A stretch of DNA of 64,000 nt from Candidatus Woesearchaeota archaeon (GTDB lineage Archaea > Nanobdellota > Nanobdellia > SCGC-AAA011-G17 > UBA489). The translations under genes and the position numbers were made by a program. Below, in pieces: positions 1 to 64,000 of the stretch; positions within the stretch are counted from its first letter, which is position 1; each line of letters starts with the position of its first letter. Location: positions 650,195 to 714,194 of the forward strand of contig CAYITG010000001.1 of the NCBI GenBank assembly GCA_964366415.1. Direction: 5' to 3'. Under the pieces are notes generated by a model that saw only the letters and a program-made list of their open reading frames with translations, made no database searches and was not told the DNA's origin.

Positions 1-1
1 A

Positions 2-1006
2 CAATTCAACATGACTTTGAGTTTACCTGGTGGAATGGATTCCACTTACTATGTCCGATGCACTGATGTCAATGGCAACTCCAATGTGCAAGAATATACA
101 ATTCAATTTGGCACTACTGATGAACCAGACTTAACTCCTCCAGTCATTGAATTAACAAGTATTCCTAGCGGTGCGTATCTTTCTGCTAATTTTACAAGTA
201 CGCCTTTATGGCTGGAACTGAATGAACCTGCTTCTGACTGTTGGTGGAATAAAGGAACTGATGTTGATCGCAATGCTGTTAATATTACCCAAACATTCCT
301 TTGTGGCAATTCCTTAGAACAGCCAGGCGCTTCTTTTAATTTCTCTTCTGGATGGAGCACTTCCTGCGTTGGATTATTGACTGGCATTACTCAAGGAGCT
401 GGTCAGAATAATCAATATTACTTCCGATGCATTGATCTTGCCAACAATTCCATGCAGCAAGGATATTCTTTTGTGTTGAAGGGAAGCACTCCTCTTACTA
501 TTACGCAGACTGCACCAGCAGGCACACTTTATATCAATGATGTCACGTTAAGTGCTAGCACCCTTGGAGGAGCAGAACAAGGTAAAGCACGATGTCGTTA
601 TGCGCAACAATCAGTTTCTGCTTTTATTGACTTTTTTTCCACTGGTGGCAGCCAACATACACAATCTTTTACTGATTTGTTACGCGGGCATTATCAATAT
701 CGCATTCATTGTGAAGATATTGCTGGAAATATTGCCGATGGTCAAACTTCATTTACTGTTGATGTCGATATGATTGCGCCTCATCTTGTGTGGGTGTATA
801 GTGTTGGCACAGCAGTGACTGTTGTATTGAATGAACCTGCTACTTGCCGCTATAGTACTGATACTCTGGCTTTTGTTTTTGCTGATGGAACGCTTGCAGG
901 CACCGATAGCACAACACATATTCTTGCAGAAGATAGTCCTGTTTATTATCTTCAATGTCAAGATCAGTTTGGCAATATGATGGATGAGGTGGCTATTTAT
1001 GCGTAA
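2..1006 (+). CDS. C-terminal part of a large secreted repeat protein (5' end cut by the window edge); paralog of the C-terminal ~330 aa of the 1827..5282 product
   Basis: The frame is open back to position 2 with no upstream stop. It has the same module order as the C-terminus of the 1151-aa protein: DLTPPVIE, then repeated NEP(S/A)xC...Y(Y/F)xRCxDxxGN modules. It carries N-x-S/T sequons. Confidence 0.6.
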   Translation, partial: QFNMTLSLPGGMDSTYYVRCTDVNGNSNVQEYTIQFGTTDEPDLTPPVIELTSIPSGAYLSANFTSTPLWLELNEPASDCWWNKGTDVDRNAVNITQTFLCGNSLEQPGASFNFSSGWSTSCVGLLTGITQGAGQNNQYYFRCIDLANNSMQQGYSFVLKGSTPLTITQTAPAGTLYINDVTLSASTLGGAEQGKARCRYAQQSVSAFIDFFSTGGSQHTQSFTDLLRGHYQYRIHCEDIAGNIADGQTSFTVDVDMIAPHLVWVYSVGTAVTVVLNEPATCRYSTDTLAFVFADGTLAGTDSTTHILAEDSPVYYLQCQDQFGNMMDEVAIYA

Positions 1007-1064
1007 AGCACAATCTTTATATAAATCAGCAGAAGACGAATACTCTCAGAAGAGGCGTATTCCT

Positions 1065-1823
1065 ATGGGAACAAAGAGGCGTGGACAAATCAGTGGTTTT
1101 GCAATCTTAGGGGTTGTTGTTTTAGCACTTGTTGTGCTTCTTTTCTTCTTACGCGACCAATTGGGTATTGTTCTTCCAGGACCTTTAGGTGGCAAACCTG
1201 CGGATATCGGAGAGCATATTCGTCAATGTTTACACGAAACAGCTCCAGAACTCATCGAACGGATGGGCAAACAAGGTGGATTTTTGAGCACTCCTGATGG
1301 AACTTTTAAGTTATATCAAGATATTCCTATTAGTTATCTTTGTTACAATATAGATGGTGAAGAAACGTGTCGCAATCGCATGCTGACTTTAATAGACATG
1401 CAACAAGAATTGGGAGATGCCATTGACAAAGGATTAACGACATGCATTGATTATGGCGCATTCAGAAAGAGAGGATATGATCTTACCATAGGACAACGCA
1501 ACATTGTTGTTGATGTTGGACGTGATGCAACACTTGTGACGGTGAAACAACCATTAAAAATGACGCGAGGAGACACGGTTGTCAATTTTGATGAAGTTGC
1601 AGAATCTTTTTCCTATCCTCTTGGGAGATTGTATGATGTTGGACAAGACGTTGTTGATACGGAAACTACTGCAGGAGAATTTGACCAGTTACCTTACATG
1701 CTTGCCCATCGAGGACAATATCTCATTGAGAAAAAGAGACCTTATCCTGATAAGTTATATATCTTACAAACGAAAGATCATCCTTTTATTTTTCAATTTT
1801 TTGTTCAAGGAGAACCTAGTTAA
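1065..1823 (+). CDS. archaeal type IV pilin-like protein (class III signal peptide)
   Basis: An internal Met start follows a GGAGG-like RBS. The N-terminus reads MGTKRRG|QISGFAILGVVVLALVVLLFF: a basic stretch, Gly, then Gln at +1 and a ~20-aa hydrophobic helix. The mature part has 4 Cys. The upstream Met at 984 would overlap the previous gene. Confidence 0.55.
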   Translation: MGTKRRGQISGFAILGVVVLALVVLLFFLRDQLGIVLPGPLGGKPADIGEHIRQCLHETAPELIERMGKQGGFLSTPDGTFKLYQDIPISYLCYNIDGEETCRNRMLTLIDMQQELGDAIDKGLTTCIDYGAFRKRGYDLTIGQRNIVVDVGRDATLVTVKQPLKMTRGDTVVNFDEVAESFSYPLGRLYDVGQDVVDTETTAGEFDQLPYMLAHRGQYLIEKKRPYPDKLYILQTKDHPFIFQFFVQGEPS

Positions 1824-1826
1824 CTT

Positions 1827-4800
1827 ATGACTTCATGGCGTGCAATACTCTTTGGAATTTTTTTTGTGATTTTGCTAGCTGGACTTCGTGATGTTGATGC
1901 ACAACAAAAAGTATGCTGCAGCGAAACTGTCAGCGGCAGTCATTGTGATTATGTTCCTGCTAATGAATGTCAACCTGGAGCATTGATGGCTGCGACTGCG
2001 TGCGAACAAACAAGTTTTTGCAAATTAGGATGCGGCTATGATCAAGGTTCTGGCAAATGCTTCAAAAATACTCCGAAATTTAACTGTGAACAGCAAGGAA
2101 ACTGCAGTTGGAGCGCGAGTTCGAGTTGTGATATTCCGCAATGTGGGAAGGGATGCTGTGTGTTGAGTAATGAATGCAGTTACATCACACAACTTCAATG
2201 TAAAAAAACTACTAGTTTGTATCCTGATGTTGAGATGACGTTTAAGGAAGAGATTACCAACGAACTTGATTGTGTCAATCAATGTCGCAGCTTTGAACGT
2301 GGAGCATGTGTTAAGCCAGATGGCAGTTGTACGTTTACTACTCGCGAAAGTTGTTCAGAAACTTCTACAACATTAAATGTGAGCGGACCTCTTGTTGGTT
2401 TTCATCCTGATAAATTATGCAGCCATCCACAGTTAGGAACAGAATGCGCATCACAACACACCACAGGATGTTTGCCTGATGGCGATGAAGTGCACTGGTT
2501 TGATAGTTGCGGAAATCCTGAAAATATTTATGATAGCAATAAAGTTCGAAGCTTCAATAATGGTTTTGTTTTGAGCAAAGATCAAAGTTGCAATGCTAAC
2601 AGCAACAATGTCAACAATCCTCAATGTGGTAACTGTAATTATCCTCAAGGAACTCTCTGCGGCGTTGCTGATAGAAGTGTTGATCCTGCTTTTGGGGATT
2701 ATGCTTGCGTTGATGTCAATTGCGGAATTGATGATATTACTCAAGATCCTTACAGCCCAGCTTCTACCTCTTCGAAAAAGTTTGGAGAAAGCTGGTGTGC
2801 TTATGATAGCGTGCCTGGAAGCGGACAAGATCCTGTTGGCAGCAGACAATATCGTCGCGTATGTATTAATGGACAAGAACTTACAGAAGATTGCAAAGAC
2901 TTTCGTGAAGAAATCTGCGTGCAAGGTGTAGCTGGACAACCGCCTCTTCCTACAGGGGCTTCTTTTCAAGTCAGTCAAGGATCATTTTTGAGTGCTGGAT
3001 GCCGTGACAACAGATGGCAGACGTGCGGTGATGCGAAGAATGAATTTGATTGCGTGAATGTGCAACAGCGAGATTGTATGTGGTATGGCGTTAGTTCATA
3101 TGGTAATAAACAACCTGGTAATCCTGATGCAGACACGAAAGCAAAAGCAAATAAAAAAGGGCAATGCGTTCCTTTTGTACCTCCTGGCTTGAAATTCTGG
3201 ACCGATGAAAGTGTTGGACAGACACCAACTGCTGATGCAACAGCAACATGCGCAAAAGCAAATTCAGAATGTACCGTCGTGTATGAGATTAGTGGATGGG
3301 GAGACAAGAAATGTGTCGCTAACTGCGACTGTAAAAAGAAAGAATGGTTGTTAGCACAAAATAGTGTTTGTGTTGCACAAGGAGATTGCGGAGCATGGGT
3401 GAACATTCGTGGCAAAGGAACGACGCATGGTTTTACTGTGAGTCCGAATCATGATTATACTTTGACTGGAAGCGACATTAATTCTTTTGGACAAACTGTT
3501 TTCTTGAAAGAACATGGTAAGGAGTATGACAATAAGTTTGGTGCTTTCTTCAAGAAATCTTGGATACCAACTGCATACTTTGCAACTGTTTATGTTTCTA
3601 CCGTAATTGCTACTGGTTGGGGTACTGCTGCTTCATCTATAGGATTAATCGAAGGAACTTGGTTAAGTGCGCTTGGGGCAAAAAATACTTTATTTTCTGA
3701 ACTTGAAAAAACAGCACTTAAAGAAGGAGGTAAATATGGATTTTCTAATATACGACTATTTGCATACATTAATACTCTTGCATGGATTTGGATGATCTAT
3801 AATCTTATTGATGTTGTCCTTGCTGATACTGAAGAAGATGTTTATAGTGTGCAATGTTTACCCTGGGTAGCACCTGTTGGCGGCGATGACTGTGAGAGTT
3901 GTGGCGATGATGGCAAGGAATGCAGCGAATATCGATGCAAGAGTTTGGGACAAGCGTGTAAACTTTTGAATCCTGGCACTGCAAAAGAAGTTTGCACCAA
4001 TGCGCATCCTAATGATGTTACGTCGCCCATTATTACTGCTGATCCGAGTGCGCTTGAACGTGGATACACCTTGAGTGAGAAAGCCAATGAAGGATATGTT
4101 GTCAATCCACAAGTTGAACCTTTCACTGCTGTCAGTTTAGGTATTAAAACAAATGAACCTTCGCAATGTAAGTTCAGTTTGAATCACTCGATGAGCTATG
4201 ATACCATCACAACGTTCTTTGGCGACAGCTTGTATGATTACAATCATAGCATGACCTTTTCCATCCCTGGAGAGCTTGCAGAGAACCCTGAAATCTTGAA
4301 ACTTACTAACGGCGGGCAATTCACGTTGTATGCCCGATGCCAAGATGGCAATGGCAATAAGAATGAACGTGATTATTACATTAAGTTTGCTGTGAAAAAA
4401 GGTCCAGACTTGACACCGCCCGTGATTGAAGCAACAGGCATTGCGAATGGAGCATATGTTCCTTCAGGCGTGAATTCCACTCCCTTTGTCATGTATGTCA
4501 ATGAACCTTCAGAATGTAAATGGGATGATCTTGATGCAGACTTTGCAAGCATGACGCATGGCTTTACGTGCAAGACACAAGGATTGCCAACATCAAGTTT
4601 ATTCTATGGATTGTATGAATGCGCAACTGTTCTTGACGATTTGGAATCGAACAAAAATAATGCATTTTATTTCAGATGCAAAGATCAACCTGGACAACCA
4701 GAATCAGAGAGAAATGTGAATGAGGAAAGCTATATTTATACTTTGAGAGGAACTGTGCCTTTAGAAATTACAAGCGTTAGTCCAACACAAGGCACGCAAC

Positions 4801-5282
4801 TTATGACGCAAGATCCAGAATTGAAAGTGATTACCTCTCGCGGAGCACAAAACGGTGTTGCTGTATGTGGCTATAGTTTTATTGACAACAGTTTTGGATC
4901 ATCTATTGAATTTGCCATTACGAATAGTACCGTTCATTCACAATTATTCAGCGATCTTAATCCTAGCTCTTACAATGCCTATATCAATTGTGTTGATGCG
5001 GCAGGAAACTTAGCGCAAGCCCAAACAAGTTTCAGCGTTTCGATTGATGCTGGAGGACCTGCTATTGCTCAGGTCTATACTGAAGGAAGTTTGTTGACTG
5101 TTGTGATGAATGAACCATCCACGTGTGAGTATAGCACGACAGGTTTCTTTACGTTCGGAAGCGGCGTGCAAATGACAGGACCCGACACATTTATTCATCA
5201 AGCTCCTTTGGACAGCGACATTTATTATCTTGTTTGTCAGGATAGCTTAAGTAATGAAGGACGCTACACGCTTTATGTGTAA
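1827..5282 (+). CDS. giant (1151 aa) secreted Cys-rich surface or adhesin-like protein with a C-terminal triple repeat module
   Basis: It has an N-terminal signal peptide (MTSWRAILFGIFFVILLAGLRDVDAQQ). Residues ~28-560 are extremely Cys-rich. Two hydrophobic segments sit at ~aa 578-612 and 642-666. The C-terminal ~360 aa are paralogous to ORF 2..1006 (DLTPPVIE; NEPSxC...YxRCxD motifs). An RBS AAGGAGA lies upstream. Confidence 0.6.
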   Translation: MTSWRAILFGIFFVILLAGLRDVDAQQKVCCSETVSGSHCDYVPANECQPGALMAATACEQTSFCKLGCGYDQGSGKCFKNTPKFNCEQQGNCSWSASSSCDIPQCGKGCCVLSNECSYITQLQCKKTTSLYPDVEMTFKEEITNELDCVNQCRSFERGACVKPDGSCTFTTRESCSETSTTLNVSGPLVGFHPDKLCSHPQLGTECASQHTTGCLPDGDEVHWFDSCGNPENIYDSNKVRSFNNGFVLSKDQSCNANSNNVNNPQCGNCNYPQGTLCGVADRSVDPAFGDYACVDVNCGIDDITQDPYSPASTSSKKFGESWCAYDSVPGSGQDPVGSRQYRRVCINGQELTEDCKDFREEICVQGVAGQPPLPTGASFQVSQGSFLSAGCRDNRWQTCGDAKNEFDCVNVQQRDCMWYGVSSYGNKQPGNPDADTKAKANKKGQCVPFVPPGLKFWTDESVGQTPTADATATCAKANSECTVVYEISGWGDKKCVANCDCKKKEWLLAQNSVCVAQGDCGAWVNIRGKGTTHGFTVSPNHDYTLTGSDINSFGQTVFLKEHGKEYDNKFGAFFKKSWIPTAYFATVYVSTVIATGWGTAASSIGLIEGTWLSALGAKNTLFSELEKTALKEGGKYGFSNIRLFAYINTLAWIWMIYNLIDVVLADTEEDVYSVQCLPWVAPVGGDDCESCGDDGKECSEYRCKSLGQACKLLNPGTAKEVCTNAHPNDVTSPIITADPSALERGYTLSEKANEGYVVNPQVEPFTAVSLGIKTNEPSQCKFSLNHSMSYDTITTFFGDSLYDYNHSMTFSIPGELAENPEILKLTNGGQFTLYARCQDGNGNKNERDYYIKFAVKKGPDLTPPVIEATGIANGAYVPSGVNSTPFVMYVNEPSECKWDDLDADFASMTHGFTCKTQGLPTSSLFYGLYECATVLDDLESNKNNAFYFRCKDQPGQPESERNVNEESYIYTLRGTVPLEITSVSPTQGTQLMTQDPELKVITSRGAQNGVAVCGYSFIDNSFGSSIEFAITNSTVHSQLFSDLNPSSYNAYINCVDAAGNLAQAQTSFSVSIDAGGPAIAQVYTEGSLLTVVMNEPSTCEYSTTGFFTFGSGVQMTGPDTFIHQAPLDSDIYYLVCQDSLSNEGRYTLYV

Positions 5283-5291
5283 GAGGCCGTC

Positions 5292-5789
5292 ATGATTCGT
5301 CTTCATAAAAAGGGAGTTGAGATGCAGGTTTTTACTTTTATTTTTGCCCTCATCTTAATTGTTTTCATCTTAGCTTATGGATTGCGAAGCATTTCCCGCA
5401 TACAAGGCGTGGGTGAAAATGTTGACCTGGGAGATTTTGTCTTTCGCTTGCGAGATCAGGTTGACATGATGGTTTCTTTTGAAATTGACAGCACGAAACA
5501 AGTGAAATTATTTTTACCTAACAAAGTGACACAAGTGTGCTTCTTCAATGGGGAGCACGAGATTACTTTGCATGATGATGACTTAGACCTTTATTTTGAG
5601 ACTAATTTAGGAAAAAATGTTTTTGTTGCACCTTTTTCATTTGCTCAGAATATTTTTTTGATTGAACATTTGCGACCTGACCATGCAGGAGATAACCCTC
5701 TTTGTTTTGCAACCAAAGGCGTTCTTCAGTTTACCTTGACCACTGTTTTAGGAGACGATGATAACATTTATGTAGAAGTCAGTCGTTGA
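5292..5789 (+). CDS. small pilin-like or signal-anchored secreted protein
   Basis: The N-terminus MIRLHKKG|VEMQVFTFIFALILIVFILAY has a basic stretch, Gly and a hydrophobic helix. It sits in the tight operon with other class III signal peptide proteins. Confidence 0.4.
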   Translation: MIRLHKKGVEMQVFTFIFALILIVFILAYGLRSISRIQGVGENVDLGDFVFRLRDQVDMMVSFEIDSTKQVKLFLPNKVTQVCFFNGEHEITLHDDDLDLYFETNLGKNVFVAPFSFAQNIFLIEHLRPDHAGDNPLCFATKGVLQFTLTTVLGDDDNIYVEVSR

Positions 5790-5796
5790 TGTCCTT

Positions 5797-6765
5797 ATGT
5801 TTTTTAAAAAAAAAGGGTTGAGCGGAGATCTTTTTACGTGGATTCTTGCTACCATCGCTGGCGTTTTTATCTTAGTCTTTTTTTATCGGTTTGCTACCCA
5901 ACATATTGATGTCAGCGAAGACTTGACCGATAGACAGACAGCCGAATACTTGATCGATGAACTTGATGCTTTCAGCACTGGAGAAAGTTCTACGAATTAT
6001 CTCAACTTTCGTACGCCCTTAGATGTGACGTTTCAGTGCGGTAGCGTTGGCTTCCGTGATTTTGCGAAAGATTTGGATAGACTTGTCTTTGCACCTTCAG
6101 AGATACATGATGATGAGATTGCGATGTGGACAGAAGTGTGGAAATTTCCTTTTCCCATTACTCCTGTATATTATCTTACTACAAAACGATCTCGCACCAT
6201 TATTATTTATGATGATCGCAGCGTTGATTTCATCCAGCGTCATTCTTTTCCTAGTACGATGGGCATTCAGAGCGTTCATATTAAGTCTCTTAAGCTTGAT
6301 CAACTTCGCCAACAGACCTCTGGACTTGACAGTCTTCATTTGATTTATCTTATTCCTGTACGCGATGTGAACATTATATCAGAAGCATTTCCTTCTTTGA
6401 AACCAGACATTCTTGAAGTAGATTTAGAGAAACATACGGTTCGCTATCACAACTATCGCATTGATGGCTTTTATTTAGGCGATGAGATGTTATATGGCGC
6501 ATTCTTTGCACCTGAACAATTTCCCTGCCTTCAACGCAAGGCTTTAGAACATCTTTGGCGAGCAGCTCACCTTCTGGAGCAACGCGCGCGATTATTACAA
6601 GGAAAAATAGCAGATCCTGCTTGCAGTGAGCTATTTTTCTCTTTGAGCACTGCTTATCATGGCTTCATTGGCGTTGATGATTATGATCTTCTCTATGAAC
6701 AGATGGAACGTGTTGATCAATATGATTCTTTACTTCAGCGACAGGGTTGTGGAGGAGCGTATTAA
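5797..6765 (+). CDS. pilin-like protein (class III signal peptide-like N-terminus)
   Basis: The N-terminus is MFFKKKG|LSGDLFTWILATIAGVFILVFF. It is tightly spaced in the operon. Confidence 0.45.
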   Translation: MFFKKKGLSGDLFTWILATIAGVFILVFFYRFATQHIDVSEDLTDRQTAEYLIDELDAFSTGESSTNYLNFRTPLDVTFQCGSVGFRDFAKDLDRLVFAPSEIHDDEIAMWTEVWKFPFPITPVYYLTTKRSRTIIIYDDRSVDFIQRHSFPSTMGIQSVHIKSLKLDQLRQQTSGLDSLHLIYLIPVRDVNIISEAFPSLKPDILEVDLEKHTVRYHNYRIDGFYLGDEMLYGAFFAPEQFPCLQRKALEHLWRAAHLLEQRARLLQGKIADPACSELFFSLSTAYHGFIGVDDYDLLYEQMERVDQYDSLLQRQGCGGAY

Positions 6766-7283
6766 TGAACAAACAAGGTCAGTTAGGAATGCAGGAAATC
6801 CTGTTGGTTACTTTCATCCTTGTTATTCTTTTCGTTCTTGGCTTAGTCCTTTATTTCAAATTTTCTTTGGCTCATGTTCAGACTATTGGAGAAACATTGA
6901 GTGAGCAAGAAACAACTATTCTTCTCTCTCGGATTCATTCTTTACCTGAATTACGCTGTCGAGATCGGGTTTGTTTAGACACGAGCAGGTTTATCCCTTT
7001 TCAAACTCTCACGCAGCGTCATCAGGAGTATTATGCAAATTTTTTAGGTTATAAGAAAATCGTTGTGACTCAACTGTATCCTGCGCCTGAAACACGTGAG
7101 CTATGCACTTTAACAACGTATGAACAAGATGCTTATCCTCAAAACTGCTTTTCTTGGACACTTTATGATCACAAACCTCAAAAGGTTCGCCAACAGATCA
7201 TTGTCCGGACCTTTGTTTCTTTATATTATCCTGAATTGGAAGAATATCGTCTTGGGGAGATTGAGGTGATTACGTATGCCTAA
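6765..7283 (+). CDS. pilin-like protein (class III signal peptide, Gln +1)
   Basis: The start was moved to the internal ATG that overlaps the upstream stop (TAATG). The N-terminus is MNKQG|QLGMQEILLVTFILVILFVLGLVLYF. Confidence 0.5.
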   Translation: MNKQGQLGMQEILLVTFILVILFVLGLVLYFKFSLAHVQTIGETLSEQETTILLSRIHSLPELRCRDRVCLDTSRFIPFQTLTQRHQEYYANFLGYKKIVVTQLYPAPETRELCTLTTYEQDAYPQNCFSWTLYDHKPQKVRQQIIVRTFVSLYYPELEEYRLGEIEVITYA

Positions 7284-7707
7284 GAAAGGGCAAGCAGAAG
7301 CTATGGGCATTTTGATTTTGCTTATTATTATACTCCTCTTGGCATTCCTGTACTTACGTTTCAGCTTGCGTGGCGACAACAAAGACTATGCCAGCGTGCG
7401 GGAAAGCATTGCCGCCCATGACCTTTTACGCGCATTACTTCAATTACATATTCGAGAAGAATCCTTCCAGGAACTCACTGTAGGTTGTTATTATGACTCT
7501 GCTTCTTGTGATCTTCTACGGCAACGTGTCAAGAGTATATTTACCAATATCTTTACTGGGCCAGAGACTTATCATCTTCTCTTGAAAGCAGAGGACCAGA
7601 CTCTCGTGGATGAAGGAACATGTTCCCAAGGCATTGTTGGACGGATCCCTTATACTGTTGATGGGGTTCTTTATGAGGGTATTTTGACGCTTTGCGGCCG
7701 TTCTTAG
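7276..7707 (+). CDS. pilin-like protein (class III signal peptide, Gln +1)
   Basis: An RBS GGAGGTGATT precedes the ATG. The N-terminus is MPKKG|QAEAMGILILLIIILLLAFLYL. Confidence 0.5.
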   Translation: MPKKGQAEAMGILILLIIILLLAFLYLRFSLRGDNKDYASVRESIAAHDLLRALLQLHIREESFQELTVGCYYDSASCDLLRQRVKSIFTNIFTGPETYHLLLKAEDQTLVDEGTCSQGIVGRIPYTVDGVLYEGILTLCGRS

Positions 7708-7830
7708 CTTCTTTTTTATGTTTCACTTTTAGAGTGGTGACATAACTTTATCAGCTTATTTTTCTTAAGTTGCTTCATTATGGCTAAAAACCTCGAATTT
7801 CGACAGAATACTATGAATATTACTTGTCTG

Positions 7831-7852
7831 GCATATAAATGCTTATAAATGA
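7831..7852 (+). promoter_or_regulatory. putative archaeal TATA/BRE promoter of the surface protein gene
   Basis: Two tandem ATATAAAT / TTATAAAT elements lie in the 250-bp intergenic region upstream of 7958. A strong SD sequence (GGAGGTG) sits 7 nt before the ATG. Confidence 0.3.
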
Positions 7853-7957
7853 GGTGGAGCCCCCTATCCATGCTTAGTATGATATGTAGAAAGAAAAGTC
7901 TCAGTCATACCGGGCTAAACGGAGAAAAAAAATCATACTCATACGGAGGTGTGATAC

Positions 7958-10639
7958 ATGCAAAGATTACGAAGAGCAGTTAAAAAAATAGCTGCTATTA
8001 GTGCAGGAGTTGCCATGCTTGGCGCTACTATGACGAGCGCAGTTGCATTGGATCTTGCAGATTACCCAGCACCATTCGTCACGGATGGTACATATAACAC
8101 GGACACAGCCGTTGTTGTGGGAAGAGATGCAGCAGCATCCGATACTATCGGAATTGCTAATGTTATCAAAGGCTTGCAATTTGAGAGCAAAGTCTGTACG
8201 CCAGGACAGTCTGTCGGTGGCGGAGTCAGTATTTCTGGAGATGCAGTTGAAATCTCAGACGCAAGTGACTTGCTTGAATTGCGAGAAAACATTGGAAGCG
8301 TACGCGAAACCATTACAGAAGTTGAATTAGATGGTTTAGCAGGTGGTTTGGTTACCACAAATGAAGGAACAACTGAGTTTAACCAATATTTGCGTTTTAG
8401 AAACACAGTTACTGGCGTCAACACTTTGACGAATTCCCCTTCTATAAACTTTACCGAGAATGATGCTCCTACTTCTGAAGTAGGCGACTACTTGGTCATT
8501 CGAGAAGGCTCAGCAGCAAACACTAGTTTCTTTGAATATGAATTGGAATTCGAAGATGGTTTGGAATCTGACATTGCTTCCAGTAAATTGGAAGATTTGG
8601 AAGATGAAGAACTTATCATCTTGGGAACTACATACACCTTTGTCGACACACGTGTTGACACTAGTGCAAATTCAGTCGAACTTGACATGTTAGGTGGAGC
8701 TGAATATGCAGTTTTGGAAGAAGGTGAAGTACGAACATTTACCATTGATGGTAAAGAGTACGAAGTTGAAGTTTTAATTATTGAGGACACCAATCCTCCT
8801 ACCGCAACTTTCAAGATCAACGGCGAGATCACAGATCAGCTTGTTGATGGTGAAACTGAAATCCTTAAGGATGGAACCTTAATTGGTATTTCTGACATCA
8901 TCTTGAATGAAGCTGGTGAAGCTGGATCTGGCGACTTAGTTGAACTCTTTGTTGGAGCTACAAAACTTCAATTAAAAGACACTAACTACAGTAATTCTGA
9001 AGTAGGAGCCGGCGGACCAACATTAGGTTACTTCCAAGGTGTTGAAATTGATGAAGAACCTATTGAAGATGCCTTTGTGCAAATTCAAGCTAATCTCATC
9101 TCAGCTACAGAGCTTGAGTTGTTGAGCATCAAGTACAGACTTTCCGCAGACGCCTTACCCGGTCAACGAGACATTTTTGTTGCAGCTGGCCACGGAGTTC
9201 GTGAATACCTAGACGAACCTCAGGGTATGCTAGGCTTTGATTGGGACATCCGTTACGAAGGGTTAGACGATGTTGGAGTATCCATCATCAAATTAGATCC
9301 TAGTGGCGATGATGAATACCAGATCGAAGTTGAAAATAAACAAGGAAAGGTTTACAAGTGGCCTTTAATTACCAATGAAGGTGGAACTTTCAAATATGGA
9401 GACAACAATGATGACTTCGTATGGATTGAAGGTTTTATCAATACCACTGCTGCGGCAAACAACTTAACTGGAAGCAAAGACGATGGAACTCCAGATATCT
9501 TTAACGTCGGTCGATTGGACTATTTTATCTTAAGTGACATGGACCGAGCGTTTGATGATACTGCTGTATCTCATATTTTGAGGTATAATTCTATCGATGT
9601 TGCATCTGCACAGTTGCAGTTTGATGACCTTGCAACTGGAAGCAAAGACTTCATCTATGAAGCTGCAGGAAAGCTTGACGCTCTTGGACGAGCTGACATC
9701 GTGATTGGTGGAAGTACTTATACACTTTACATCGCTAACGTGACAGCTGGATTAGCAGGAGACGCACCTTTAGCTATTGATGCGGATGGAGATGGCGTTT
9801 TTACTGAACGTCAAGTCATACGTTTCACCACTAACGGTGGAGGTATTTTGACTTTTGGTCGAAATGGTGCGGTAAGTGATGGAGCTAATGTCTCTGCGAC
9901 AGGTGCAGCTACACAGGCATCATCCATTGCTGCAGGAAATAGTATTGCTGGTAACACAGCTGCTACTTTTATGAACCTTACCACTCTTAGCGAAAATTTC
10001 GATGAGAATGGACCATCTGCAACTGGAGACCCACCAACAAATATCAATGAGGACTTGCAATTTGCAGTTCAGCAAAGAGCTAATAATAGAATTGGAATTA
10101 GCACTGCGGCCTCAAACTGGTCTTCATTAGGCGGTTTTGCCTTAGTCCAACCAGACGAAGACGATGACCACTACTATGGTATGACTGACTATGGTGCACT
10201 CGTTACATTGTTTGATCCTGAAGGAACAGATGATGCTGAAACAGTCACCATTGAGTATCCACTCATTCAACGTGGTGCTCGTGCATTCATTACCATGGGC
10301 GAGACTACTGCAACTAAGACTACTGCAGGCGAAGTTTGTACTGTTGCATCGATTGATGTGAATACATTATTCGATGATGAAGTTACAGACCCAACCATGT
10401 ATGATATGATCCTCGTTGGAGGACCATGTATCAACGATGCAGTTGAGAAAGTCCCAGGTTTAACAACTTGTGATGAATTCAGATCACAGTATGCACCTGG
10501 AGATGCAATTGTCCAATTGGTTGAGAATGGCGATCATGTTGCCATGCTTGTCTCTGGTTACAATGCAGAAGACACCTTAGCAGCTGCAAAAGCAGTTGAG
10601 AAGGGAACTGGCATCAGTGGTACCTTAGCCACCATCTAA
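7958..10639 (+). CDS. putative S-layer or major surface glycoprotein (893 aa, acidic)
   Basis: It has a signal peptide (MQRLRRAVKKIAAISAGVAMLGATMTSAVA). It is rich in Asp/Glu/Thr/Gly and carries many N-x-S/T sequons. It is a monocistronic unit with its own promoter region and a hairpin plus T-tract downstream. AglB lies 7 kb away. Confidence 0.55.
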   Translation: MQRLRRAVKKIAAISAGVAMLGATMTSAVALDLADYPAPFVTDGTYNTDTAVVVGRDAAASDTIGIANVIKGLQFESKVCTPGQSVGGGVSISGDAVEISDASDLLELRENIGSVRETITEVELDGLAGGLVTTNEGTTEFNQYLRFRNTVTGVNTLTNSPSINFTENDAPTSEVGDYLVIREGSAANTSFFEYELEFEDGLESDIASSKLEDLEDEELIILGTTYTFVDTRVDTSANSVELDMLGGAEYAVLEEGEVRTFTIDGKEYEVEVLIIEDTNPPTATFKINGEITDQLVDGETEILKDGTLIGISDIILNEAGEAGSGDLVELFVGATKLQLKDTNYSNSEVGAGGPTLGYFQGVEIDEEPIEDAFVQIQANLISATELELLSIKYRLSADALPGQRDIFVAAGHGVREYLDEPQGMLGFDWDIRYEGLDDVGVSIIKLDPSGDDEYQIEVENKQGKVYKWPLITNEGGTFKYGDNNDDFVWIEGFINTTAAANNLTGSKDDGTPDIFNVGRLDYFILSDMDRAFDDTAVSHILRYNSIDVASAQLQFDDLATGSKDFIYEAAGKLDALGRADIVIGGSTYTLYIANVTAGLAGDAPLAIDADGDGVFTERQVIRFTTNGGGILTFGRNGAVSDGANVSATGAATQASSIAAGNSIAGNTAATFMNLTTLSENFDENGPSATGDPPTNINEDLQFAVQQRANNRIGISTAASNWSSLGGFALVQPDEDDDHYYGMTDYGALVTLFDPEGTDDAETVTIEYPLIQRGARAFITMGETTATKTTAGEVCTVASIDVNTLFDDEVTDPTMYDMILVGGPCINDAVEKVPGLTTCDEFRSQYAPGDAIVQLVENGDHVAMLVSGYNAEDTLAAAKAVEKGTGISGTLATI

Positions 10640-10640
10640 A

Positions 10641-10676
10641 AGAGAGATTAACTCTCTTTCTTTTTTCTTTTTCATT
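10641..10676 (+). terminator. hairpin plus oligo-T terminator after the surface protein gene
   Basis: AGAGAG-attaa-CTCTCT inverted repeat followed by TTCTTTTTTCTTTTTC. Confidence 0.45.
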
Positions 10677-10741
10677 TTTATGACCCTAGTGAATACTTTG
10701 TGGAAAACTTTATATAGTCGCATTCAAGGTGATGTGTTAAC

Positions 10742-11167
10742 ATGATTGTTGGATTTAATCTTACAAAAATTTTAGTTGAGCGTAAGAAACCCGTGCAAGG
10801 AAAGATCAAAGTCAATCACGATTTGCGCATTGACAATGTTGAACAACGACCCTTACCTCTTAAAGACAAAAAGAATGCTCTTATCTTTGAGTTTGTTTTT
10901 AATATTAACTATGAACCTGGCGTAGGCGAAGTCGCTTTACAAGGAAATGTTTTGTATTATGATGATCAGAAGAAGCTTGATGCTATTGCTCAGCAATGGA
11001 AAAAGACCAAAAAAGTTGCTCCAGAAGTTTCTGTTGAAGTCATTAATGTTATCTTTGCTCGCTGTAATATCCGTGCTTTGGAACTTAGTCAAGAACTTAA
11101 CTTACCTGCACATCTTCCTTTACCTCAGATTAATCTGAAAGAAGATCCTAGTAAATACATTGGTTAA
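10742..11167 (+). CDS. hypothetical cytoplasmic protein
   Basis: ORF with an RBS (AAGGTGATG) and no recognisable motifs. Confidence 0.45.
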   Translation: MIVGFNLTKILVERKKPVQGKIKVNHDLRIDNVEQRPLPLKDKKNALIFEFVFNINYEPGVGEVALQGNVLYYDDQKKLDAIAQQWKKTKKVAPEVSVEVINVIFARCNIRALELSQELNLPAHLPLPQINLKEDPSKYIG

Positions 11168-11766
11168 TGTTTTCTATGAAAACTCGAGCTTCTCCAGGAG
11201 AGCAACGTGAGACCAAGAAGCTCTTTCTACCACTTTTTATTGCTACCATTCTTATCATGAGTACGTTTGGTATTATTCTTGGTGGATTTTCCTCTGAAGA
11301 ATCAACAACCACTCAAGGAGAGAATATTGGTGGCGCTTACTTCAGCCTTTCTAATGGCCGATGGATTGTTCAGGGCAGCGGATATACTTTGAATTTGCAG
11401 TATGGTCCTGAAGCTCTTCGCGCTGTTGAACCTATTGATGTTAACTCTTTACGTCAAGTCTCTAAAGTTTATATTAGTTACAAAAGCGGAGAGAATACTT
11501 TAAATGCGATTCCTGACTTTTATCAAAATATGAAACAATTTGTTAAAGTGACTCCAGCTTGCGTGGAAGATGGATCTGGATGCGAAGAACTTCCCTTAAA
11601 GACTTGCGCAGATGCAGATTCTTCTGTTGGCGTTGTTATGATCACTCTTTCTTCTGAACAACATATTACTCAAGAAGGAACATGTATCCACATTCAAGGT
11701 GATGCAGAATATATTACTGCTGTTGTTGACAGAATTCTTTTGACTTATGTTGGAGTTACTTTATGA
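11167..11766 (+). CDS. membrane-anchored hypothetical protein
   Basis: It has an N-terminal signal anchor. Its C-terminal motif DRILLTYVGV is shared with the next ORF, so the two are paralogs. Confidence 0.45.
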   Translation: MFSMKTRASPGEQRETKKLFLPLFIATILIMSTFGIILGGFSSEESTTTQGENIGGAYFSLSNGRWIVQGSGYTLNLQYGPEALRAVEPIDVNSLRQVSKVYISYKSGENTLNAIPDFYQNMKQFVKVTPACVEDGSGCEELPLKTCADADSSVGVVMITLSSEQHITQEGTCIHIQGDAEYITAVVDRILLTYVGVTL

Positions 11767-12368
11767 AACCTCATGAAAAACAGCTCATGATTATTTTTGT
11801 CATTCTTGGGATTTTATTTCTTGGTCTGATTGGTGGCATTATGTATTATAAAAAAGAATATCAAAAAAGTTATTTTACCTATCGTGGTTTTGACTTCAAA
11901 CAAGTTGCTGGAGGATATCAGATTACAGTCTATATCAATGAACAACAGATTCCACGCACACTTACTTTACGGTCAGACCCTCGTGACATCGAAGATATTC
12001 CTGTCGAGACAGACGTACGTTCCTTAATAAAAAAGAAAGAGATCTTCGTAACGATTAATCCTTATGATAATCTTACCGGGCTCACCACCATGGCAGTGTT
12101 AGAACTTGATAAAGTTTTAGATAATCCTAATTTGTATAACATTCCTTTGAATGCTTCTTTTACAGAACTTTATCCAAAAGGAGGATTAAGCGTGAAGACA
12201 TGTGTTGATGCTACTCCCGATATCGCTGTCTTATGGTTTAAACTTGAAGAACGCACGCGCATTTATGAGAATGAGGGATGTATTATTATTGCTGGAGAAC
12301 AAGAGGAAGATCTTGTTGAGGTCGCGGATAGAATTATTTATACACTCTTGGGCATTATGGATTCCTGA
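11763..12368 (+). CDS. membrane-anchored hypothetical protein (paralog of 11167..11766)
   Basis: It has an N-terminal TM helix, a 4-nt overlap with the upstream gene, and a conserved C-terminal motif ADRIIYTLLGI. Confidence 0.45.
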   Translation: MKPHEKQLMIIFVILGILFLGLIGGIMYYKKEYQKSYFTYRGFDFKQVAGGYQITVYINEQQIPRTLTLRSDPRDIEDIPVETDVRSLIKKKEIFVTINPYDNLTGLTTMAVLELDKVLDNPNLYNIPLNASFTELYPKGGLSVKTCVDATPDIAVLWFKLEERTRIYENEGCIIIAGEQEEDLVEVADRIIYTLLGIMDS

Positions 12369-12385
12369 TTACTTTTTTTAGAATA

Positions 12386-12527
12386 CGCCGGGAGCAGGAT
12401 TTGAACCTGCATATCCTTGCGGAAACAGGCTGACCTGATATGTACTCAAGGCATACGCAATAAGAACCTAGGTTCTTATCAACTCCTAGACTTATTTCTG
12501 CGCACTACCAGGTTATGCGATCCCGGC
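12386..12527 (-). tRNA. intron-containing tRNA gene (142 nt; isotype not resolved)
   Basis: On the minus strand it reads 5'-GCCGGGA-T-C-GCAT-AACCTGGTA-GTGC.... The 3' end is GCAGG-TTCAAAT-CCTGC-TCCCGGC-G, giving a perfect 7-bp acceptor stem, a canonical D-arm and a canonical T-arm (GGTTCAAATCC). About 65-70 nt of extra sequence lie between the D-arm and T-arm, so there is at least one intron. CCA is not encoded. Confidence 0.6.
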
Positions 12528-12550
12528 TTTAGAATATTTTTACCTATCGG

Positions 12551-12562
12551 TTCTTTTAAACC
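12551..12562 (-). promoter_or_regulatory. putative TATA box for the tRNA gene
   Basis: TTTAAAAG on the minus strand lies ~26-30 nt upstream of the tRNA 5' end. Confidence 0.3.
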
Positions 12563-12563
12563 T

Positions 12564-13619
12564 TTAGGTATCTCGCTCTAAAATGTAAATGTCTAAGAAT
12601 ACGTTGAAGATGGCAAAGATTAATGGACCAAGAATGATACCTAATAATCCGAACACACGAATACCACCTAAAACTCCTAATAACACGAGAACGGGATGGA
12701 TTTTTCCTTTTGATCCGATCAGCTTTGGACGAATAACATTGTCTATTGTACTTACAATGAATACTCCATATAAGATTAATCCGATGCCATTAAATGTTTC
12801 ACCAGTAAATAATTTATACACTGCTGCAGGGAACCACACAAAAGAAGCTCCAACGAAAGGCAGCATTGATAAGATAATCATGACCAATCCCCATAGGAGT
12901 GGCGATGGCACATTAAAAATCCATAAACCAATAGCGCCCACTGTCCCTTGAATAAATGCTGTCATAACCAACCCATATAAACTTGCATAAATAACGCTGC
13001 TAAATTTTTTTGTAATATGTTTCTTATGCACTTCGCGCAAGGGAATATGATCTTGAATTTGTTGAACGACATTTTGGCCTTCCTTAAACAAATAGAACAT
13101 GATAAATAACATGGCAAAAAATTGCAGCACTTTTCCTGGAAGGGAAATTACAAAGTCTGATGTCTCTTTTGCAAGTGATAATGCCAACCTGTTTAATAAT
13201 TCTTTGAATTGATCTTGAATGTCTACGTTTGCGCTCACATACTTTGCAACAAACGCTTCTACCTGGCCTACATCAATTTCACGGACACGATAAAAGAAGT
13301 CGATCGATTGGTTGATCAATGCATTGGCAGCAAAAATTAAGGGAATAATGATAATGAAGACAATAATAATTACTGTGATAAGCGATGCCAAATTCTCACT
13401 ACGCACACCAGACTTAATCTTTAGATATAAGGGATAAAAAATATATGCCAGTAATATTGCGCTGATAATTGTCGTAATAAATGGTTTTAGGAGATACAAT
13501 GAAACTATTGCAATAATGAGAAAACACACAATAAAGAAATATTTCGAATGTTTTTGAAACGCCCCGTCTTCCATACTTTCGTAAGAGTTACTTTTCTTTA
13601 TAAGTCTTTTTGTAAACAA
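12564..13619 (-). CDS. AI-2E family (UPF0118, PerM-like) transporter-like membrane protein
   Basis: It is 351 aa with ~8 TM segments. Its length, topology and composition are typical of AI-2E family permeases. Confidence 0.45.
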   Translation of the reverse strand: MFTKRLIKKSNSYESMEDGAFQKHSKYFFIVCFLIIAIVSLYLLKPFITTIISAILLAYIFYPLYLKIKSGVRSENLASLITVIIIVFIIIIPLIFAANALINQSIDFFYRVREIDVGQVEAFVAKYVSANVDIQDQFKELLNRLALSLAKETSDFVISLPGKVLQFFAMLFIMFYLFKEGQNVVQQIQDHIPLREVHKKHITKKFSSVIYASLYGLVMTAFIQGTVGAIGLWIFNVPSPLLWGLVMIILSMLPFVGASFVWFPAAVYKLFTGETFNGIGLILYGVFIVSTIDNVIRPKLIGSKGKIHPVLVLLGVLGGIRVFGLLGIILGPLIFAIFNVFLDIYILERDT

Positions 13620-13662
13620 GAACCTTTAAAAAAGCCTTTATCCTTCTTTTATAAGGAGCTTT

Positions 13663-14022
13663 ATGGTTGTATCCCCAGATAAAACTATTGTCGGTCTTGT
13701 TGAAGAAGTTGAAATTAACAATCAGATTTTTCTCGCACGTATTGATACAGGAGCAGCTACAAGTTCTATTGATTTAGGATTGGCATCTGAATTGCAACTA
13801 GGGCCTTTAATTGCCAAGCGCACTGTACGCTCTGCTCAAGGAAAAGCTATTCGGCCTGTCGTCAAAGTGTCTGTGCGCATTAAAAACCGCAGAATGCGCG
13901 CTTCTTTTACTGTCATTCATCGGGCGCATATGGATTATCCCATCCTTATCGGGAGAAATCTTTTGAAAAAAAACTTTCTTATTGATCCAGCATTACCGTT
14001 ACCTACACGGAAAATCTCATGA
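13663..14022 (+). CDS. retropepsin-like aspartic protease (COG4067-type, RimK-associated)
   Basis: It carries the D-T-G-A active-site motif (ARIDTGAATSS). It is 119 aa and overlaps the downstream ATP-grasp gene by 4 nt. Confidence 0.65.
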   Translation: MVVSPDKTIVGLVEEVEINNQIFLARIDTGAATSSIDLGLASELQLGPLIAKRTVRSAQGKAIRPVVKVSVRIKNRRMRASFTVIHRAHMDYPILIGRNLLKKNFLIDPALPLPTRKIS

Positions 14023-15092
14023 AACTCTGTGTCATCAGCCTTGGCGGAAAAAGTAGTTTGCATATTGCGAAAGAAGCTGAACATTACTTTGATCATGTTG
14101 ATGCTGTTGATCTTCGCACGTTAGAAGTTCATGCTTCCTCAGAAGGACTGGATGTTTTTTCTGGAAAAAAACAACTTAAGGATTATGATTGTATTTACAT
14201 TCGTGGATCGTTCAAATATACTCTTCTTCAACGCGCCATTAGCCGAGCATTTTACAATGAGGCGTATTTACCCATTAAACCTTTAGCATTTTCTATTGCT
14301 CATGATAAATTTCTTACCTTGCTTGAACTTTTGAAGAATGGAGTGAATACTCCGAAGACATATTTTGCTGCAACCACTCCTGCTGCTAAAAAAATCCTTG
14401 AAGACGTTCAATACCCTATCGTGATGAAGATTCCTTTTGGCACCCAGGGAAAAGGCGTCATGATGGCAGATTCTTTGATGGGCGCAAAAACGATGTTGGA
14501 TGCTTTAGAAACTTTCAAACAACCTTACATTATTCAGGAGTTCATTGATGCGGACTTTACAGACATTCGTGCTGTTGTCATTGGCAATAAAGTCATTGCT
14601 ATGAAAAGACGGGCTGCTTCAGAAGAAATGCGCGCCAATATTCATGCTGGCGGGAAGGGAGAACTTGTTGAGATTAGTCCTGATATTGAACAAATTGCCT
14701 TAAAATCTGCGAAAGTATTAGGGGCAGACATTTGCGCCGTTGATATTATGGAGGGTAGAAAACCTTCCGTTATTGAAGTGAATCTTTCTCCAGGCCTTGC
14801 AGGCATTACCAAAGCCACTAAAAAAAACGTTGCGCAATCTATTGCCAAATACCTTGCAGAACAAACTCAGGATTATCTCAAGAAAAAGAAAGCAGCTCAA
14901 CAGGGAAAGATCATGAATGCACTTCCACGCCGCAATACTAAAATCCTTTCTACTCTTGATGTTCGCAATGGCATGATCCGTTTGCCTAAATTTGTTACTG
15001 ATCTCAGCGAGTTCACTATGAATGATGAAATCACCCTTATTGTGGACAAAGGAAAAGTCGAAATTCGAGACACTAAGATCAAGAAAGAATAG
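14019..15092 (+). CDS. RimK-like ATP-grasp alpha-L-glutamate ligase family protein
   Basis: ATP-grasp motifs are present (KIPFGTQGKGVMMAD; IIQEFID...DIRAVVIGNKVIAMKRRA). It is paired with a retropepsin-like protein as in RimK loci. Confidence 0.7.
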   Translation: MKLCVISLGGKSSLHIAKEAEHYFDHVDAVDLRTLEVHASSEGLDVFSGKKQLKDYDCIYIRGSFKYTLLQRAISRAFYNEAYLPIKPLAFSIAHDKFLTLLELLKNGVNTPKTYFAATTPAAKKILEDVQYPIVMKIPFGTQGKGVMMADSLMGAKTMLDALETFKQPYIIQEFIDADFTDIRAVVIGNKVIAMKRRAASEEMRANIHAGGKGELVEISPDIEQIALKSAKVLGADICAVDIMEGRKPSVIEVNLSPGLAGITKATKKNVAQSIAKYLAEQTQDYLKKKKAAQQGKIMNALPRRNTKILSTLDVRNGMIRLPKFVTDLSEFTMNDEITLIVDKGKVEIRDTKIKKE

Positions 15093-15173
15093 ATTTGTAG
15101 TGAACAACGAGATAATTTTAATTTTATATATCCTCGTAACAATATTTATAAATTCGCGCTTCATTTTTCTTTT

Positions 15174-15725
15174 ATGGACATTGAAGAAGCATTGCAAAAG
15201 AAAGGACTTGTTAACATCCAGTCCATTAATAACCATATCCGTTTGGACCTACGTTATGCTACTGCGAATAATATAACAAAAAAGAAATTGTATTCCAGAC
15301 CACTCTGTTTTTTCAGAGAAGAAGTTGCTGAAAACCTTTCATTCGTTCAGCAAGAATTAGAGAACAAAGGATTAACTTTAATTATTTGGGATGGCTACCG
15401 GCCACTTCGCATACAAACATCCATCTGGAACGCATTTCCTCATCCTACTTACAATACAAAAATTTCTTCTCACAATAAAGGAATTGCTGTAGATCTTACT
15501 TTAGGAGATAAGGATGGCAATCCTCTTCCTATGCCAACAGCATTCGATGTTTTTGGAGAACAAAGCCATCATGGATTTGGTAAACTTCCAGAAACTGTCA
15601 TAGCAAATAGAGAGACGCTAAAGGATGTTATGGAACGACATGGTTTTGAACGTTTTGAATTTGAGTGGTGGCATTATACCTACACTAAATTAAAGGATGT
15701 AGAGGTATTAGACATTCCGATTTAA
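15174..15725 (+). CDS. D-Ala-D-Ala dipeptidase (VanX/DdpX, M15D peptidase)
   Basis: It has an SxHxxGxAxD motif (SSHNKGIAVDL) and a C-terminal EWWH (FEFEWWHYTY). The length is 183 aa. Confidence 0.65.
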   Translation: MDIEEALQKKGLVNIQSINNHIRLDLRYATANNITKKKLYSRPLCFFREEVAENLSFVQQELENKGLTLIIWDGYRPLRIQTSIWNAFPHPTYNTKISSHNKGIAVDLTLGDKDGNPLPMPTAFDVFGEQSHHGFGKLPETVIANRETLKDVMERHGFERFEFEWWHYTYTKLKDVEVLDIPI

Positions 15726-15774
15726 ACTAACCTTTTCCAAAGATTTATAAACACTTTTTTCTCCTTCTTTTTTT

Positions 15775-16479
15775 ATGAATGTCGCCGTTATGTATTCTGG
15801 TGGAAAGGACAGCACTTTTGCTATTCAGCACTGCCTTCAGAAAGGATGGACTATCAAATACCTATTGAGTGTTAAACCAACGCGCAATGATTGTTACCTT
15901 TTCCACTTTGCAACTGTTGAATATACTAAAGAATTATCGAGCATGTTAGGGTTTGACCATATTTACACTACTTGTGATGTTGCCGATCCTGAACAAGAAG
16001 CCCAGATTATTAAAAACATTGTTCGCGACAATATGGTTGATGCTGTTGTGTTAGGTGGCGTTGGATTACAAGAAACGCAGATTAAATCTTTACGTGATGC
16101 CTTATTTGATTTAGGCGTTGAAGTTTTTGCCAGTCATACCGGACAAGATCATGGGGTTTTGATCCAGCAGATGATTGCTGATGGTTATGATATCCGCATT
16201 ACTCAAATTGCAGCTGACGGATTACATAAAGGATGGCTTGGAAAGAAGATTGATGCCAGCACTTTTGGTGAATTGAAAGCTTTATCAGAACGCTATGGGT
16301 TCCATTTTGGAGCTGAAGGCGGGCATTATGACACTTTAGTTGTTGATGGACCTATTTTTCAGCGACGCTTGGAGATTTTAGATTCTGAACCTGTCATGGA
16401 AACACGTTGTAGTGGACATTTACATGTCAAGAAGATAGCTATCGTTGAAAAACACCCTCTTGTACGCGCTTATCCTTGA
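15775..16479 (+). CDS. MJ0570-family PP-loop ATP pyrophosphatase (diphthine-ammonia ligase Dph6-like)
   Basis: The N-terminus MNVAVMYSGGKDSTFAI contains an SGGxDS PP-loop. Its length (~234 aa) and layout match the MJ0570 family. Confidence 0.7.
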   Translation: MNVAVMYSGGKDSTFAIQHCLQKGWTIKYLLSVKPTRNDCYLFHFATVEYTKELSSMLGFDHIYTTCDVADPEQEAQIIKNIVRDNMVDAVVLGGVGLQETQIKSLRDALFDLGVEVFASHTGQDHGVLIQQMIADGYDIRITQIAADGLHKGWLGKKIDASTFGELKALSERYGFHFGAEGGHYDTLVVDGPIFQRRLEILDSEPVMETRCSGHLHVKKIAIVEKHPLVRAYP

Positions 16480-16542
16480 TATTTTTTCTCTTTTCGTAGT
16501 TAGAACACAATCTATATAAAGTAAGTTTGGCCTTTTTTTCTT

Positions 16543-17409
16543 ATGGTTTTGGAATCCTTAACCACTCCTCAAAAAGCAGAAAAGAGCCCGTGGGATCTCA
16601 TTTTTATTGGCGCCATGTATGCGGCCATTGGCGTATTCTTATCTATTTGGGTGTTTAAGGAAGAAGCGAGCATCGTGATGGTGTTATTAACTGTCATTGC
16701 TACAGTGCCCCTCGTGTTTAATACCATGCAATATGAAGAAAGCAAGGACATGGTTATTGCAAAAGAGCGAGCGCTCTTACGTGAACATGCCAAAGCTCTG
16801 ACTTTTTTTACCTTTATGTTTATGGGTTTTGTTTTTGCCTTTTCTTTTGCTTATATCTTTCTACCAGAAGAGCTTGTTACCGATATTTTTGACGCGCAAC
16901 TTAGCACTATTCAAAATATCAACAGCAAAGTTTCAGGAAGTGGTAGCTTAGAAGGTTCTTCTGTCGGTGGAACATTATTCTTACAAATTCTGGCTAATAA
17001 CTTGAAAGTTTTACTTTTTTGTTTATTTTTTGCTTTCTTCTATGGCGCTGGAGCCATGTTCATCCTCATTTGGAATGCATCAGTTATTAGCGCTGCCATT
17101 GGCACTTTTTTCAGGGACCACATCAGCGAATATGTCAGCCAGATTGGTTTTGCTAAGATTGCCGGCTATTTTCATATCTTTTCGTTAAGTTTATTAAGGT
17201 ACTTTATCCATGGAATCCCAGAAATCCTTGGATATTTCATCGGGGGGTTAGCAGGAGGAATCATTTCAGTTGCAGTGATTCGACATGATTTTGGCACACC
17301 ACTTTTCAATCGCATTTTGGTTGATAGTATGTATCTGATTATGTTGGCTATATTTGTTCTTGTCATTGCAGCGCTCATTGAAGTGTTTGTCACTCCTCTT
17401 TTCTTTTAA
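16543..17409 (+). CDS. SpoIIM/DUF95-like integral membrane protein
   Basis: It is a multi-TM protein with a central motif ILANNLKV...FYGAGAMFILIWNASVI that resembles stage II sporulation protein M family proteins. Confidence 0.4.
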   Translation: MVLESLTTPQKAEKSPWDLIFIGAMYAAIGVFLSIWVFKEEASIVMVLLTVIATVPLVFNTMQYEESKDMVIAKERALLREHAKALTFFTFMFMGFVFAFSFAYIFLPEELVTDIFDAQLSTIQNINSKVSGSGSLEGSSVGGTLFLQILANNLKVLLFCLFFAFFYGAGAMFILIWNASVISAAIGTFFRDHISEYVSQIGFAKIAGYFHIFSLSLLRYFIHGIPEILGYFIGGLAGGIISVAVIRHDFGTPLFNRILVDSMYLIMLAIFVLVIAALIEVFVTPLFF

Positions 17410-17410
17410 T

Positions 17411-20029
17411 ATGGAAACAGCTACAACTTTGGAACAGCGAAAACAGAAGCTTCTCTCTTTTTTTACTCAGAGAAAAAATCTTTTAGTTTACGTTGGCTTA
17501 TTTTTCATTCTTCTTTTAAGTTATATCATGCGTATACGTAACTTGCCCCTCTTGAAAGATGTGACGACTGGAAATTATATTCCTGTAGAACTTGATTCTT
17601 TTGCTTTCTTACGTTATGCACAATATATTCTAGAACATGGGCATATTATGGATTTTGATCTTATGCGTTATTATCCTAATGGATATTATCCTGCAAATGA
17701 ATTTTCTTTTGTTTCCCATTTTATTGTGTGGTTGTATAAATTTTTGCACATGTTTAATTCCAACCTCACTTTAGAGTATGTAGATGCTATTTATCCACCT
17801 CTCGCTTTTGTTGTTGGATTAATTTTCTTTTTCCTTCTTGTTCGCCGCCTTTTTGACTGGCGTGTTGCTCTTTTGGGTAGCGCATTCCTTGCCGTTATTC
17901 CTCCCTATATCTATCGCACTATGGCAGGATTTTCTGATAAGGAAGCATTAGGAATGATGTTTTTCTTTGTATCCTTGTATTTATTCACTGCTTCTTGGCA
18001 AACATCTTCTCTCAAAAAATCCCTCTCTCTTGCTGCTCTTTCAGGGATTATGACTGCACTTATGGCACTCTCTTGGGGGGGAGTTTACTTTGTTTTTCTT
18101 ACTATAGGACTCTATGCCCTTTATATGGTTGTTTTTGACTATTTTACTCCAAAAGAATATTATGATTATGCCACGTGGTGTATTTTTTCTATTCTTTTCT
18201 CGACGGTTGTTTTTACCACTAGATTTACTCTTTCCGGAGCGTTTAATTCCCTCCTCTTTATTCCTTTAAACTTGGCTCTTGTTGTCGGATTCTTTCGCTA
18301 TCTTATTTTACGTTATAACTTCTTTAATCTGCAACACCGCTTCCAAAAATTCTTTCCCTTAGGCATTACTACTGCGATCATCTCTTCACTTCTTATTTTA
18401 CTTCTTTTTGTCTCTACACATGGTTTCCAAAGTCTTTTTTACCGCGTACAAGATTTTATCACGAGCATTTTAACACCTTACGCTGCTAGCCGTTGGGGTG
18501 TTACTGTAGCTGAGAGCCATCAACCTTACATTAGCGATTGGTTTTCTCAATTTGGCAATTTTTATTTTTGGACATTCCTGATTGGCGTTTTACTTTTTGT
18601 TTTTTACACTTTTATTGTACGACTTAAACATCGCCTCCTTATCACTTCCGGATATGTCATTTTTCTTGTTTTCTTCCTCATGAGCAGATACTCTTCTCAA
18701 CCTCCATTTGATGGTGTTTCATCTTTAGCACGCCTTTTCTATTTTGGTTCTCTTCTCTTTTTTGTAGCCGGACTTCTTTTTATTTATTGGTACAGCTATA
18801 AACATCATAAGGAGTTATACTCTCAACTCTTTTCTTTGAAAAAAGAATATATCTTTGTTTTTGTATGGCTTTTTGTTCAACTTGTCACTGCACGCCTTGC
18901 TATTCGACTCCTTTTTGTTTTTGCTCCTCTTACTGCAATTATTGTAGCATTTCTTTATGTTAAAATCTATGATCTTTCTCGTTCCATCCCTTCAACCTTT
19001 GCTCGTTACGCTTTTGTCCTCGCTGTCGTTTATCTCTTATTTTCTCCTTTTGTTTCTATAAGCCTGGTTTCTTATTACCAACAAGATTTACGAACAGTGG
19101 GTTATAGTGGGCCGGCATATACTCAACAATGGCAAATTGCTATGGACTGGGTGAGAAAGAACACTCCTGAGGATGCCGTATTCGCTCATTGGTGGGACTA
19201 TGGATACTGGGTTCAGGGCGGCGGACAACGAGCCACGCTTACTGATGGTGGAAACTCAGGAGGTCCGGCATTAAATCATTTTATGGGGCGTAATGTTATT
19301 ACTGGAGCTAACTCAACAGAGGCCCTTGAATTCTTGAAAGTAAAGAAAGCAACACATCTCTTGATTATTTCTGATGAAATCGGCAAGTACGGCGCTTTTT
19401 CAAGCATCGGCTCTAACCAGACTTATGACCGTTTTTCTGTCATTCCCACTTTTACTCTTTCTCCATCAGAAAGTAAGGAACAACGTGATCAAACACTTTT
19501 TGTCTATCGTGGTTCTGCCGCATTTGATGAAGACATTTACTTTGATGGACAACTGTTCCCTGCACGCAGCTCAGGCATTGCTGCCATTATGGTTCCTATC
19601 TCTGTCAAAGATAACCGCACCAGCATCCAGCAACCTCGAGCAGTTGTTGTTTACCAAAATCAACAATATTCTATTCCTCTGAAATGTGTTTTTGTGGACC
19701 GCAAAGAAATCGTTTTCCCTGAACCAGGGATACGAGCATGCCTCCAGATTATTCCTGCTATCGAAGGAAATTCTGTCAATGTTCTTGGGGGAGGATTATA
19801 TCTTTCACAAAAAGTTTGGAACACACTCTTTACCCACATGTACCTCTTCGACCAGAAATGGGAAGGATTTACTTTAGCCTATACTGACGAACAATCTGTG
19901 CCTCTTGCCTTATATAATGGTCGAACTTTTGGGCCTCTTAAAATTTGGAGCATTACTTATCCTGATTCTATTCCCTATAACCCTCATTATGAAGAACTTG
20001 AATTAGATGCTTCTTTATCTTTAGTTTGA
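17411..20029 (+). CDS. aglB: oligosaccharyltransferase AglB (STT3 family)
   Basis: The N-terminal ~13 TM region is followed by a soluble C-terminal domain carrying the catalytic WWDYGYW motif. The start was moved to the internal ATG (METATT...) to avoid overlap with the upstream gene. Confidence 0.85.
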   Translation: METATTLEQRKQKLLSFFTQRKNLLVYVGLFFILLLSYIMRIRNLPLLKDVTTGNYIPVELDSFAFLRYAQYILEHGHIMDFDLMRYYPNGYYPANEFSFVSHFIVWLYKFLHMFNSNLTLEYVDAIYPPLAFVVGLIFFFLLVRRLFDWRVALLGSAFLAVIPPYIYRTMAGFSDKEALGMMFFFVSLYLFTASWQTSSLKKSLSLAALSGIMTALMALSWGGVYFVFLTIGLYALYMVVFDYFTPKEYYDYATWCIFSILFSTVVFTTRFTLSGAFNSLLFIPLNLALVVGFFRYLILRYNFFNLQHRFQKFFPLGITTAIISSLLILLLFVSTHGFQSLFYRVQDFITSILTPYAASRWGVTVAESHQPYISDWFSQFGNFYFWTFLIGVLLFVFYTFIVRLKHRLLITSGYVIFLVFFLMSRYSSQPPFDGVSSLARLFYFGSLLFFVAGLLFIYWYSYKHHKELYSQLFSLKKEYIFVFVWLFVQLVTARLAIRLLFVFAPLTAIIVAFLYVKIYDLSRSIPSTFARYAFVLAVVYLLFSPFVSISLVSYYQQDLRTVGYSGPAYTQQWQIAMDWVRKNTPEDAVFAHWWDYGYWVQGGGQRATLTDGGNSGGPALNHFMGRNVITGANSTEALEFLKVKKATHLLIISDEIGKYGAFSSIGSNQTYDRFSVIPTFTLSPSESKEQRDQTLFVYRGSAAFDEDIYFDGQLFPARSSGIAAIMVPISVKDNRTSIQQPRAVVVYQNQQYSIPLKCVFVDRKEIVFPEPGIRACLQIIPAIEGNSVNVLGGGLYLSQKVWNTLFTHMYLFDQKWEGFTLAYTDEQSVPLALYNGRTFGPLKIWSITYPDSIPYNPHYEELELDASLSLV

Positions 20030-20863
20030 CTTCTGAGCTATCACGTATAGTTCGTCGTAAAAATTACACGACATGCTTATTTTCATGAAGCTTGCCGGAA
20101 CAATTTTTTCTAATACTCTCATTTCTTTCCACACTCTCTGGCCCTTTTGAATAATTGTTCCCATCTTCCTCCATCTTCCTATATGCTTCATCTCTTTTAT
20201 TACAAACCCTTCACTTTCTAGCACTTTTCTTAATGTTTTTCTTGAAAAATATATAAGATGTTCATTTGGCTTGAAGTGTGGCCACCTTTTTTTTAGAACT
20301 TTAGCAGCATAACTGCCAACATCTGGAGTTACGATAAAGATTATTCCTTGAGGTTTTACTACTCTTTTTACTTGTTGTAATAATTCTTGCGGATTATGAA
20401 CGTGCTCAATCAAATCATTCATGATAACAGCATCAAAAAAATTTTTTTGAAATTTTACTTTTGCTACTGTTCCCTTGAAGAATTTTATACCTTTTTTGAG
20501 GCATTCTTTTTTAACTCCCTCATTAATGTCGATGCCATATGTTTTCCAACCAGATTCTTTAGCAACCTCAAGAAATGTTCCTATATTGCACCCTATGTCC
20601 AATATCTTTCCTTTTTCTGCATATTTTTCTATTATTTGTAACCTTTTTTGGAATGTAATATAATCTTCCTCTTTTGTTTCCTTATAATACACGCTCGGAG
20701 ATATTACCTCAGCATTATACAATCTTTGACTTTCTTTTACTGTTAGACGTGGATTGACATATACCAGTGAACATCTCTTGCACTTGACTACATCAAAACT
20801 TTCTTTATTGAATAGTATTTTATCGTCTCTTTCCTTGCATAAAGGACAGGCTGTTTCTTCCAT
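20021..20863 (-). CDS. class I SAM-dependent methyltransferase with an N-terminal zinc ribbon
   Basis: The N-terminus has CPLC...CKRC. Motif I is ILDIGCNIGTF, followed by the acidic motif II. Confidence 0.75.
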   Translation of the reverse strand: MEETACPLCKERDDKILFNKESFDVVKCKRCSLVYVNPRLTVKESQRLYNAEVISPSVYYKETKEEDYITFQKRLQIIEKYAEKGKILDIGCNIGTFLEVAKESGWKTYGIDINEGVKKECLKKGIKFFKGTVAKVKFQKNFFDAVIMNDLIEHVHNPQELLQQVKRVVKPQGIIFIVTPDVGSYAAKVLKKRWPHFKPNEHLIYFSRKTLRKVLESEGFVIKEMKHIGRWRKMGTIIQKGQRVWKEMRVLEKIVPASFMKISMSCNFYDELYVIAQKSN

Positions 20864-20921
20864 TTTCTTTCTTAACTCCTTCTTGGCGTTAATATTATAA
20901 AGCTTCCTTATTTTTTATATC

Positions 20922-21659
20922 ATGGTTTTCCCTATGGCAAAAAAACAAAGCGTCGCTATTGTTATTCCCGTGTATTACAAAGAGGCACCTACATTAGCTG
21001 ATCGCATCAAAGAGCAACTTCGTTTTTATCAAAAGGCACTTCGTAACTATAATTGGACTATTGTCATAGCTAATAATGGCCCTCGGAAAGATGTTCTTCC
21101 TGTTGTGCAGAGCCTTATGAAAAAAAATCCTCATCTTACTTATACCGATATTGATACGCCTGGAAGAGGCATCGCGCTTCGCCATACTTGGCTTCAGAGT
21201 AAATGTGACTTCCTTACTTATATGGATGCAGACCTTGCTACAAACCTTAACTCTTTTCCCCATATGCTTTCTCTTCTTTCAACAACACATGATGTTGTCA
21301 TTGGATCCCGATATGCTGCTGGAGCTCAAATACGTCGTACTTTTACTCGTTTGTTTTTATCTAAAGTATACAACTTCCTTCTTAATGTAGTACTTGACCT
21401 GGACATTGCTGACTCGCAATGTGGTTTTAAAGGAATTCGCAGAGAAGTTGCACAAAAAGTTATTCCCCATATCAAAGATCAAAAGTGGTTTTTTGATACA
21501 GAACTCCTTTTTGTAGCAAAAAAAATGGGATATTCTCTTCATGAAATTCCTGTTGAATGGTATGAACAGAATGAAACAAGCGTTAAACTCATTTCTGTTT
21601 CTTTGGACTATATCAAAAATATCTTACGATTACGCTTCCATCCTCCCACTACCACTTAG
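20922..21659 (+). CDS. GT2 glycosyltransferase, polyprenyl/dolichyl-phosphate sugar synthase-like (DPM1/GtrB-like)
   Basis: It has a DAD motif (YMDADLAT) and a C-terminal ELLFVAKKMGYSLHEIPVEW. The length is ~245 aa. Confidence 0.7.
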   Translation: MVFPMAKKQSVAIVIPVYYKEAPTLADRIKEQLRFYQKALRNYNWTIVIANNGPRKDVLPVVQSLMKKNPHLTYTDIDTPGRGIALRHTWLQSKCDFLTYMDADLATNLNSFPHMLSLLSTTHDVVIGSRYAAGAQIRRTFTRLFLSKVYNFLLNVVLDLDIADSQCGFKGIRREVAQKVIPHIKDQKWFFDTELLFVAKKMGYSLHEIPVEWYEQNETSVKLISVSLDYIKNILRLRFHPPTTT

Positions 21660-21730
21660 GAGCAAATTTTTTTCTCTTAATTTTTTATGACGCAATCTTT
21701 ATTAAGGACTAATCAGACTTCCTTATTTCT

Positions 21731-23299
21731 ATGCCCCGTCCTTCCCGCACCTCTTTACAGGTTATCCAAACTCCTGATTTTGTTAGTCATGCATCTGAAA
21801 ACAATAAAGTTGATATAGCCAAAACTTCTTATCAACAATTCCTTCTTTCACGTAAAGGTTTTCAAAAAAAGAAACTTTTACTTGTTATTCCTAACATTGT
21901 TGGCGATAAGATTGCCGCAACAGCCCCTTTGCCGGGCGTTGCTTATATTGCTGGGTTTGTGAGATCTGTAGGACATGATGTCCGTGTTGTTGATATGCGT
22001 GTTGATAGTCATATCAATCACCTTTACAGTTCTATTCGCGAATACCAGCCTGATTTTATTGGTCTTAGTTTTATGACGCAGCATGAATTTGATAAAATTT
22101 TTGAATTTATCAGCAATTTACATCAAACCTACCCTCAAGCGAAACTAGTTGTTGGAGGAGCCGGAGCATCAGGACTATATGACCGCGTCTTGCGTGAAAC
22201 TGCGGTTGATTATGTCATTACCCGTGAAGGCGAATACACTCTTGTTCAACTTATGGACCATATCCTTGATATAAAAAATATTAGTGGACTCATTTGGAAA
22301 CAAAATAGTGAGATTATCAAAAACCCTCATCGCAAATTTGAATTCAATGTTGATGAATTACCTTTTCCAGCGTATGATTTATTCCCCATGCATGCTTATG
22401 TTGATCGCAAGATTCCTGTCGTAACATCGCGTGGCTGCCCTTACAAGTGTACATTCTGTGCGAACAAAGCTTCTATGGGTGTCGCTTGGAGACCGCGTAG
22501 CCCTGAAAATATTTTACAAGAACTTAGTTTTTGGTATAACAAAGGATTTAACGTATTCCACTTTGTTGATGATAATTTCACCCTCGATATGCAACGCGCA
22601 GAAAAGATTTGTGATCTTATTATTCAGAGCGGTATCAAAATTAAATGGGATTTACGAAATGGTATCCGTGTAGATCGTGTCAATGAACAACTCCTAACGA
22701 AGATGAAACAATCTGGCTGTTTCTATTTTGCTTTTGGAATAGAATCTGTAGATCAAGATGTCTTAGATAAGATGAAGAAAGATTTGGCTGTTGAAAAAAT
22801 TGAGGAAGGAGTACGCGTAGCCGAGAAAGTTGGCATTCCCTTTGGCGGATTTTTTATTATAGGCCTTCTTGATGACACTTTTGAAAAATTCCTCAAGCTA
22901 TATAACTTTGCTCAATCGCATAACTTTTCTGAAGTACGTTTTTATAATCCTATTCCTTTTCCAGGAACTGAACTTTATGAAGAGCTCGTACAACGAAAAT
23001 TATTGCTTGTCGATCCTTCTGATTACTTGAATTATAACTCTAAGTTTAATGACGAACCTGTCTTTGCCACTCCAGAATTCACCTATGAAGAACGTAAAAA
23101 AGCCTTACGCATGGGACAAGATCTTGTTATGTCAAAATTTTTGAAGAAGGAATTTGGCTCTCTTCTTGGAACGTTTGCCTATCATGTTTGGAAAATGCCC
23201 TTGCTACGCCCTATCGCACAAGATGCGGGCATGTTCGCTTGGAAAACACTTCGGAAATTACGTCGAAGCTCCTTGCATGAGGGTTGGGCAACACATTAA
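21731..23299 (+). CDS. B12-binding domain radical SAM protein
   Basis: An N-terminal cobalamin-binding-like domain is followed by CPYKCTFC (Cx3Cx2C). Confidence 0.8.
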   Translation: MPRPSRTSLQVIQTPDFVSHASENNKVDIAKTSYQQFLLSRKGFQKKKLLLVIPNIVGDKIAATAPLPGVAYIAGFVRSVGHDVRVVDMRVDSHINHLYSSIREYQPDFIGLSFMTQHEFDKIFEFISNLHQTYPQAKLVVGGAGASGLYDRVLRETAVDYVITREGEYTLVQLMDHILDIKNISGLIWKQNSEIIKNPHRKFEFNVDELPFPAYDLFPMHAYVDRKIPVVTSRGCPYKCTFCANKASMGVAWRPRSPENILQELSFWYNKGFNVFHFVDDNFTLDMQRAEKICDLIIQSGIKIKWDLRNGIRVDRVNEQLLTKMKQSGCFYFAFGIESVDQDVLDKMKKDLAVEKIEEGVRVAEKVGIPFGGFFIIGLLDDTFEKFLKLYNFAQSHNFSEVRFYNPIPFPGTELYEELVQRKLLLVDPSDYLNYNSKFNDEPVFATPEFTYEERKKALRMGQDLVMSKFLKKEFGSLLGTFAYHVWKMPLLRPIAQDAGMFAWKTLRKLRRSSLHEGWATH

Positions 23300-23353
23300 T
23301 AAATCCCTTCTTCTACGAAACCTTTAAAAGTTTCTTTCTTTGATGCCTTTCTT

Positions 23354-24772
23354 ATGCGCATCGTCTTTATTACTCCACCTTATAGCATTAGCGAACGCTA
23401 CCACACCAAAGCTAAAATCAATAAAGGTTATCTTCCTCCTTTAGGTTTAGCTTCTATAGCGACAGTACTCAAAGAAGCAGGACATCATATAAAAATTCTT
23501 GATCTCCAAGTGCTTAATTACTCTTTAGAGAACATTCGTCAAGAGCTCACCGCATTTTCACCAGATCTTATTGCACTTTCTGCTGTTACTCCCACCATTG
23601 ATAAAGCATATCTTCTTGCAAATTTTATTCGTACTCATTTTGGTGTTCCCCTTATATTTGGCGGAGTACATCCCTCTATGTATCCGGAACAGACCCTTAA
23701 AGAATGCGTAGCTGTCGATGTCGTCGTTATTGGAGAAGCTGAATATACTTTCCGCGAACTTGCTGCCCTGCTTGAAAAGGGGACTCCTCTTAACAATCTA
23801 AAAGATGTACGAGGGGTTTGCTATAGAAATAAAAGTGGCAAAATAATAAGGAATTTACCACGTCCACTTATCATGAATCTTAATGAATTACCTATAGCCT
23901 CGCGTGAATTTTTTGATATGGACAAATACATTCCCTTACCAAATCAATACAAAATTCTTCCTGTTACCAATATGATGGTTGGCAGAGGGTGTCCTTATGG
24001 GCAATGCACTTTCTGTTTTGAAGCTGGAGATTTTAAACCTCTTTATCGTCGTGTTACTGTTGATAGGGCTATTGAAGAGATTCAAATGCTTATACATAAA
24101 CATGGCATTCGAGAGATTTCTTTTTGGGATGATGTTTTTCTTATTGGAACACGGTGGACCACTGATTTTTTTGAAGCTTTAAAACGAGAAAAGATAGATA
24201 TACAATGGTCTTGTTATGGATACTTTAATTATCTTACCCATGATATGCTGAAACAAGCAGCTTCTGTTGGGTGTTGGAATATTTTCTTTGGTATTGAAAG
24301 TGGAAATCAAATGTTGCTTGACACCATCAAAAAAGGATTTAATTTAGACAAAGCAAAGCAAGTGATTGCTTGGACACGTGAAGCAGGCATTGAAACACGA
24401 GGTTCTTTTATTTTAGGATTGCCAAATGAAACACCCAAACTTGCTATGGAAACTATCAACTTCGCTATTGATCTTGATTTAGACTACGCGCAGTTTACTC
24501 TTAATACCCCCTTCCCTGGAACTGAGATGTGGAAAACAGGTGGACGATATGGGGCGATTGATACTACATTTAAAGATTACTCCGTTCATAATCCTGTTTA
24601 TTTACCGAAGGGTTATTCTACTAAGGAAGAACTTCTTGCCATGCAGAAACTTGCTTATCGTAAATTTTATTTCAGACCACATTATATCCTTAAGCACCTC
24701 AAGAGAATTCGTACTTTTACTGATGTTAAAAAATATGCTTCTGGACTACGTTTCTTAATAGGTATGCAGTAA
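23354..24772 (+). CDS. B12-binding domain radical SAM protein
   Basis: An N-terminal B12-binding-like domain is followed by CPYGQCTFC. The Cys spacing is the variant Cx4Cx2C. Confidence 0.75.
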   Translation: MRIVFITPPYSISERYHTKAKINKGYLPPLGLASIATVLKEAGHHIKILDLQVLNYSLENIRQELTAFSPDLIALSAVTPTIDKAYLLANFIRTHFGVPLIFGGVHPSMYPEQTLKECVAVDVVVIGEAEYTFRELAALLEKGTPLNNLKDVRGVCYRNKSGKIIRNLPRPLIMNLNELPIASREFFDMDKYIPLPNQYKILPVTNMMVGRGCPYGQCTFCFEAGDFKPLYRRVTVDRAIEEIQMLIHKHGIREISFWDDVFLIGTRWTTDFFEALKREKIDIQWSCYGYFNYLTHDMLKQAASVGCWNIFFGIESGNQMLLDTIKKGFNLDKAKQVIAWTREAGIETRGSFILGLPNETPKLAMETINFAIDLDLDYAQFTLNTPFPGTEMWKTGGRYGAIDTTFKDYSVHNPVYLPKGYSTKEELLAMQKLAYRKFYFRPHYILKHLKRIRTFTDVKKYASGLRFLIGMQ

Positions 24773-24848
24773 CTGAACCTCCTTCTTCTTTCTTTTGAAA
24801 TGTTTTTATTGGTAACCTTTATAAAACTCTTTTAAACCTCTCTTCTCT

Positions 24849-26447
24849 ATGGGCAACCTCAAACACTTTTTTTATGAACATCGCATTTTTTTCTTTTTGT
24901 TACTTCTTGCCCTCATTTTACGCCTCATTTTCCTTCCTTATGCAAAATTTGAGAATGAAACTGCTCGCGACCTTGTTCTTGCCAATGAAATGATAGATCA
25001 TCATAATCTCCGCCTAAAGGGACTTTCCCCGGAAGTTGATCCCGGTTCTCTACAACAATCTTTTGGGCCCATCTTTTATTACTTCTTAGCATTTTCTCAG
25101 TTTATTTTTAGGCATCCTTATTCTGCAGTGGTTCTCATCACTCTCTTTACTCTCTTAGGGATTTTCCTTTTTTATCTCTTTGTCGATCGTTACTACGGAC
25201 GAAAAGCCGCCATTCTTTCTGCAGCATTCTTTTCCTTCAATCCCTGGATTTTTGCTTTTGTTTCCTTGAATTTTGCAAATCCGAGTTTCCTTCTTCCTTT
25301 TGTTATTCTCCTTTATTTTTCACTTCATAAAATTATTATTGATCATCAAGACGCCTACCTTATCTTAACTGCTGTTTCTCTTGCCTCGCTTTTACAGTTT
25401 CATCTATCTTCTTTGCTTCTTTTACCCATTGTCTTTCTTTTTTTGATTCTTTTCCGTCCTTCTCTTTTTCTTAGCAAATATTTTTTCCTTGCTTTAATTG
25501 TTGGATTATTATTCTTTATCCCTTACATCATTTATACTTTGCAGCATGATTCTCTTGCACGAACATTAGATTTTGTTTTTACTTCACGTTATGAAGCAAC
25601 ACGTTTCGAAAACTTTCGTGATTCTGTTAGTATTCCTTTTATGTTGGCAACAACGTATCTTGGCCCTTACCTTCTTGGCTCTTTTCACATTTTCAATAAT
25701 ACCTTTTTTGAATACTTCTTCCTTTTTTTAGATCTTGTTATCTCTTCTTTTATTGGCTTAAGCATCCTTTTTATTCTTCGTACACTTTTTTCGCGACCTT
25801 TTTTTACACGAGACCATCTTAAAGCATTTTTACTCCTTGGATGGTTCCTTTTCCCCATTATTCTTGCTATTATTCCTGGAACTAATGTTTCGCCGCACTA
25901 TTTATTCATCACTTATCCTTCACAATTTCTTCTTCTTGCTCTTTTTTTCCTTCGCCCCTCTTTTTCAAAATATCTTCGTTTTTCCTTTATCGCCCTCACA
26001 CTTCTTGCTTATATTATCTATAATATCTCTTTTTATATTTCCATTATTGCTTATGGGGGAACAGACGGCATCTATGGAATTCCCCTCCAGAGCAAAATTA
26101 ATGTCCTCACTTATGTTAACGCTGCACAACCACAAGGTACTTTGCTTTTCTATGGTTATGTGAAACCAGAGTATGAGTACTTGCAACCTTACTATGCACA
26201 GCATATCACTCTTGATGTTATTGATCATTATACAAAGAACATGACTGGCTACATCCTTCTTGACTTTTATAGCAGAGGCAACTTTGCTGAACGGAATATG
26301 ACTCATGAAGAACGCGCTTTTTACCAAAATCTTCCTTCTGTTCATGTAGGACATATCCGACTTGTTTCTCTTGAAGATTATGCATCTGTGATATCCATAG
26401 ATAACTTTAAAAGGACATCTCTTAGGCAATCTTTAGATGATTTATGA
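24849..26447 (+). CDS. GT-C fold membrane glycosyltransferase (ArnT/PMT-like, family 39/83-like)
   Basis: It is 532 aa with >10 TM segments. An acidic ENETARD motif sits in the first external loop. Confidence 0.45.
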   Translation: MGNLKHFFYEHRIFFFLLLLALILRLIFLPYAKFENETARDLVLANEMIDHHNLRLKGLSPEVDPGSLQQSFGPIFYYFLAFSQFIFRHPYSAVVLITLFTLLGIFLFYLFVDRYYGRKAAILSAAFFSFNPWIFAFVSLNFANPSFLLPFVILLYFSLHKIIIDHQDAYLILTAVSLASLLQFHLSSLLLLPIVFLFLILFRPSLFLSKYFFLALIVGLLFFIPYIIYTLQHDSLARTLDFVFTSRYEATRFENFRDSVSIPFMLATTYLGPYLLGSFHIFNNTFFEYFFLFLDLVISSFIGLSILFILRTLFSRPFFTRDHLKAFLLLGWFLFPIILAIIPGTNVSPHYLFITYPSQFLLLALFFLRPSFSKYLRFSFIALTLLAYIIYNISFYISIIAYGGTDGIYGIPLQSKINVLTYVNAAQPQGTLLFYGYVKPEYEYLQPYYAQHITLDVIDHYTKNMTGYILLDFYSRGNFAERNMTHEERAFYQNLPSVHVGHIRLVSLEDYASVISIDNFKRTSLRQSLDDL

Positions 26448-27448
26448 AACGTTCTCTTGTGCAATATCTGATCTGTCCTGTTTGTAAACACGAATCCCTT
26501 CGTCTTCATCCTTTTATTCATCATAAAGATGACACTCAAGAGGGTATTCTTCTTTGCGCATCGTGCAATCAATGGTATCTTATTGATGATTATATCTTAG
26601 AGATTTTACCACTTAATCTGAACATTCCAAGAAGAAAACAATTCTATCAAAAAAATATCCACTATTTCAAAGATCTTCATCTTCGTGAGTCTTCATTATC
26701 TCATTCTGATCATGCTACCCTTGAAAAAATTAAACAATCTACTTTTTTCGATGATTTCTCTGGCCACTATGTTCTTGAAACTCAAACCTTTTGGAGAGTT
26801 TATTATGAACGCACGCTTCATTTCTTTCAACGCACTCTTGGAAGGAAAAGCTTTATTCTTGATATTGGATGCGGCAATGGACTTGGCTCTGCTTCGCTTT
26901 TACAAGATCATACTGTGATTGGCGTTGATATCTCCCGCAGTATGGTTAAGAATGCTCTCAAACGACTTGCTGCGCAACCACACTCTCTAAGCACTTACCT
27001 TATTGCTGATGCTGAGAACTTGCCTTTCAAGAAAAATATTTTTGATGCTTGCATAGGCTTTGGCATCTTACATCATGTTGTTCATCCAGACACTTGTATT
27101 GGAGAAATTTCCCGCACTCTGAAAAAAGGTGGATCTTACTATGGACATGAAAATAACAAAACTGTTTTTCGTCCTTTTTTTGATTTTTTGATGAAAATCT
27201 TCACCTTGTGGTCAGAGGAAGCAGGTGAGCATCAACTTCTTTCTTCTGATGAACTTCGCCTCTTATGCAAACGCTATGGTTTGGCTGTAGATATACACAC
27301 TTGTATTTTCCTTCCTCCCCATATTTTTAATTTCCTTGATTATTCCTTTGCTAGAAAACTTATGGACTGGAGCGACAACCTTTTTCATTCTTTCCCCTGG
27401 TTACGACAGCAGGGCGGAACTCTTGTTTTTCGTGCGCGCAAATATTAA
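26444..27448 (+). CDS. SAM-dependent methyltransferase with an N-terminal Trm112-like zinc-ribbon domain
   Basis: It has CPVC...CASC (Trm112/UPF0434-like) and a motif I ILDIGCGNGLGS. Confidence 0.7.
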   Translation: MKRSLVQYLICPVCKHESLRLHPFIHHKDDTQEGILLCASCNQWYLIDDYILEILPLNLNIPRRKQFYQKNIHYFKDLHLRESSLSHSDHATLEKIKQSTFFDDFSGHYVLETQTFWRVYYERTLHFFQRTLGRKSFILDIGCGNGLGSASLLQDHTVIGVDISRSMVKNALKRLAAQPHSLSTYLIADAENLPFKKNIFDACIGFGILHHVVHPDTCIGEISRTLKKGGSYYGHENNKTVFRPFFDFLMKIFTLWSEEAGEHQLLSSDELRLLCKRYGLAVDIHTCIFLPPHIFNFLDYSFARKLMDWSDNLFHSFPWLRQQGGTLVFRARKY

Positions 27449-28974
27449 TTTGCTGCATTTGTTGTGTTTATAGTATACAAACAAACTTCTTCGTCCTTTT
27501 TTATTTCTTCAAAATCACATTCTTTAAATCTTTGGCATTGCGGGTCTATGGCAAGGATATTTGTCGTATTAAAAAACATCATTTCATTCCTAAACTCCAT
27601 GCACGTCAGATTGTCATTTTGTTTTGTGAATTTTTCTAACCTTAACAAGTACTCACTAGATGCTAAGGGCGGCGACCATCCTTCCGGAGTGCTTAGATTG
27701 TGGTAAATGCTTGCGTATGCATATAGTGGCTTTGAGTATGGTGTCGGATACTCTGCCGTATCTAAGGGGCCTAGAATAATAAATTTGTCATTTACCTCTG
27801 AAAATATCTCTATCATTCTTTTCTCTAAAGGAGTATTTTCTCTGAACCAGGGTGTGTATAGCATATTCATCCCAACACTCCCTATTATCACTGCAATCAT
27901 GAACCCAGGAATAATTTTTTTCTTTATGCCTTGCATGATCCATTGTTCTTCCTTGAAAAAGACTGTTAAAATGCAAAATAAGAAAAACATCAAATAAGGA
28001 TCTTGAGAAATGTTTCTTAAAAGTGGAATTAAGGTTGTTATTCTCGATGTGTATGCTGCTGCGAGTATGCCTATCGGCACATAAAACATCCTTTCTCTCC
28101 TTGGTGTATCTGTTCTTTTAAGGTAAGCATAGATAAGAATGATTAATATTAGGGGAATAATGAATGCCAGCATGTTTGTTATCATTGTTTCTTTCGTAAA
28201 TTCAAACACTCTCTTTCCTTCATGAAATGCAAGCAAAGAAGAAGCACTTAAACCCTTAAGAAAATCCAGGATCCACCATGACGCCAGCACAAATGATAAC
28301 AAGAAACTACTAACAATCATCATCCTTTCTTTTTTGTCTTTTTTATACAAGAAAAGAGAGAGAAAAAATACTGCTGCTAGAATTGTTTCTTGATAATGTG
28401 TTATTAACATTGCTGCATAAATCACGCTGCTCAAAAGAAAAATCTTGTTTATTCTCTTTTCTTTGAAATACCATATTATAGAGAATAGCAGCACTAATAA
28501 AATCAAATTTAACATTGCATGCTGCCTGCCATTCCTGATCACACTTCCTATCATTGATGCATTTGCGAAAAATAATATAAACCACGCCAGGCTACTTGTT
28601 CTTGTCAGACGCATTCTTTTACCAAAGTAAAGACTGACCAATCCAGCAATGATAAAGAGAGCAACCATAGAAGCATATGTTGCAACATTCACATTACCAA
28701 AAAGCGTATACAAAGGATATGCGAAGAAATACCATCCAGGAGAGTTTATTTGAAGGTGAATGAATCCATTATACCAATAGTGACAAAATTCATGAAAACC
28801 ACATACTTTTAGAAAATGCAGTTGCGCCATATACGCGCTGAGATCATTTGTAGCATCGAATGGAAATGTTCCTATTAATTTTGCCTGATTGACTAATCTT
28901 ACTATCAGATTTATACTTCCTATGAGTATAATGGCAATTTTCCAATGTTTTTCCACTCCTTCTTGGATTGACAT
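27445..28974 (-). CDS. polytopic membrane protein (possible GT-C glycosyltransferase or polymerase-like)
   Basis: It is 509 aa with ~12 TM segments and sits in the glycosylation island. It has no diagnostic motif. Confidence 0.35.
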   Translation of the reverse strand: MSIQEGVEKHWKIAIILIGSINLIVRLVNQAKLIGTFPFDATNDLSAYMAQLHFLKVCGFHEFCHYWYNGFIHLQINSPGWYFFAYPLYTLFGNVNVATYASMVALFIIAGLVSLYFGKRMRLTRTSSLAWFILFFANASMIGSVIRNGRQHAMLNLILLVLLFSIIWYFKEKRINKIFLLSSVIYAAMLITHYQETILAAVFFLSLFLYKKDKKERMMIVSSFLLSFVLASWWILDFLKGLSASSLLAFHEGKRVFEFTKETMITNMLAFIIPLILIILIYAYLKRTDTPRRERMFYVPIGILAAAYTSRITTLIPLLRNISQDPYLMFFLFCILTVFFKEEQWIMQGIKKKIIPGFMIAVIIGSVGMNMLYTPWFRENTPLEKRMIEIFSEVNDKFIILGPLDTAEYPTPYSKPLYAYASIYHNLSTPEGWSPPLASSEYLLRLEKFTKQNDNLTCMEFRNEMMFFNTTNILAIDPQCQRFKECDFEEIKKDEEVCLYTINTTNAAN

Positions 28975-29026
28975 TTCTTTTCCTTTATTCGAAATCCTTT
29001 TATATACTTTGTTTACGCCTTTTATT

Positions 29027-30031
29027 ATGCTCCTTATCTTTTTTTGTGCATTTTTGAGCTTTATCGTAGTTTGGCTTCTTACTCCTTGGCTTATTCGTTA
29101 TTTACGTCGTATTGGACTTCTTGTTCAAGATGCGAATAAGGAACATAAACCTCTTGTTCCCTTGTCAGGAGGGCTTGTTGTTTTTTCTGGCTTTTTTACT
29201 GGCATGATGTTTTTTATTTTTCATCGTACTTTTCTCTCTCAACATGTTACTGGAGGCATCCTTTTAGATACATATGATCTTCTTCTGCTCTTAAGCGGGA
29301 TTACCACTATTCTCATTATTACTTTTGTTGGATTTCTCGATGATCTTGTCATCAAAGCAAATAAAGAAAGTTCTTCTGGTTTACGTCAATGGCAAAAACC
29401 ATTACTCACTCTTGTTGCTGCTGTTCCTTTGATGGTCGTCAATGCAGGTGTTGACACCATGATTGTTCCTTTCATTGGCCGCGTTAATTTTGGCATTCTT
29501 TATCCTCTCTTACTCGTTCCTTTGGGTATTGTTGGGGCTTCGAATATGGTCAATATGCTTGCTGGTTTTAATGGCATGGAAACCGGCATGGGGCTTGTTT
29601 ATATTGGCATGTTGGGACTCTATGCTTATACTCATGATCGCTACCTTGCCGCGTTGATTGCTCTTCTGTTATGGGTTGCCCTCCTTGCGTTTTTTTTCTT
29701 TAACAAATATCCTGCAAAGATTTTGCCGGGAGATTCATTGACTTATCTCTTAGGCGGAAGTTTGGCCGTCATTGCTATCTTGGGAAATATGGAACGAGCC
29801 GCCATTATTGCTTCTATTCCCTTCTTTATTGAATTCCTTTTGAAGATGCGTGGCAAATTAAAAGTAGCTAGTTATGGATACTACAAGAATGGTTGCGTGA
29901 TGTCACATTATACTAAAATCTATTCTATCCCTCATTTCTTCACTATCACCGGCAAATTCACGGAACGACAAATCACTTTGTTTATGATGCTCATCTCTCT
30001 TTTCTTTTCCTTATTGATGTGGGTCGTGTGA
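29027..30031 (+). CDS. UDP-GlcNAc:dolichyl-phosphate GlcNAc-1-phosphate transferase family (AglH/WecA/MraY-like)
   Basis: TM1 is followed by RRIGLLVQDANKEHKPLVPLSGGL. It has a DDxxD-like motif (FLDDLV) and an NMVNMLAGFNGME motif. The start was chosen at the internal ATG because the longer ORF would overlap the 5' end of the divergent gene. Confidence 0.75.
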   Translation: MLLIFFCAFLSFIVVWLLTPWLIRYLRRIGLLVQDANKEHKPLVPLSGGLVVFSGFFTGMMFFIFHRTFLSQHVTGGILLDTYDLLLLLSGITTILIITFVGFLDDLVIKANKESSSGLRQWQKPLLTLVAAVPLMVVNAGVDTMIVPFIGRVNFGILYPLLLVPLGIVGASNMVNMLAGFNGMETGMGLVYIGMLGLYAYTHDRYLAALIALLLWVALLAFFFFNKYPAKILPGDSLTYLLGGSLAVIAILGNMERAAIIASIPFFIEFLLKMRGKLKVASYGYYKNGCVMSHYTKIYSIPHFFTITGKFTERQITLFMMLISLFFSLLMWVV

Positions 30032-30032
30032 T

Positions 30033-31301
30033 ATGGACTTACGAACATTACTTAAAAAAAATGGACTTGTTCGAGATAATATTATTTTTTTCATTACTTC
30101 GATGGCTCTTAATTTGATTGGATTTTTTTATCATGCATATATGGGCAGAGTTCTTGGACCAACTCAGTATAGCATTTTAGGCGTATCACAGACTTTGTTA
30201 TACCTCCTTAATGTCATTCTCAATGTCATTCAAACTTCTATTGCCAGATTTATTTCAAAATATAAAGCACTTAAAGATGAGGCTTCTATGAACTATTTAT
30301 TTGTGCATGGACTTTCTTATCTTTTTTTCTGGGGAGTTCTTTCCTTGGGACTATTCTTGCTCTTAGGTGTTTTTTTAACTGATTTTTTACATATCCCTTT
30401 TGTTGTTTACCTTTACTTAGGGTTGATTGTTCCCTTTGTATACCTGCTTGCCCTTACGCGTGGGCTTTTACAAGGATTGCAATCTTTTATTAGTTTAGGA
30501 TTGAATAACATTAGTGAAGGCGCTATTAAGCTTGCTGTAGGCGTTGGACTTGTTGTTTTTGGATGGGGTGTTGGTGGAGCTGTTTTAGGTGTTACACTTT
30601 CTTATGTCGGCGCTTTTCTTTTTTCATTATATCCTTTGCGCCACCTCTTTGGACGCCCACAGAAAAAAGTTGAACGCAAGCTCTTAATAGATTATTCACT
30701 CCCAGTATTATTTGTTTTGTTAACACTCACTGCTTTGTATAGTTTTGATGTTCTTTTAGTGAAGCATTACCTTACTGAGCATGAAGCAGGACTTTATGCC
30801 GCTGCTTCCCTTATTGGAAAAATAGTTTTCTTTGCCACACTTTCTGTTGCTATGGTCATGTTTCCCAAAGTTGCAGAATCTTTCGAACGCAAATCTGCTG
30901 TCCATGTCAAGAAAGTGCTTAATACTTCTTTGTTCTTTATTTTTCTCATGTCTTTAGGCATTTTTGTTTTTTATCTCTTATTTCCTCAATTTATTGTTCT
31001 TGTACTCTTTGGAAAGAATTATCTTGAGATTACGCCTATTTTGTGGTTGTTTGCTTTATTGTATTGTATCTTTTCGTTTATTTATTCATTAAGTATGTAT
31101 AACCTTTCTATTCACCGTTATTCTTTTGTTTATTTTATCATTCTGATGAACATCGTTGAGGCTGGATTGATTGTATTGTATCATAACACCCTTCGTACTG
31201 TCTTAACTGTTGTTGTTAGCGTTATGGCTGTGTTGTTGATGTATTTGGTGTGGTACACTTATAGTTATAATCTTGAAGAGAAGATGAGAAGCAACGCATG
31301 A
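30033..31301 (+). CDS. MOP-superfamily oligosaccharide flippase (Wzx/AglR-like)
   Basis: It is 422 aa with ~12 TM segments and an N-terminal motif typical of polysaccharide biosynthesis protein flippases. Confidence 0.6.
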   Translation: MDLRTLLKKNGLVRDNIIFFITSMALNLIGFFYHAYMGRVLGPTQYSILGVSQTLLYLLNVILNVIQTSIARFISKYKALKDEASMNYLFVHGLSYLFFWGVLSLGLFLLLGVFLTDFLHIPFVVYLYLGLIVPFVYLLALTRGLLQGLQSFISLGLNNISEGAIKLAVGVGLVVFGWGVGGAVLGVTLSYVGAFLFSLYPLRHLFGRPQKKVERKLLIDYSLPVLFVLLTLTALYSFDVLLVKHYLTEHEAGLYAAASLIGKIVFFATLSVAMVMFPKVAESFERKSAVHVKKVLNTSLFFIFLMSLGIFVFYLLFPQFIVLVLFGKNYLEITPILWLFALLYCIFSFIYSLSMYNLSIHRYSFVYFIILMNIVEAGLIVLYHNTLRTVLTVVVSVMAVLLMYLVWYTYSYNLEEKMRSNA

Positions 31302-32062
31302 AAACAACCATTATCATTCCTGCATACAATGAAGAACGTCGCATTATTCCCATGCTCGAGGATTATTGCAGCTACTTCTCTCGACTCCCTAGGAAAGACA
31401 TCGATCTTTTTGTTATACTCAATGGATGCAAGGATCACACTTTAGATATTGTGAAGCGCTTTGCAAAAAAATATTCTTTTTTGCATTACATTAATATTAA
31501 AGAAGGCATTGGCAAGGGTGGAGCAGTTCTTGAAGGCTTCAAGCGTGCACGCAGCTATTTTGTCGGATTTGCGGATGCAGATGGATCTACACGGGCGCAA
31601 TATTATCATGATTTAATGAAGAAGATTGGTGATGCTGATGGCATTATTGCTTCGAGATGGATGAAAGATTCCGTTGTTGAACCTCGACAACCTTTTTCTA
31701 GGAGATTTGCTTCACGTGCGTTTAACATTCTTGTTCGTATTTTCTTTGGATTGCGTTATCATGACACTCAATGTGGCTTTAAATTGTTTAAAACAAAAAC
31801 TATTCACACCATTTTACCTTATTTGGGAATGACGCGTTGGGCTTTTGATGTTGATGTTTTATATCATTTGAAAAAACATGGATTTACTGTCAAAGAAATT
31901 CCTACGGTGTGGAAAGATAGTGTTGGTTCTACCATTCGTGTGCCTAAAGTTTCTTTTGAAATGTTTTTAGCCCTTGTTCGCTTACGTTTATTATATTCTC
32001 CCTTTCGCTTTTTAGTGGGTGTTTATAACCGCCTTTTTTCTGCTTTTGGCATTAAGTTTTAA
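31298..32062 (+). CDS. GT2 glycosyltransferase, Dol-P-sugar synthase-like
   Basis: It has TIIIPAYNEERRI, an ADADGS (DxD) motif, and a C-terminal WAFDVDVLYHLKKHGFTVKEIPTVW. Confidence 0.75.
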   Translation: MKTTIIIPAYNEERRIIPMLEDYCSYFSRLPRKDIDLFVILNGCKDHTLDIVKRFAKKYSFLHYINIKEGIGKGGAVLEGFKRARSYFVGFADADGSTRAQYYHDLMKKIGDADGIIASRWMKDSVVEPRQPFSRRFASRAFNILVRIFFGLRYHDTQCGFKLFKTKTIHTILPYLGMTRWAFDVDVLYHLKKHGFTVKEIPTVWKDSVGSTIRVPKVSFEMFLALVRLRLLYSPFRFLVGVYNRLFSAFGIKF

Positions 32063-32097
32063 TAAGTTTTATAAATTGGGTCTTTGGCAGGAGTATC

Positions 32098-33858
32098 ATG
32101 GATCATTACATCCTTGGCATGACTTTAGGACACAATGCAACTGCAGCCATTTCTCATAATGGCCATATTATTGCCTGCGCTAGCGAAGAAAGATTTGCAC
32201 GAATAAAAAACATTTATGGCTATCCTGAAAAAGCTGTGCGCTATTGCTTGCATCAGACAGGCATCACCCCTGCGGAATTGAGCTTGGTTGTTTTATCTAG
32301 CCATATCACTCCTCCTTTGAAATTAACTTCTGGAGGATTACGAGAAGAATCGCGTGAGGATTCTTTAAGTTGGTTTACTCTCTTTTCAAAAATTAGGAAT
32401 CATGCAGGAAAAGTGAAGTCCTTTGAAACTTTTGGATATAAAAATATTGCACCTCTTTTATCTAAAATGACTCATAAAAAAAGAGTTGCTATTTTAAGTT
32501 CCTTACTTGAGATACCTCCGGAGAAATTTGTTTCTAGTGAACACCATCTTACTCATGCCTTCTCCGCTCTATTCTCTAGCCCTTTCTTTCAGACATCTCA
32601 ACAGAAAATCCTTGCAATTACTGTTGATGGAGAAGGGGACATGCTCTCTTCAAGTGTAGGCATTTTTGATCCTGCGACCTTATATTATCATCGCATTGCG
32701 CAATCCTCTTACTCGGAATCCTTAGGACATTTTTATAGCGCAGTGACTTCCTATTTGGGAATGAAAGTTTTAGAGCACGAGTATAAAGTTATGGGACTCG
32801 CTCCTTATTCATATACTCCGCAGGCAGATACTCTTTACAATAAACTTAAAGAATACTTATGGGTTGATGATGATTTACGCATTCGAACCAAGATTCATAG
32901 CCATCATTTTCATACCTTATTTCAGGATCTTTTCAAAGGTATACGGTTTGATTATATTGCTGCAGCTGCGCAAAAACTTGTTGAAACACTTCTTGTTGAC
33001 CTTGTTAAAAAAGCAGTCAAAAAAACTGGCTTGTCCACTGTTGTTTTAGCGGGAGGAGTTTTCATGAATGTCAAGGCAAATCAGGAAATCTTGAAATTGG
33101 AAGAAGTGAAAAAACTTTTTATCATGCCTAGTTGTGGAGATGAATCTTTGCCCATTGGTAGCTGCTATTATGGTACATGGCTTCAACACAAGGAATTACT
33201 TAAAACTTTGCAGCCTTTAACAAATCTTTATTTAGGACCAGAGTATTCCCAGGAAGATATCGAACGTGCACTGCAACACCATTCTTTTGATTATAAAAAC
33301 TATGACAAAAAAATTAATATTGAGGTATCGCGATTATTAGCTGAAGGACATATTGTTGCGCGCTTCGATGGCAGAATGGAATTTGGAGCTCGCGCTTTGG
33401 GAAATAGGAGCATCTTAGCCGATGCGTCGAATGGTGATGTTATTGATATTATCAATCGCATGGTTAAGATGAGAGATTTCTGGATGCCTTTTGCTCCTTC
33501 TGTCTTAGAAGAATATGCTCAGCTTTATATTAAAAATCCTGAACTTCTTCAGAAAACTCAACCCTATTTTATGATGCACGCCTTTGAAACTACTCCTTTA
33601 GCGCAAAAAGATTTGAAAGCAGCTATGCACCCTTATGATAAAACTATTCGCCCCCAGATTGTTCACAAGGCTCATAACCCTAAATATCACGAACTCTTAA
33701 CCTATTACATGAAAAGAACAGGAAGATATGGCTTCCTTAATACCTCTTTCAATATTCATGGCGAGCCCATTGTATGCAGCCCTGAAGATGCACTCCATAC
33801 GCTTAAAAATTCTGGTTTACATTATCTTTCTCTGGGTAATTTTTTAGTTTGGAAGTAA
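32098..33858 (+). CDS. carbamoyltransferase (NodU/CmcH family)
   Basis: The N-terminus reads ILGMTLGHNATAAISHNGHIIACASEERFARIKN, the classic NodU start. The length is 586 aa. Confidence 0.8.
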   Translation: MDHYILGMTLGHNATAAISHNGHIIACASEERFARIKNIYGYPEKAVRYCLHQTGITPAELSLVVLSSHITPPLKLTSGGLREESREDSLSWFTLFSKIRNHAGKVKSFETFGYKNIAPLLSKMTHKKRVAILSSLLEIPPEKFVSSEHHLTHAFSALFSSPFFQTSQQKILAITVDGEGDMLSSSVGIFDPATLYYHRIAQSSYSESLGHFYSAVTSYLGMKVLEHEYKVMGLAPYSYTPQADTLYNKLKEYLWVDDDLRIRTKIHSHHFHTLFQDLFKGIRFDYIAAAAQKLVETLLVDLVKKAVKKTGLSTVVLAGGVFMNVKANQEILKLEEVKKLFIMPSCGDESLPIGSCYYGTWLQHKELLKTLQPLTNLYLGPEYSQEDIERALQHHSFDYKNYDKKINIEVSRLLAEGHIVARFDGRMEFGARALGNRSILADASNGDVIDIINRMVKMRDFWMPFAPSVLEEYAQLYIKNPELLQKTQPYFMMHAFETTPLAQKDLKAAMHPYDKTIRPQIVHKAHNPKYHELLTYYMKRTGRYGFLNTSFNIHGEPIVCSPEDALHTLKNSGLHYLSLGNFLVWK

Positions 33859-34914
33859 ATGAAAAAAATCATCATCTTGATGCTGGCTGGAATTGGGGAC
33901 AGCTTGTTAGCTACACCTATGCTTACTTCCCTTCGGAAAATGTATCCTGATGCACACATTTCTGTTTTGGTTATGTATGATGCTGTCCGTGATACTCTCC
34001 TCAGAAACAAAGATATTGACGAGGTAATCTTTTTTGATTTTATGCGGCAAGGATATTGGAAATCTCTTTTCTTTGCTCTTCGCCTGAGAAAAAATCATTA
34101 TGATCTTAGTATCTTGGCTTATCCTGCAAATCGATTTCAGCACAACTTCCTCAGTTTTGTGATAGGTGCCAGGAGACGCATCGCGCACCTTTATGATGTT
34201 CATCGTTTACGATCATTAAGCTTCTTGGAAACAGAACGCCTTCCCATAAATGCACAAACCCACACCATTGATGAGAACTTAAAACTCCTCACGTTTTTAG
34301 ATCACGATGTTCCAACATCCTCACGAAAAATGACTTTTTCTTTAACTCAGGAAGAGAAAAATTTTGCTGAAAATTATTTAAAAGAACGTGCCATTACAAA
34401 ACATGATTTTATTATTGGGATCCACGCCGGATCAAGTGAATTAGCAGGAATGACTTTAAAACGTTGGCCAGCAGAAAAATTTGCCCAGCTCTGCGATCGA
34501 CTCATTGAGCAAAGAAAAGCAAAAATTCTTCTTTTTGGCGGTAACAACGAAATTGCTCTCAAGCAGGAAATTGCTGACCTTATGACACATAAACCTCTTT
34601 TTGTCAATAGCATTACTTTTTTTCAAAGTGTAGCATTAATTTCTCGATGTTCCGGATTTATATGTAATGATACTGGTCTTATGCACCTCGCCTCATTCTT
34701 TAATATTCCTACTGTTGTTGTTACTGGGCACATCAATCCTATCAAGACACAGCCACTACATCATCGTTCACGTATTCTTGTTCCTGATTTTGTTTGCAAG
34801 CCTTACCATATTGGTGAAAACTTAACTTGTCTCTATCAGGGAACTCCAAATTATTGCCTTAATAGGATTTCTGTTGATGATGCTTATCGCGCCTTTATGG
34901 GGGTACTATCATGA
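33859..34914 (+). CDS. GT9 family glycosyltransferase (heptosyltransferase-like)
   Basis: The N-terminus has LAGIGDSLLATP and the C-terminus has CNDTGLMHLASFFNIPTVVV (DTGxxHLA). Confidence 0.65.
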   Translation: MKKIIILMLAGIGDSLLATPMLTSLRKMYPDAHISVLVMYDAVRDTLLRNKDIDEVIFFDFMRQGYWKSLFFALRLRKNHYDLSILAYPANRFQHNFLSFVIGARRRIAHLYDVHRLRSLSFLETERLPINAQTHTIDENLKLLTFLDHDVPTSSRKMTFSLTQEEKNFAENYLKERAITKHDFIIGIHAGSSELAGMTLKRWPAEKFAQLCDRLIEQRKAKILLFGGNNEIALKQEIADLMTHKPLFVNSITFFQSVALISRCSGFICNDTGLMHLASFFNIPTVVVTGHINPIKTQPLHHRSRILVPDFVCKPYHIGENLTCLYQGTPNYCLNRISVDDAYRAFMGVLS

Positions 34915-35702
34915 AACCTCGCGTTTCTATTATTCTTACTACAAAAAATAATGAACACATTATTGAACGATGTTTGCGCTCTGTTGCTGAGCAAACGTAT
35001 CCTTATATTGAACTTATTGTTGTTGATAATTTTAGCATAGACCAAACACTTACAATTGCGCAACGCTTTACAAAGAAGACTTATTCTCACGGCCCTGAAC
35101 GAAGTGCACAACGTAACTATGGTTTTCGTCATGCGCAAGGAGACTATTTATTTTTTATTGATTCTGATATGGAACTTCAGCGTGATACTGTTCAAAAATG
35201 TATGCATATTACTAAGCAAGGCCATGGAGCCCTTATCGTTGATGAGCAGTTTATTGGCAGAGGATATTGGTCTCAGTGCAAAGCCTTGGAGAAACGATGC
35301 TATACTGGAACACAAGATGCAGAAGCGGCACGCTTTGTCAAAAAAACTTTATTTTTAAAGATCAAAGGATATGATGAACTTCTTACTGGCCCTGAAGATC
35401 TTGATCTTCATAAACGACTCATGCCTCTTACTTCTCTAGGACGTGCGTCTGGGATTATTCATCATGATGACTATTTGACATTCTCTTCTTTGCTCAAAAA
35501 ACGATTTTACTACTCGAGATCATTACGACGCTATTTTGCGAAACATCCGCAAGCGAAGCAACAAGAATTTCGCTTTATTCGTGTAGCTTTTTTGAAACGA
35601 TGGAAAATTTTAGCTGCTGATCCTTTTCATTCTTTAGGCCTCATCTTTCTCCGTGTAGGCGAGGGATTTGCTACTATACTTGCTCTCTTGAGGACACGTT
35701 AG
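34911..35702 (+). CDS. GT2 glycosyltransferase
   Basis: It has VSIILTTKNNE...VVDNFSIDQT and a DSDM DxD motif. Confidence 0.75.
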   Translation: MKPRVSIILTTKNNEHIIERCLRSVAEQTYPYIELIVVDNFSIDQTLTIAQRFTKKTYSHGPERSAQRNYGFRHAQGDYLFFIDSDMELQRDTVQKCMHITKQGHGALIVDEQFIGRGYWSQCKALEKRCYTGTQDAEAARFVKKTLFLKIKGYDELLTGPEDLDLHKRLMPLTSLGRASGIIHHDDYLTFSSLLKKRFYYSRSLRRYFAKHPQAKQQEFRFIRVAFLKRWKILAADPFHSLGLIFLRVGEGFATILALLRTR

Positions 35703-37239
35703 CAGTATATATTGCAGGATTTATTGAGAACACCGTTAGAATAGGAATCTTCTGCTCTTCATCAATAAATGGCCTGTAGCTTATCTCTGGTTTGAAAATG
35801 TGCTGGTTTATGTAAGGGAATACTATCTTCCATTCGTTTGCAGCATTGATATTTGCAAATATATTCATCACAATATACTTCGGTTTGTCTTTTTTCATTG
35901 CTTCAATTAATTCTTCCGGTGAGTTTCCAGGTATACCTCTAACTTCTCGTACCGCTGCATATTGCAACTCTGCTTGCGTGTGGTAAGAGTATATTTTATC
36001 TTCTGGAGATGAATGCTCTTTAATCCATTGGCCTGCTTGTTTTACCTGAATAAATGACATACTTTTTTCATCAATGACTTTATTTGTATGTATCATATTC
36101 TGGTAAAATCCAATAGCTAAAAATGCCACAACAATTGCTATGGCAATGGCTTTGTTGTATCTTTTAACATGATCAAATATCGACATCAAACCTTTTCCAG
36201 CAATAATAAACATAAAGGGGTACATTAAGAACAAATATCTCTCTTCAATATATGTGCCATATCCAATGCTGACAATGTACAGAAATGGAATGAGGAATGT
36301 TAGTAAGACTAGCAAATTAGATTTTAATTTTTTTTCTTTATTTTTCCATAAGAGATCAAATCCTATAGTCAATTCAATTAAGAGCAGTGCAATCCCTATA
36401 ATGAACAGCGTCAAAAAGGCATAATGCACGTGCGGAAATGTTGTATTGATATAATCCATTAACGTTTGCCATAATGAGCGGGGACTTTCGGCTCTTCCAC
36501 CAATGGCGCTTACGTAGAAAGCAAAAGGATGTCCAAACTTTTTTATTTCATATATTAAAAATGGAAGAGCAGCAAGCACCCCTAATCCTAGACTTATCCA
36601 AAGATCTTTATTTTTTAATGGTTTTAGTTTATCTGTCACAAGAAGATATGCTATTAAAATGAATCCTAACAATGCTCCTGTAAATTTCATTAAGAATGCT
36701 AATACGATTACAGGAATGCATAGCCACAATGCCCACTTTTTTTTATGATCATACCCTTTGACGAACAACCATACTCCAAGTAACCATAGTGTTGCAACCG
36801 GCACATCAACCAATAAGCGATAACTGAAAAAAGTGAATGACCAAAATGACGATAGCATAAGAGCCGCAATCAAACCAACATGTTTGTTGTATAATTCTTT
36901 TCCAATGAGATATGTAAGGATAATCGCTACTATAGATGATACGAATGGAACGAGACGCATTATCATTTCTGGAAGATGCGCCTTGAACATCGTCGCTAGC
37001 ATTAATGGAAGCAATAAGGGACGTAGCGGATTAATGTCCCATGATGGTGTTCCGAAGGCCCACATACGAGCAATGTTCAAGTAATCTCCTTCATCCCACC
37101 AGACTGGTTGATCCCATGTTACGAAGAAATAATACAGTCGTATTGACAACATGATAACGGCAACAACAATAATGAAAGAACGATGAGGGTCTTTAATCCA
37201 TTCTAAAACCTTTTTTTCACTCTTTTTTATATCTACCAT
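35674..37239 (-). CDS. GT-C fold membrane glycosyltransferase (ArnT/PMT-like)
   Basis: It is 521 aa with >10 TM segments. A WWDEGDY acidic motif sits in the first external loop. Confidence 0.5.
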   Translation of the reverse strand: MVDIKKSEKKVLEWIKDPHRSFIIVVAVIMLSIRLYYFFVTWDQPVWWDEGDYLNIARMWAFGTPSWDINPLRPLLLPLMLATMFKAHLPEMIMRLVPFVSSIVAIILTYLIGKELYNKHVGLIAALMLSSFWSFTFFSYRLLVDVPVATLWLLGVWLFVKGYDHKKKWALWLCIPVIVLAFLMKFTGALLGFILIAYLLVTDKLKPLKNKDLWISLGLGVLAALPFLIYEIKKFGHPFAFYVSAIGGRAESPRSLWQTLMDYINTTFPHVHYAFLTLFIIGIALLLIELTIGFDLLWKNKEKKLKSNLLVLLTFLIPFLYIVSIGYGTYIEERYLFLMYPFMFIIAGKGLMSIFDHVKRYNKAIAIAIVVAFLAIGFYQNMIHTNKVIDEKSMSFIQVKQAGQWIKEHSSPEDKIYSYHTQAELQYAAVREVRGIPGNSPEELIEAMKKDKPKYIVMNIFANINAANEWKIVFPYINQHIFKPEISYRPFIDEEQKIPILTVFSINPAIYTANVSSREQV

Positions 37240-37306
37240 TCTATGAATTGGCCTCTTTTATCTATAAAAAGTTATGGATTGCTTCGCATTTTCCTCTCCT
37301 TGATAA

Positions 37307-38362
37307 CTATCGTGCTGTTGCAATTCTTGTCCATTTGTCATTATATTGGCTACGTAGAATTCTTGTTTCATAGAATACTCTTATCCACATATATAATCTT
37401 GCTACCATGAGCAACGCTGTCCATCCATATTCTTTTATTGTATGCGGATAAGACCATGCTAAAAAAAATCCTTCTATCATTTCATTTGTAAATGATTTTA
37501 CTCGTGGTATTTCTTTTATATCAACATATTTTTTCAATGTTTCATGGGCTTTTGCTGTGCGCACCCTTTGCTTTAACCAGTCATCCCAGGTTGTTGGATT
37601 CTTCACAAGAACTTGCGCGTGCTCCGCATATGCAATATCATACTCTTTCTTTCTGAACATGTATGGGATGATTGTATCTTCCGCAACATCAACTGGGATT
37701 TCCTTTATTACATGATTGCGGCATGCGAATAAATATCCGGTGCACTCAAGAAACTTTTTTTCAGACTCACGTTTTCTTATTTCATGCGCACCTGCATCTG
37801 CCAAAAGATGCGACCAATATCCCAACATTGTATTTTTCGCATTTGCAGATATAACACGACCGGATACACAACCTACTTTTGAATTTTCAAATGGCCTGAT
37901 TATTTCGTTAATTGCATGCGGAAGCAGAGTTACATCACCGTCAGTAAATACTATAATCTTTCCTTTCATCTCTTTTAGCGCATCATTGATGGCTGCAGCT
38001 TTTCCCTTTCCTTGATCTTTTATCCAATGCACTGGATATCCTCTTTGTGCATACATGTGTGTGAGATCCTCTGCTTCTTTATCCGGAGAAACGATGACTA
38101 TTTCATAAGCAGCTTTAATCTCTTGAGTTATGATTGCCTGAATAGCGGCTGCAAGATGAGGCTCATGATGGGAGGTCATCATAATAGAAATATCTGGCTT
38201 TTCCGATGTAGAGTGCTTGTTTGAGAGGGATTTTAAGGCCATTTTTTTGCCTTTTGAAGGACTTTCTTTCATCCTATTGTTTCTTCTTTTCATTCGTGTG
38301 ATGGCTTGCTTTCTATGCATATCCTGTTCTTTACTCTTACTATGATGATCTTTTTTTAGCAT
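37307..38362 (-). CDS. GT2 glycosyltransferase with a basic N-terminal extension
   Basis: The GT2 core has a DGD motif (IIVFTDGDV). The N-terminal ~60 aa are Lys/Arg/Ser-rich and low-complexity. Confidence 0.6.
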   Translation of the reverse strand: MLKKDHHSKSKEQDMHRKQAITRMKRRNNRMKESPSKGKKMALKSLSNKHSTSEKPDISIMMTSHHEPHLAAAIQAIITQEIKAAYEIVIVSPDKEAEDLTHMYAQRGYPVHWIKDQGKGKAAAINDALKEMKGKIIVFTDGDVTLLPHAINEIIRPFENSKVGCVSGRVISANAKNTMLGYWSHLLADAGAHEIRKRESEKKFLECTGYLFACRNHVIKEIPVDVAEDTIIPYMFRKKEYDIAYAEHAQVLVKNPTTWDDWLKQRVRTAKAHETLKKYVDIKEIPRVKSFTNEMIEGFFLAWSYPHTIKEYGWTALLMVARLYMWIRVFYETRILRSQYNDKWTRIATAR

Positions 38363-38445
38363 TTTTATGATTACTTCTTTTCTGTATAAAAAGGTTATTA
38401 CTTACAAGTAAAAAGTTTTATAAGAATCAGCATGATAGCATTGTT

Positions 38446-39345
38446 ATGGCAGAGAAGATTTTAGTTGTATTACTACATGGCATTGGAGATAGTTTGATGG
38501 CGCAACCGGCGCTTCATGCTCTCAAGAAAAAATATCCTGATAGTTCTTTAACCATCATGACGATCAAAAATAATGTATTCAAGGATTTGTGGAGCATGGA
38601 TAAAACTGCTGATGAGGTATTATTTTCTTCTTTAGAACATAATCCTTCTTATGGCAATCCTTTATTCTGGATTGGAGACTATTGGACAATACGACGTGAC
38701 ATTCGGCGTGCAGTGAAGGCTCACGGATTTACGCGCGTGTATTTTGTGAAAATGTTTTTGATGTCTGCTAAGATTTATTCTTTTTTACATTTACCGCGTT
38801 ATGAAGAACATAAAACATTGAAAATTGCACGTGAACTTGATGTTGTACTCAGTGACCAACGTTATTCGCTTGCTTATCATAACGACGATCGCATGTGGGC
38901 AAAGACTTTTTTGTCTGAACGAAAGTTGGACCCAGATGTTTTAATCGGCATTCACACTAGTGGATCGCATCCATCGAAATCTTTGTCTGCTGAAACTATA
39001 AAATCTTTGGTTGAAACTCTTCGTTCTTTAGGATACCAGATTGTTGTTTTTCATAGTGCATCCTCTTATGAACGTGATAAAAAAAGCTTGCCTCCTGACG
39101 TTCCAGTTTGCATGCCTGATTCTTTACTGCATACTGCCGCTGTTGTTGATCAGTGTAAAGCTTTGATCTGTGTTGACTCTGGCATTGGGCATCTTGCAGC
39201 TGCATTGAATAAAAAAGTGTTAAGTATTTATTTTAAAAATGTGTGGATGAAGAATTCTTTAGCCTTGGGAGATCACATTGTACCTTATTTGTACACTAAG
39301 AATATTCCTCGCTTATTAGAATATGTGCAATCATTTCTTCAATAA
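38446..39345 (+). CDS. GT9 family glycosyltransferase (heptosyltransferase-like)
   Basis: It has LHGIGDSLMAQP and CVDSGIGHLAAALNKKVL. Confidence 0.55.
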   Translation: MAEKILVVLLHGIGDSLMAQPALHALKKKYPDSSLTIMTIKNNVFKDLWSMDKTADEVLFSSLEHNPSYGNPLFWIGDYWTIRRDIRRAVKAHGFTRVYFVKMFLMSAKIYSFLHLPRYEEHKTLKIARELDVVLSDQRYSLAYHNDDRMWAKTFLSERKLDPDVLIGIHTSGSHPSKSLSAETIKSLVETLRSLGYQIVVFHSASSYERDKKSLPPDVPVCMPDSLLHTAAVVDQCKALICVDSGIGHLAAALNKKVLSIYFKNVWMKNSLALGDHIVPYLYTKNIPRLLEYVQSFLQ

Positions 39346-40458
39346 TGTTCGTGCTTTTGTGATTACTTCATCTGGCGTGATTGATCGCATGCATTCGTAA
39401 CCTTTGTTGTATATACAGAAATAACGCCGACAGCCCACACACCCTTCTTCTTTCCATATATATGCGGGGCTCTTTCCTGTTGGACCCCAAAATGTTGGAA
39501 TGGTAGGACCAAATAATGTCAAGACAGGCTTGTCAAATGCTGAGGCAATATGTGTTGCTGAAGAATCAATGGTGATAAGCAGGTCTAGATTTTTTATTAA
39601 CGACATGAACTCATCGAATGTTGTCTTTCCTGTTAGATTAACTGTTCCTTTAACATTGGAGAGTTCATTGAGAATGCTTTGCACTTGGTCTCTTTCTTGC
39701 TTTACTCCCATCATGATTATTGTTGCTTTTCTTTTTTGGTAATATTCTATCACTTCTTTCCATTTTTCTTTATACCATCGTTGAGAATAATGCGCAGATG
39801 CAGCATTGATCCCTATCCAAGGCCGAGGATATTTCTTCAGTATTTTTTTTATTCTTTTTTCTGCCACTGTTGATGGAAAGAGTTCAAGATGTTTGTCTTT
39901 CGTTTCGATGCCAATACTTCTGATGACATCGAGATTATCTTCTATTTTATGTTGCTCTTTATTATTTGGAAATATTTTTTTGTTGAGAAAAAATCCTTTG
40001 CCATATGTTATTCCTGTTTTTGTGCCGCCAATCCTATACTTTACTTTTCCAAGCAATAACAATAAACTTATTTTCCATGATCCTGGATGGAGCATGATTC
40101 CCAGATCATACTTTTTTTCCCTTAGTATATCCTTTGTTCGTGAAAATGTTACGTATGGAATACACTGTTTAATGTTTTTGTTTCCTTTTAGGACATCTTC
40201 CTTTCCTTGTTTTATTAACACGTCAATTTCTGCATCTTTGAAGTGTTGCTTCAATGCTTTTAATGTAGGCGTACTAACGATGAGATCCCCATAGTTCAAT
40301 AATTCAACAACAAGAATTCTTTTAACGCTCTTAGGAAATGACTTAAACTTAAATGGATTTACTAATAAATAGATAAGATAATCTATGTTCTGCATGCTAT
40401 CTCGTATGTAGTCTTCTATTTTTTTTATTATGTAAATGCCCATAACATATCCATTCAA
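39331..40458 (-). CDS. GT9 family glycosyltransferase (heptosyltransferase-like)
   Basis: It has LNYGDLIVSTPTLKAL and TIDSSATHIASAFDKPVLTLFGPT. A C-terminal Cys cluster reads CVGCRRYFC. Confidence 0.6.
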   Translation of the reverse strand: MNGYVMGIYIIKKIEDYIRDSMQNIDYLIYLLVNPFKFKSFPKSVKRILVVELLNYGDLIVSTPTLKALKQHFKDAEIDVLIKQGKEDVLKGNKNIKQCIPYVTFSRTKDILREKKYDLGIMLHPGSWKISLLLLLGKVKYRIGGTKTGITYGKGFFLNKKIFPNNKEQHKIEDNLDVIRSIGIETKDKHLELFPSTVAEKRIKKILKKYPRPWIGINAASAHYSQRWYKEKWKEVIEYYQKRKATIIMMGVKQERDQVQSILNELSNVKGTVNLTGKTTFDEFMSLIKNLDLLITIDSSATHIASAFDKPVLTLFGPTIPTFWGPTGKSPAYIWKEEGCVGCRRYFCIYNKGYECMRSITPDEVITKARTLLKK

Positions 40459-40521
40459 GAGGAACTTTATAAAACCGCTCTTCCATCATCTTTTTAAGCC
40501 CCTTCTTTTTCTTACTCTCTT

Positions 40522-41703
40522 ATGAATATTCTTTATGTTGCCCCGGAAATTACGCTTCCTGGTTCAGATGGCGGATCTGCCCATGTTGCAGGAAAACTTT
40601 TATCTCTCCAAAGATTAGGCCATTTTATTATTCTTCTTTGTAAACATTCACCAGGACAAACATTTTTCGAACGAAAACATTCTATTTTTACTCTTCGCAT
40701 ACCTCTTCCTGACATTTTTCTTTTAAAAAACCTTGAACTTATTCTTCTCCCTCTTTTCATTCTCCCCTTTTTTTTAATACGATATCGTATCGATCTGGTC
40801 TATGAACGAGGGAGAATATTTGGAGGTATTGGCGTATTTTTAGCATTTTTGTTTCATATACGCTCAATTTATGAACTTAATGAACCTTATTCGGATATTC
40901 CCTTACTTCTTGGAAGATTTTCTTCTACATCTCTGATCAGTAAATTTATGCAGAAATGGCATCAATGCGCTGTTCGTCTGGCGACTCTTGTTACAGTCAC
41001 GCATGCATCACTTATTCGTCACGGTATTGCCCCAGCAGAAAAAACTATCGTTATTGACCATGGCGTTGATACGTCCCTATTTTTTCCAACTCCTTCACAC
41101 ATACGTCGTAAATATCATCTTCAAAAGAAATTTGTTATTCTCTATAGCGGTAGTTTCGCACCTTGGCACTCTTGCGATCGCATAATTCTAGCTGCACAAC
41201 TTCTTCGTGAACAAAAAGATATTGTTTTTATCCTTGTAGGCAAGGGCGACATGTTTGAACGCTGTCGTATGCTTGTAAAACAATTTGGTTTAGAGCGTTC
41301 TGTTATATTCTCAGGCCCTGTTCCTTATCGTGCTATGCCTGCATATATTAATGCTGCTGATGTTTGCCTTGCACTTTTTGATCGCACTTATCCCCCATTC
41401 TTAAAATATTCTTTTTTTTATTCTCCCATGAAGATTAATGAGTATCGTGCATCCGGTAAACCAGTTATTGCCAGCAATTTTGGCAAGCTCACAACTCTTA
41501 TTACTCATGGCCGCCATGGACTCTTAGTTAATGAGCAGCACCCTCAAGATGTTGCTTCTTCTATTATAAAATTGTTTCATAATCCTTCTCTCTGTAAAAA
41601 AATAGGAAATAACAACCTTAAAGATATTCAACAACATTATCTATGGGATCTTATAAACCGCCGCATCTTACGTGAGCTTCAGCAACGAACGTCATCTTTT
41701 TAA
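40522..41703 (+). CDS. GT4 glycosyltransferase
   Basis: The N-terminus MNILYVAPEITLPGSDGGSAHV and the C-terminus EYRASGKPVIASNFG...HGRHGLLV are typical of GT4. Confidence 0.75.
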   Translation: MNILYVAPEITLPGSDGGSAHVAGKLLSLQRLGHFIILLCKHSPGQTFFERKHSIFTLRIPLPDIFLLKNLELILLPLFILPFFLIRYRIDLVYERGRIFGGIGVFLAFLFHIRSIYELNEPYSDIPLLLGRFSSTSLISKFMQKWHQCAVRLATLVTVTHASLIRHGIAPAEKTIVIDHGVDTSLFFPTPSHIRRKYHLQKKFVILYSGSFAPWHSCDRIILAAQLLREQKDIVFILVGKGDMFERCRMLVKQFGLERSVIFSGPVPYRAMPAYINAADVCLALFDRTYPPFLKYSFFYSPMKINEYRASGKPVIASNFGKLTTLITHGRHGLLVNEQHPQDVASSIIKLFHNPSLCKKIGNNNLKDIQQHYLWDLINRRILRELQQRTSSF

Positions 41704-41727
41704 AGTATTTTCATTGATTTTGTCCTT

Positions 41728-42459
41728 ATGAACCCCTCCTGGAAAAAAATTGTGGTCATGTTGCCTACTTATAATGAGGCGACGAATATTGCGCCCCTCA
41801 TAGAAGCATTGCTTGCTTTGCATATCCCCTCTTTACATGTTCTCGTTGTTGATGATGCTAGCCCAGATGGCACTGCACATATTGTTAGATCCCTCATGAA
41901 AAAATATCATCAGGTGCATCTTCTTGTACGACATACTGATAAGGGAAGAGGAACAGCAGGTATTGCCGGTTATAAAAAAGCCTTAGAAATGGGGGCTGAC
42001 GTTGTTTGTGAGATGGATGCTGACTTTTCTCATGATCCTCGTTTTTTACCTTTTTTATTGCAAAGATTGCATTCTACAGATATTGTCCTAGGATCTAGAG
42101 CTGTTCACGGCGGGAGTGACATTGACCGACCTTTTTTTCGTCAAATTCTTACTAAACTTGCAAATCTTTACATTGCTCTTCTCTTGGGATTACATGTGAA
42201 AGATTGTAATTCGGGGTATCGTTGCTTTCGGAGATATGTTCTTGAATCTTTGAATCTTGATTCTCTTACCTCGAAAGGCCCTGCTATTGTGCAAGAAGTT
42301 CTCTATCGTGCTCACCTTAAAGGGTTTTCCATTGATGAGGTGCCCATCACCTTTGTTGAGCGTCGTAGGGGAACATCAAAGCTTGGTTTTTCTCACCTTT
42401 ATCAAGGGTATTTATTTATCATTAAATTAAAAATGCTTCACCTTTTGAGAAAAATTTAA
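41728..42459 (+). CDS. GT2 dolichyl-phosphate mannose synthase-like (DPM1-like)
   Basis: It has IVVMLPTYNEATNI, VLVVDDASPDGT, DADFSHDP, and a C-terminal VPITFVERRRGTSKL. Confidence 0.8.
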   Translation: MNPSWKKIVVMLPTYNEATNIAPLIEALLALHIPSLHVLVVDDASPDGTAHIVRSLMKKYHQVHLLVRHTDKGRGTAGIAGYKKALEMGADVVCEMDADFSHDPRFLPFLLQRLHSTDIVLGSRAVHGGSDIDRPFFRQILTKLANLYIALLLGLHVKDCNSGYRCFRRYVLESLNLDSLTSKGPAIVQEVLYRAHLKGFSIDEVPITFVERRRGTSKLGFSHLYQGYLFIIKLKMLHLLRKI

Positions 42460-43487
42460 TTATTGTTTTTAAAAATGTGTTCGAGCATTTTATAATTTTT
42501 TATTAAATTTTTTGTTTCCGTGAGAGAAGGCATACTGCGCCCAGGTGCAGGATTATATGCAAATGCATCCATGTCTAATGCCTCATGATCTTCTTGTAAC
42601 TCCGCAATTTCTTGCTTTATTTTCATTTTTTTGTAGTTGTATTGAATACGAGCATCCATCTTTTGAGGCAATATTTTTCTTATCGTCAGATAATGTTTCA
42701 TCAGAAAAGTTACTACGCTTTTTTTGTAGCCACTTGATTTTGTCAGACTTTTTTCTTTGAACATTATTCTTGCCTCCTTATTATAACATCTTATCACTTC
42801 TTCCCATGTCCATTGTGGGTGATTTGTTAATGTGTATATCCCAGGTCTTACTTCTTTCTTCATACATTTTATTATTGCTTCGGTGATTGTTACCGTATGT
42901 ACAATATTCGATGGTTTATTTAGCGGTACTGTTATTTTTATTACCGAAGCTGATGCTATTTTCTGGCACAATTGTTTTGTTGCTTGTTGGTTTATACCAA
43001 ATACATGGCCTAGACGAAGTATATATCCTTGCTTTTTTTCTTTCCTGCACACTGCTTGTAATTTTTTTTCAAGATGTCTCTTTTCCTTATCATAATATGG
43101 TTTTGGGCCCAGAAAATGAATTCTTGGATCAATTTTCTTAGATAAAGCTCTTATTGAACTGAAATATATAATGGAAGCATTTGACTTGGCATATTTAACT
43201 GCATTCTCTACTAACTTCTCATTTATTCTCCAATTTTCTTTTGCAGACATTTGTAACTGTGGCCACATATATGCCGCGATCACAACACTGTCGCAATCTC
43301 GTAGCGCTCTCTTTGCATCTTCTTCATTCGTTATATCTTCGATCCGACACGAAAAATTATGATGCTGCAGAAAAGCTGTTCCCATTACATTTCTTACAAT
43401 AGGAATGACTTCATACCCTGCGAGGTTCAACATGAAACATATCTCTGTTCCTACTTGACTATTTGCTCCAACTACTCCTATTTTCAT
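42456..43487 (-). CDS. NAD(P)-binding Rossmann-fold protein (epimerase/dehydratase or NmrA-like)
   Basis: It has an N-terminal MKIGVVGANSQVG glycine-rich loop. It overlaps the upstream Gfo/Idh/MocA gene by 4 nt. Confidence 0.5.
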   Translation of the reverse strand: MKIGVVGANSQVGTEICFMLNLAGYEVIPIVRNVMGTAFLQHHNFSCRIEDITNEEDAKRALRDCDSVVIAAYMWPQLQMSAKENWRINEKLVENAVKYAKSNASIIYFSSIRALSKKIDPRIHFLGPKPYYDKEKRHLEKKLQAVCRKEKKQGYILRLGHVFGINQQATKQLCQKIASASVIKITVPLNKPSNIVHTVTITEAIIKCMKKEVRPGIYTLTNHPQWTWEEVIRCYNKEARIMFKEKSLTKSSGYKKSVVTFLMKHYLTIRKILPQKMDARIQYNYKKMKIKQEIAELQEDHEALDMDAFAYNPAPGRSMPSLTETKNLIKNYKMLEHIFKNNN

Positions 43488-44467
43488 TGCCTTTTTCCTT
43501 TCGCATATATGTCCGTTATTAATTGCGTTGTTGCAAGAGATGTTTCTGTTATCGCGTCTAGCTTTCGCTGGTTTACTGCTTTTTCAAGGAAAAACTTCCA
43601 TTTTAAATAAAAAGATTGGTAAAATGTTGTCGCCCACTTTCTATCATGGTTTAATATCATTACTTCTTTTTTTTCTTTTTGTTGAAACACTGTGATTTGA
43701 GCATCTGCGCTTACATGGTTAAATGATAGCATAGCGTTATCAAAATGATACACTGATTCTGTTTTCATTGGCCTGATTAAACTCAGGTTATATGTGATGG
43801 GCACAACTTCTTTACCTTTTGTTGCTTTTATTGTTGCTTGGACATCACTATCAAAATTATTTATGTACTCAATCTCTGATTGTCTGACCACGAAGGCGTG
43901 ATCTTTTAGAATATTTGTAACTTGACTTAATGTGTGGCATCCTGATTCCATAAGAATACCGCCGCCACTCATCTCCGATTTTGTTTGATAATGCTCTTTT
44001 CCTTTCTTTGTTTTTCCAGCAATACCTCCTTCTTCGATATCAATTGCATTTAATTTTCCAAAAATTCCTGAGGCTATAATTTCTTTTATTTGATGAACTG
44101 AATTGTAGTATATTCTCATATAATTTGCAGTTATTTTATCTGAAAAAGAGAGCAGTCTCTTATGCATCTCTGTATCTGTGGCAAATGGCTTTTCAGTAAA
44201 AATGTATGTATTTCTTGCCCCAAATTCTCGGATATACCTTTCGCGAACACCTACTGGCGTTGTAAGCAATAGAATATCACATTCTGGCAATTTTTCTGGA
44301 TTTTCAATCTTTATTCTTTCTGTTTTTATTTGAACATTTGGGATCTTCACATCTGCAACATACTTGATACTCACATTGTCGAAACATGAGAGCAAAGGAA
44401 TATGCGTACTTGTCGCAATTTCTCCTGCTCCAATAATCCCCACCTGTAATTTTTTATTCTTTTCCAT
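43484..44467 (-). CDS. Gfo/Idh/MocA family oxidoreductase
   Basis: The N-terminus reads KLQVGIIGAGEIATSTHIPLL. Confidence 0.75.
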   Translation of the reverse strand: MEKNKKLQVGIIGAGEIATSTHIPLLSCFDNVSIKYVADVKIPNVQIKTERIKIENPEKLPECDILLLTTPVGVRERYIREFGARNTYIFTEKPFATDTEMHKRLLSFSDKITANYMRIYYNSVHQIKEIIASGIFGKLNAIDIEEGGIAGKTKKGKEHYQTKSEMSGGGILMESGCHTLSQVTNILKDHAFVVRQSEIEYINNFDSDVQATIKATKGKEVVPITYNLSLIRPMKTESVYHFDNAMLSFNHVSADAQITVFQQKEKKEVMILNHDRKWATTFYQSFYLKWKFFLEKAVNQRKLDAITETSLATTQLITDIYAKGKRQ

Positions 44468-44518
44468 ATCCTTTTCTTACTCGAAACCTTTTTTAACCTT
44501 TTTACTTCTTCCCCGAGC

Positions 44519-45349
44519 ATGAATATGCTTTTCCGTCGGCCACATGAGAGCAATTCAAAGATTAAGAACTTTTTTTATAGAACCTTTGGAGTCCCTCATG
44601 TGGGCACGCGGTTGAGGGGCCGTGCTGTTTTTTCACTTTTTCCTCATTCAAAAAAACCCCTATGTATACTGGATATAGGATGCGGGGCAGCTTATTTCTC
44701 TTATGAACTACAAAAACACGGACACCATGTTACAAGTCTCGATTCGTTAAAGGGTATGAACAAAGAAGACATCAAAAAATTTGAAACTATCTTCAAGAAA
44801 GGTGGACAAACTTTTCATTTTGTCGAGGGAAATGCAACACATTTGCCTTTTCCAGAAAAATCTTTTGATGTCATTATTATTGCTGATGTGATAGAGCATA
44901 TTGATGATGAAGATAAAGTGATGAAAGAGATACGTCGTGTCTTGAAACCTCAAGGATACTTTATCGCATCTACGCCAGCCACAGGGTTTCATCGTGGAAA
45001 ATTCAAACGTTTTTTCAGATTTTTACATCAACACACTTTCCTCAGGACGCTCCCTTTTTGGGACACTGTTCAGCTGTACCCTGAAAGCCATATGAAATCC
45101 GAAGGGCATCTTCGAGAATATTCTCTTGCATATTGGAAACTGCTTTGCAAACAACACCATTTTTCTTTAGAAGATTGGACATATGAATACAAACTCTTTA
45201 GCGCATTTTTTGTAGAATTATACCACACTTTTGCTTTTATTGATCGCTATGGCAATTATCTTTTTCCGTTCATGTACCCTTTTACCTTTCTTGATTCTCT
45301 CCTACCAATTAAAGGAACTGGCATCGCTATCCGTGCAAGAAAAATTTGA
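44519..45349 (+). CDS. class I SAM-dependent methyltransferase
   Basis: Motif I is ILDIGCGAAYFS and the acidic motif is IIIADVIEHIDD. Confidence 0.75.
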   Translation: MNMLFRRPHESNSKIKNFFYRTFGVPHVGTRLRGRAVFSLFPHSKKPLCILDIGCGAAYFSYELQKHGHHVTSLDSLKGMNKEDIKKFETIFKKGGQTFHFVEGNATHLPFPEKSFDVIIIADVIEHIDDEDKVMKEIRRVLKPQGYFIASTPATGFHRGKFKRFFRFLHQHTFLRTLPFWDTVQLYPESHMKSEGHLREYSLAYWKLLCKQHHFSLEDWTYEYKLFSAFFVELYHTFAFIDRYGNYLFPFMYPFTFLDSLLPIKGTGIAIRARKI

Positions 45350-46848
45350 AACGTTTTATTTATAAACTATCTTTCTCTCTTTTGCTCATGCTTCGTGCGA
45401 CCTTGAAAGGAACATTGTACATCACTTTTAGTTTAGCTCTTGTTAAGTTACTTTCTTTAGTTTATACTTCCATGATAGCTCGCGCTTTAGGGCCAGAAGG
45501 ATTAGGCGCTTTGAATTTAGCCATGCTAATGGTTCCTTGGTTCATTGCAGGCTCCTCTTTCTCCTTGCAAACTGTTGCCACACAAGTCATTGCTTCATTC
45601 AAATCGCGAAAACTCGATATTATACCTGTCATGCGCGGCCTCTTTCTCTTAACTTTTCTTTCTGGATTAGGCGCAACTTTGCTTCATTTTTTTGTCTCTC
45701 CTTTTGTTGCACGATTCTTTTTTCATGATGATCATTTAGCATGGCCCATTGCCTTGGCTTCTCTTATTATCCTTTTTTCTGTGTTGTACAATGTTCTCTT
45801 AGGCGTCGAGCGCGGATTGAAACGCTTTAGATCTTACGCTTTTCTCGAATTCCTTAAACAGATCTTTCTTGTTGTTGCCACTTTTTGCTTTATTGTTTAT
45901 TTTGGTTATGGAGTCAAAGGAGCTCTCTATGCCCTGATTTTTTCTCCAGCTCTTGTCATTTTTCTCTATCTTCTTCGTCATCGTCGATTATTTGCGCATG
46001 GTGCTGTGAATAAGGAAGGGATGCTTTCTTTTGGTTTTTCCCTGACCTTTGTAGGATTACTTCTCTCTTTGTTTTTATCCCTTGATCGATTTATCTTGGG
46101 ATTTTTACAATCTCAAGAAACTGTTGGTTACTACGCTGCGAGTTTGACTCTTCTTAATTTAGGTTTTTATTTTGTTGGTGGAATAAAAAATACGGCTTTT
46201 CCATTTTTGTCTGAAAAATTTTCTCAAACAAAAAACCTCAGTGATCATCGCGTTATTGACTATTTTTCTAAGATCACCACTTATACTCTTCTTTTTATTG
46301 GTGTTATCATGATAGGCCTCATGATGTTTCGTCATGAACTCATTTTTTTAATTTTTGGCAGTGATTATTATCTTTCCATTGACCTTTTGATGATTATGAT
46401 TTTTTCTCTTCCTTTTTTGACTCTTTACATTCTTATTCACACTTTGTCTATCAGCATTCAACGTATTCGTGAAGCAACTCTTGCTAGCGCCATAGCACTC
46501 ATTGTTGGGGTCGTTATCTTTTATATTTTTACTCGCACTTGGAATGTGACTGGAACTGCTTATGCTCTTGTCGTGAGTTCTATGATTCTTAGCATTTTTT
46601 ATTATATTCTTACTATGACGTCTGTTAGAATTCGCTTTGCACCTGTTTTTTTCGTTGTTTTATACGTTACTCTTTTTACCTTTGCCCTCTCTTTTGTAGA
46701 AGGTTCTTTTTTGTTTCGCGTGTTTATTTTCCTCTTTGCTCATCTTGTTTATCTATTACTTTCTCTTCTTTTTCGATTTATTGAATGGGCAGAACTTCTT
46801 TTTGCTTTCTCGAGAATCTCTGCTTATTTTCGCTCTTTCATACGATAA
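45346..46848 (+). CDS. MOP-superfamily polysaccharide flippase (Wzx-like)
   Basis: It is 500 aa with ~12-14 TM segments. The N-terminus has the flippase-typical ...MIARALGPEGLGALNLAM. Confidence 0.6.
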   Translation: MKRFIYKLSFSLLLMLRATLKGTLYITFSLALVKLLSLVYTSMIARALGPEGLGALNLAMLMVPWFIAGSSFSLQTVATQVIASFKSRKLDIIPVMRGLFLLTFLSGLGATLLHFFVSPFVARFFFHDDHLAWPIALASLIILFSVLYNVLLGVERGLKRFRSYAFLEFLKQIFLVVATFCFIVYFGYGVKGALYALIFSPALVIFLYLLRHRRLFAHGAVNKEGMLSFGFSLTFVGLLLSLFLSLDRFILGFLQSQETVGYYAASLTLLNLGFYFVGGIKNTAFPFLSEKFSQTKNLSDHRVIDYFSKITTYTLLFIGVIMIGLMMFRHELIFLIFGSDYYLSIDLLMIMIFSLPFLTLYILIHTLSISIQRIREATLASAIALIVGVVIFYIFTRTWNVTGTAYALVVSSMILSIFYYILTMTSVRIRFAPVFFVVLYVTLFTFALSFVEGSFLFRVFIFLFAHLVYLLLSLLFRFIEWAELLFAFSRISAYFRSFIR

Positions 46849-46890
46849 GAAAGGACACATTTTTAAATATCCTTACTTGGACTTATTTTT

Positions 46891-47817
46891 ATGAAACCTC
46901 GAAAATGTACTATCAGTGCTATTGTACCCGTCTATAATGGAGAATCTTTTATTGCAGAAACTCTCCAAAGCCTTCTTGACCAATCTAGACCTTTCGATGA
47001 AATTATCGTTGTTGATGATGGCAGTACAGATAGAACTCCTACTATCGTTAATACTTTCAAAAAAGTCAGATTGATTCGCACTTCTCATGTTGAACGCGTT
47101 GCTGCCCGCAATATCGGATGGAGAGCTTCCAAAGGAAACATCATTGCCTTTATTGACAGCGATCTTGTTCTTGTCAAAGACTGGCTTAAAGAAGTCCTTA
47201 AGGGATTTGATCAAGGTCATGTTGCTGTTGTTGATCGAAGAGCAGTGTATAAACCTACAACCTACATTGCAAAAATGAACGACCATTTTTTTGATCTTCG
47301 CTTTACTGAAAAATATAAACCCTTTACTGCATGGGTTATTCAACGTGATGTTTTTGAAAAACTAGGAGGATTGGATGAAAGCGCTATTGGTTTCGAAGAT
47401 ATTAATCTCGGAGATGCCCTGTACAAAAGTGGTTATGACATCTATTTTGCACAGAAAGCCATAGCTTATCACAAAGGAGAACCAACCAATTTCAGAACTG
47501 AAATGCGCAGACATTTTTGGTTTGGCTCTCATGCCTTACCTTATTGGAAAAAGAGAAGGCCTTTAGGGAAACCCCTCAAAGTTGTTCTTTTTTCTCTCTT
47601 AACTTTGTTCTTTTTTATTTTTCCTCTTTGGATACTTAGCATTATCTTTTTGCTTTATTCTTATGTTTTTTTGAAGGATCTCTTTGTCTGGAAGATGAAC
47701 CTTCGTTATCTGTTTGTTCATCCTTTCATTGCCGTTGCTTCTGAATTTGCTTATGCTTATGGTGTTCTCTATGGATTTCTTTTTGGACCTCTAACCTTGG
47801 TTAGAAAACATATCTGA
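46891..47817 (+). CDS. GT2 glycosyltransferase with C-terminal TM helices (copy A)
   Basis: It has SAIVPVYNGESFIAETLQSL, VVDDGSTDRT and DSD. The C-terminal two thirds are identical to copy B. Confidence 0.75.
   Translation: MKPRKCTISAIVPVYNGESFIAETLQSLLDQSRPFDEIIVVDDGSTDRTPTIVNTFKKVRLIRTSHVERVAARNIGWRASKGNIIAFIDSDLVLVKDWLKEVLKGFDQGHVAVVDRRAVYKPTTYIAKMNDHFFDLRFTEKYKPFTAWVIQRDVFEKLGGLDESAIGFEDINLGDALYKSGYDIYFAQKAIAYHKGEPTNFRTEMRRHFWFGSHALPYWKKRRPLGKPLKVVLFSLLTLFFFIFPLWILSIIFLLYSYVFLKDLFVWKMNLRYLFVHPFIAVASEFAYAYGVLYGFLFGPLTLVRKHI
47124..47749 (+). repeat. 626-bp block 100% identical to 48094..48719 (segmental duplication or gene conversion inside tandem GT2 genes)
   Basis: Line-by-line comparison at an offset of 970 nt shows no mismatches. 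Identity starts at AGCTTCCAAAGG and ends at CTGAATTTG. Confidence 0.9.
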
Positions 47818-47860
47818 TGATGAGATACTTTTATAAATAAATAATTTATCAATCTTCTTT

Positions 47861-48820
47861 GTGAAAAAAAAGTATACTGTCAGTGCCATCGTTCCCGTCA
47901 ATAATGGTGCTTCTTATATTGCAGAAACTATTCAAGGCCTTCTTGATCAATCTAGACATTTCGATGAAATTATCGTCATTGATGGTAAAAGCACAGATGA
48001 TACTGCAAACATTGTCAAAAAATTCAAAGGGGTGAAGTTTATTCAGCTTGGCTATGACCCTGAAAGGATTGCAAAACGTAACATTGCTTGGAAAGCTTCC
48101 AAAGGAAACATCATTGCCTTTATTGACAGCGATCTTGTTCTTGTCAAAGACTGGCTTAAAGAAGTCCTTAAGGGATTTGATCAAGGTCATGTTGCTGTTG
48201 TTGATCGAAGAGCAGTGTATAAACCTACAACCTACATTGCAAAAATGAACGACCATTTTTTTGATCTTCGCTTTACTGAAAAATATAAACCCTTTACTGC
48301 ATGGGTTATTCAACGTGATGTTTTTGAAAAACTAGGAGGATTGGATGAAAGCGCTATTGGTTTCGAAGATATTAATCTCGGAGATGCCCTGTACAAAAGT
48401 GGTTATGACATCTATTTTGCACAGAAAGCCATAGCTTATCACAAAGGAGAACCAACCAATTTCAGAACTGAAATGCGCAGACATTTTTGGTTTGGCTCTC
48501 ATGCCTTACCTTATTGGAAAAAGAGAAGGCCTTTAGGGAAACCCCTCAAAGTTGTTCTTTTTTCTCTCTTAACTTTGTTCTTTTTTATTTTTCCTCTTTG
48601 GATACTTAGCATTATCTTTTTGCTTTATTCTTATGTTTTTTTGAAGGATCTCTTTGTCTGGAAGATGAACCTTCGTTATCTGTTTGTTCATCCTTTCATT
48701 GCCGTTGCTTCTGAATTTGTTTATGCCTGGGGATTTGCTTATTCTTTGATTAAAGGGCCTATTACTCACGCTCGTTCGAGTGATGCAGAAGTAACAAAAC
48801 AAACTGCATCTCACCAGTAG
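47861..48820 (+). CDS. GT2 glycosyltransferase with C-terminal TM helices (copy B, GTG start)
   Basis: The N-terminal ~90 aa are ~60% identical to copy A. Residues from ~aa 79 onward are identical to copy A up to the extreme C-terminus. Confidence 0.75.
   Translation: MKKKYTVSAIVPVNNGASYIAETIQGLLDQSRHFDEIIVIDGKSTDDTANIVKKFKGVKFIQLGYDPERIAKRNIAWKASKGNIIAFIDSDLVLVKDWLKEVLKGFDQGHVAVVDRRAVYKPTTYIAKMNDHFFDLRFTEKYKPFTAWVIQRDVFEKLGGLDESAIGFEDINLGDALYKSGYDIYFAQKAIAYHKGEPTNFRTEMRRHFWFGSHALPYWKKRRPLGKPLKVVLFSLLTLFFFIFPLWILSIIFLLYSYVFLKDLFVWKMNLRYLFVHPFIAVASEFVYAWGFAYSLIKGPITHARSSDAEVTKQTASHQ
48094..48719 (+). repeat. second copy of the 626-bp identical block
   Basis: See 47124..47749. Confidence 0.9.
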
Positions 48821-48866
48821 AAACTTTTTTAAATGCACTATTAGTAGAACTCTTAAGGGGTATTTT

Positions 48867-49880
48867 ATGAGTACTGTTATTAAGGTATCTGTTCCTGGAC
48901 GTGTTTGCTTAGTTGGAGAACATTGTGATTATGCTAAGGGAATGTCTATTGCCTTACCACTTCAACACCATATCACTTTGTATGGAGAAAAACGCCCTGA
49001 TCAAACTGTTTTATTTCTTACTGCTATGGAAGATAATGCATATAAATTAAGTTTTCCTCTTCATGATATTTCCATACCGGATGATAATCCTTTACGTTAT
49101 TCTGCTGCTGTTGTTGATGTCATGAAAAATCGTGGTTATTCTATCGGAGGCGTTGAAGCCATAATGAAGAGCAATTTACCTTTTAAAAAAGGCTTGGCCT
49201 CTTCTGCCGCTGTTGAAGTTGCCACTGTTCGCCTTTTCGATACACTTTATCGCCTTGATTTATCTCTCGATCAGATTGCTGAAATTGCTTATGATGCAGA
49301 ACGAAATCGTCTTGGAATTGGTTGCGGCAGAATGGACCAACTTGTTGCTGCTTATGAATCTTTGATAGCGATAAATTATGAAAAAGATACACCTACTGTA
49401 ACACGATTACAACATTCTCCCGTTCCTATGTATCTTCTTGTAGGTATTCCTCTTGTTACTAAACGCGCTTTACAGCTGATGCTTACGGAATCTAATCGTG
49501 CTTATTTACACCCGCAATCGCAAACAGATCGCGACTTTGGCAGAGCACTTGATGACCTGATCCCCAATGAAGTTGTTCGCCCATTCATTGACGCAGTTCA
49601 GCAAGGTAATATTTCAGCTGTTGGTGATCTTTTCAGAAAAAACCAAGAAATTTATGATCAATATTTTGTTCCCGTCTGTGAAAGCTTTGATTCTCCCATC
49701 CTTTCTTCTTTTTTGAAAATTGCACTACAACATGGAAGCATTGGGGAGAAATGGACTGGCGCTGGAGGTTCAGGCGCTTTTATCTGTCTCGCTGAATCTG
49801 AGGAAGCAAGAATAGACCTTCAACAAGCTATAGAACGCCAATCTTCTATTGATGTTAAATTTGTAACTGCAACTCTCTAA
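48867..49880 (+). CDS. GHMP-family sugar kinase, galactokinase-like (sugar-1-kinase)
   Basis: Motif 1 PGRVCLVGEHCDY resembles the GalK signature GRVNLIGEHTDY. Motif 2 is KKGLASSAAV. Confidence 0.75.
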   Translation: MSTVIKVSVPGRVCLVGEHCDYAKGMSIALPLQHHITLYGEKRPDQTVLFLTAMEDNAYKLSFPLHDISIPDDNPLRYSAAVVDVMKNRGYSIGGVEAIMKSNLPFKKGLASSAAVEVATVRLFDTLYRLDLSLDQIAEIAYDAERNRLGIGCGRMDQLVAAYESLIAINYEKDTPTVTRLQHSPVPMYLLVGIPLVTKRALQLMLTESNRAYLHPQSQTDRDFGRALDDLIPNEVVRPFIDAVQQGNISAVGDLFRKNQEIYDQYFVPVCESFDSPILSSFLKIALQHGSIGEKWTGAGGSGAFICLAESEEARIDLQQAIERQSSIDVKFVTATL

Positions 49881-49882
49881 CT

Positions 49883-50848
49883 ATGACTCTTTTCCTCCTT
49901 GATTTACCGCAACAAAGAATTTCTCTTGAAGAGCTATGTTTCTCTTTAACATCCTGTCAACATACCTTTACTGAAGAAATTCGTGACACTTACCGAGAAC
50001 TTATTCAACGTTTTTATGAAGATCATCGAAAAAGCACTCCACTACAATATGACCCTGATTCTAACCCTATTTTTACCTTAGATTCTTTTTGTTCTTCTGG
50101 AAAAAGAACCTTTTCTTTAGGCAGTGTTGAATTTAAGGACTATTTTGCTTTACGCAATCTTCTTTATCGGACAAAGGAAGATGGACGTTTACTTCGACAA
50201 TTTGTTCCTTTAAGCATGACTGCTACTTTAGAAACTGCTGACCATTTTTTGGTGCTTGGACATCGCAAAGGAAATCATCTTTCTGATCGCTATTTACCCC
50301 CTGCTGGTTTTTTGCAGTATTGTTCAAATATCACTTCGGATTACTTCAGACAGAAATGCGCTGAAGAATTTTCTGAGGAGTTAGGCATAGATTTTAATGA
50401 TGTTTCCTATATTGGCCTGACAGGTGATACTCGAGATTCGTTCCTCGACACTTGTACTTTTTATGGCCAGACTTCTTTGACAAGAGCCGAAGTTCAGAAA
50501 GCTTGGGAGTCTCGCGGTGCTAAGGATGAACATTCTCATCTTATTTACATTCCTTCTTCCTTAGAAGCCATTAGTGCATTCCTCCATGGAACTTTTACTG
50601 GAGAAGTTAATCCTTCTATGAATATTCATTTTGAGAATGGTATTTGTATTTCCGGTCCTCGAGAAATTTTAGGCAAACGCTATCAACAGATTGAAAATGG
50701 TGTTGGCGCTTATGCAGCTTTCCTTTCTTTGTCTCAACCTCTTGCTGAAGTCCAGTCATTACTTCATTCCCTTGCTTCTGCAGGCATTATTGAAGGAGTT
50801 GTAATGAAAAATATTAATGATGAACAGCCCTATCTTCTTTCTTCTTAA
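49883..50848 (+). CDS. hypothetical protein (possible degenerate Nudix-like fold)
   Basis: It starts 2 nt after the kinase gene. The segment LVLGHRKG..YLPPAGFL...DYFRQKCAEEFSEELGI loosely resembles the Nudix box but lacks canonical residues. Confidence 0.35.
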   Translation: MTLFLLDLPQQRISLEELCFSLTSCQHTFTEEIRDTYRELIQRFYEDHRKSTPLQYDPDSNPIFTLDSFCSSGKRTFSLGSVEFKDYFALRNLLYRTKEDGRLLRQFVPLSMTATLETADHFLVLGHRKGNHLSDRYLPPAGFLQYCSNITSDYFRQKCAEEFSEELGIDFNDVSYIGLTGDTRDSFLDTCTFYGQTSLTRAEVQKAWESRGAKDEHSHLIYIPSSLEAISAFLHGTFTGEVNPSMNIHFENGICISGPREILGKRYQQIENGVGAYAAFLSLSQPLAEVQSLLHSLASAGIIEGVVMKNINDEQPYLLSS

Positions 50849-51620
50849 GAAATTCTTGCGCAAGTTTTATACTTTCAACATTTCCCACATCGAATATTTC
50901 TCTGTCTGTTATGTAAGCATATGCCTCTTTTCCTTTCATTAGAAACCATGGAACTATATTCCCCATATTTCCATCGTTCTTAGTTTCTTTTATATACTGC
51001 TTGATCAGTTCGCTGCATTCTTTATCAAAAATAAATGTTGGTGTGGCCGCATAAATTGATTTTGGATTTTGTGGTTTTTCTTCATATGACAGAATTTTCT
51101 GTTCTTTGTTAAATTCAGCTACGCCACGTAAACGAATGAATTCTGGCCTTTCTTTATGCACCACTATTGTTGTTTTTTTCCTTTTTTGATATGACTCAAG
51201 TACACTACCAAGATCATAATCAAATATGGTATCTCCAGCTAGAATAAGAAGGTCGTCATTCACTTTTTCCTTTTCTAAGATGTATAGCACTCCACCAAAT
51301 ACTCCTTGCCCATATGTATTGTCTGGAGACCCATCACTTATTAGTTTAATATTGAGTTTTCCCCCATACCTCTCTTTCCATTTCCTAAATTCATTTATAT
51401 TATCATTATTTACGCGTACAAAAACATCAGATATGGTTGTTTTTTCAACTTTTTTTATGATTCTCGAGAAAATTGGTTCTCCTGCTATTTTCAAGAGTGG
51501 TTTGGGGACATCAAGAAATTCTTTATACTTTTCATATTCTTTTGAATCTATTTCTTTTAATTTTTTAATATCTTCCTGAAGACGCGTTCCGTACCCTCCG
51601 GCGAGAATTATTGCTTTCAT
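50814..51620 (-). CDS. sugar-1-phosphate nucleotidyltransferase
   Basis: The N-terminus MKAIILAGGYGTRLQ is the G-x-G-T-R nucleotidyltransferase signature. The length is 268 aa. Confidence 0.75.
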   Translation of the reverse strand: MKAIILAGGYGTRLQEDIKKLKEIDSKEYEKYKEFLDVPKPLLKIAGEPIFSRIIKKVEKTTISDVFVRVNNDNINEFRKWKERYGGKLNIKLISDGSPDNTYGQGVFGGVLYILEKEKVNDDLLILAGDTIFDYDLGSVLESYQKRKKTTIVVHKERPEFIRLRGVAEFNKEQKILSYEEKPQNPKSIYAATPTFIFDKECSELIKQYIKETKNDGNMGNIVPWFLMKGKEAYAYITDREIFDVGNVESIKLAQEFLKKKEDRAVHH

Positions 51621-51644
51621 CCTTCAAAAATTTTTTAAATGAGT

Positions 51645-53171
51645 TTAAATGCTTTGCCCCATTGAATGTTCAATACTCTTTTTTGGATCTGTGCGATCAT
51701 GCCTCTGCAGCCCGTATCTGGTGCGTATTTTATCATCAATTTCTTGACGTAATTCAAGGAAATCTTGTGCGCTCACCTTTTCTGTTCTAACATATACTAC
51801 ATTCTCGCCGGGAGCTGTTTTGTATGGTGCTGTCTCTCTTGCAAAATCAATGGCACGCACATATAATTCTCCTTCTCCTAAAACGCGTTGGAATTCATCA
51901 CTATGCTTTCCTCTATTTGGCCTCAGACCATCATACACGCGCGATCCTGGATAGGGGGTTAAAATTGTCAAATCGAAATCCCACTTCATGTTATACTGTT
52001 GTGCAAGTTTTCCTAATCTTTCGAGGAATTTTTCTGTCATGCGAATATCGTCTACTGTTTCTGTTGGTTGCCCCATCATTGTCAACGCTTTCATTTCTAT
52101 TCCATGCTCAAAAGCCAATTTTGTAGCTTGATAGTTAATCTCTGCCGTTGTATTCTTTTTCACGTAATCTTTCAGTATTCTATCTGATCCACTTTCGAAA
52201 CCTGAGAGCACAATATGAAACCCGGCACGCTTCATCGCAGGCGCAACTTCCGGATGCCTCACAAAAAGTTCCGATTTAATAAATCCCCTATATGAGAATG
52301 GCCTCTCATCTTTTGCCATTCTTTCTTTGTTATTTCTCTCAAGAACTTCCAACAATTCCATTGTTGCTCTTGCGTCTAAGTTTAGTTCATCATCATAAAA
52401 CATGAATCCTGTTACCGAAGGAAATTTTTCATTAATGTGGTTTAGCTCTGCGACAACTCTTTCAGGGCTATATGCACGCCTTCTTCCCGTCGTTTTACTT
52501 TTTACGAAACGGTATTGAGGAATATTTCTCCCAGAACAAAAATTACAGTTAAAGGGACAACCGCGCTGAGATAGGATGCTTGTAGCTGGACCGCCATCAA
52601 TATCAAATTTTGGAGACCCATCGTCTTTGAATAAATAAGCTTGCATATCGATAAGCTCACGTGGCAAGAAAGGAAGCTTATCAAGATCATCGAATGTTCC
52701 AGAATATACCCACCTTGAGGACTGAGGTTTATTTAATCTCTTTAATGCTTCAAAGATTCCTAATTCTTCTCCTTCAATGATCTGGTCGAATATCTCCAAA
52801 GAATGGAAATTTGCATCACCTTCATATAACTCACTTTCTTTCACCATAGACTCTAATCTTCTTTTTCTTAGACTTGCAAACATTGTTGCATGCGGACCAC
52901 CAATCACTACATTGGCATGCGGATGCACTGCTTTAATTGATGAAAGTATACTTACTGCGTAACTAAACTGCGGAGATGTTGCTGTAATTCCATAAATATC
53001 AAAATTTTGTTGCGCAATTTGTTGCGCTTTGGTTTCATAGTCTCCATACCCTGCCAAATCAAAAAGCTTTACTTCATGCCCTGCTTTTTGCGCTATTCCT
53101 GCAATACTTAGCAGACCGAGTGAGAAAAATACTTTATCATCTGTAAGAAAAAATGACGGCGGATTAATCAA
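51645..53171 (-). CDS. B12-binding domain radical SAM protein
   Basis: An N-terminal B12-binding-like domain is followed by GCPFNCNFCSG (Cx3Cx2C). Confidence 0.8.
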   Translation of the reverse strand: MINPPSFFLTDDKVFFSLGLLSIAGIAQKAGHEVKLFDLAGYGDYETKAQQIAQQNFDIYGITATSPQFSYAVSILSSIKAVHPHANVVIGGPHATMFASLRKRRLESMVKESELYEGDANFHSLEIFDQIIEGEELGIFEALKRLNKPQSSRWVYSGTFDDLDKLPFLPRELIDMQAYLFKDDGSPKFDIDGGPATSILSQRGCPFNCNFCSGRNIPQYRFVKSKTTGRRRAYSPERVVAELNHINEKFPSVTGFMFYDDELNLDARATMELLEVLERNNKERMAKDERPFSYRGFIKSELFVRHPEVAPAMKRAGFHIVLSGFESGSDRILKDYVKKNTTAEINYQATKLAFEHGIEMKALTMMGQPTETVDDIRMTEKFLERLGKLAQQYNMKWDFDLTILTPYPGSRVYDGLRPNRGKHSDEFQRVLGEGELYVRAIDFARETAPYKTAPGENVVYVRTEKVSAQDFLELRQEIDDKIRTRYGLQRHDRTDPKKSIEHSMGQSI

Positions 53172-53338
53172 CGCAATTTTCTTTGGTCCATCTTCTATAC
53201 TCTCACGTATTGCGCGCTCAAGTTTGCTTTCCTCGTCCGTAGTTGATATGATAGAAATAATCTCGCCTTCCTCTTTTCGCCCCCATTTTTTGGTTTATAT
53301 GAAATGTTGATCTGTAACATATACTTTCTAGTATACTG

Positions 53339-54706
53339 TTATTTTTTTGTTGTCAAACCGCGCTTTAGAAGGTAATCAATGACTTTTATGTCAAGGAACC
53401 TGTCTGTTCGTGTGCCGACAAAAGGAATTGCTTTTCTCATTAAAGCTGCATAAAAGTCATTATATGCAGAAAATTGTTTCCTTTTATCAAATACATACTT
53501 TTTTTTACTTTGCACATACATCGCCTCTACACTTTCATTATATGTGCCATCTGCGCATTTTATTTCGCAAGGGAATTTTCCTTCCTCTTCCAGGATTGTT
53601 ACTTTTGAAGGAAGGAGCTCTGACAATAATCTTAATACTTTATCGTTCCATCCTACCACAGGAAGAATGTCTCGCCAACATGGTTTTCCTATGTACGTTT
53701 GATCCTTGTTTTTAAGATTCATTCCATAACTTGTCATGAATCCACCTGTTGGCAGTTGGTGACGAATTAACCATTGTATATCTCTCTCAACTATCTTTTT
53801 CTCCCCGAGCAAGAAAAGCGCACGAGTAATATCGGCGCTTCCTGCAATAAATATAGGATACTTAAAACGTTTCCATCCTTTCTCCGTCTTCAAATAACCA
53901 AAATCATATCCTCCTTTTGCATTACGCATCTTCTTCAAAAATACTCCTGCTTGCTGAGCTGCTCTTAGATACTTCTTATCTTTTGTTATAGCATAGACTT
54001 TTAGTAATGCAGGAATGCATCTTGCTGTATAGATGCTGATGATATGCTTGTGCTTTTCTGTTTGATAAATGCCTCCGGCCATTGTTGTTGTGTCTTGATG
54101 CTGAAGGATATACTCTGCATTTGCAATAACTACCTCATAATATTTCTGTTCTTTGGTAAGATCATATATCATTAATAATAACTCTATGAGTGTCGCAATC
54201 TTGTTTGGAACATGAAGATTTTGTTTGTCATAATGATACTGACGGAAGATTCCTGTTTTTTTGTCATAAAGAAAATTAAAATGGTAGTTATCGAGATTCT
54301 TCTTTGCCGCCAGAAGATATTTTGTTCCTTTTTCCCTTAGGTATCTTGCCAGATATGCTAGTCCTAAGGCTGCGGCTGTATCATGCGGTGTGCTGCCTCT
54401 TCCGAGAGATGGATTCGCTTCAAAGTGTGAGTTGAGGAAGATACCATTCGACAATTGATTCTTCAGAAGATCATCTCCTGCTTGCTGAGCTAGCGCAAGG
54501 AACTTGTCATTCTTTGTTTTTTTGTGTAGTCTGAGAAATGCGTCTATTAACCCTTCATAACACCAGTTCATGCTTGGGCCGGTATAATTAAGACAATCTT
54601 GCCAGTAATGGATGACTGGCCCTGCATATCCTCCTGGTTGATGCATCGTTTTCAACCACGCTACATTTTTTGCTATAGCATCTTTGAGGGCAGTTTTTTT
54701 CTTCAT
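53339..54706 (-). CDS. hypothetical protein with QxxxGG(F/Y) repeats (alpha/alpha-toroid, prenyltransferase/terpene-cyclase-like)
   Basis: Repeated motifs include QPGGYAGP, QLSNGIF, TMAGGIYQ, NAKGGYDFG and QLPTGGFMTSYG. It has no signal peptide. Confidence 0.35.
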   Translation of the reverse strand: MKKKTALKDAIAKNVAWLKTMHQPGGYAGPVIHYWQDCLNYTGPSMNWCYEGLIDAFLRLHKKTKNDKFLALAQQAGDDLLKNQLSNGIFLNSHFEANPSLGRGSTPHDTAAALGLAYLARYLREKGTKYLLAAKKNLDNYHFNFLYDKKTGIFRQYHYDKQNLHVPNKIATLIELLLMIYDLTKEQKYYEVVIANAEYILQHQDTTTMAGGIYQTEKHKHIISIYTARCIPALLKVYAITKDKKYLRAAQQAGVFLKKMRNAKGGYDFGYLKTEKGWKRFKYPIFIAGSADITRALFLLGEKKIVERDIQWLIRHQLPTGGFMTSYGMNLKNKDQTYIGKPCWRDILPVVGWNDKVLRLLSELLPSKVTILEEEGKFPCEIKCADGTYNESVEAMYVQSKKKYVFDKRKQFSAYNDFYAALMRKAIPFVGTRTDRFLDIKVIDYLLKRGLTTKK

Positions 54707-54763
54707 TTCATGATAGTAAATCTAACAAAAGGCTTATAAAAATTTGCTTCCCTCTTCTTTTCT

Positions 54764-56884
54764 ATGAAACAGGTTTTCCGCGATCGACGGGGTAAAGTCA
54801 AAATTGAGGATCTTCCACCACCCTCATTACAAGAAGGAAGAGTCTTAGTGAAAACACATTATTCACTTATCAGCAGCGGAACTGAAACGCGGTCTCTTCG
54901 CGACTCACAACGCGGAGGCGTTGTTGAACATGCTGTGAAGAAGCGTAAACAAGTACGCGCTTTCCTTGGACATTCTTTACGCGTTGACCCTGCTTATGCA
55001 TATCGTCTCTTTAAGGGAAAAGCCCATGAGCTAGCAACGTTAGGTTATAGTTGTGTAGGAGAAGTTATTGACAAGGATCCTGCTCTGAGCGATATCAACA
55101 AAGGCGATCTTGTTGTGTGTGGCGGATACGAATATGCACACCATGCCGATATTGTTTCTGTTCCACGTAATCTTGTCTATCCTGTCCCTGCTGGTGTTGA
55201 TCTTAAAGAAGCTACATTTTCTCCTCTTGGAGGAATAGCACTACATGCCATTCGAAGAGCACAACTTTCTCTCGGTGAAAGCGTGCTTGTTGTAGGGCTG
55301 GGATTAATCGGACAATTGGCAATCCAACTTTTGCGCCTGCAGGGATGCACTGTAGTAGGCATTGATCCTTCTGCAGCGAAAACAAAAATCTCTCATGCTT
55401 TTGGGGCTAAAACCTACACTGCAAAAAAAGATTTTGCATCTTCTGTTCTTGCCTTGAATGGTGGACCTTTCGATGTTGCTCTTTTGTGCACGAAGATTGA
55501 TGATCCTGCGAACCTTGATGAAATTATTGATGTTGTTCGCAACAAAGGAAAGCTTGTTGCAATAGGAGACTTATTAGTGCCTTACCCTTTCTCGAAACTT
55601 GTGAGAAAAGAAATTGACATTTTAGTTTCTCGCTCCCATGGTCCTGGACGTTTTGACAAAGAATATGAAGAAAAAGGCAAAATTTATCCTCTTGAACATG
55701 TACGCTGGACAAGCGATAGAAACATCAATGAGATCCTTCATTTACTTAAAGAAAAGAAACTTTCTGTTCGTGAACTTATCAGCGCAGAGTTTGATATGAC
55801 TCAAGCAGAAAAAGCATATTCTTTGTTGATGAAACGACCAGATACTATTGGTGTTGTGCTTGCTTATGAAAAGAATAATCCTACACAAACAATGTATCCC
55901 GTCCTTCCGATCACTAAGAAGAAAGGAACTTTGGGCGTTGCTTTGGCTGGATTGGGTGCACATGCTCAAACTGTTTTATTACCTTATATTATGAAAGAAC
56001 CATCATTTTCTCTTCAGAATGTTGTGAGCTCAAATGGGCTCAGAGCTAAACAACTTGCCACTCTTTTCAAGGCGCGATCTTGCACTACTCGTTTTGCAGA
56101 TGCACTCACTGATCCAGAAGTTGACCTTGTTTTTATTTCCACGAAGAACAAACAACATGCAGAGATGACTGTTCAAGCTGCTGAAGCTGGAAAACATATT
56201 TATCTAGAAAAACCTATGGCCCTTACTGAAGAAGAATGCGAACGTATTGTCGATGCCGTGAAGAAACACAACATCATTTTTACTCTTGGGTTGAGTAGGC
56301 GCTTCGCTCCTCTTGTTGAAAAAGCAAAATCTTTGATGCTAGAACATCAACCTGCTGCTATTAATTATCATCTTGTTGAACAGAAGAAACAGGAAAAAGA
56401 GTGGGTTGATGAAGAGGGAGGGAGAATTGTTTACATGTTTTGCCATCTTATTGATGTAGCAACCTATCTTCTTGGCAGTGAACCAACTTCTATTTATGCA
56501 ACACGGGGACAGACCCAAGATAGTGTTGTTGCTCTTGTGACTTATGAGAATGGTTCTCTTTTAAATATTTTTTATCATATCTCTGCAGCACCATTTCATA
56601 AAGAACACATCGAGATTCATCAGGGAGACACTTCTCTTTTTATTACTGATTTTAAAGATCTTCTCATTCATGCTGGAAACAAGCAACACTCTTTATCTCT
56701 TAAACAGGCTGATAAAGGGCATACCAACCAACTCCGTGAGTTTGCTAAAGTATTGCAAGGTCAACCTGCTCCTCTTGTTACTCTGAACGACGCTGTCCGC
56801 GCAACTCTTTTCCCTTTTTATGTGATCAAAAGCCTTCATACAGGTAAGCTAGTTTCTTTTGATTGGAAACAATTTTTGAAGTGA
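54764..56884 (+). CDS. bi-domain oxidoreductase (N-terminal MDR/zinc-dehydrogenase-like plus C-terminal Gfo/Idh/MocA-like)
   Basis: The N-terminus has SLISSGTETRSL and a Rossmann motif VLVVGLGLIGQLAIQLL. The C-terminal half has LGVALAGLGAHAQTVLLPYI and ...DLVFISTKNKQHAEM. Confidence 0.7.
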   Translation: MKQVFRDRRGKVKIEDLPPPSLQEGRVLVKTHYSLISSGTETRSLRDSQRGGVVEHAVKKRKQVRAFLGHSLRVDPAYAYRLFKGKAHELATLGYSCVGEVIDKDPALSDINKGDLVVCGGYEYAHHADIVSVPRNLVYPVPAGVDLKEATFSPLGGIALHAIRRAQLSLGESVLVVGLGLIGQLAIQLLRLQGCTVVGIDPSAAKTKISHAFGAKTYTAKKDFASSVLALNGGPFDVALLCTKIDDPANLDEIIDVVRNKGKLVAIGDLLVPYPFSKLVRKEIDILVSRSHGPGRFDKEYEEKGKIYPLEHVRWTSDRNINEILHLLKEKKLSVRELISAEFDMTQAEKAYSLLMKRPDTIGVVLAYEKNNPTQTMYPVLPITKKKGTLGVALAGLGAHAQTVLLPYIMKEPSFSLQNVVSSNGLRAKQLATLFKARSCTTRFADALTDPEVDLVFISTKNKQHAEMTVQAAEAGKHIYLEKPMALTEEECERIVDAVKKHNIIFTLGLSRRFAPLVEKAKSLMLEHQPAAINYHLVEQKKQEKEWVDEEGGRIVYMFCHLIDVATYLLGSEPTSIYATRGQTQDSVVALVTYENGSLLNIFYHISAAPFHKEHIEIHQGDTSLFITDFKDLLIHAGNKQHSLSLKQADKGHTNQLREFAKVLQGQPAPLVTLNDAVRATLFPFYVIKSLHTGKLVSFDWKQFLK

Positions 56885-57942
56885 TGAATATGCATGAAAC
56901 ACTCCTTGAACGAATGAAGCATGGACTCTTAGCTTTACGACAAGAAGATGGATCTTATCGTGATGGTTCTTTAGTAGACATTAGGCCAACTGCCGAGATT
57001 GTACATGGATTATTGCGTCTTCATATAGAGGAAGGAGTGGAGCAATCTTTACGTTGGCTTTTGAGCAAACAGCACTATAATGGAAGCTGGGGCGAAGAAA
57101 TGCATCATGCAACCATACGCGAGAACACACTTGCGACAGCCGTGATTGGTGAAACTCTCCTTGCCGCGCATCGTCGTTTTCATGATAAACGATATGCCGA
57201 CGCAGCACGTAAAAGTTTTACTTTCCTTCTTTCCCAAGAAATGCAACCCGGCTCTTTTGCTAAAATACCGGAGCACAAAGAAGATATTTTGAATGTTGAT
57301 GCGGCTTGCGCTTCTTTTTTCCATGCTTTTTATCTTATCTTCAAAGAACAGCGCGCTGCTGATGCTCGCGACCGCATTTTGCGCCACCTCGAAAAAAGTC
57401 AATTAGAAGATGGCGCTTATCCCTATAGCGTTGTTGAAAAAGATTCTCCACAACAGATTCCTTTGCGAGATCCCTATTATCATGCTTTGACACTTTTTTT
57501 TATTATGAGAACACAGCAATATCCGTCGCTCTCTGTTTCGATACGTCGCGCCTTTGCGTGGCTTGATGCTCAACTTTATCGTGGGCGGTTCAGATGGGAT
57601 AATTCTGATGTTCTCTTTTCTTTGGGCAGTACGCCTGCTTATGCTTTTAGTGCTGCTTGTTTTCATGCTGCCAAGCTCTCTTCTTTACCTCTTACTTTGT
57701 CAAGGCTACATGTACTTCAACGACGCGATGGACTTTTTGACCCTTTCGAGCATGTCGGTTCTTGGCAATCTCTTCAGGGATTATATCGTGAAATTACTGG
57801 ACAATTACCTTTAGCTGCCAAGATGCAGCACATAAAAGAACGATGCAAGAGAATTGTGAAATCTCGTTCTTCTCACCCTGACCTTTTTTATCACTCTCAA
57901 ATTTTTTATGCTCTTAGCACATTACAAGGAGAACTCTTATGA
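56884..57942 (+). CDS. prenyltransferase/squalene-oxidase repeat (alpha/alpha-toroid) protein
   Basis: It has QxxDGS(W/Y) repeats: QEDGSYRD, QHYNGSWGEE, QLEDGAYPY and RRDGLFDP. The start was set at the ATG that overlaps the upstream stop (TGATG). Confidence 0.5.
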   Translation: MNMHETLLERMKHGLLALRQEDGSYRDGSLVDIRPTAEIVHGLLRLHIEEGVEQSLRWLLSKQHYNGSWGEEMHHATIRENTLATAVIGETLLAAHRRFHDKRYADAARKSFTFLLSQEMQPGSFAKIPEHKEDILNVDAACASFFHAFYLIFKEQRAADARDRILRHLEKSQLEDGAYPYSVVEKDSPQQIPLRDPYYHALTLFFIMRTQQYPSLSVSIRRAFAWLDAQLYRGRFRWDNSDVLFSLGSTPAYAFSAACFHAAKLSSLPLTLSRLHVLQRRDGLFDPFEHVGSWQSLQGLYREITGQLPLAAKMQHIKERCKRIVKSRSSHPDLFYHSQIFYALSTLQGELL

Positions 57943-59108
57943 ACATTCTTCTTCTTTCTACATCGTATTTTCCAGAGCATAATGGAGCATCATTAAGAGT
58001 TGAAGGATTATGCAAAGGGTTGAAAGCTTTGGGACATCATGTTGTTGTGATGGCACCGGGACCTTCCTTCATGAAGGAACATTTTGCCCATTGTGTTGTC
58101 TATCGTATTCCTCTTCATCGACATTTATTCTCTGCGATCTTTGAGAGTTTTACTAAGTTTCATATTTCGCGCTATTTTGCTTTTAAACATTATCTTCCTC
58201 GCATTATCATGGATGAGCATATCGAAATTATCCACACCAGACAACCTCTTGATTTATTTGCTCTTGGTTCTTATGTAAAGAAACATTTTGGACTTCGTTG
58301 GATCACAGAAGCACACAAATTCCTTAGCAGAACAGAGTATGACACCGGTCAACGTTCTTTTCTTTCCTATAAATTCCTCCTTTTTTTTGAAAAATTCTTT
58401 TTGAACAAGAGTGATGGCGTTGTTGCTCTTTCTTCATCTGGAAAAGACAGACTTTATCATGAAGGTATTCATGTTCCTCTTGCCGTTGTTGAAAATGCCT
58501 CGCATCCGCCGCATAAAAAACATCAATGTGTAAAAACAAAGAATCTCGTTTATGCAGGTACCCTTCGTGAGATTGAAGGCCTTGATGTCCTTCTTGATGC
58601 CTTCGCACTCATTCACACATCTTATCCTGATGTTAAGTTATATCTTGTAGGCGGCGGCAAAAAAGACTGGCTTGAAAAAAAGGCTCAACATCTTGGTATT
58701 TCATCTCACGTGATCTTTACTGGAGAAGTTGAACATGAACGCGTTTTTGATTATCTTGCTTCAGCATACCTTTTTGTCTACCCAAGAAAAGATGTTCCTT
58801 ACCATCACGATATTATTGGTCTTAAAATTTATGATGCTTTTGATATACATCTTCCTCTTGTCACGAGTGATGTTGGGGAACTTGGATCGCTTGTTACTAC
58901 GCACCGGCTTGGCCTTGTGTGCAAACCTGAAGATCCTCATGATTTTGCACGACAAGTGGCGAAACTTCTTGATGATAGGAAACTTTATGCTTCTCTTGTC
59001 TCTCATTTGAAACACTATCAACAGCGACATACTTGGAAATCTGTCTGTTCCCATCTTCTTCCTTTATATCCGCGCCATACTACTATGAGAACACCTAAGA
59101 ACCTTTAA
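57939..59108 (+). CDS. GT4 glycosyltransferase
   Basis: It has an N-terminal MNILLLSTSYFPEHNGASLRVEG and a C-terminal GT4-like block. Confidence 0.65.
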   Translation: MNILLLSTSYFPEHNGASLRVEGLCKGLKALGHHVVVMAPGPSFMKEHFAHCVVYRIPLHRHLFSAIFESFTKFHISRYFAFKHYLPRIIMDEHIEIIHTRQPLDLFALGSYVKKHFGLRWITEAHKFLSRTEYDTGQRSFLSYKFLLFFEKFFLNKSDGVVALSSSGKDRLYHEGIHVPLAVVENASHPPHKKHQCVKTKNLVYAGTLREIEGLDVLLDAFALIHTSYPDVKLYLVGGGKKDWLEKKAQHLGISSHVIFTGEVEHERVFDYLASAYLFVYPRKDVPYHHDIIGLKIYDAFDIHLPLVTSDVGELGSLVTTHRLGLVCKPEDPHDFARQVAKLLDDRKLYASLVSHLKHYQQRHTWKSVCSHLLPLYPRHTTMRTPKNL

Positions 59109-59134
59109 ATAGGATTTCTTGTTTTTAGTCATCT

Positions 59135-60178
59135 ATGAAACAAATAGTCAGAGTAGGAAATGCCATTGCTATTCGCGATGTACCCATTCCTCACGCTTCG
59201 CCAGGATTTATTGTAGTACGAAATTCCTATTCTTTAATCAGTACTGGTACAGAAACGAGATCTTTACGAAACTCTTCTGCTTTAGTTAAAGGCATCACAA
59301 CCATATCCAGAAAGATTTTTGCACCTCAGAAAGCATATGCTAATCTTGGATACACCTGTGCAGGTGTCATAGAAGAGATTGGAGAGGGCGTACATGGATT
59401 TGCTCTTGGTGATCGTGTTTTGTGTGTTGGCTTTGATTATGCAGTTCATGCCGAAATTGTAAAAGTCCCTGCTCCTTTAGTTTTCCATCTTCCGCAGACT
59501 ATTTCTTTTACTCATGCTCCTTTTGCTGCCCTAGGAAGTGTGGCGCTACATGCTCTTCGCAGAAGCAATATCGCTTTTGGTGAAAAAGCCCTCGTGATAG
59601 GATTGGGACTTACTGGACAACTCTTAGTCAGACTTTTACTGCTTAATGGCTGCTCTGTTATTGGTGTTGATCCTAATGATTATAAGATTACATTAGCGCA
59701 AAAAGCTGGCGGAGAGTATATTAAAGGAAAACGTGACTTTGCTCAAACTGTTCTGGATAAAACAGGACATGGTGTTGATGTTGCTTTTGTGTGCACCGAT
59801 ATGCACGACAACGAAAATCTTGAGGAAATTATGACTACGATACGTGATAGAGGAAAACTTGTTGCTGTAGCTAACATCACTTGTTCTTTGCCCTTCCCAC
59901 TTTTTTTTCGTAAGGAACTTGACCTTATTGTATCGCGATCCTTTGGCCCTGGACGTTTTGACAAAGAATATGAGGAAAAAGGCATTGATTATCCTTTAGG
60001 ATATGTGAGATGGACTGAACGGAGAAACATCGAAGAAGTTCTTCGTCTTCTTGGCGAGCAGAAACTTGTTGTTGATCCTTTGATCAGTGCAGAGTATCCT
60101 ATCCAACATGCTCAACAAGCATATCATTCCCTGCTTGGAAGAACTAGGCCCGTGGCGCTATTATTAAAATATTCTTAG
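59135..60178 (+). CDS. MDR (zinc-binding alcohol dehydrogenase-like) oxidoreductase, paralog of the N-terminal half of 54764..56884
   Basis: The N-terminus SYSLISTGTETRSL and the Rossmann motif LVIGLGLTGQLLVRLL are shared with the bi-domain enzyme. The C-terminus has RSFGPGRFDKEYEEKG, as in its paralog. Confidence 0.7.
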   Translation: MKQIVRVGNAIAIRDVPIPHASPGFIVVRNSYSLISTGTETRSLRNSSALVKGITTISRKIFAPQKAYANLGYTCAGVIEEIGEGVHGFALGDRVLCVGFDYAVHAEIVKVPAPLVFHLPQTISFTHAPFAALGSVALHALRRSNIAFGEKALVIGLGLTGQLLVRLLLLNGCSVIGVDPNDYKITLAQKAGGEYIKGKRDFAQTVLDKTGHGVDVAFVCTDMHDNENLEEIMTTIRDRGKLVAVANITCSLPFPLFFRKELDLIVSRSFGPGRFDKEYEEKGIDYPLGYVRWTERRNIEEVLRLLGEQKLVVDPLISAEYPIQHAQQAYHSLLGRTRPVALLLKYS

Positions 60179-61791
60179 CTGCTTTCTATAAGGCTTTTTA
60201 TGTTTGGCACTGTCTGTATTGTTTCTGGAGATTTTTCGATTGCTTCTTCGTGAATATGACCATCATGTGCTTTGAGTTTGATCATTGTTTTTCTGTAAAG
60301 ACGAAGACCATGGTTCTTTGCAAGACGCGTCATGAAAAATGGAAGTAATGATAATCCTTTCAGCTTCTTCGTTGCGCTTGATGAGAGTTTCCATCCTTTG
60401 TTTAATTCTTCAAGAAACATTTTCAAATCTTTCTTCGATTTAATAGTGAAATGGTAAGGAGTATAATCATTTTTGAACAGATAAAAATAATCCCCCTTAT
60501 CTTGAAGATCAAATAATCTTCCTAATGCAAACCTCATGATAAATCTACGCGAGTATTCTCGCATATCTTTCTCTGGGAGATTGCTGTTTTGGAATCTTGG
60601 CACAGGAAAGCCGCTAAAGTTACGCTTATCTGCCTGCGCCCATGAGAAATCTTTTGGGATATACCCTTGAAGGATTGCCATATCGTACAGTGCTGTGCCA
60701 GGTATAGCATCGGTGAGCGTGAATGTGACTGCATCTCCTCGTAACTGGAAAGCCAGATCAAATGTTTCTTGAAGTGTTTCTTTAGTTTCACCAGGATGTC
60801 CAATCATAAAAAAGGTTCCTACTCCTATGCCTGCTTCTTTTGCCAATTTAATGGCATTAATCACCATAGATTTCACAATGCCTTTGCTGATAGTTTTCAT
60901 GAGCCCCTCATTTCCTGTTTCTATTCCAAATTCAATCAGCCTGCATCCTGTGCGTTTCATGATGGCAAGGATATCTTTGTCTACCAGATTAACACGAGTA
61001 AGGCATTCCCATTCGACGTTAAGTTTTCTCCTTTCCATCTCCAACATCACTGCCTTTGCCCATTCTTTGTCTGCCGTGAAGACGTCATCTTTCATGTGAA
61101 TTACTTTTTTTCCATACCTTGTGACCAACAATTCTATCTCGTCAACTACTTTTATCGGATCTCGCGTGCGTAATTTTCTTTTCCAAAATTGAGGTGATCC
61201 ACAGAAATTACAGCTATATGGGCATCCTCTTGTCCCCATGATTCCATAATATCTATATTGTGCTGTTGGAAAGAGATCATATGCTGGCATAGGGATATTT
61301 GTAATATCCATGAATTCACGATCTGGATTGCACACGATATTTCCTTTCTTGTCTCTATATGACACTCCTTTCACATTGTTTAGACTTTTTCCCTTTTCAA
61401 ATTGCCCTATAATTTCGGCCATTGTTTCTTCTGCTTCTCCTCGTACAATGAGATCAATCCAGGGAATATGCTGCAATGTGTCCTTATCCATGAATGTTGT
61501 GTGCTGGCCTCCAAAAATTACATATGCGCCGGTTTCTTTTGCCATCTTAGCGAGGTCAAATCCATCAAAACGGTTGTAACTGAACGCAGAAATGCACACT
61601 ATATCTGGCTTTTTTGCTTTTAATGCGTTTTCTGCTTCTTGTTTGGTTAATTTCAATACGTCTAAATCAAACACTTCTTGCTCAATATCCGGATAGCGCT
61701 CTTTCAAATAACTTGCAATAAACCCTATCCCCAAAGGTGGTTCATACATTTCTCCTGAAAGGAACGGACGCATATAGATAACTTTCATCAT
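60175..61791 (-). CDS. B12-binding domain radical SAM protein
   Basis: An N-terminal B12-binding-like domain is followed by GCPYSCNFCGS (Cx3Cx2C). Confidence 0.8.
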   Translation of the reverse strand: MMKVIYMRPFLSGEMYEPPLGIGFIASYLKERYPDIEQEVFDLDVLKLTKQEAENALKAKKPDIVCISAFSYNRFDGFDLAKMAKETGAYVIFGGQHTTFMDKDTLQHIPWIDLIVRGEAEETMAEIIGQFEKGKSLNNVKGVSYRDKKGNIVCNPDREFMDITNIPMPAYDLFPTAQYRYYGIMGTRGCPYSCNFCGSPQFWKRKLRTRDPIKVVDEIELLVTRYGKKVIHMKDDVFTADKEWAKAVMLEMERRKLNVEWECLTRVNLVDKDILAIMKRTGCRLIEFGIETGNEGLMKTISKGIVKSMVINAIKLAKEAGIGVGTFFMIGHPGETKETLQETFDLAFQLRGDAVTFTLTDAIPGTALYDMAILQGYIPKDFSWAQADKRNFSGFPVPRFQNSNLPEKDMREYSRRFIMRFALGRLFDLQDKGDYFYLFKNDYTPYHFTIKSKKDLKMFLEELNKGWKLSSSATKKLKGLSLLPFFMTRLAKNHGLRLYRKTMIKLKAHDGHIHEEAIEKSPETIQTVPNIKSLIESS

Positions 61792-61861
61792 AGTAACTTG
61801 CTATTAACCTCTTTTATATCTTTTCCTTTTATGGCTTTTTTGGGAAAATGTTTAAAAGCTT

Positions 61862-63070
61862 ATGCCTAAAAGAAGAGATATGCGCGTCTGTATCCTTACT
61901 ACATCGTTTCCCGCACATAAGGACGATATTCGAAGTCCCTTCATTTTAGAATTATGCAAGGCTCTGAGACAGCACGATGTCGGGGTAGATGTTATTGCTC
62001 CGCGATATTCCCATTCTTCTTCTGAAGATGTCATTGATGGAATTCACATTCATCGTTTTTCTTATTTTATACCTTCTTCTCTGCAAGTATTAACTGAGGG
62101 AGGAGGCATTCCATCTGCCCTCAAAAGATCGTGGCTAGCAAAATTACAGTTTCCTTTATTTTACCTTTCTTTTTTGATGAAAGCTTTGAGGCACGCCAAA
62201 CAATGTGAGGTCATTCATTGCCAATGGTCTTTCTCTGCGTTGGTTGGTCTTGTGTTAAAAATAGCTTATAGAAAACCCTTAGTGATGACTGAACGTGGAG
62301 CATCAGCACATCTCGCAATGGGAAATTGGTTGATGAGGTATGTTTTGTCTTTTGTAGCAAAACGCTGTGATTTTGTAACGGCGAATAGCATACAACAAGC
62401 CTCCTTGTTTGTTGACTTGGGTGTTCCTCGACATAAGGTAGCTACTATCCTGAATGGAATTGACACCATGCGTTATCGACCTTTACCAAAAACAACAAGC
62501 AGGAATGCATTGAATCTCTTACAAAAAAATAAAATAGTACTTTTTGTTGGCTGGCTTATCGAACGAAAGAACGTCAAATCACTGATTGAAGCCATGAAGA
62601 TTATTACAAAAAAACATAACGATGCCTTTTGCGTTCTTGTTGGTGAAGGAGAGCGGAGACATTCTCTTGAGGCACTGGTAAAAAAGAATAAACTAGAACA
62701 CGTTGTATCTTTTGTTGGAAGCGTGCCGCCAGCAAAAATTCCTTTGTATATGAGTGCTGCTGATGTCTTTGTATTACCTTCTCTTTCTGAGGGAAAGCCT
62801 AATGTGGTTGCTGAAGCAATGGCTTGCGGTGTGCCTGTTGTTGCTACTAATGTCGCTGGAACAAAAGAGATTGTCCATCATGGGAAAAATGGATTGCTTG
62901 TACATGTGAATAATGATGCTGAACTTGCAGCAGCTATCGTGAAAGTACTCTATCATAAAAAACTTGCCAAGACACTTTCTCAACAGGGGTTACGAACCAT
63001 ACAGAATGCTGCACTCACGTGGAAAACCTGCGCTAAGAAATATCTTGATATTTACCAAAAAATTTTGTGA
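61862..63070 (+). CDS. GT4 glycosyltransferase
   Basis: The C-terminus has SEGKPNVVAEAMACGVPVVATNVAGTKEIV. The N-terminus MRVCILTTSFP is typical. Confidence 0.8.
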   Translation: MPKRRDMRVCILTTSFPAHKDDIRSPFILELCKALRQHDVGVDVIAPRYSHSSSEDVIDGIHIHRFSYFIPSSLQVLTEGGGIPSALKRSWLAKLQFPLFYLSFLMKALRHAKQCEVIHCQWSFSALVGLVLKIAYRKPLVMTERGASAHLAMGNWLMRYVLSFVAKRCDFVTANSIQQASLFVDLGVPRHKVATILNGIDTMRYRPLPKTTSRNALNLLQKNKIVLFVGWLIERKNVKSLIEAMKIITKKHNDAFCVLVGEGERRHSLEALVKKNKLEHVVSFVGSVPPAKIPLYMSAADVFVLPSLSEGKPNVVAEAMACGVPVVATNVAGTKEIVHHGKNGLLVHVNNDAELAAAIVKVLYHKKLAKTLSQQGLRTIQNAALTWKTCAKKYLDIYQKIL

Positions 63071-63469
63071 TTATTCTTGAATGTATTCCTGGCCCGTTGC
63101 AAGCGCCATCTCTGCCTTTTTCAGTTCTTTACCTAAATATGCTGCGTGATCAAGCCTGGTGATATATTTTCTTTCATTTAACATGAAATAATAGATCTGT
63201 TGTGCAATTTTTCCACGAAATTCCTCTACAAGCTGATTTTGGTAATTACATATGCCGGCAATAATCTCTTTGCTCTCTCTGTCGATGTCAACTAAGATGT
63301 AGCAACTAGGATCTTGGTGATAATCCCGAATGTGGTCATATTCTGGGCATTGCGTTGATTTAAATTCTGAAACTTTTTTTATACTTTTTGTCCAGCTTTT
63401 TCCTTTTTCTATATTTTTCTTTAGTTCTTCTTCATTTTTATAATTTGGATTTGTCATCTTTGGAGACAT
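63071..63469 (-). CDS. small hypothetical protein
   Basis: ORF of 132 aa with no recognisable motifs. Confidence 0.4.
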   Translation of the reverse strand: MSPKMTNPNYKNEEELKKNIEKGKSWTKSIKKVSEFKSTQCPEYDHIRDYHQDPSCYILVDIDRESKEIIAGICNYQNQLVEEFRGKIAQQIYYFMLNERKYITRLDHAAYLGKELKKAEMALATGQEYIQE

Positions 63470-63575
63470 TTATTTCGCGTTTATAAATTTATAGGCTTGT
63501 TTGCTTCGCTACAATCCCTCTTTGCAAAAAGAATTATCTCGAAACATTCTTAAATCGTTTGAAATTGTTTTGTGT

Positions 63576-64000
63576 ATGGCTTTGATTAAACGTACCATTA
63601 TTCGCGTTGTACAACTTCTTGTTAGTGCTCTCCTCTTTGCCGGTATCATTTTTTACATAGGCCCTTCTGTCATTTATCAAACTCTTACTTCCGTAAACAT
63701 TTTCTATCTTCCCTTCATTTTTTTATTACTCTTACTAAGCATTCTTTTTACTCCTTTTTCTCTTCTCGTTCTCTATAGAAATATAACCTATCCTAACCTT
63801 TCTCTTCGTCGACTCTATAATCTTCGGCTGATGACCTCTTTTTTAGGTCTCTTCACGCCAGGGAGGTTGGGGGACTTTTCTATCTTGCTTTTTCTTAAGA
63901 AACAGTATCATGTTAACATTCTTCCCATTTTTTATATTCTCATGCTTGACAAATCTCTCACTCTCTTACACGCTCTTTTCTTTTCTTTCCTTGGTTTTAT
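63576..64000 (+). CDS. flippase-like/UPF0104 (LPG-synthase TM domain-like) membrane protein, 3' end cut by the window edge
   Basis: It begins MALIKRTIIRVVQLLVSALLFAGIIFYIGPS and contains PGRLGDFS. The frame has no stop before the window end. Confidence 0.45.
   Translation, partial: MALIKRTIIRVVQLLVSALLFAGIIFYIGPSVIYQTLTSVNIFYLPFIFLLLLLSILFTPFSLLVLYRNITYPNLSLRRLYNLRLMTSFLGLFTPGRLGDFSILLFLKKQYHVNILPIFYILMLDKSLTLLHALFFSFLGF

Follow-up and report, generated by a model that had tools for sequence, protein, structure and literature searches.

What do two soluble barrel proteins do on either side of a fused oxidoreductase in an archaeal surface-glycosylation locus? The stretch of DNA analyzed here, which we call the window (64 kb from a Candidatus Woesearchaeota archaeon of the DPANN group), is a glycosylation island, devoted to surface glycans and N-glycosylation and headed by genes for an S-layer protein (7958..10639) and AglB (17354..20029). 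The island also encodes a Glycos_transf_4 initiating enzyme, two flippases and more than 10 glycosyltransferases. No UDP-sugar 6-dehydrogenase was found anywhere in the 64 kb window, and Rfam and tRNA scans of the window for RNA genes came back empty. A preliminary description of the sequence had singled out the two toroid proteins and the oxidoreductase between them, suggesting that the toroids might bind the polyprenyl carrier or process glycans. It missed the homology between the two barrels, the conserved ten-gene block in which they lie and the precedent offered by the AglQ and Agl32 proteins.

A ten-gene block in the island

In map order, the block starts with J (48867..49880, plus strand), a galactokinase-like GHMP sugar kinase (Pfam GHMP_kinases_N and GalKase_gal_bdg) that scores 125 bits against the NCBIfam galactokinase model, under its cut-off. 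I (49883..50848, plus strand), a 321-residue protein that matches nothing in Pfam or NCBIfam, is kept as part of the block. It is followed by H (50814..51620, minus strand), a sugar-1-phosphate nucleotidylyltransferase (Pfam NTP_transferase) with weak NCBIfam matches to AglF, RmlA and GlgC types. G (51645..53171, minus strand), the second of two B12-binding radical SAM enzymes recognized by Pfam, lies directly downstream of A (53339..54706, minus strand), a 455-residue barrel protein. The plus strand then carries B (54764..56884), a 706-residue NAD(P) oxidoreductase; C (56884..57942), a 352-residue barrel protein whose ATG at 56884 shares one nucleotide with the TGA stop codon of B; D (57939..59108), a GT4 glycosyltransferase (Pfam Glycos_transf_1/Glyco_transf_4) that overlaps the stop of C; and E (59135..60178), a stand-alone zinc-less MDR oxidoreductase of 347 residues (Pfam ADH_zinc_N and ADH_N). 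Convergent with E is F (60175..61791, minus strand), the other B12-binding radical SAM enzyme (Pfam B12-binding and Radical_SAM). The entire block is syntenic in other contigs. The reading frames of A, B, C and E stand at the positions first assigned to them.

The middle gene had been described as a fusion of MDR and Gfo/Idh/MocA (GFO) halves, and its Pfam domains bear this out: ADH_zinc_N covers residues 182-297 of B, followed by the N- and C-terminal GFO_IDH_MocA domains, including GFO_IDH_MocA_C/C3 (391-662). The zinc-less MDR half thus spans residues ~1-375 and the GFO half ~376-706. In the MDR half, the GxGxxG motif reads GLGLIG in the alignment with E, and the usual zinc ligands are swapped, with GYS at the GHE position and SGTE at the CGxD position of what we take to be the canonical MDR zinc-ligand motifs. 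The GFO half carries GLGAHA and an EKP motif. The models that fit it best are those of inositol, levoglucosan and UDP-GlcNAc 3-dehydrogenases; it is 28-39% identical to the GFO partners of C elsewhere and has no detectable similarity to the other GFO gene of the window. The stand-alone MDR copy reported earlier is also present: E aligns from end to end with residues 1-368 of B at 43% identity (E value 6e-101) and, to judge by this match, is a stand-alone paralogue of the N-terminal half of B.

Two related barrel families

Structure prediction supports the earlier description of A and C as cytoplasmic alpha/alpha toroids. Both open reading frames are modeled as (alpha/alpha)6 barrels, with pLDDT values of 95.5 for A and 93 for C. 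Neither has a signal peptide or a membrane segment (the maximal 19-residue Kyte-Doolittle values are 1.48 and 1.55, respectively), and both are cytoplasmic. In A, a C-terminal addition to the barrel is predicted to comprise a small beta unit, with strands at 380-407, and a pair of helices at the end. Its family is found mostly in DPANN archaea, and one member is fused to a polysaccharide deacetylase domain. The C family is rare, and for one of the two barrel families only 57 relatives can be detected in a set of 1.84 billion representative proteins. The sequence of C itself exactly matches that of an annotated MAG protein labeled "Nanoarchaeota archaeon". A and C recognize each other as distant relatives in hhalign (98%), in an alignment that pairs the invariant Asn of each family, N168 in A and N137 in C. 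The two proteins are homologous, and C is a distant paralogue of A.

The repeated Q-x-x-(D/N)-G-(S/G)-(W/Y/F) or GG(F/Y) motifs originally read in both proteins are real and exceed shuffle expectation, but they are looser than was claimed. The strict form, Q-x-x-[DN]-G-[SGA]-[WYF], occurs twice in C (QHYNGSW at 63 and QLEDGAY at 173, against a shuffle expectation of ~0.00) and not at all in A. A relaxed form, Q-x(1-6)-G-[GSA]?-[WYF], is present five times in C against 0.70 expected (P = 0.0015), and GG[FYI] four times in A (positions 25, 211, 265 and 321) against 0.32 expected, a count reached by none of 2000 shuffles. The spacing of ~55-60 residues would match the loops after every second helix of the predicted barrels.

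The families differ in how much they conserve. In the A family, over 20 polar residues are nearly invariant. D346 and D355 are invariant, outside any DxDD context; E51 and E96 are kept at 96-97%; and D292 is also kept. Two conserved His residues, H33 and H108, lie on the first and second hairpins, and the sole conserved Cys is C230, in the context ARC, with no second Cys in the family. The C family has few invariant residues: N137 and Y181 do not vary, and K127, Y199 and E71/72 are kept at 94% or more. In this family, Asp, His and Cys stay below 90% conservation at every position, and no His column reaches even 80%. Its only carboxylate position at or above 90% is E71/72 (E119 and D134 are at ~81%), which argues against a two-carboxylate mechanism in C. 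In the predicted structures, the conserved polar and aromatic residues map to the long loops and to the N-termini of every second helix (in A, predicted helices starting at 49, 108, 167, 224, 290 and 351). Because six-hairpin enzymes have their active sites at just these places, this is likely to be the active site of A and C, and the predicted secondary structure suggests that the residues may share one pocket.

No catalytic motif had been recognized in either protein at the outset; the terpene cyclase DxDD and the prenyltransferase and LanC Cys/His signatures are indeed absent. A and C also lack DDxxD and the zinc site of prenyltransferase beta subunits and LanC (Asp-Cys-His or Cys-Cys-His), and all Pfam LANC_like and Prenyltrans matches fall below cut-off. 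With these motifs missing, we rejected terpene cyclase, prenyltransferase and LanC as identities for A and C.

Recurrence of the module in other loci

A metagenome scan with a ten-sequence sub-alignment of the C family yielded relatives of C. Of the 13 distinct C loci that have flanking sequence, 11 also have a B-type GFO/MDR gene, across a range of 27% to 61% GC. Both gene orders occur: B precedes C in the window, L012, L013, L026 and L027, and follows it in L006, L018 and L020. Their stop and start codons overlap or nearly abut in the window, L006, L013 and L018, and bi-domain orthologues of B adjoin C homologues in L006, L012, L013, L018, L026 and L027. The most constant neighbor of C homologues is a D-type GT4 (33-51% identity), directly adjoining in L007, L008, L009, L010/11, L012, L014, L017, L026 and L027. 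E is conserved in L026 and L027 (54-59% identity), and F orthologues lie beside the module in L008, L012 (58%), L013, L026 (62%) and L027 (77%). G orthologues (71% identity) adjoin A homologues in L026, L027 and L028. L026 also has orthologues of H, in the same position (61% identical), I (54%) and J (51%). At syntenic loci, C diverges faster than its neighbors (33-35% identity versus 44-77% for D, E, F and G). Only the window-type sub-lineage has the kinase and NTP-transferase; the remaining C loci lack both.

Eight of the 13 loci have a UDP-sugar 6-dehydrogenase in the vicinity of C, two of them with a WecB-like 2-epimerase alongside, and another such dehydrogenase lies near an A homologue in L024; none is nearby in the window-type loci L012, L026 and L027. 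L010/L011 encode a fusion between a B-type GFO domain and a Polysacc_synt flippase, which places the B-type oxidoreductase at the lipid-linked-glycan and membrane step. A homologues adjoin STT3/AglB in L001 and L002. Outside the window-type sub-lineage they are found without B or C, implying that A does not need the oxidoreductase.

Of the two roles first suggested for the barrels, glycan processing fits better, given the AglB/S-layer island and the company C keeps: GT4s, UDP-sugar 6-dehydrogenases and a flippase-fused GFO domain. We found nothing in support of binding to the polyprenyl carrier. The keto, amino or uronic sugars envisaged as products of the oxidoreductases need narrowing. No aminotransferase is conserved with the module in the compared loci, so the oxidoreductases are unlikely to make amino sugars, and we rejected a WbpB-like role for the GFO domain on this ground; loci that point to uronic acids have a separate gene for a UDP-sugar 6-dehydrogenase.

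Proposed function and known systems

We tentatively propose that A and C are soluble carbohydrate-modifying (alpha/alpha)6 enzymes of a sugar-tailoring block, acting on a carbonyl made by the oxidoreductase. The analysis shows the barrel fold, the kinship of A and C, their place in the cytoplasm, the synteny and the kinds of partner genes; catalysis by the barrels, the order of steps and the substrate are inferred. With NAD(P)+ as oxidant, the GFO domain of B would turn one hydroxyl group of its target sugar into a carbonyl. C, together with A in the window sub-lineage, would then perform acid/base (enolate) chemistry at the acidified neighboring carbon, through conserved residues at the barrel mouth (Tyr/Asn/Lys/Glu in C; His/Tyr/Arg/Asn-Lys/Asp in A). 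The outcome would be epimerization or isomerization, or possibly a beta-elimination or aldol-type step. A zinc-less MDR, either the N-terminal half of B or E, would reduce the product, and the B12-radical-SAM enzymes might add further (methyl) decoration. The target is probably the sugar added by the adjacent GT4 and, in most related loci, probably a hexuronic acid that would be modified at the membrane, on a dolichyl-phosphate (DolP)-linked glycan, before flipping. The lack of a 6-dehydrogenase in the window or near the window-type loci makes a uronic acid doubtful in this lineage; we therefore dropped it as the substrate here and keep it as a family-level tendency. A bolder version, which we consider unlikely, is that the MDR-GFO protein and one or two barrels would oxidize, rearrange and reduce a sugar already built into the DolP-glycan at the flippase, or carry out AprG-like C-C chemistry. 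In the latter variant, the two B12-radical-SAM enzymes would contribute as well, and the product would be a branched or higher-carbon sugar not so far known from archaeal N-glycans.

Several observations pull against the tentative proposal. Because C5-epimerization of a uronate requires no preceding oxidation, the links to the oxidoreductase and to uronate may reflect two separate steps. A and/or C might be stand-alone hexuronyl epimerases acting on a DolP-linked oligosaccharide, as Agl32 and AglQ do, with B and E serving an unrelated tailoring step. We regard this as doubtful: the 6-dehydrogenases near C and A homologues fit it, and the conserved Tyr/Asn/Lys of C and His/Tyr/Arg/Asn of A resemble residue types employed by uronate lyases and epimerases, but the window has no such dehydrogenase, both proteins fall outside the AglQ family by sequence, and the tight coupling of C to B in both gene orders would go unexplained. 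All the commonest weak matches of A-family members in Pfam are to uronate-acting families (Pec_lyase, Pectate_lyase_2, GH88 and C5-epim_C), but they are due mostly to a generic hairpin motif. The kinase and NTP-transferase of window-type loci raise another question, namely whether the sugar is lipid-linked at all. AGE enzymes, MDR polyol dehydrogenases, GFO enzymes, GHMP anomeric kinases and NTP-transferases canonically act on free sugars or sugar phosphates, so that chemistry on a free or nucleotide-bound sugar is no worse a fit than chemistry on a lipid-linked glycan. The block could then make an unusual activated monosaccharide before transfer, converted by MDR/GFO and AGE-like barrels, activated by the kinase and NTP-transferase and transferred by the GT4. 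All the required enzymes are present and syntenic in the window and L026, and the best-scoring models for the GFO half of B agree; we nonetheless judge this scheme quite unlikely, because its activating enzymes are confined to one sub-lineage, the AGE catalytic His pair is not conserved in C and the flippase-GFO fusion suggests a lipid-linked stage.

The remaining alternatives concern the barrels themselves. Bacterial exopolysaccharide operons encode BcsZ, AlgL and PssZ, a parallel that would make A and/or C glycoside hydrolases or lyases (GH76/GH8/GH88/PL-like) trimming, editing or recycling the glycan or its lipid-linked precursor. The A-family profile does match GH76 chains (E = 3e-6), and A has conserved carboxylates (D346, D355, E51 and E96), but the sequence matches span one generic hairpin turn motif, and the catalytic carboxylate pairs of GH76, GH8 and GH88-GH105 six-hairpin glycosidases are not demonstrably conserved; family-wide, C keeps a single carboxylate position at or above 90%. 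Whereas housekeeping glycanases of exopolysaccharide operons are secreted, A and C are cytoplasmic and in a biosynthetic context, and degradation does not account for the obligate oxidoreductase and GT4 partners; this role is improbable. To a terpene-cyclase-like or prenyl-binding C (and A), acting on or holding the polyprenyl/dolichyl carrier, we give very little credence, despite the fold check proposed at the outset, in which Foldseek ranked single-domain class II terpene cyclases first for C (the myxobacterial "SHC" 8paj/8pak; TM 0.66, 16-18% identity). These enzymes, like drimenyl diphosphate synthase and MstE, share the barrel and QW-like repeats with C; the C-family profile matches squalene-hopene cyclase (E = 1e-17), and SQHop_cyclase_C is its commonest weak Pfam match (20 of 38 members). 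However, the matches fall on the repeated QW hairpin (query 9-79) rather than on catalytic regions, the catalytic DxDD and invariant central Asp are missing, no signal for membrane association is present and the conserved neighbors are all sugar enzymes. The rapid divergence of C and its few invariant residues could instead mark the barrels as non-catalytic scaffolds or specificity subunits docking B and the GT4 onto the growing glycan. That is scarcely credible for an A family so rich in nearly invariant polar residues, or for a C that keeps N137, Y181, K127, Y199 and E71/72 at what the model predicts to be typical six-hairpin active-site positions.

To our knowledge, the biosynthesis of many archaeal N-glycan sugars is still obscure, and AglQ and Agl32 are the only soluble barrel enzymes so far tied to lipid-linked glycan editing. 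What is new here is two further, mutually related barrel families without annotation, and a portable module of barrel, bi-domain NAD oxidoreductase and GT4 that recurs across very different genomes. The combination had been called uncharacterized, and we likewise found no published characterization of such clusters in the literature on bi-domain oxidoreductases or on heparinase II/III plus Gfo/Idh/MocA clusters. Were the module to work in the proposed way, it would give a function to widespread uncharacterized "bi-domain oxidoreductase" genes, broaden the chemistry of six-hairpin enzymes and open a route to the surface glycans of DPANN archaea, organisms that rely on cell-cell contact with hosts. 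Should the barrels be ordinary epimerases instead, the gain would be a useful annotation and little beyond; were the glycan-editing or C-C chemistry version true, it would reveal a new enzymatic logic of post-assembly glycan editing, apparently widespread in DPANN archaea.

Among known folds, A and C come close to cellobiose and N-acylglucosamine 2-epimerases, with terpene cyclases ranking ahead for C in Foldseek. This AGE superfamily, which also includes mannose isomerase and the YihS sulfoquinovose isomerase, is likewise cytoplasmic, has the (alpha/alpha)6 barrel and works by acid/base chemistry beside a carbonyl. Identity is only ~7-15%, however, and Pfam GlcNAc_2-epim matches weakly in 6 of 82 A-family members and in no C-family member. 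The AGE catalytic His residues lie on the fourth and sixth hairpins (PMC13308652, and general knowledge), unlike those conserved in A, and C has no conserved His at all; AGE enzymes, moreover, act on free reducing sugars. AprG, the six-hairpin octose transaldolase of apramycin synthesis, belongs to bacterial secondary metabolism. It appears in the match lists of both proteins (PDB 9lfi and 9c95) at 11-13% identity, a likeness at the level of fold only, and the block shows no evidence of AprG-type C-C bond formation. The toroid plus large beta-sandwich and Tyr/His(/Glu) residues of heparinase II/III-like or GlcE-type C5-epimerases are not found in A or C.

Two soluble all-alpha proteins encoded in aglB clusters, Agl32 (VNG1058H) of Hbt. 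salinarum and AglQ of Hfx. volcanii, epimerize or isomerize a uronic acid of a DolP-linked glycan, and their best structural match is likewise cellobiose 2-epimerase 5ZIG (PMC12624080, PMC13308652, PMC3827465). By scanning genomes for the published aglQ primer we found an AglQ orthologue, which matches no family in NCBIfam (NCBIfam has no AglQ model), and built a family profile, A3, of 40 sequences. In hhalign, this profile aligns with C at 92% over only 115 columns in shifted register, and with A at 76% over 83 offset columns; because the matches are partial and shifted, we rejected membership of A and C in the AglQ/Agl32 family. The sets of invariant and conserved residues also differ, A has its extra C-terminal beta/helical extension and, unlike C, AglQ and Agl32 have no obligatory MDR-GFO partner in their published description. 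The shared features are a soluble single-domain all-alpha barrel (~370 residues in Agl32/AglQ), in the case of C without the conserved AGE catalytic residues, encoded in an aglB-anchored cluster with glycosyltransferases, a flippase and often a UDP-sugar dehydrogenase, and, by analogy, perhaps acting on a sugar already on the dolichyl-phosphate-linked glycan. Agl32 and AglQ are most likely the closest functional precedent for A and C, relatives in kind rather than in family.

Two barrel proteins around a bi-domain oxidoreductase

The genes described here form a genuine module, conserved but uncharacterised, that probably serves in sugar tailoring. The preliminary description had placed two alpha/alpha-toroid proteins around a bi-domain oxidoreductase whose MDR half recurs as a separate gene, and our analysis confirmed that arrangement. 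In the ORF listing, the barrel protein A (53339..54706, minus strand) has 455 aa, the MDR plus Gfo/Idh/MocA fusion B (54764..56884, plus) 706 aa, and the stand-alone MDR E (59135..60178, plus) 347 aa. The second barrel protein, C (56884..57942, plus), has 352 aa when read from the ATG at 56884. Its longest ORF opens with a TTG at 56863; the ATG, whose 352-aa product is identical to an annotated 'Nanoarchaeota archaeon' MAG protein, is used here. The TGA stop of B shares one base with this ATG. A and B point away from each other across a spacer of 57 nt (54707..54763), in which a TTATAAAA box lies some 25 nt upstream of the B ATG; this would fit an archaeal TATA box and a nearly leaderless transcript.

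Pfam assigns ADH_zinc_N and the GFO_IDH_MocA N- and C-terminal domains to B, and ADH_zinc_N and ADH_N to E, which is 43% identical to the first 368 residues of B. A GxGxxG/A dinucleotide-binding motif is retained in both halves of B, as is EKP in the GFO half. Where zinc-dependent MDRs show CGxD and GHE, both MDR copies (the N-terminal half of B, and E) carry SGTE and GYS/GYT, so both are probably zinc-independent.

The toroid fold proposed for A and C was borne out by confident predicted models. Built from family alignments (pLDDT 95.5 for A, 93.0 for C), both are twelve-helix (alpha/alpha)6 barrels, to which A adds a four-strand unit (380-407) and two C-terminal helices. The QW-like motif reported for both proteins held in part: the strict form is absent from A and occurs only twice in C, and relaxed versions are clearly enriched in both, with five matches to Q-x(1-6)-G-[GSA]?-[WYF] in C (0.70 expected from shuffles) and four to GG[FYI] in A (0.32 expected). 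Hydrophobic stretches that could serve as a signal peptide or membrane helix are absent from both proteins.

Comparison of the predicted fold does not choose a subfamily for these barrels; with C as the Foldseek query, single-domain class II terpene cyclases rank first (TM 0.66). Neither DxDD nor DDxxD is present in the A or C sequences, no Asp, His or Cys column of the C family reaches 90% conservation, and in the A family a single Cys is conserved, with no zinc triad of the LanC or prenyltransferase type. The hits to Pfam and NCBIfam models are scattered over the six-hairpin clan and fall under the family cut-offs; the one exception is marginal, a 44-residue stretch of A matching Pectate_lyase_2. 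Profile matches of the two families to PDB sequences span only one or two hairpins.

Profile-profile comparison (98% probability, E = 1e-13, 282 columns) aligns the invariant Asn of both families, A N168 with C N137, and on this sequence evidence A and C are homologous families. The A family has 102 detectable relatives; most of those with a named source come from DPANN archaea (Nanoarchaeota, Diapherotrites, Micrarchaeota, Iainarchaeum), and a few from bacteria. The C family is rare: a word-indexed search returned 2 proteins, and an exhaustive HMMER search of 1.84 billion representative proteins returned 57. Conserved positions are H33, W35, W48, Y50, E51, F95, E96, N98, H108, N168, K169, Q215, Y226, R229, C230, D292, D346, W353, D355, K356 and R359 in A, and Q63, W69, E71/72, T85, K127, N137, Y181, Y199, W226 and W238 in C. 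On the models, these residues would map to the long loops and the N-termini of every second helix. In six-hairpin enzymes, the substrate binds on this loop/helix-N-terminus face of the barrel. In the A-family alignment, position 47 is Asp in 76 of 82 members, and almost every one of these 76 carries Arg or Lys at 49; N47/C49 in the window protein and its closest relatives (G47/G49 in P0002) mark a window-type sub-lineage.

Gene neighbourhoods of the two families

In the window-type sub-lineage (57-60% identity), the whole block is syntenic. One locus (L026) holds it complete, as J-I-H-G-A/B-C-D-E-F, where J is a GHMP kinase, I a 321-aa protein, H an NTP-transferase, G and F B12-binding radical SAM enzymes, and D a GT4 glycosyltransferase; others hold G-A/B-C-D-E-F (L027), B/A-G (L028) or A/C-D-GFO-GT4 (L009). 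B adjoins A in the window and at the loci of P0002, P0004 and P0006, the three sub-lineage relatives whose surroundings we read, and C and D follow B there wherever the contig continues. Compared with the window, C has by far the lowest identity in L026 and L027 (33-35%), followed by D (44-48%), E (54-59%), A (57-58%), F (62-77%) and G (71%).

In the wider A family (L001, L002, L003, L023, L024, L025), the homologue always lies amid glycosyltransferases, flippases, methyltransferases and radical SAM genes, with STT3 within 10 kb in L001 and L002; neither B nor C lies beside it in any of the six. In L025, a 766-aa relative (P0098, L025:7500-9800) fuses the A-family barrel to Polysacc_deac_1 and DUF2334; its cluster of glycan genes, at 62% GC and probably bacterial, includes a sulfotransferase. 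Three Pfam-less proteins of about 270, 442 and 490-509 aa (mutual identity 41-57%) surround the A homologue in the Diapherotrites/Iainarchaeia-type loci L002, L023 and L024, and partly in L001; the window has no counterparts of them.

We also read C loci by tblastn with the window proteins, covering 15 further loci from a metagenome scan plus L006 and L007. The GC content of those with flanking sequence ranges from 27 to 61%. In nine loci, an immediate neighbour of C is a D-type GT4. A B-type bi-domain oxidoreductase adjoins C in L006, L012, L013, L018, L026 and L027 and is truncated by the contig end in L015 and L020; the B-type GFO stands on its own in L009 and is joined to a flippase in L010/L011. 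This last gene (L010:3208-5598, minus), found in two independent assemblies about 1.4 kb from the C homologue, encodes a 796-aa protein with a Polysacc_synt (Wzx-like) flippase and a C-terminal B-type Gfo/Idh/MocA domain. Gene order is B-C or C-B depending on the locus, and stop and start overlap or almost abut in the window, L006, L013 and L018. The GFO half of B is 28-39% identical to the partner GFOs at C loci; against the other GFO gene in the window, it has no detectable similarity. A UDP-sugar 6-dehydrogenase lies near C in L006, L009, L010/11, L013, L015, L019, L020 and L021, alongside a WecB-like 2-epimerase in L006 and L021; none is present in the window, L012, L018, L026 or L027.

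The surrounding glycosylation island

The window as a whole makes up one large glycosylation island. It encodes an S-layer protein (7958..10639), AglB/STT3 (17354..20029), a Glycos_transf_4 initiating enzyme, two Polysacc_synt flippases, GT2, GT4 and GT9 transferases, two PMT_2 membrane proteins, methyltransferases, a carbamoyltransferase (32098..33858), an SDR and a second GFO gene. RNA genes were looked for there without result. A carbamoyltransferase also comes after the module in L009. Three of the genes belong to the GT9 'heptosyltransferase' family (33859..34914, 38446..39345, 39331..40458).

Four genes encode B12-binding radical SAM enzymes (21731..23299, 23354..24772, 51645..53171, 60175..61791), and another a PterinBD-DUF4346 protein (63071..63469), of a kind also found beside radical SAM and GT2 genes in L028. 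Such a corrinoid-dependent enzyme set is unexpected for a small DPANN genome. Protein I (49883..50848, 321 aa), between the GHMP kinase and the NTP-transferase, has no Pfam or NCBIfam match; its counterpart in L026 occupies the same position at 54% identity, and a Nudix-like stretch, CAEEFSEELGI, was spotted by eye. A Pfam match is likewise lacking for several large ORFs in the stretch upstream of the S-layer gene (1..7283; for example 1827..5282, 1151 aa) and for two of about 200 aa at 11167..12368.

A possible mechanism and its precedents

Any explanation should account for the coupling of C to a particular NAD oxidoreductase and a particular GT4, the uronic-acid-forming dehydrogenase often nearby, the flippase fusion in one lineage, the conserved residues (Tyr/Asn/Lys/Glu in C; His/Tyr/Arg/Asn-Lys/Asp in A) and the presence of two NAD domains that differ in class. 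We tentatively put forward the simplest scheme, which has three steps: the GFO domain of B would oxidise a sugar hydroxyl, the barrel would perform acid/base chemistry at the activated neighbouring carbon, and a zinc-less MDR domain would then reduce the product. RmlB, RmlC and RmlD divide their labour in a parallel way. A stand-alone uronate epimerase resembling Agl32 is a less likely but viable reading, as is action in a free- or nucleotide-sugar pathway, which is favoured by the GHMP kinase and NTP-transferase of the window-type block and seems a little less probable still. Hydrolase or lyase, terpenoid and scaffold readings are less likely than these.

The roles first suggested for the toroids, glycan processing or polyprenyl binding, are supported in part, on the side of sugar tailoring. 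The fold and general role of A and C are unsurprising; what deserves attention is the two unannotated barrel families, their pairing with a widespread 'bi-domain oxidoreductase', and the flippase fusion.

For soluble barrels acting in archaeal N-glycosylation there is a direct published precedent: AglQ of Hfx. volcanii is a predicted isomerase required between the third and fourth sugars (PMC3827465). We found an AglQ orthologue via the published primer and built a family profile from 40 sequences. It matches C over 115 columns only, in a shifted register (92%), and A over 83 columns (76%); given these partial matches, we rejected membership of A and C in the AglQ/Agl32 family and place them outside it. 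A and C are analogous in kind to AglQ and to Agl32 of Hbt. salinarum, sharing their fold superfamily as a separate family.
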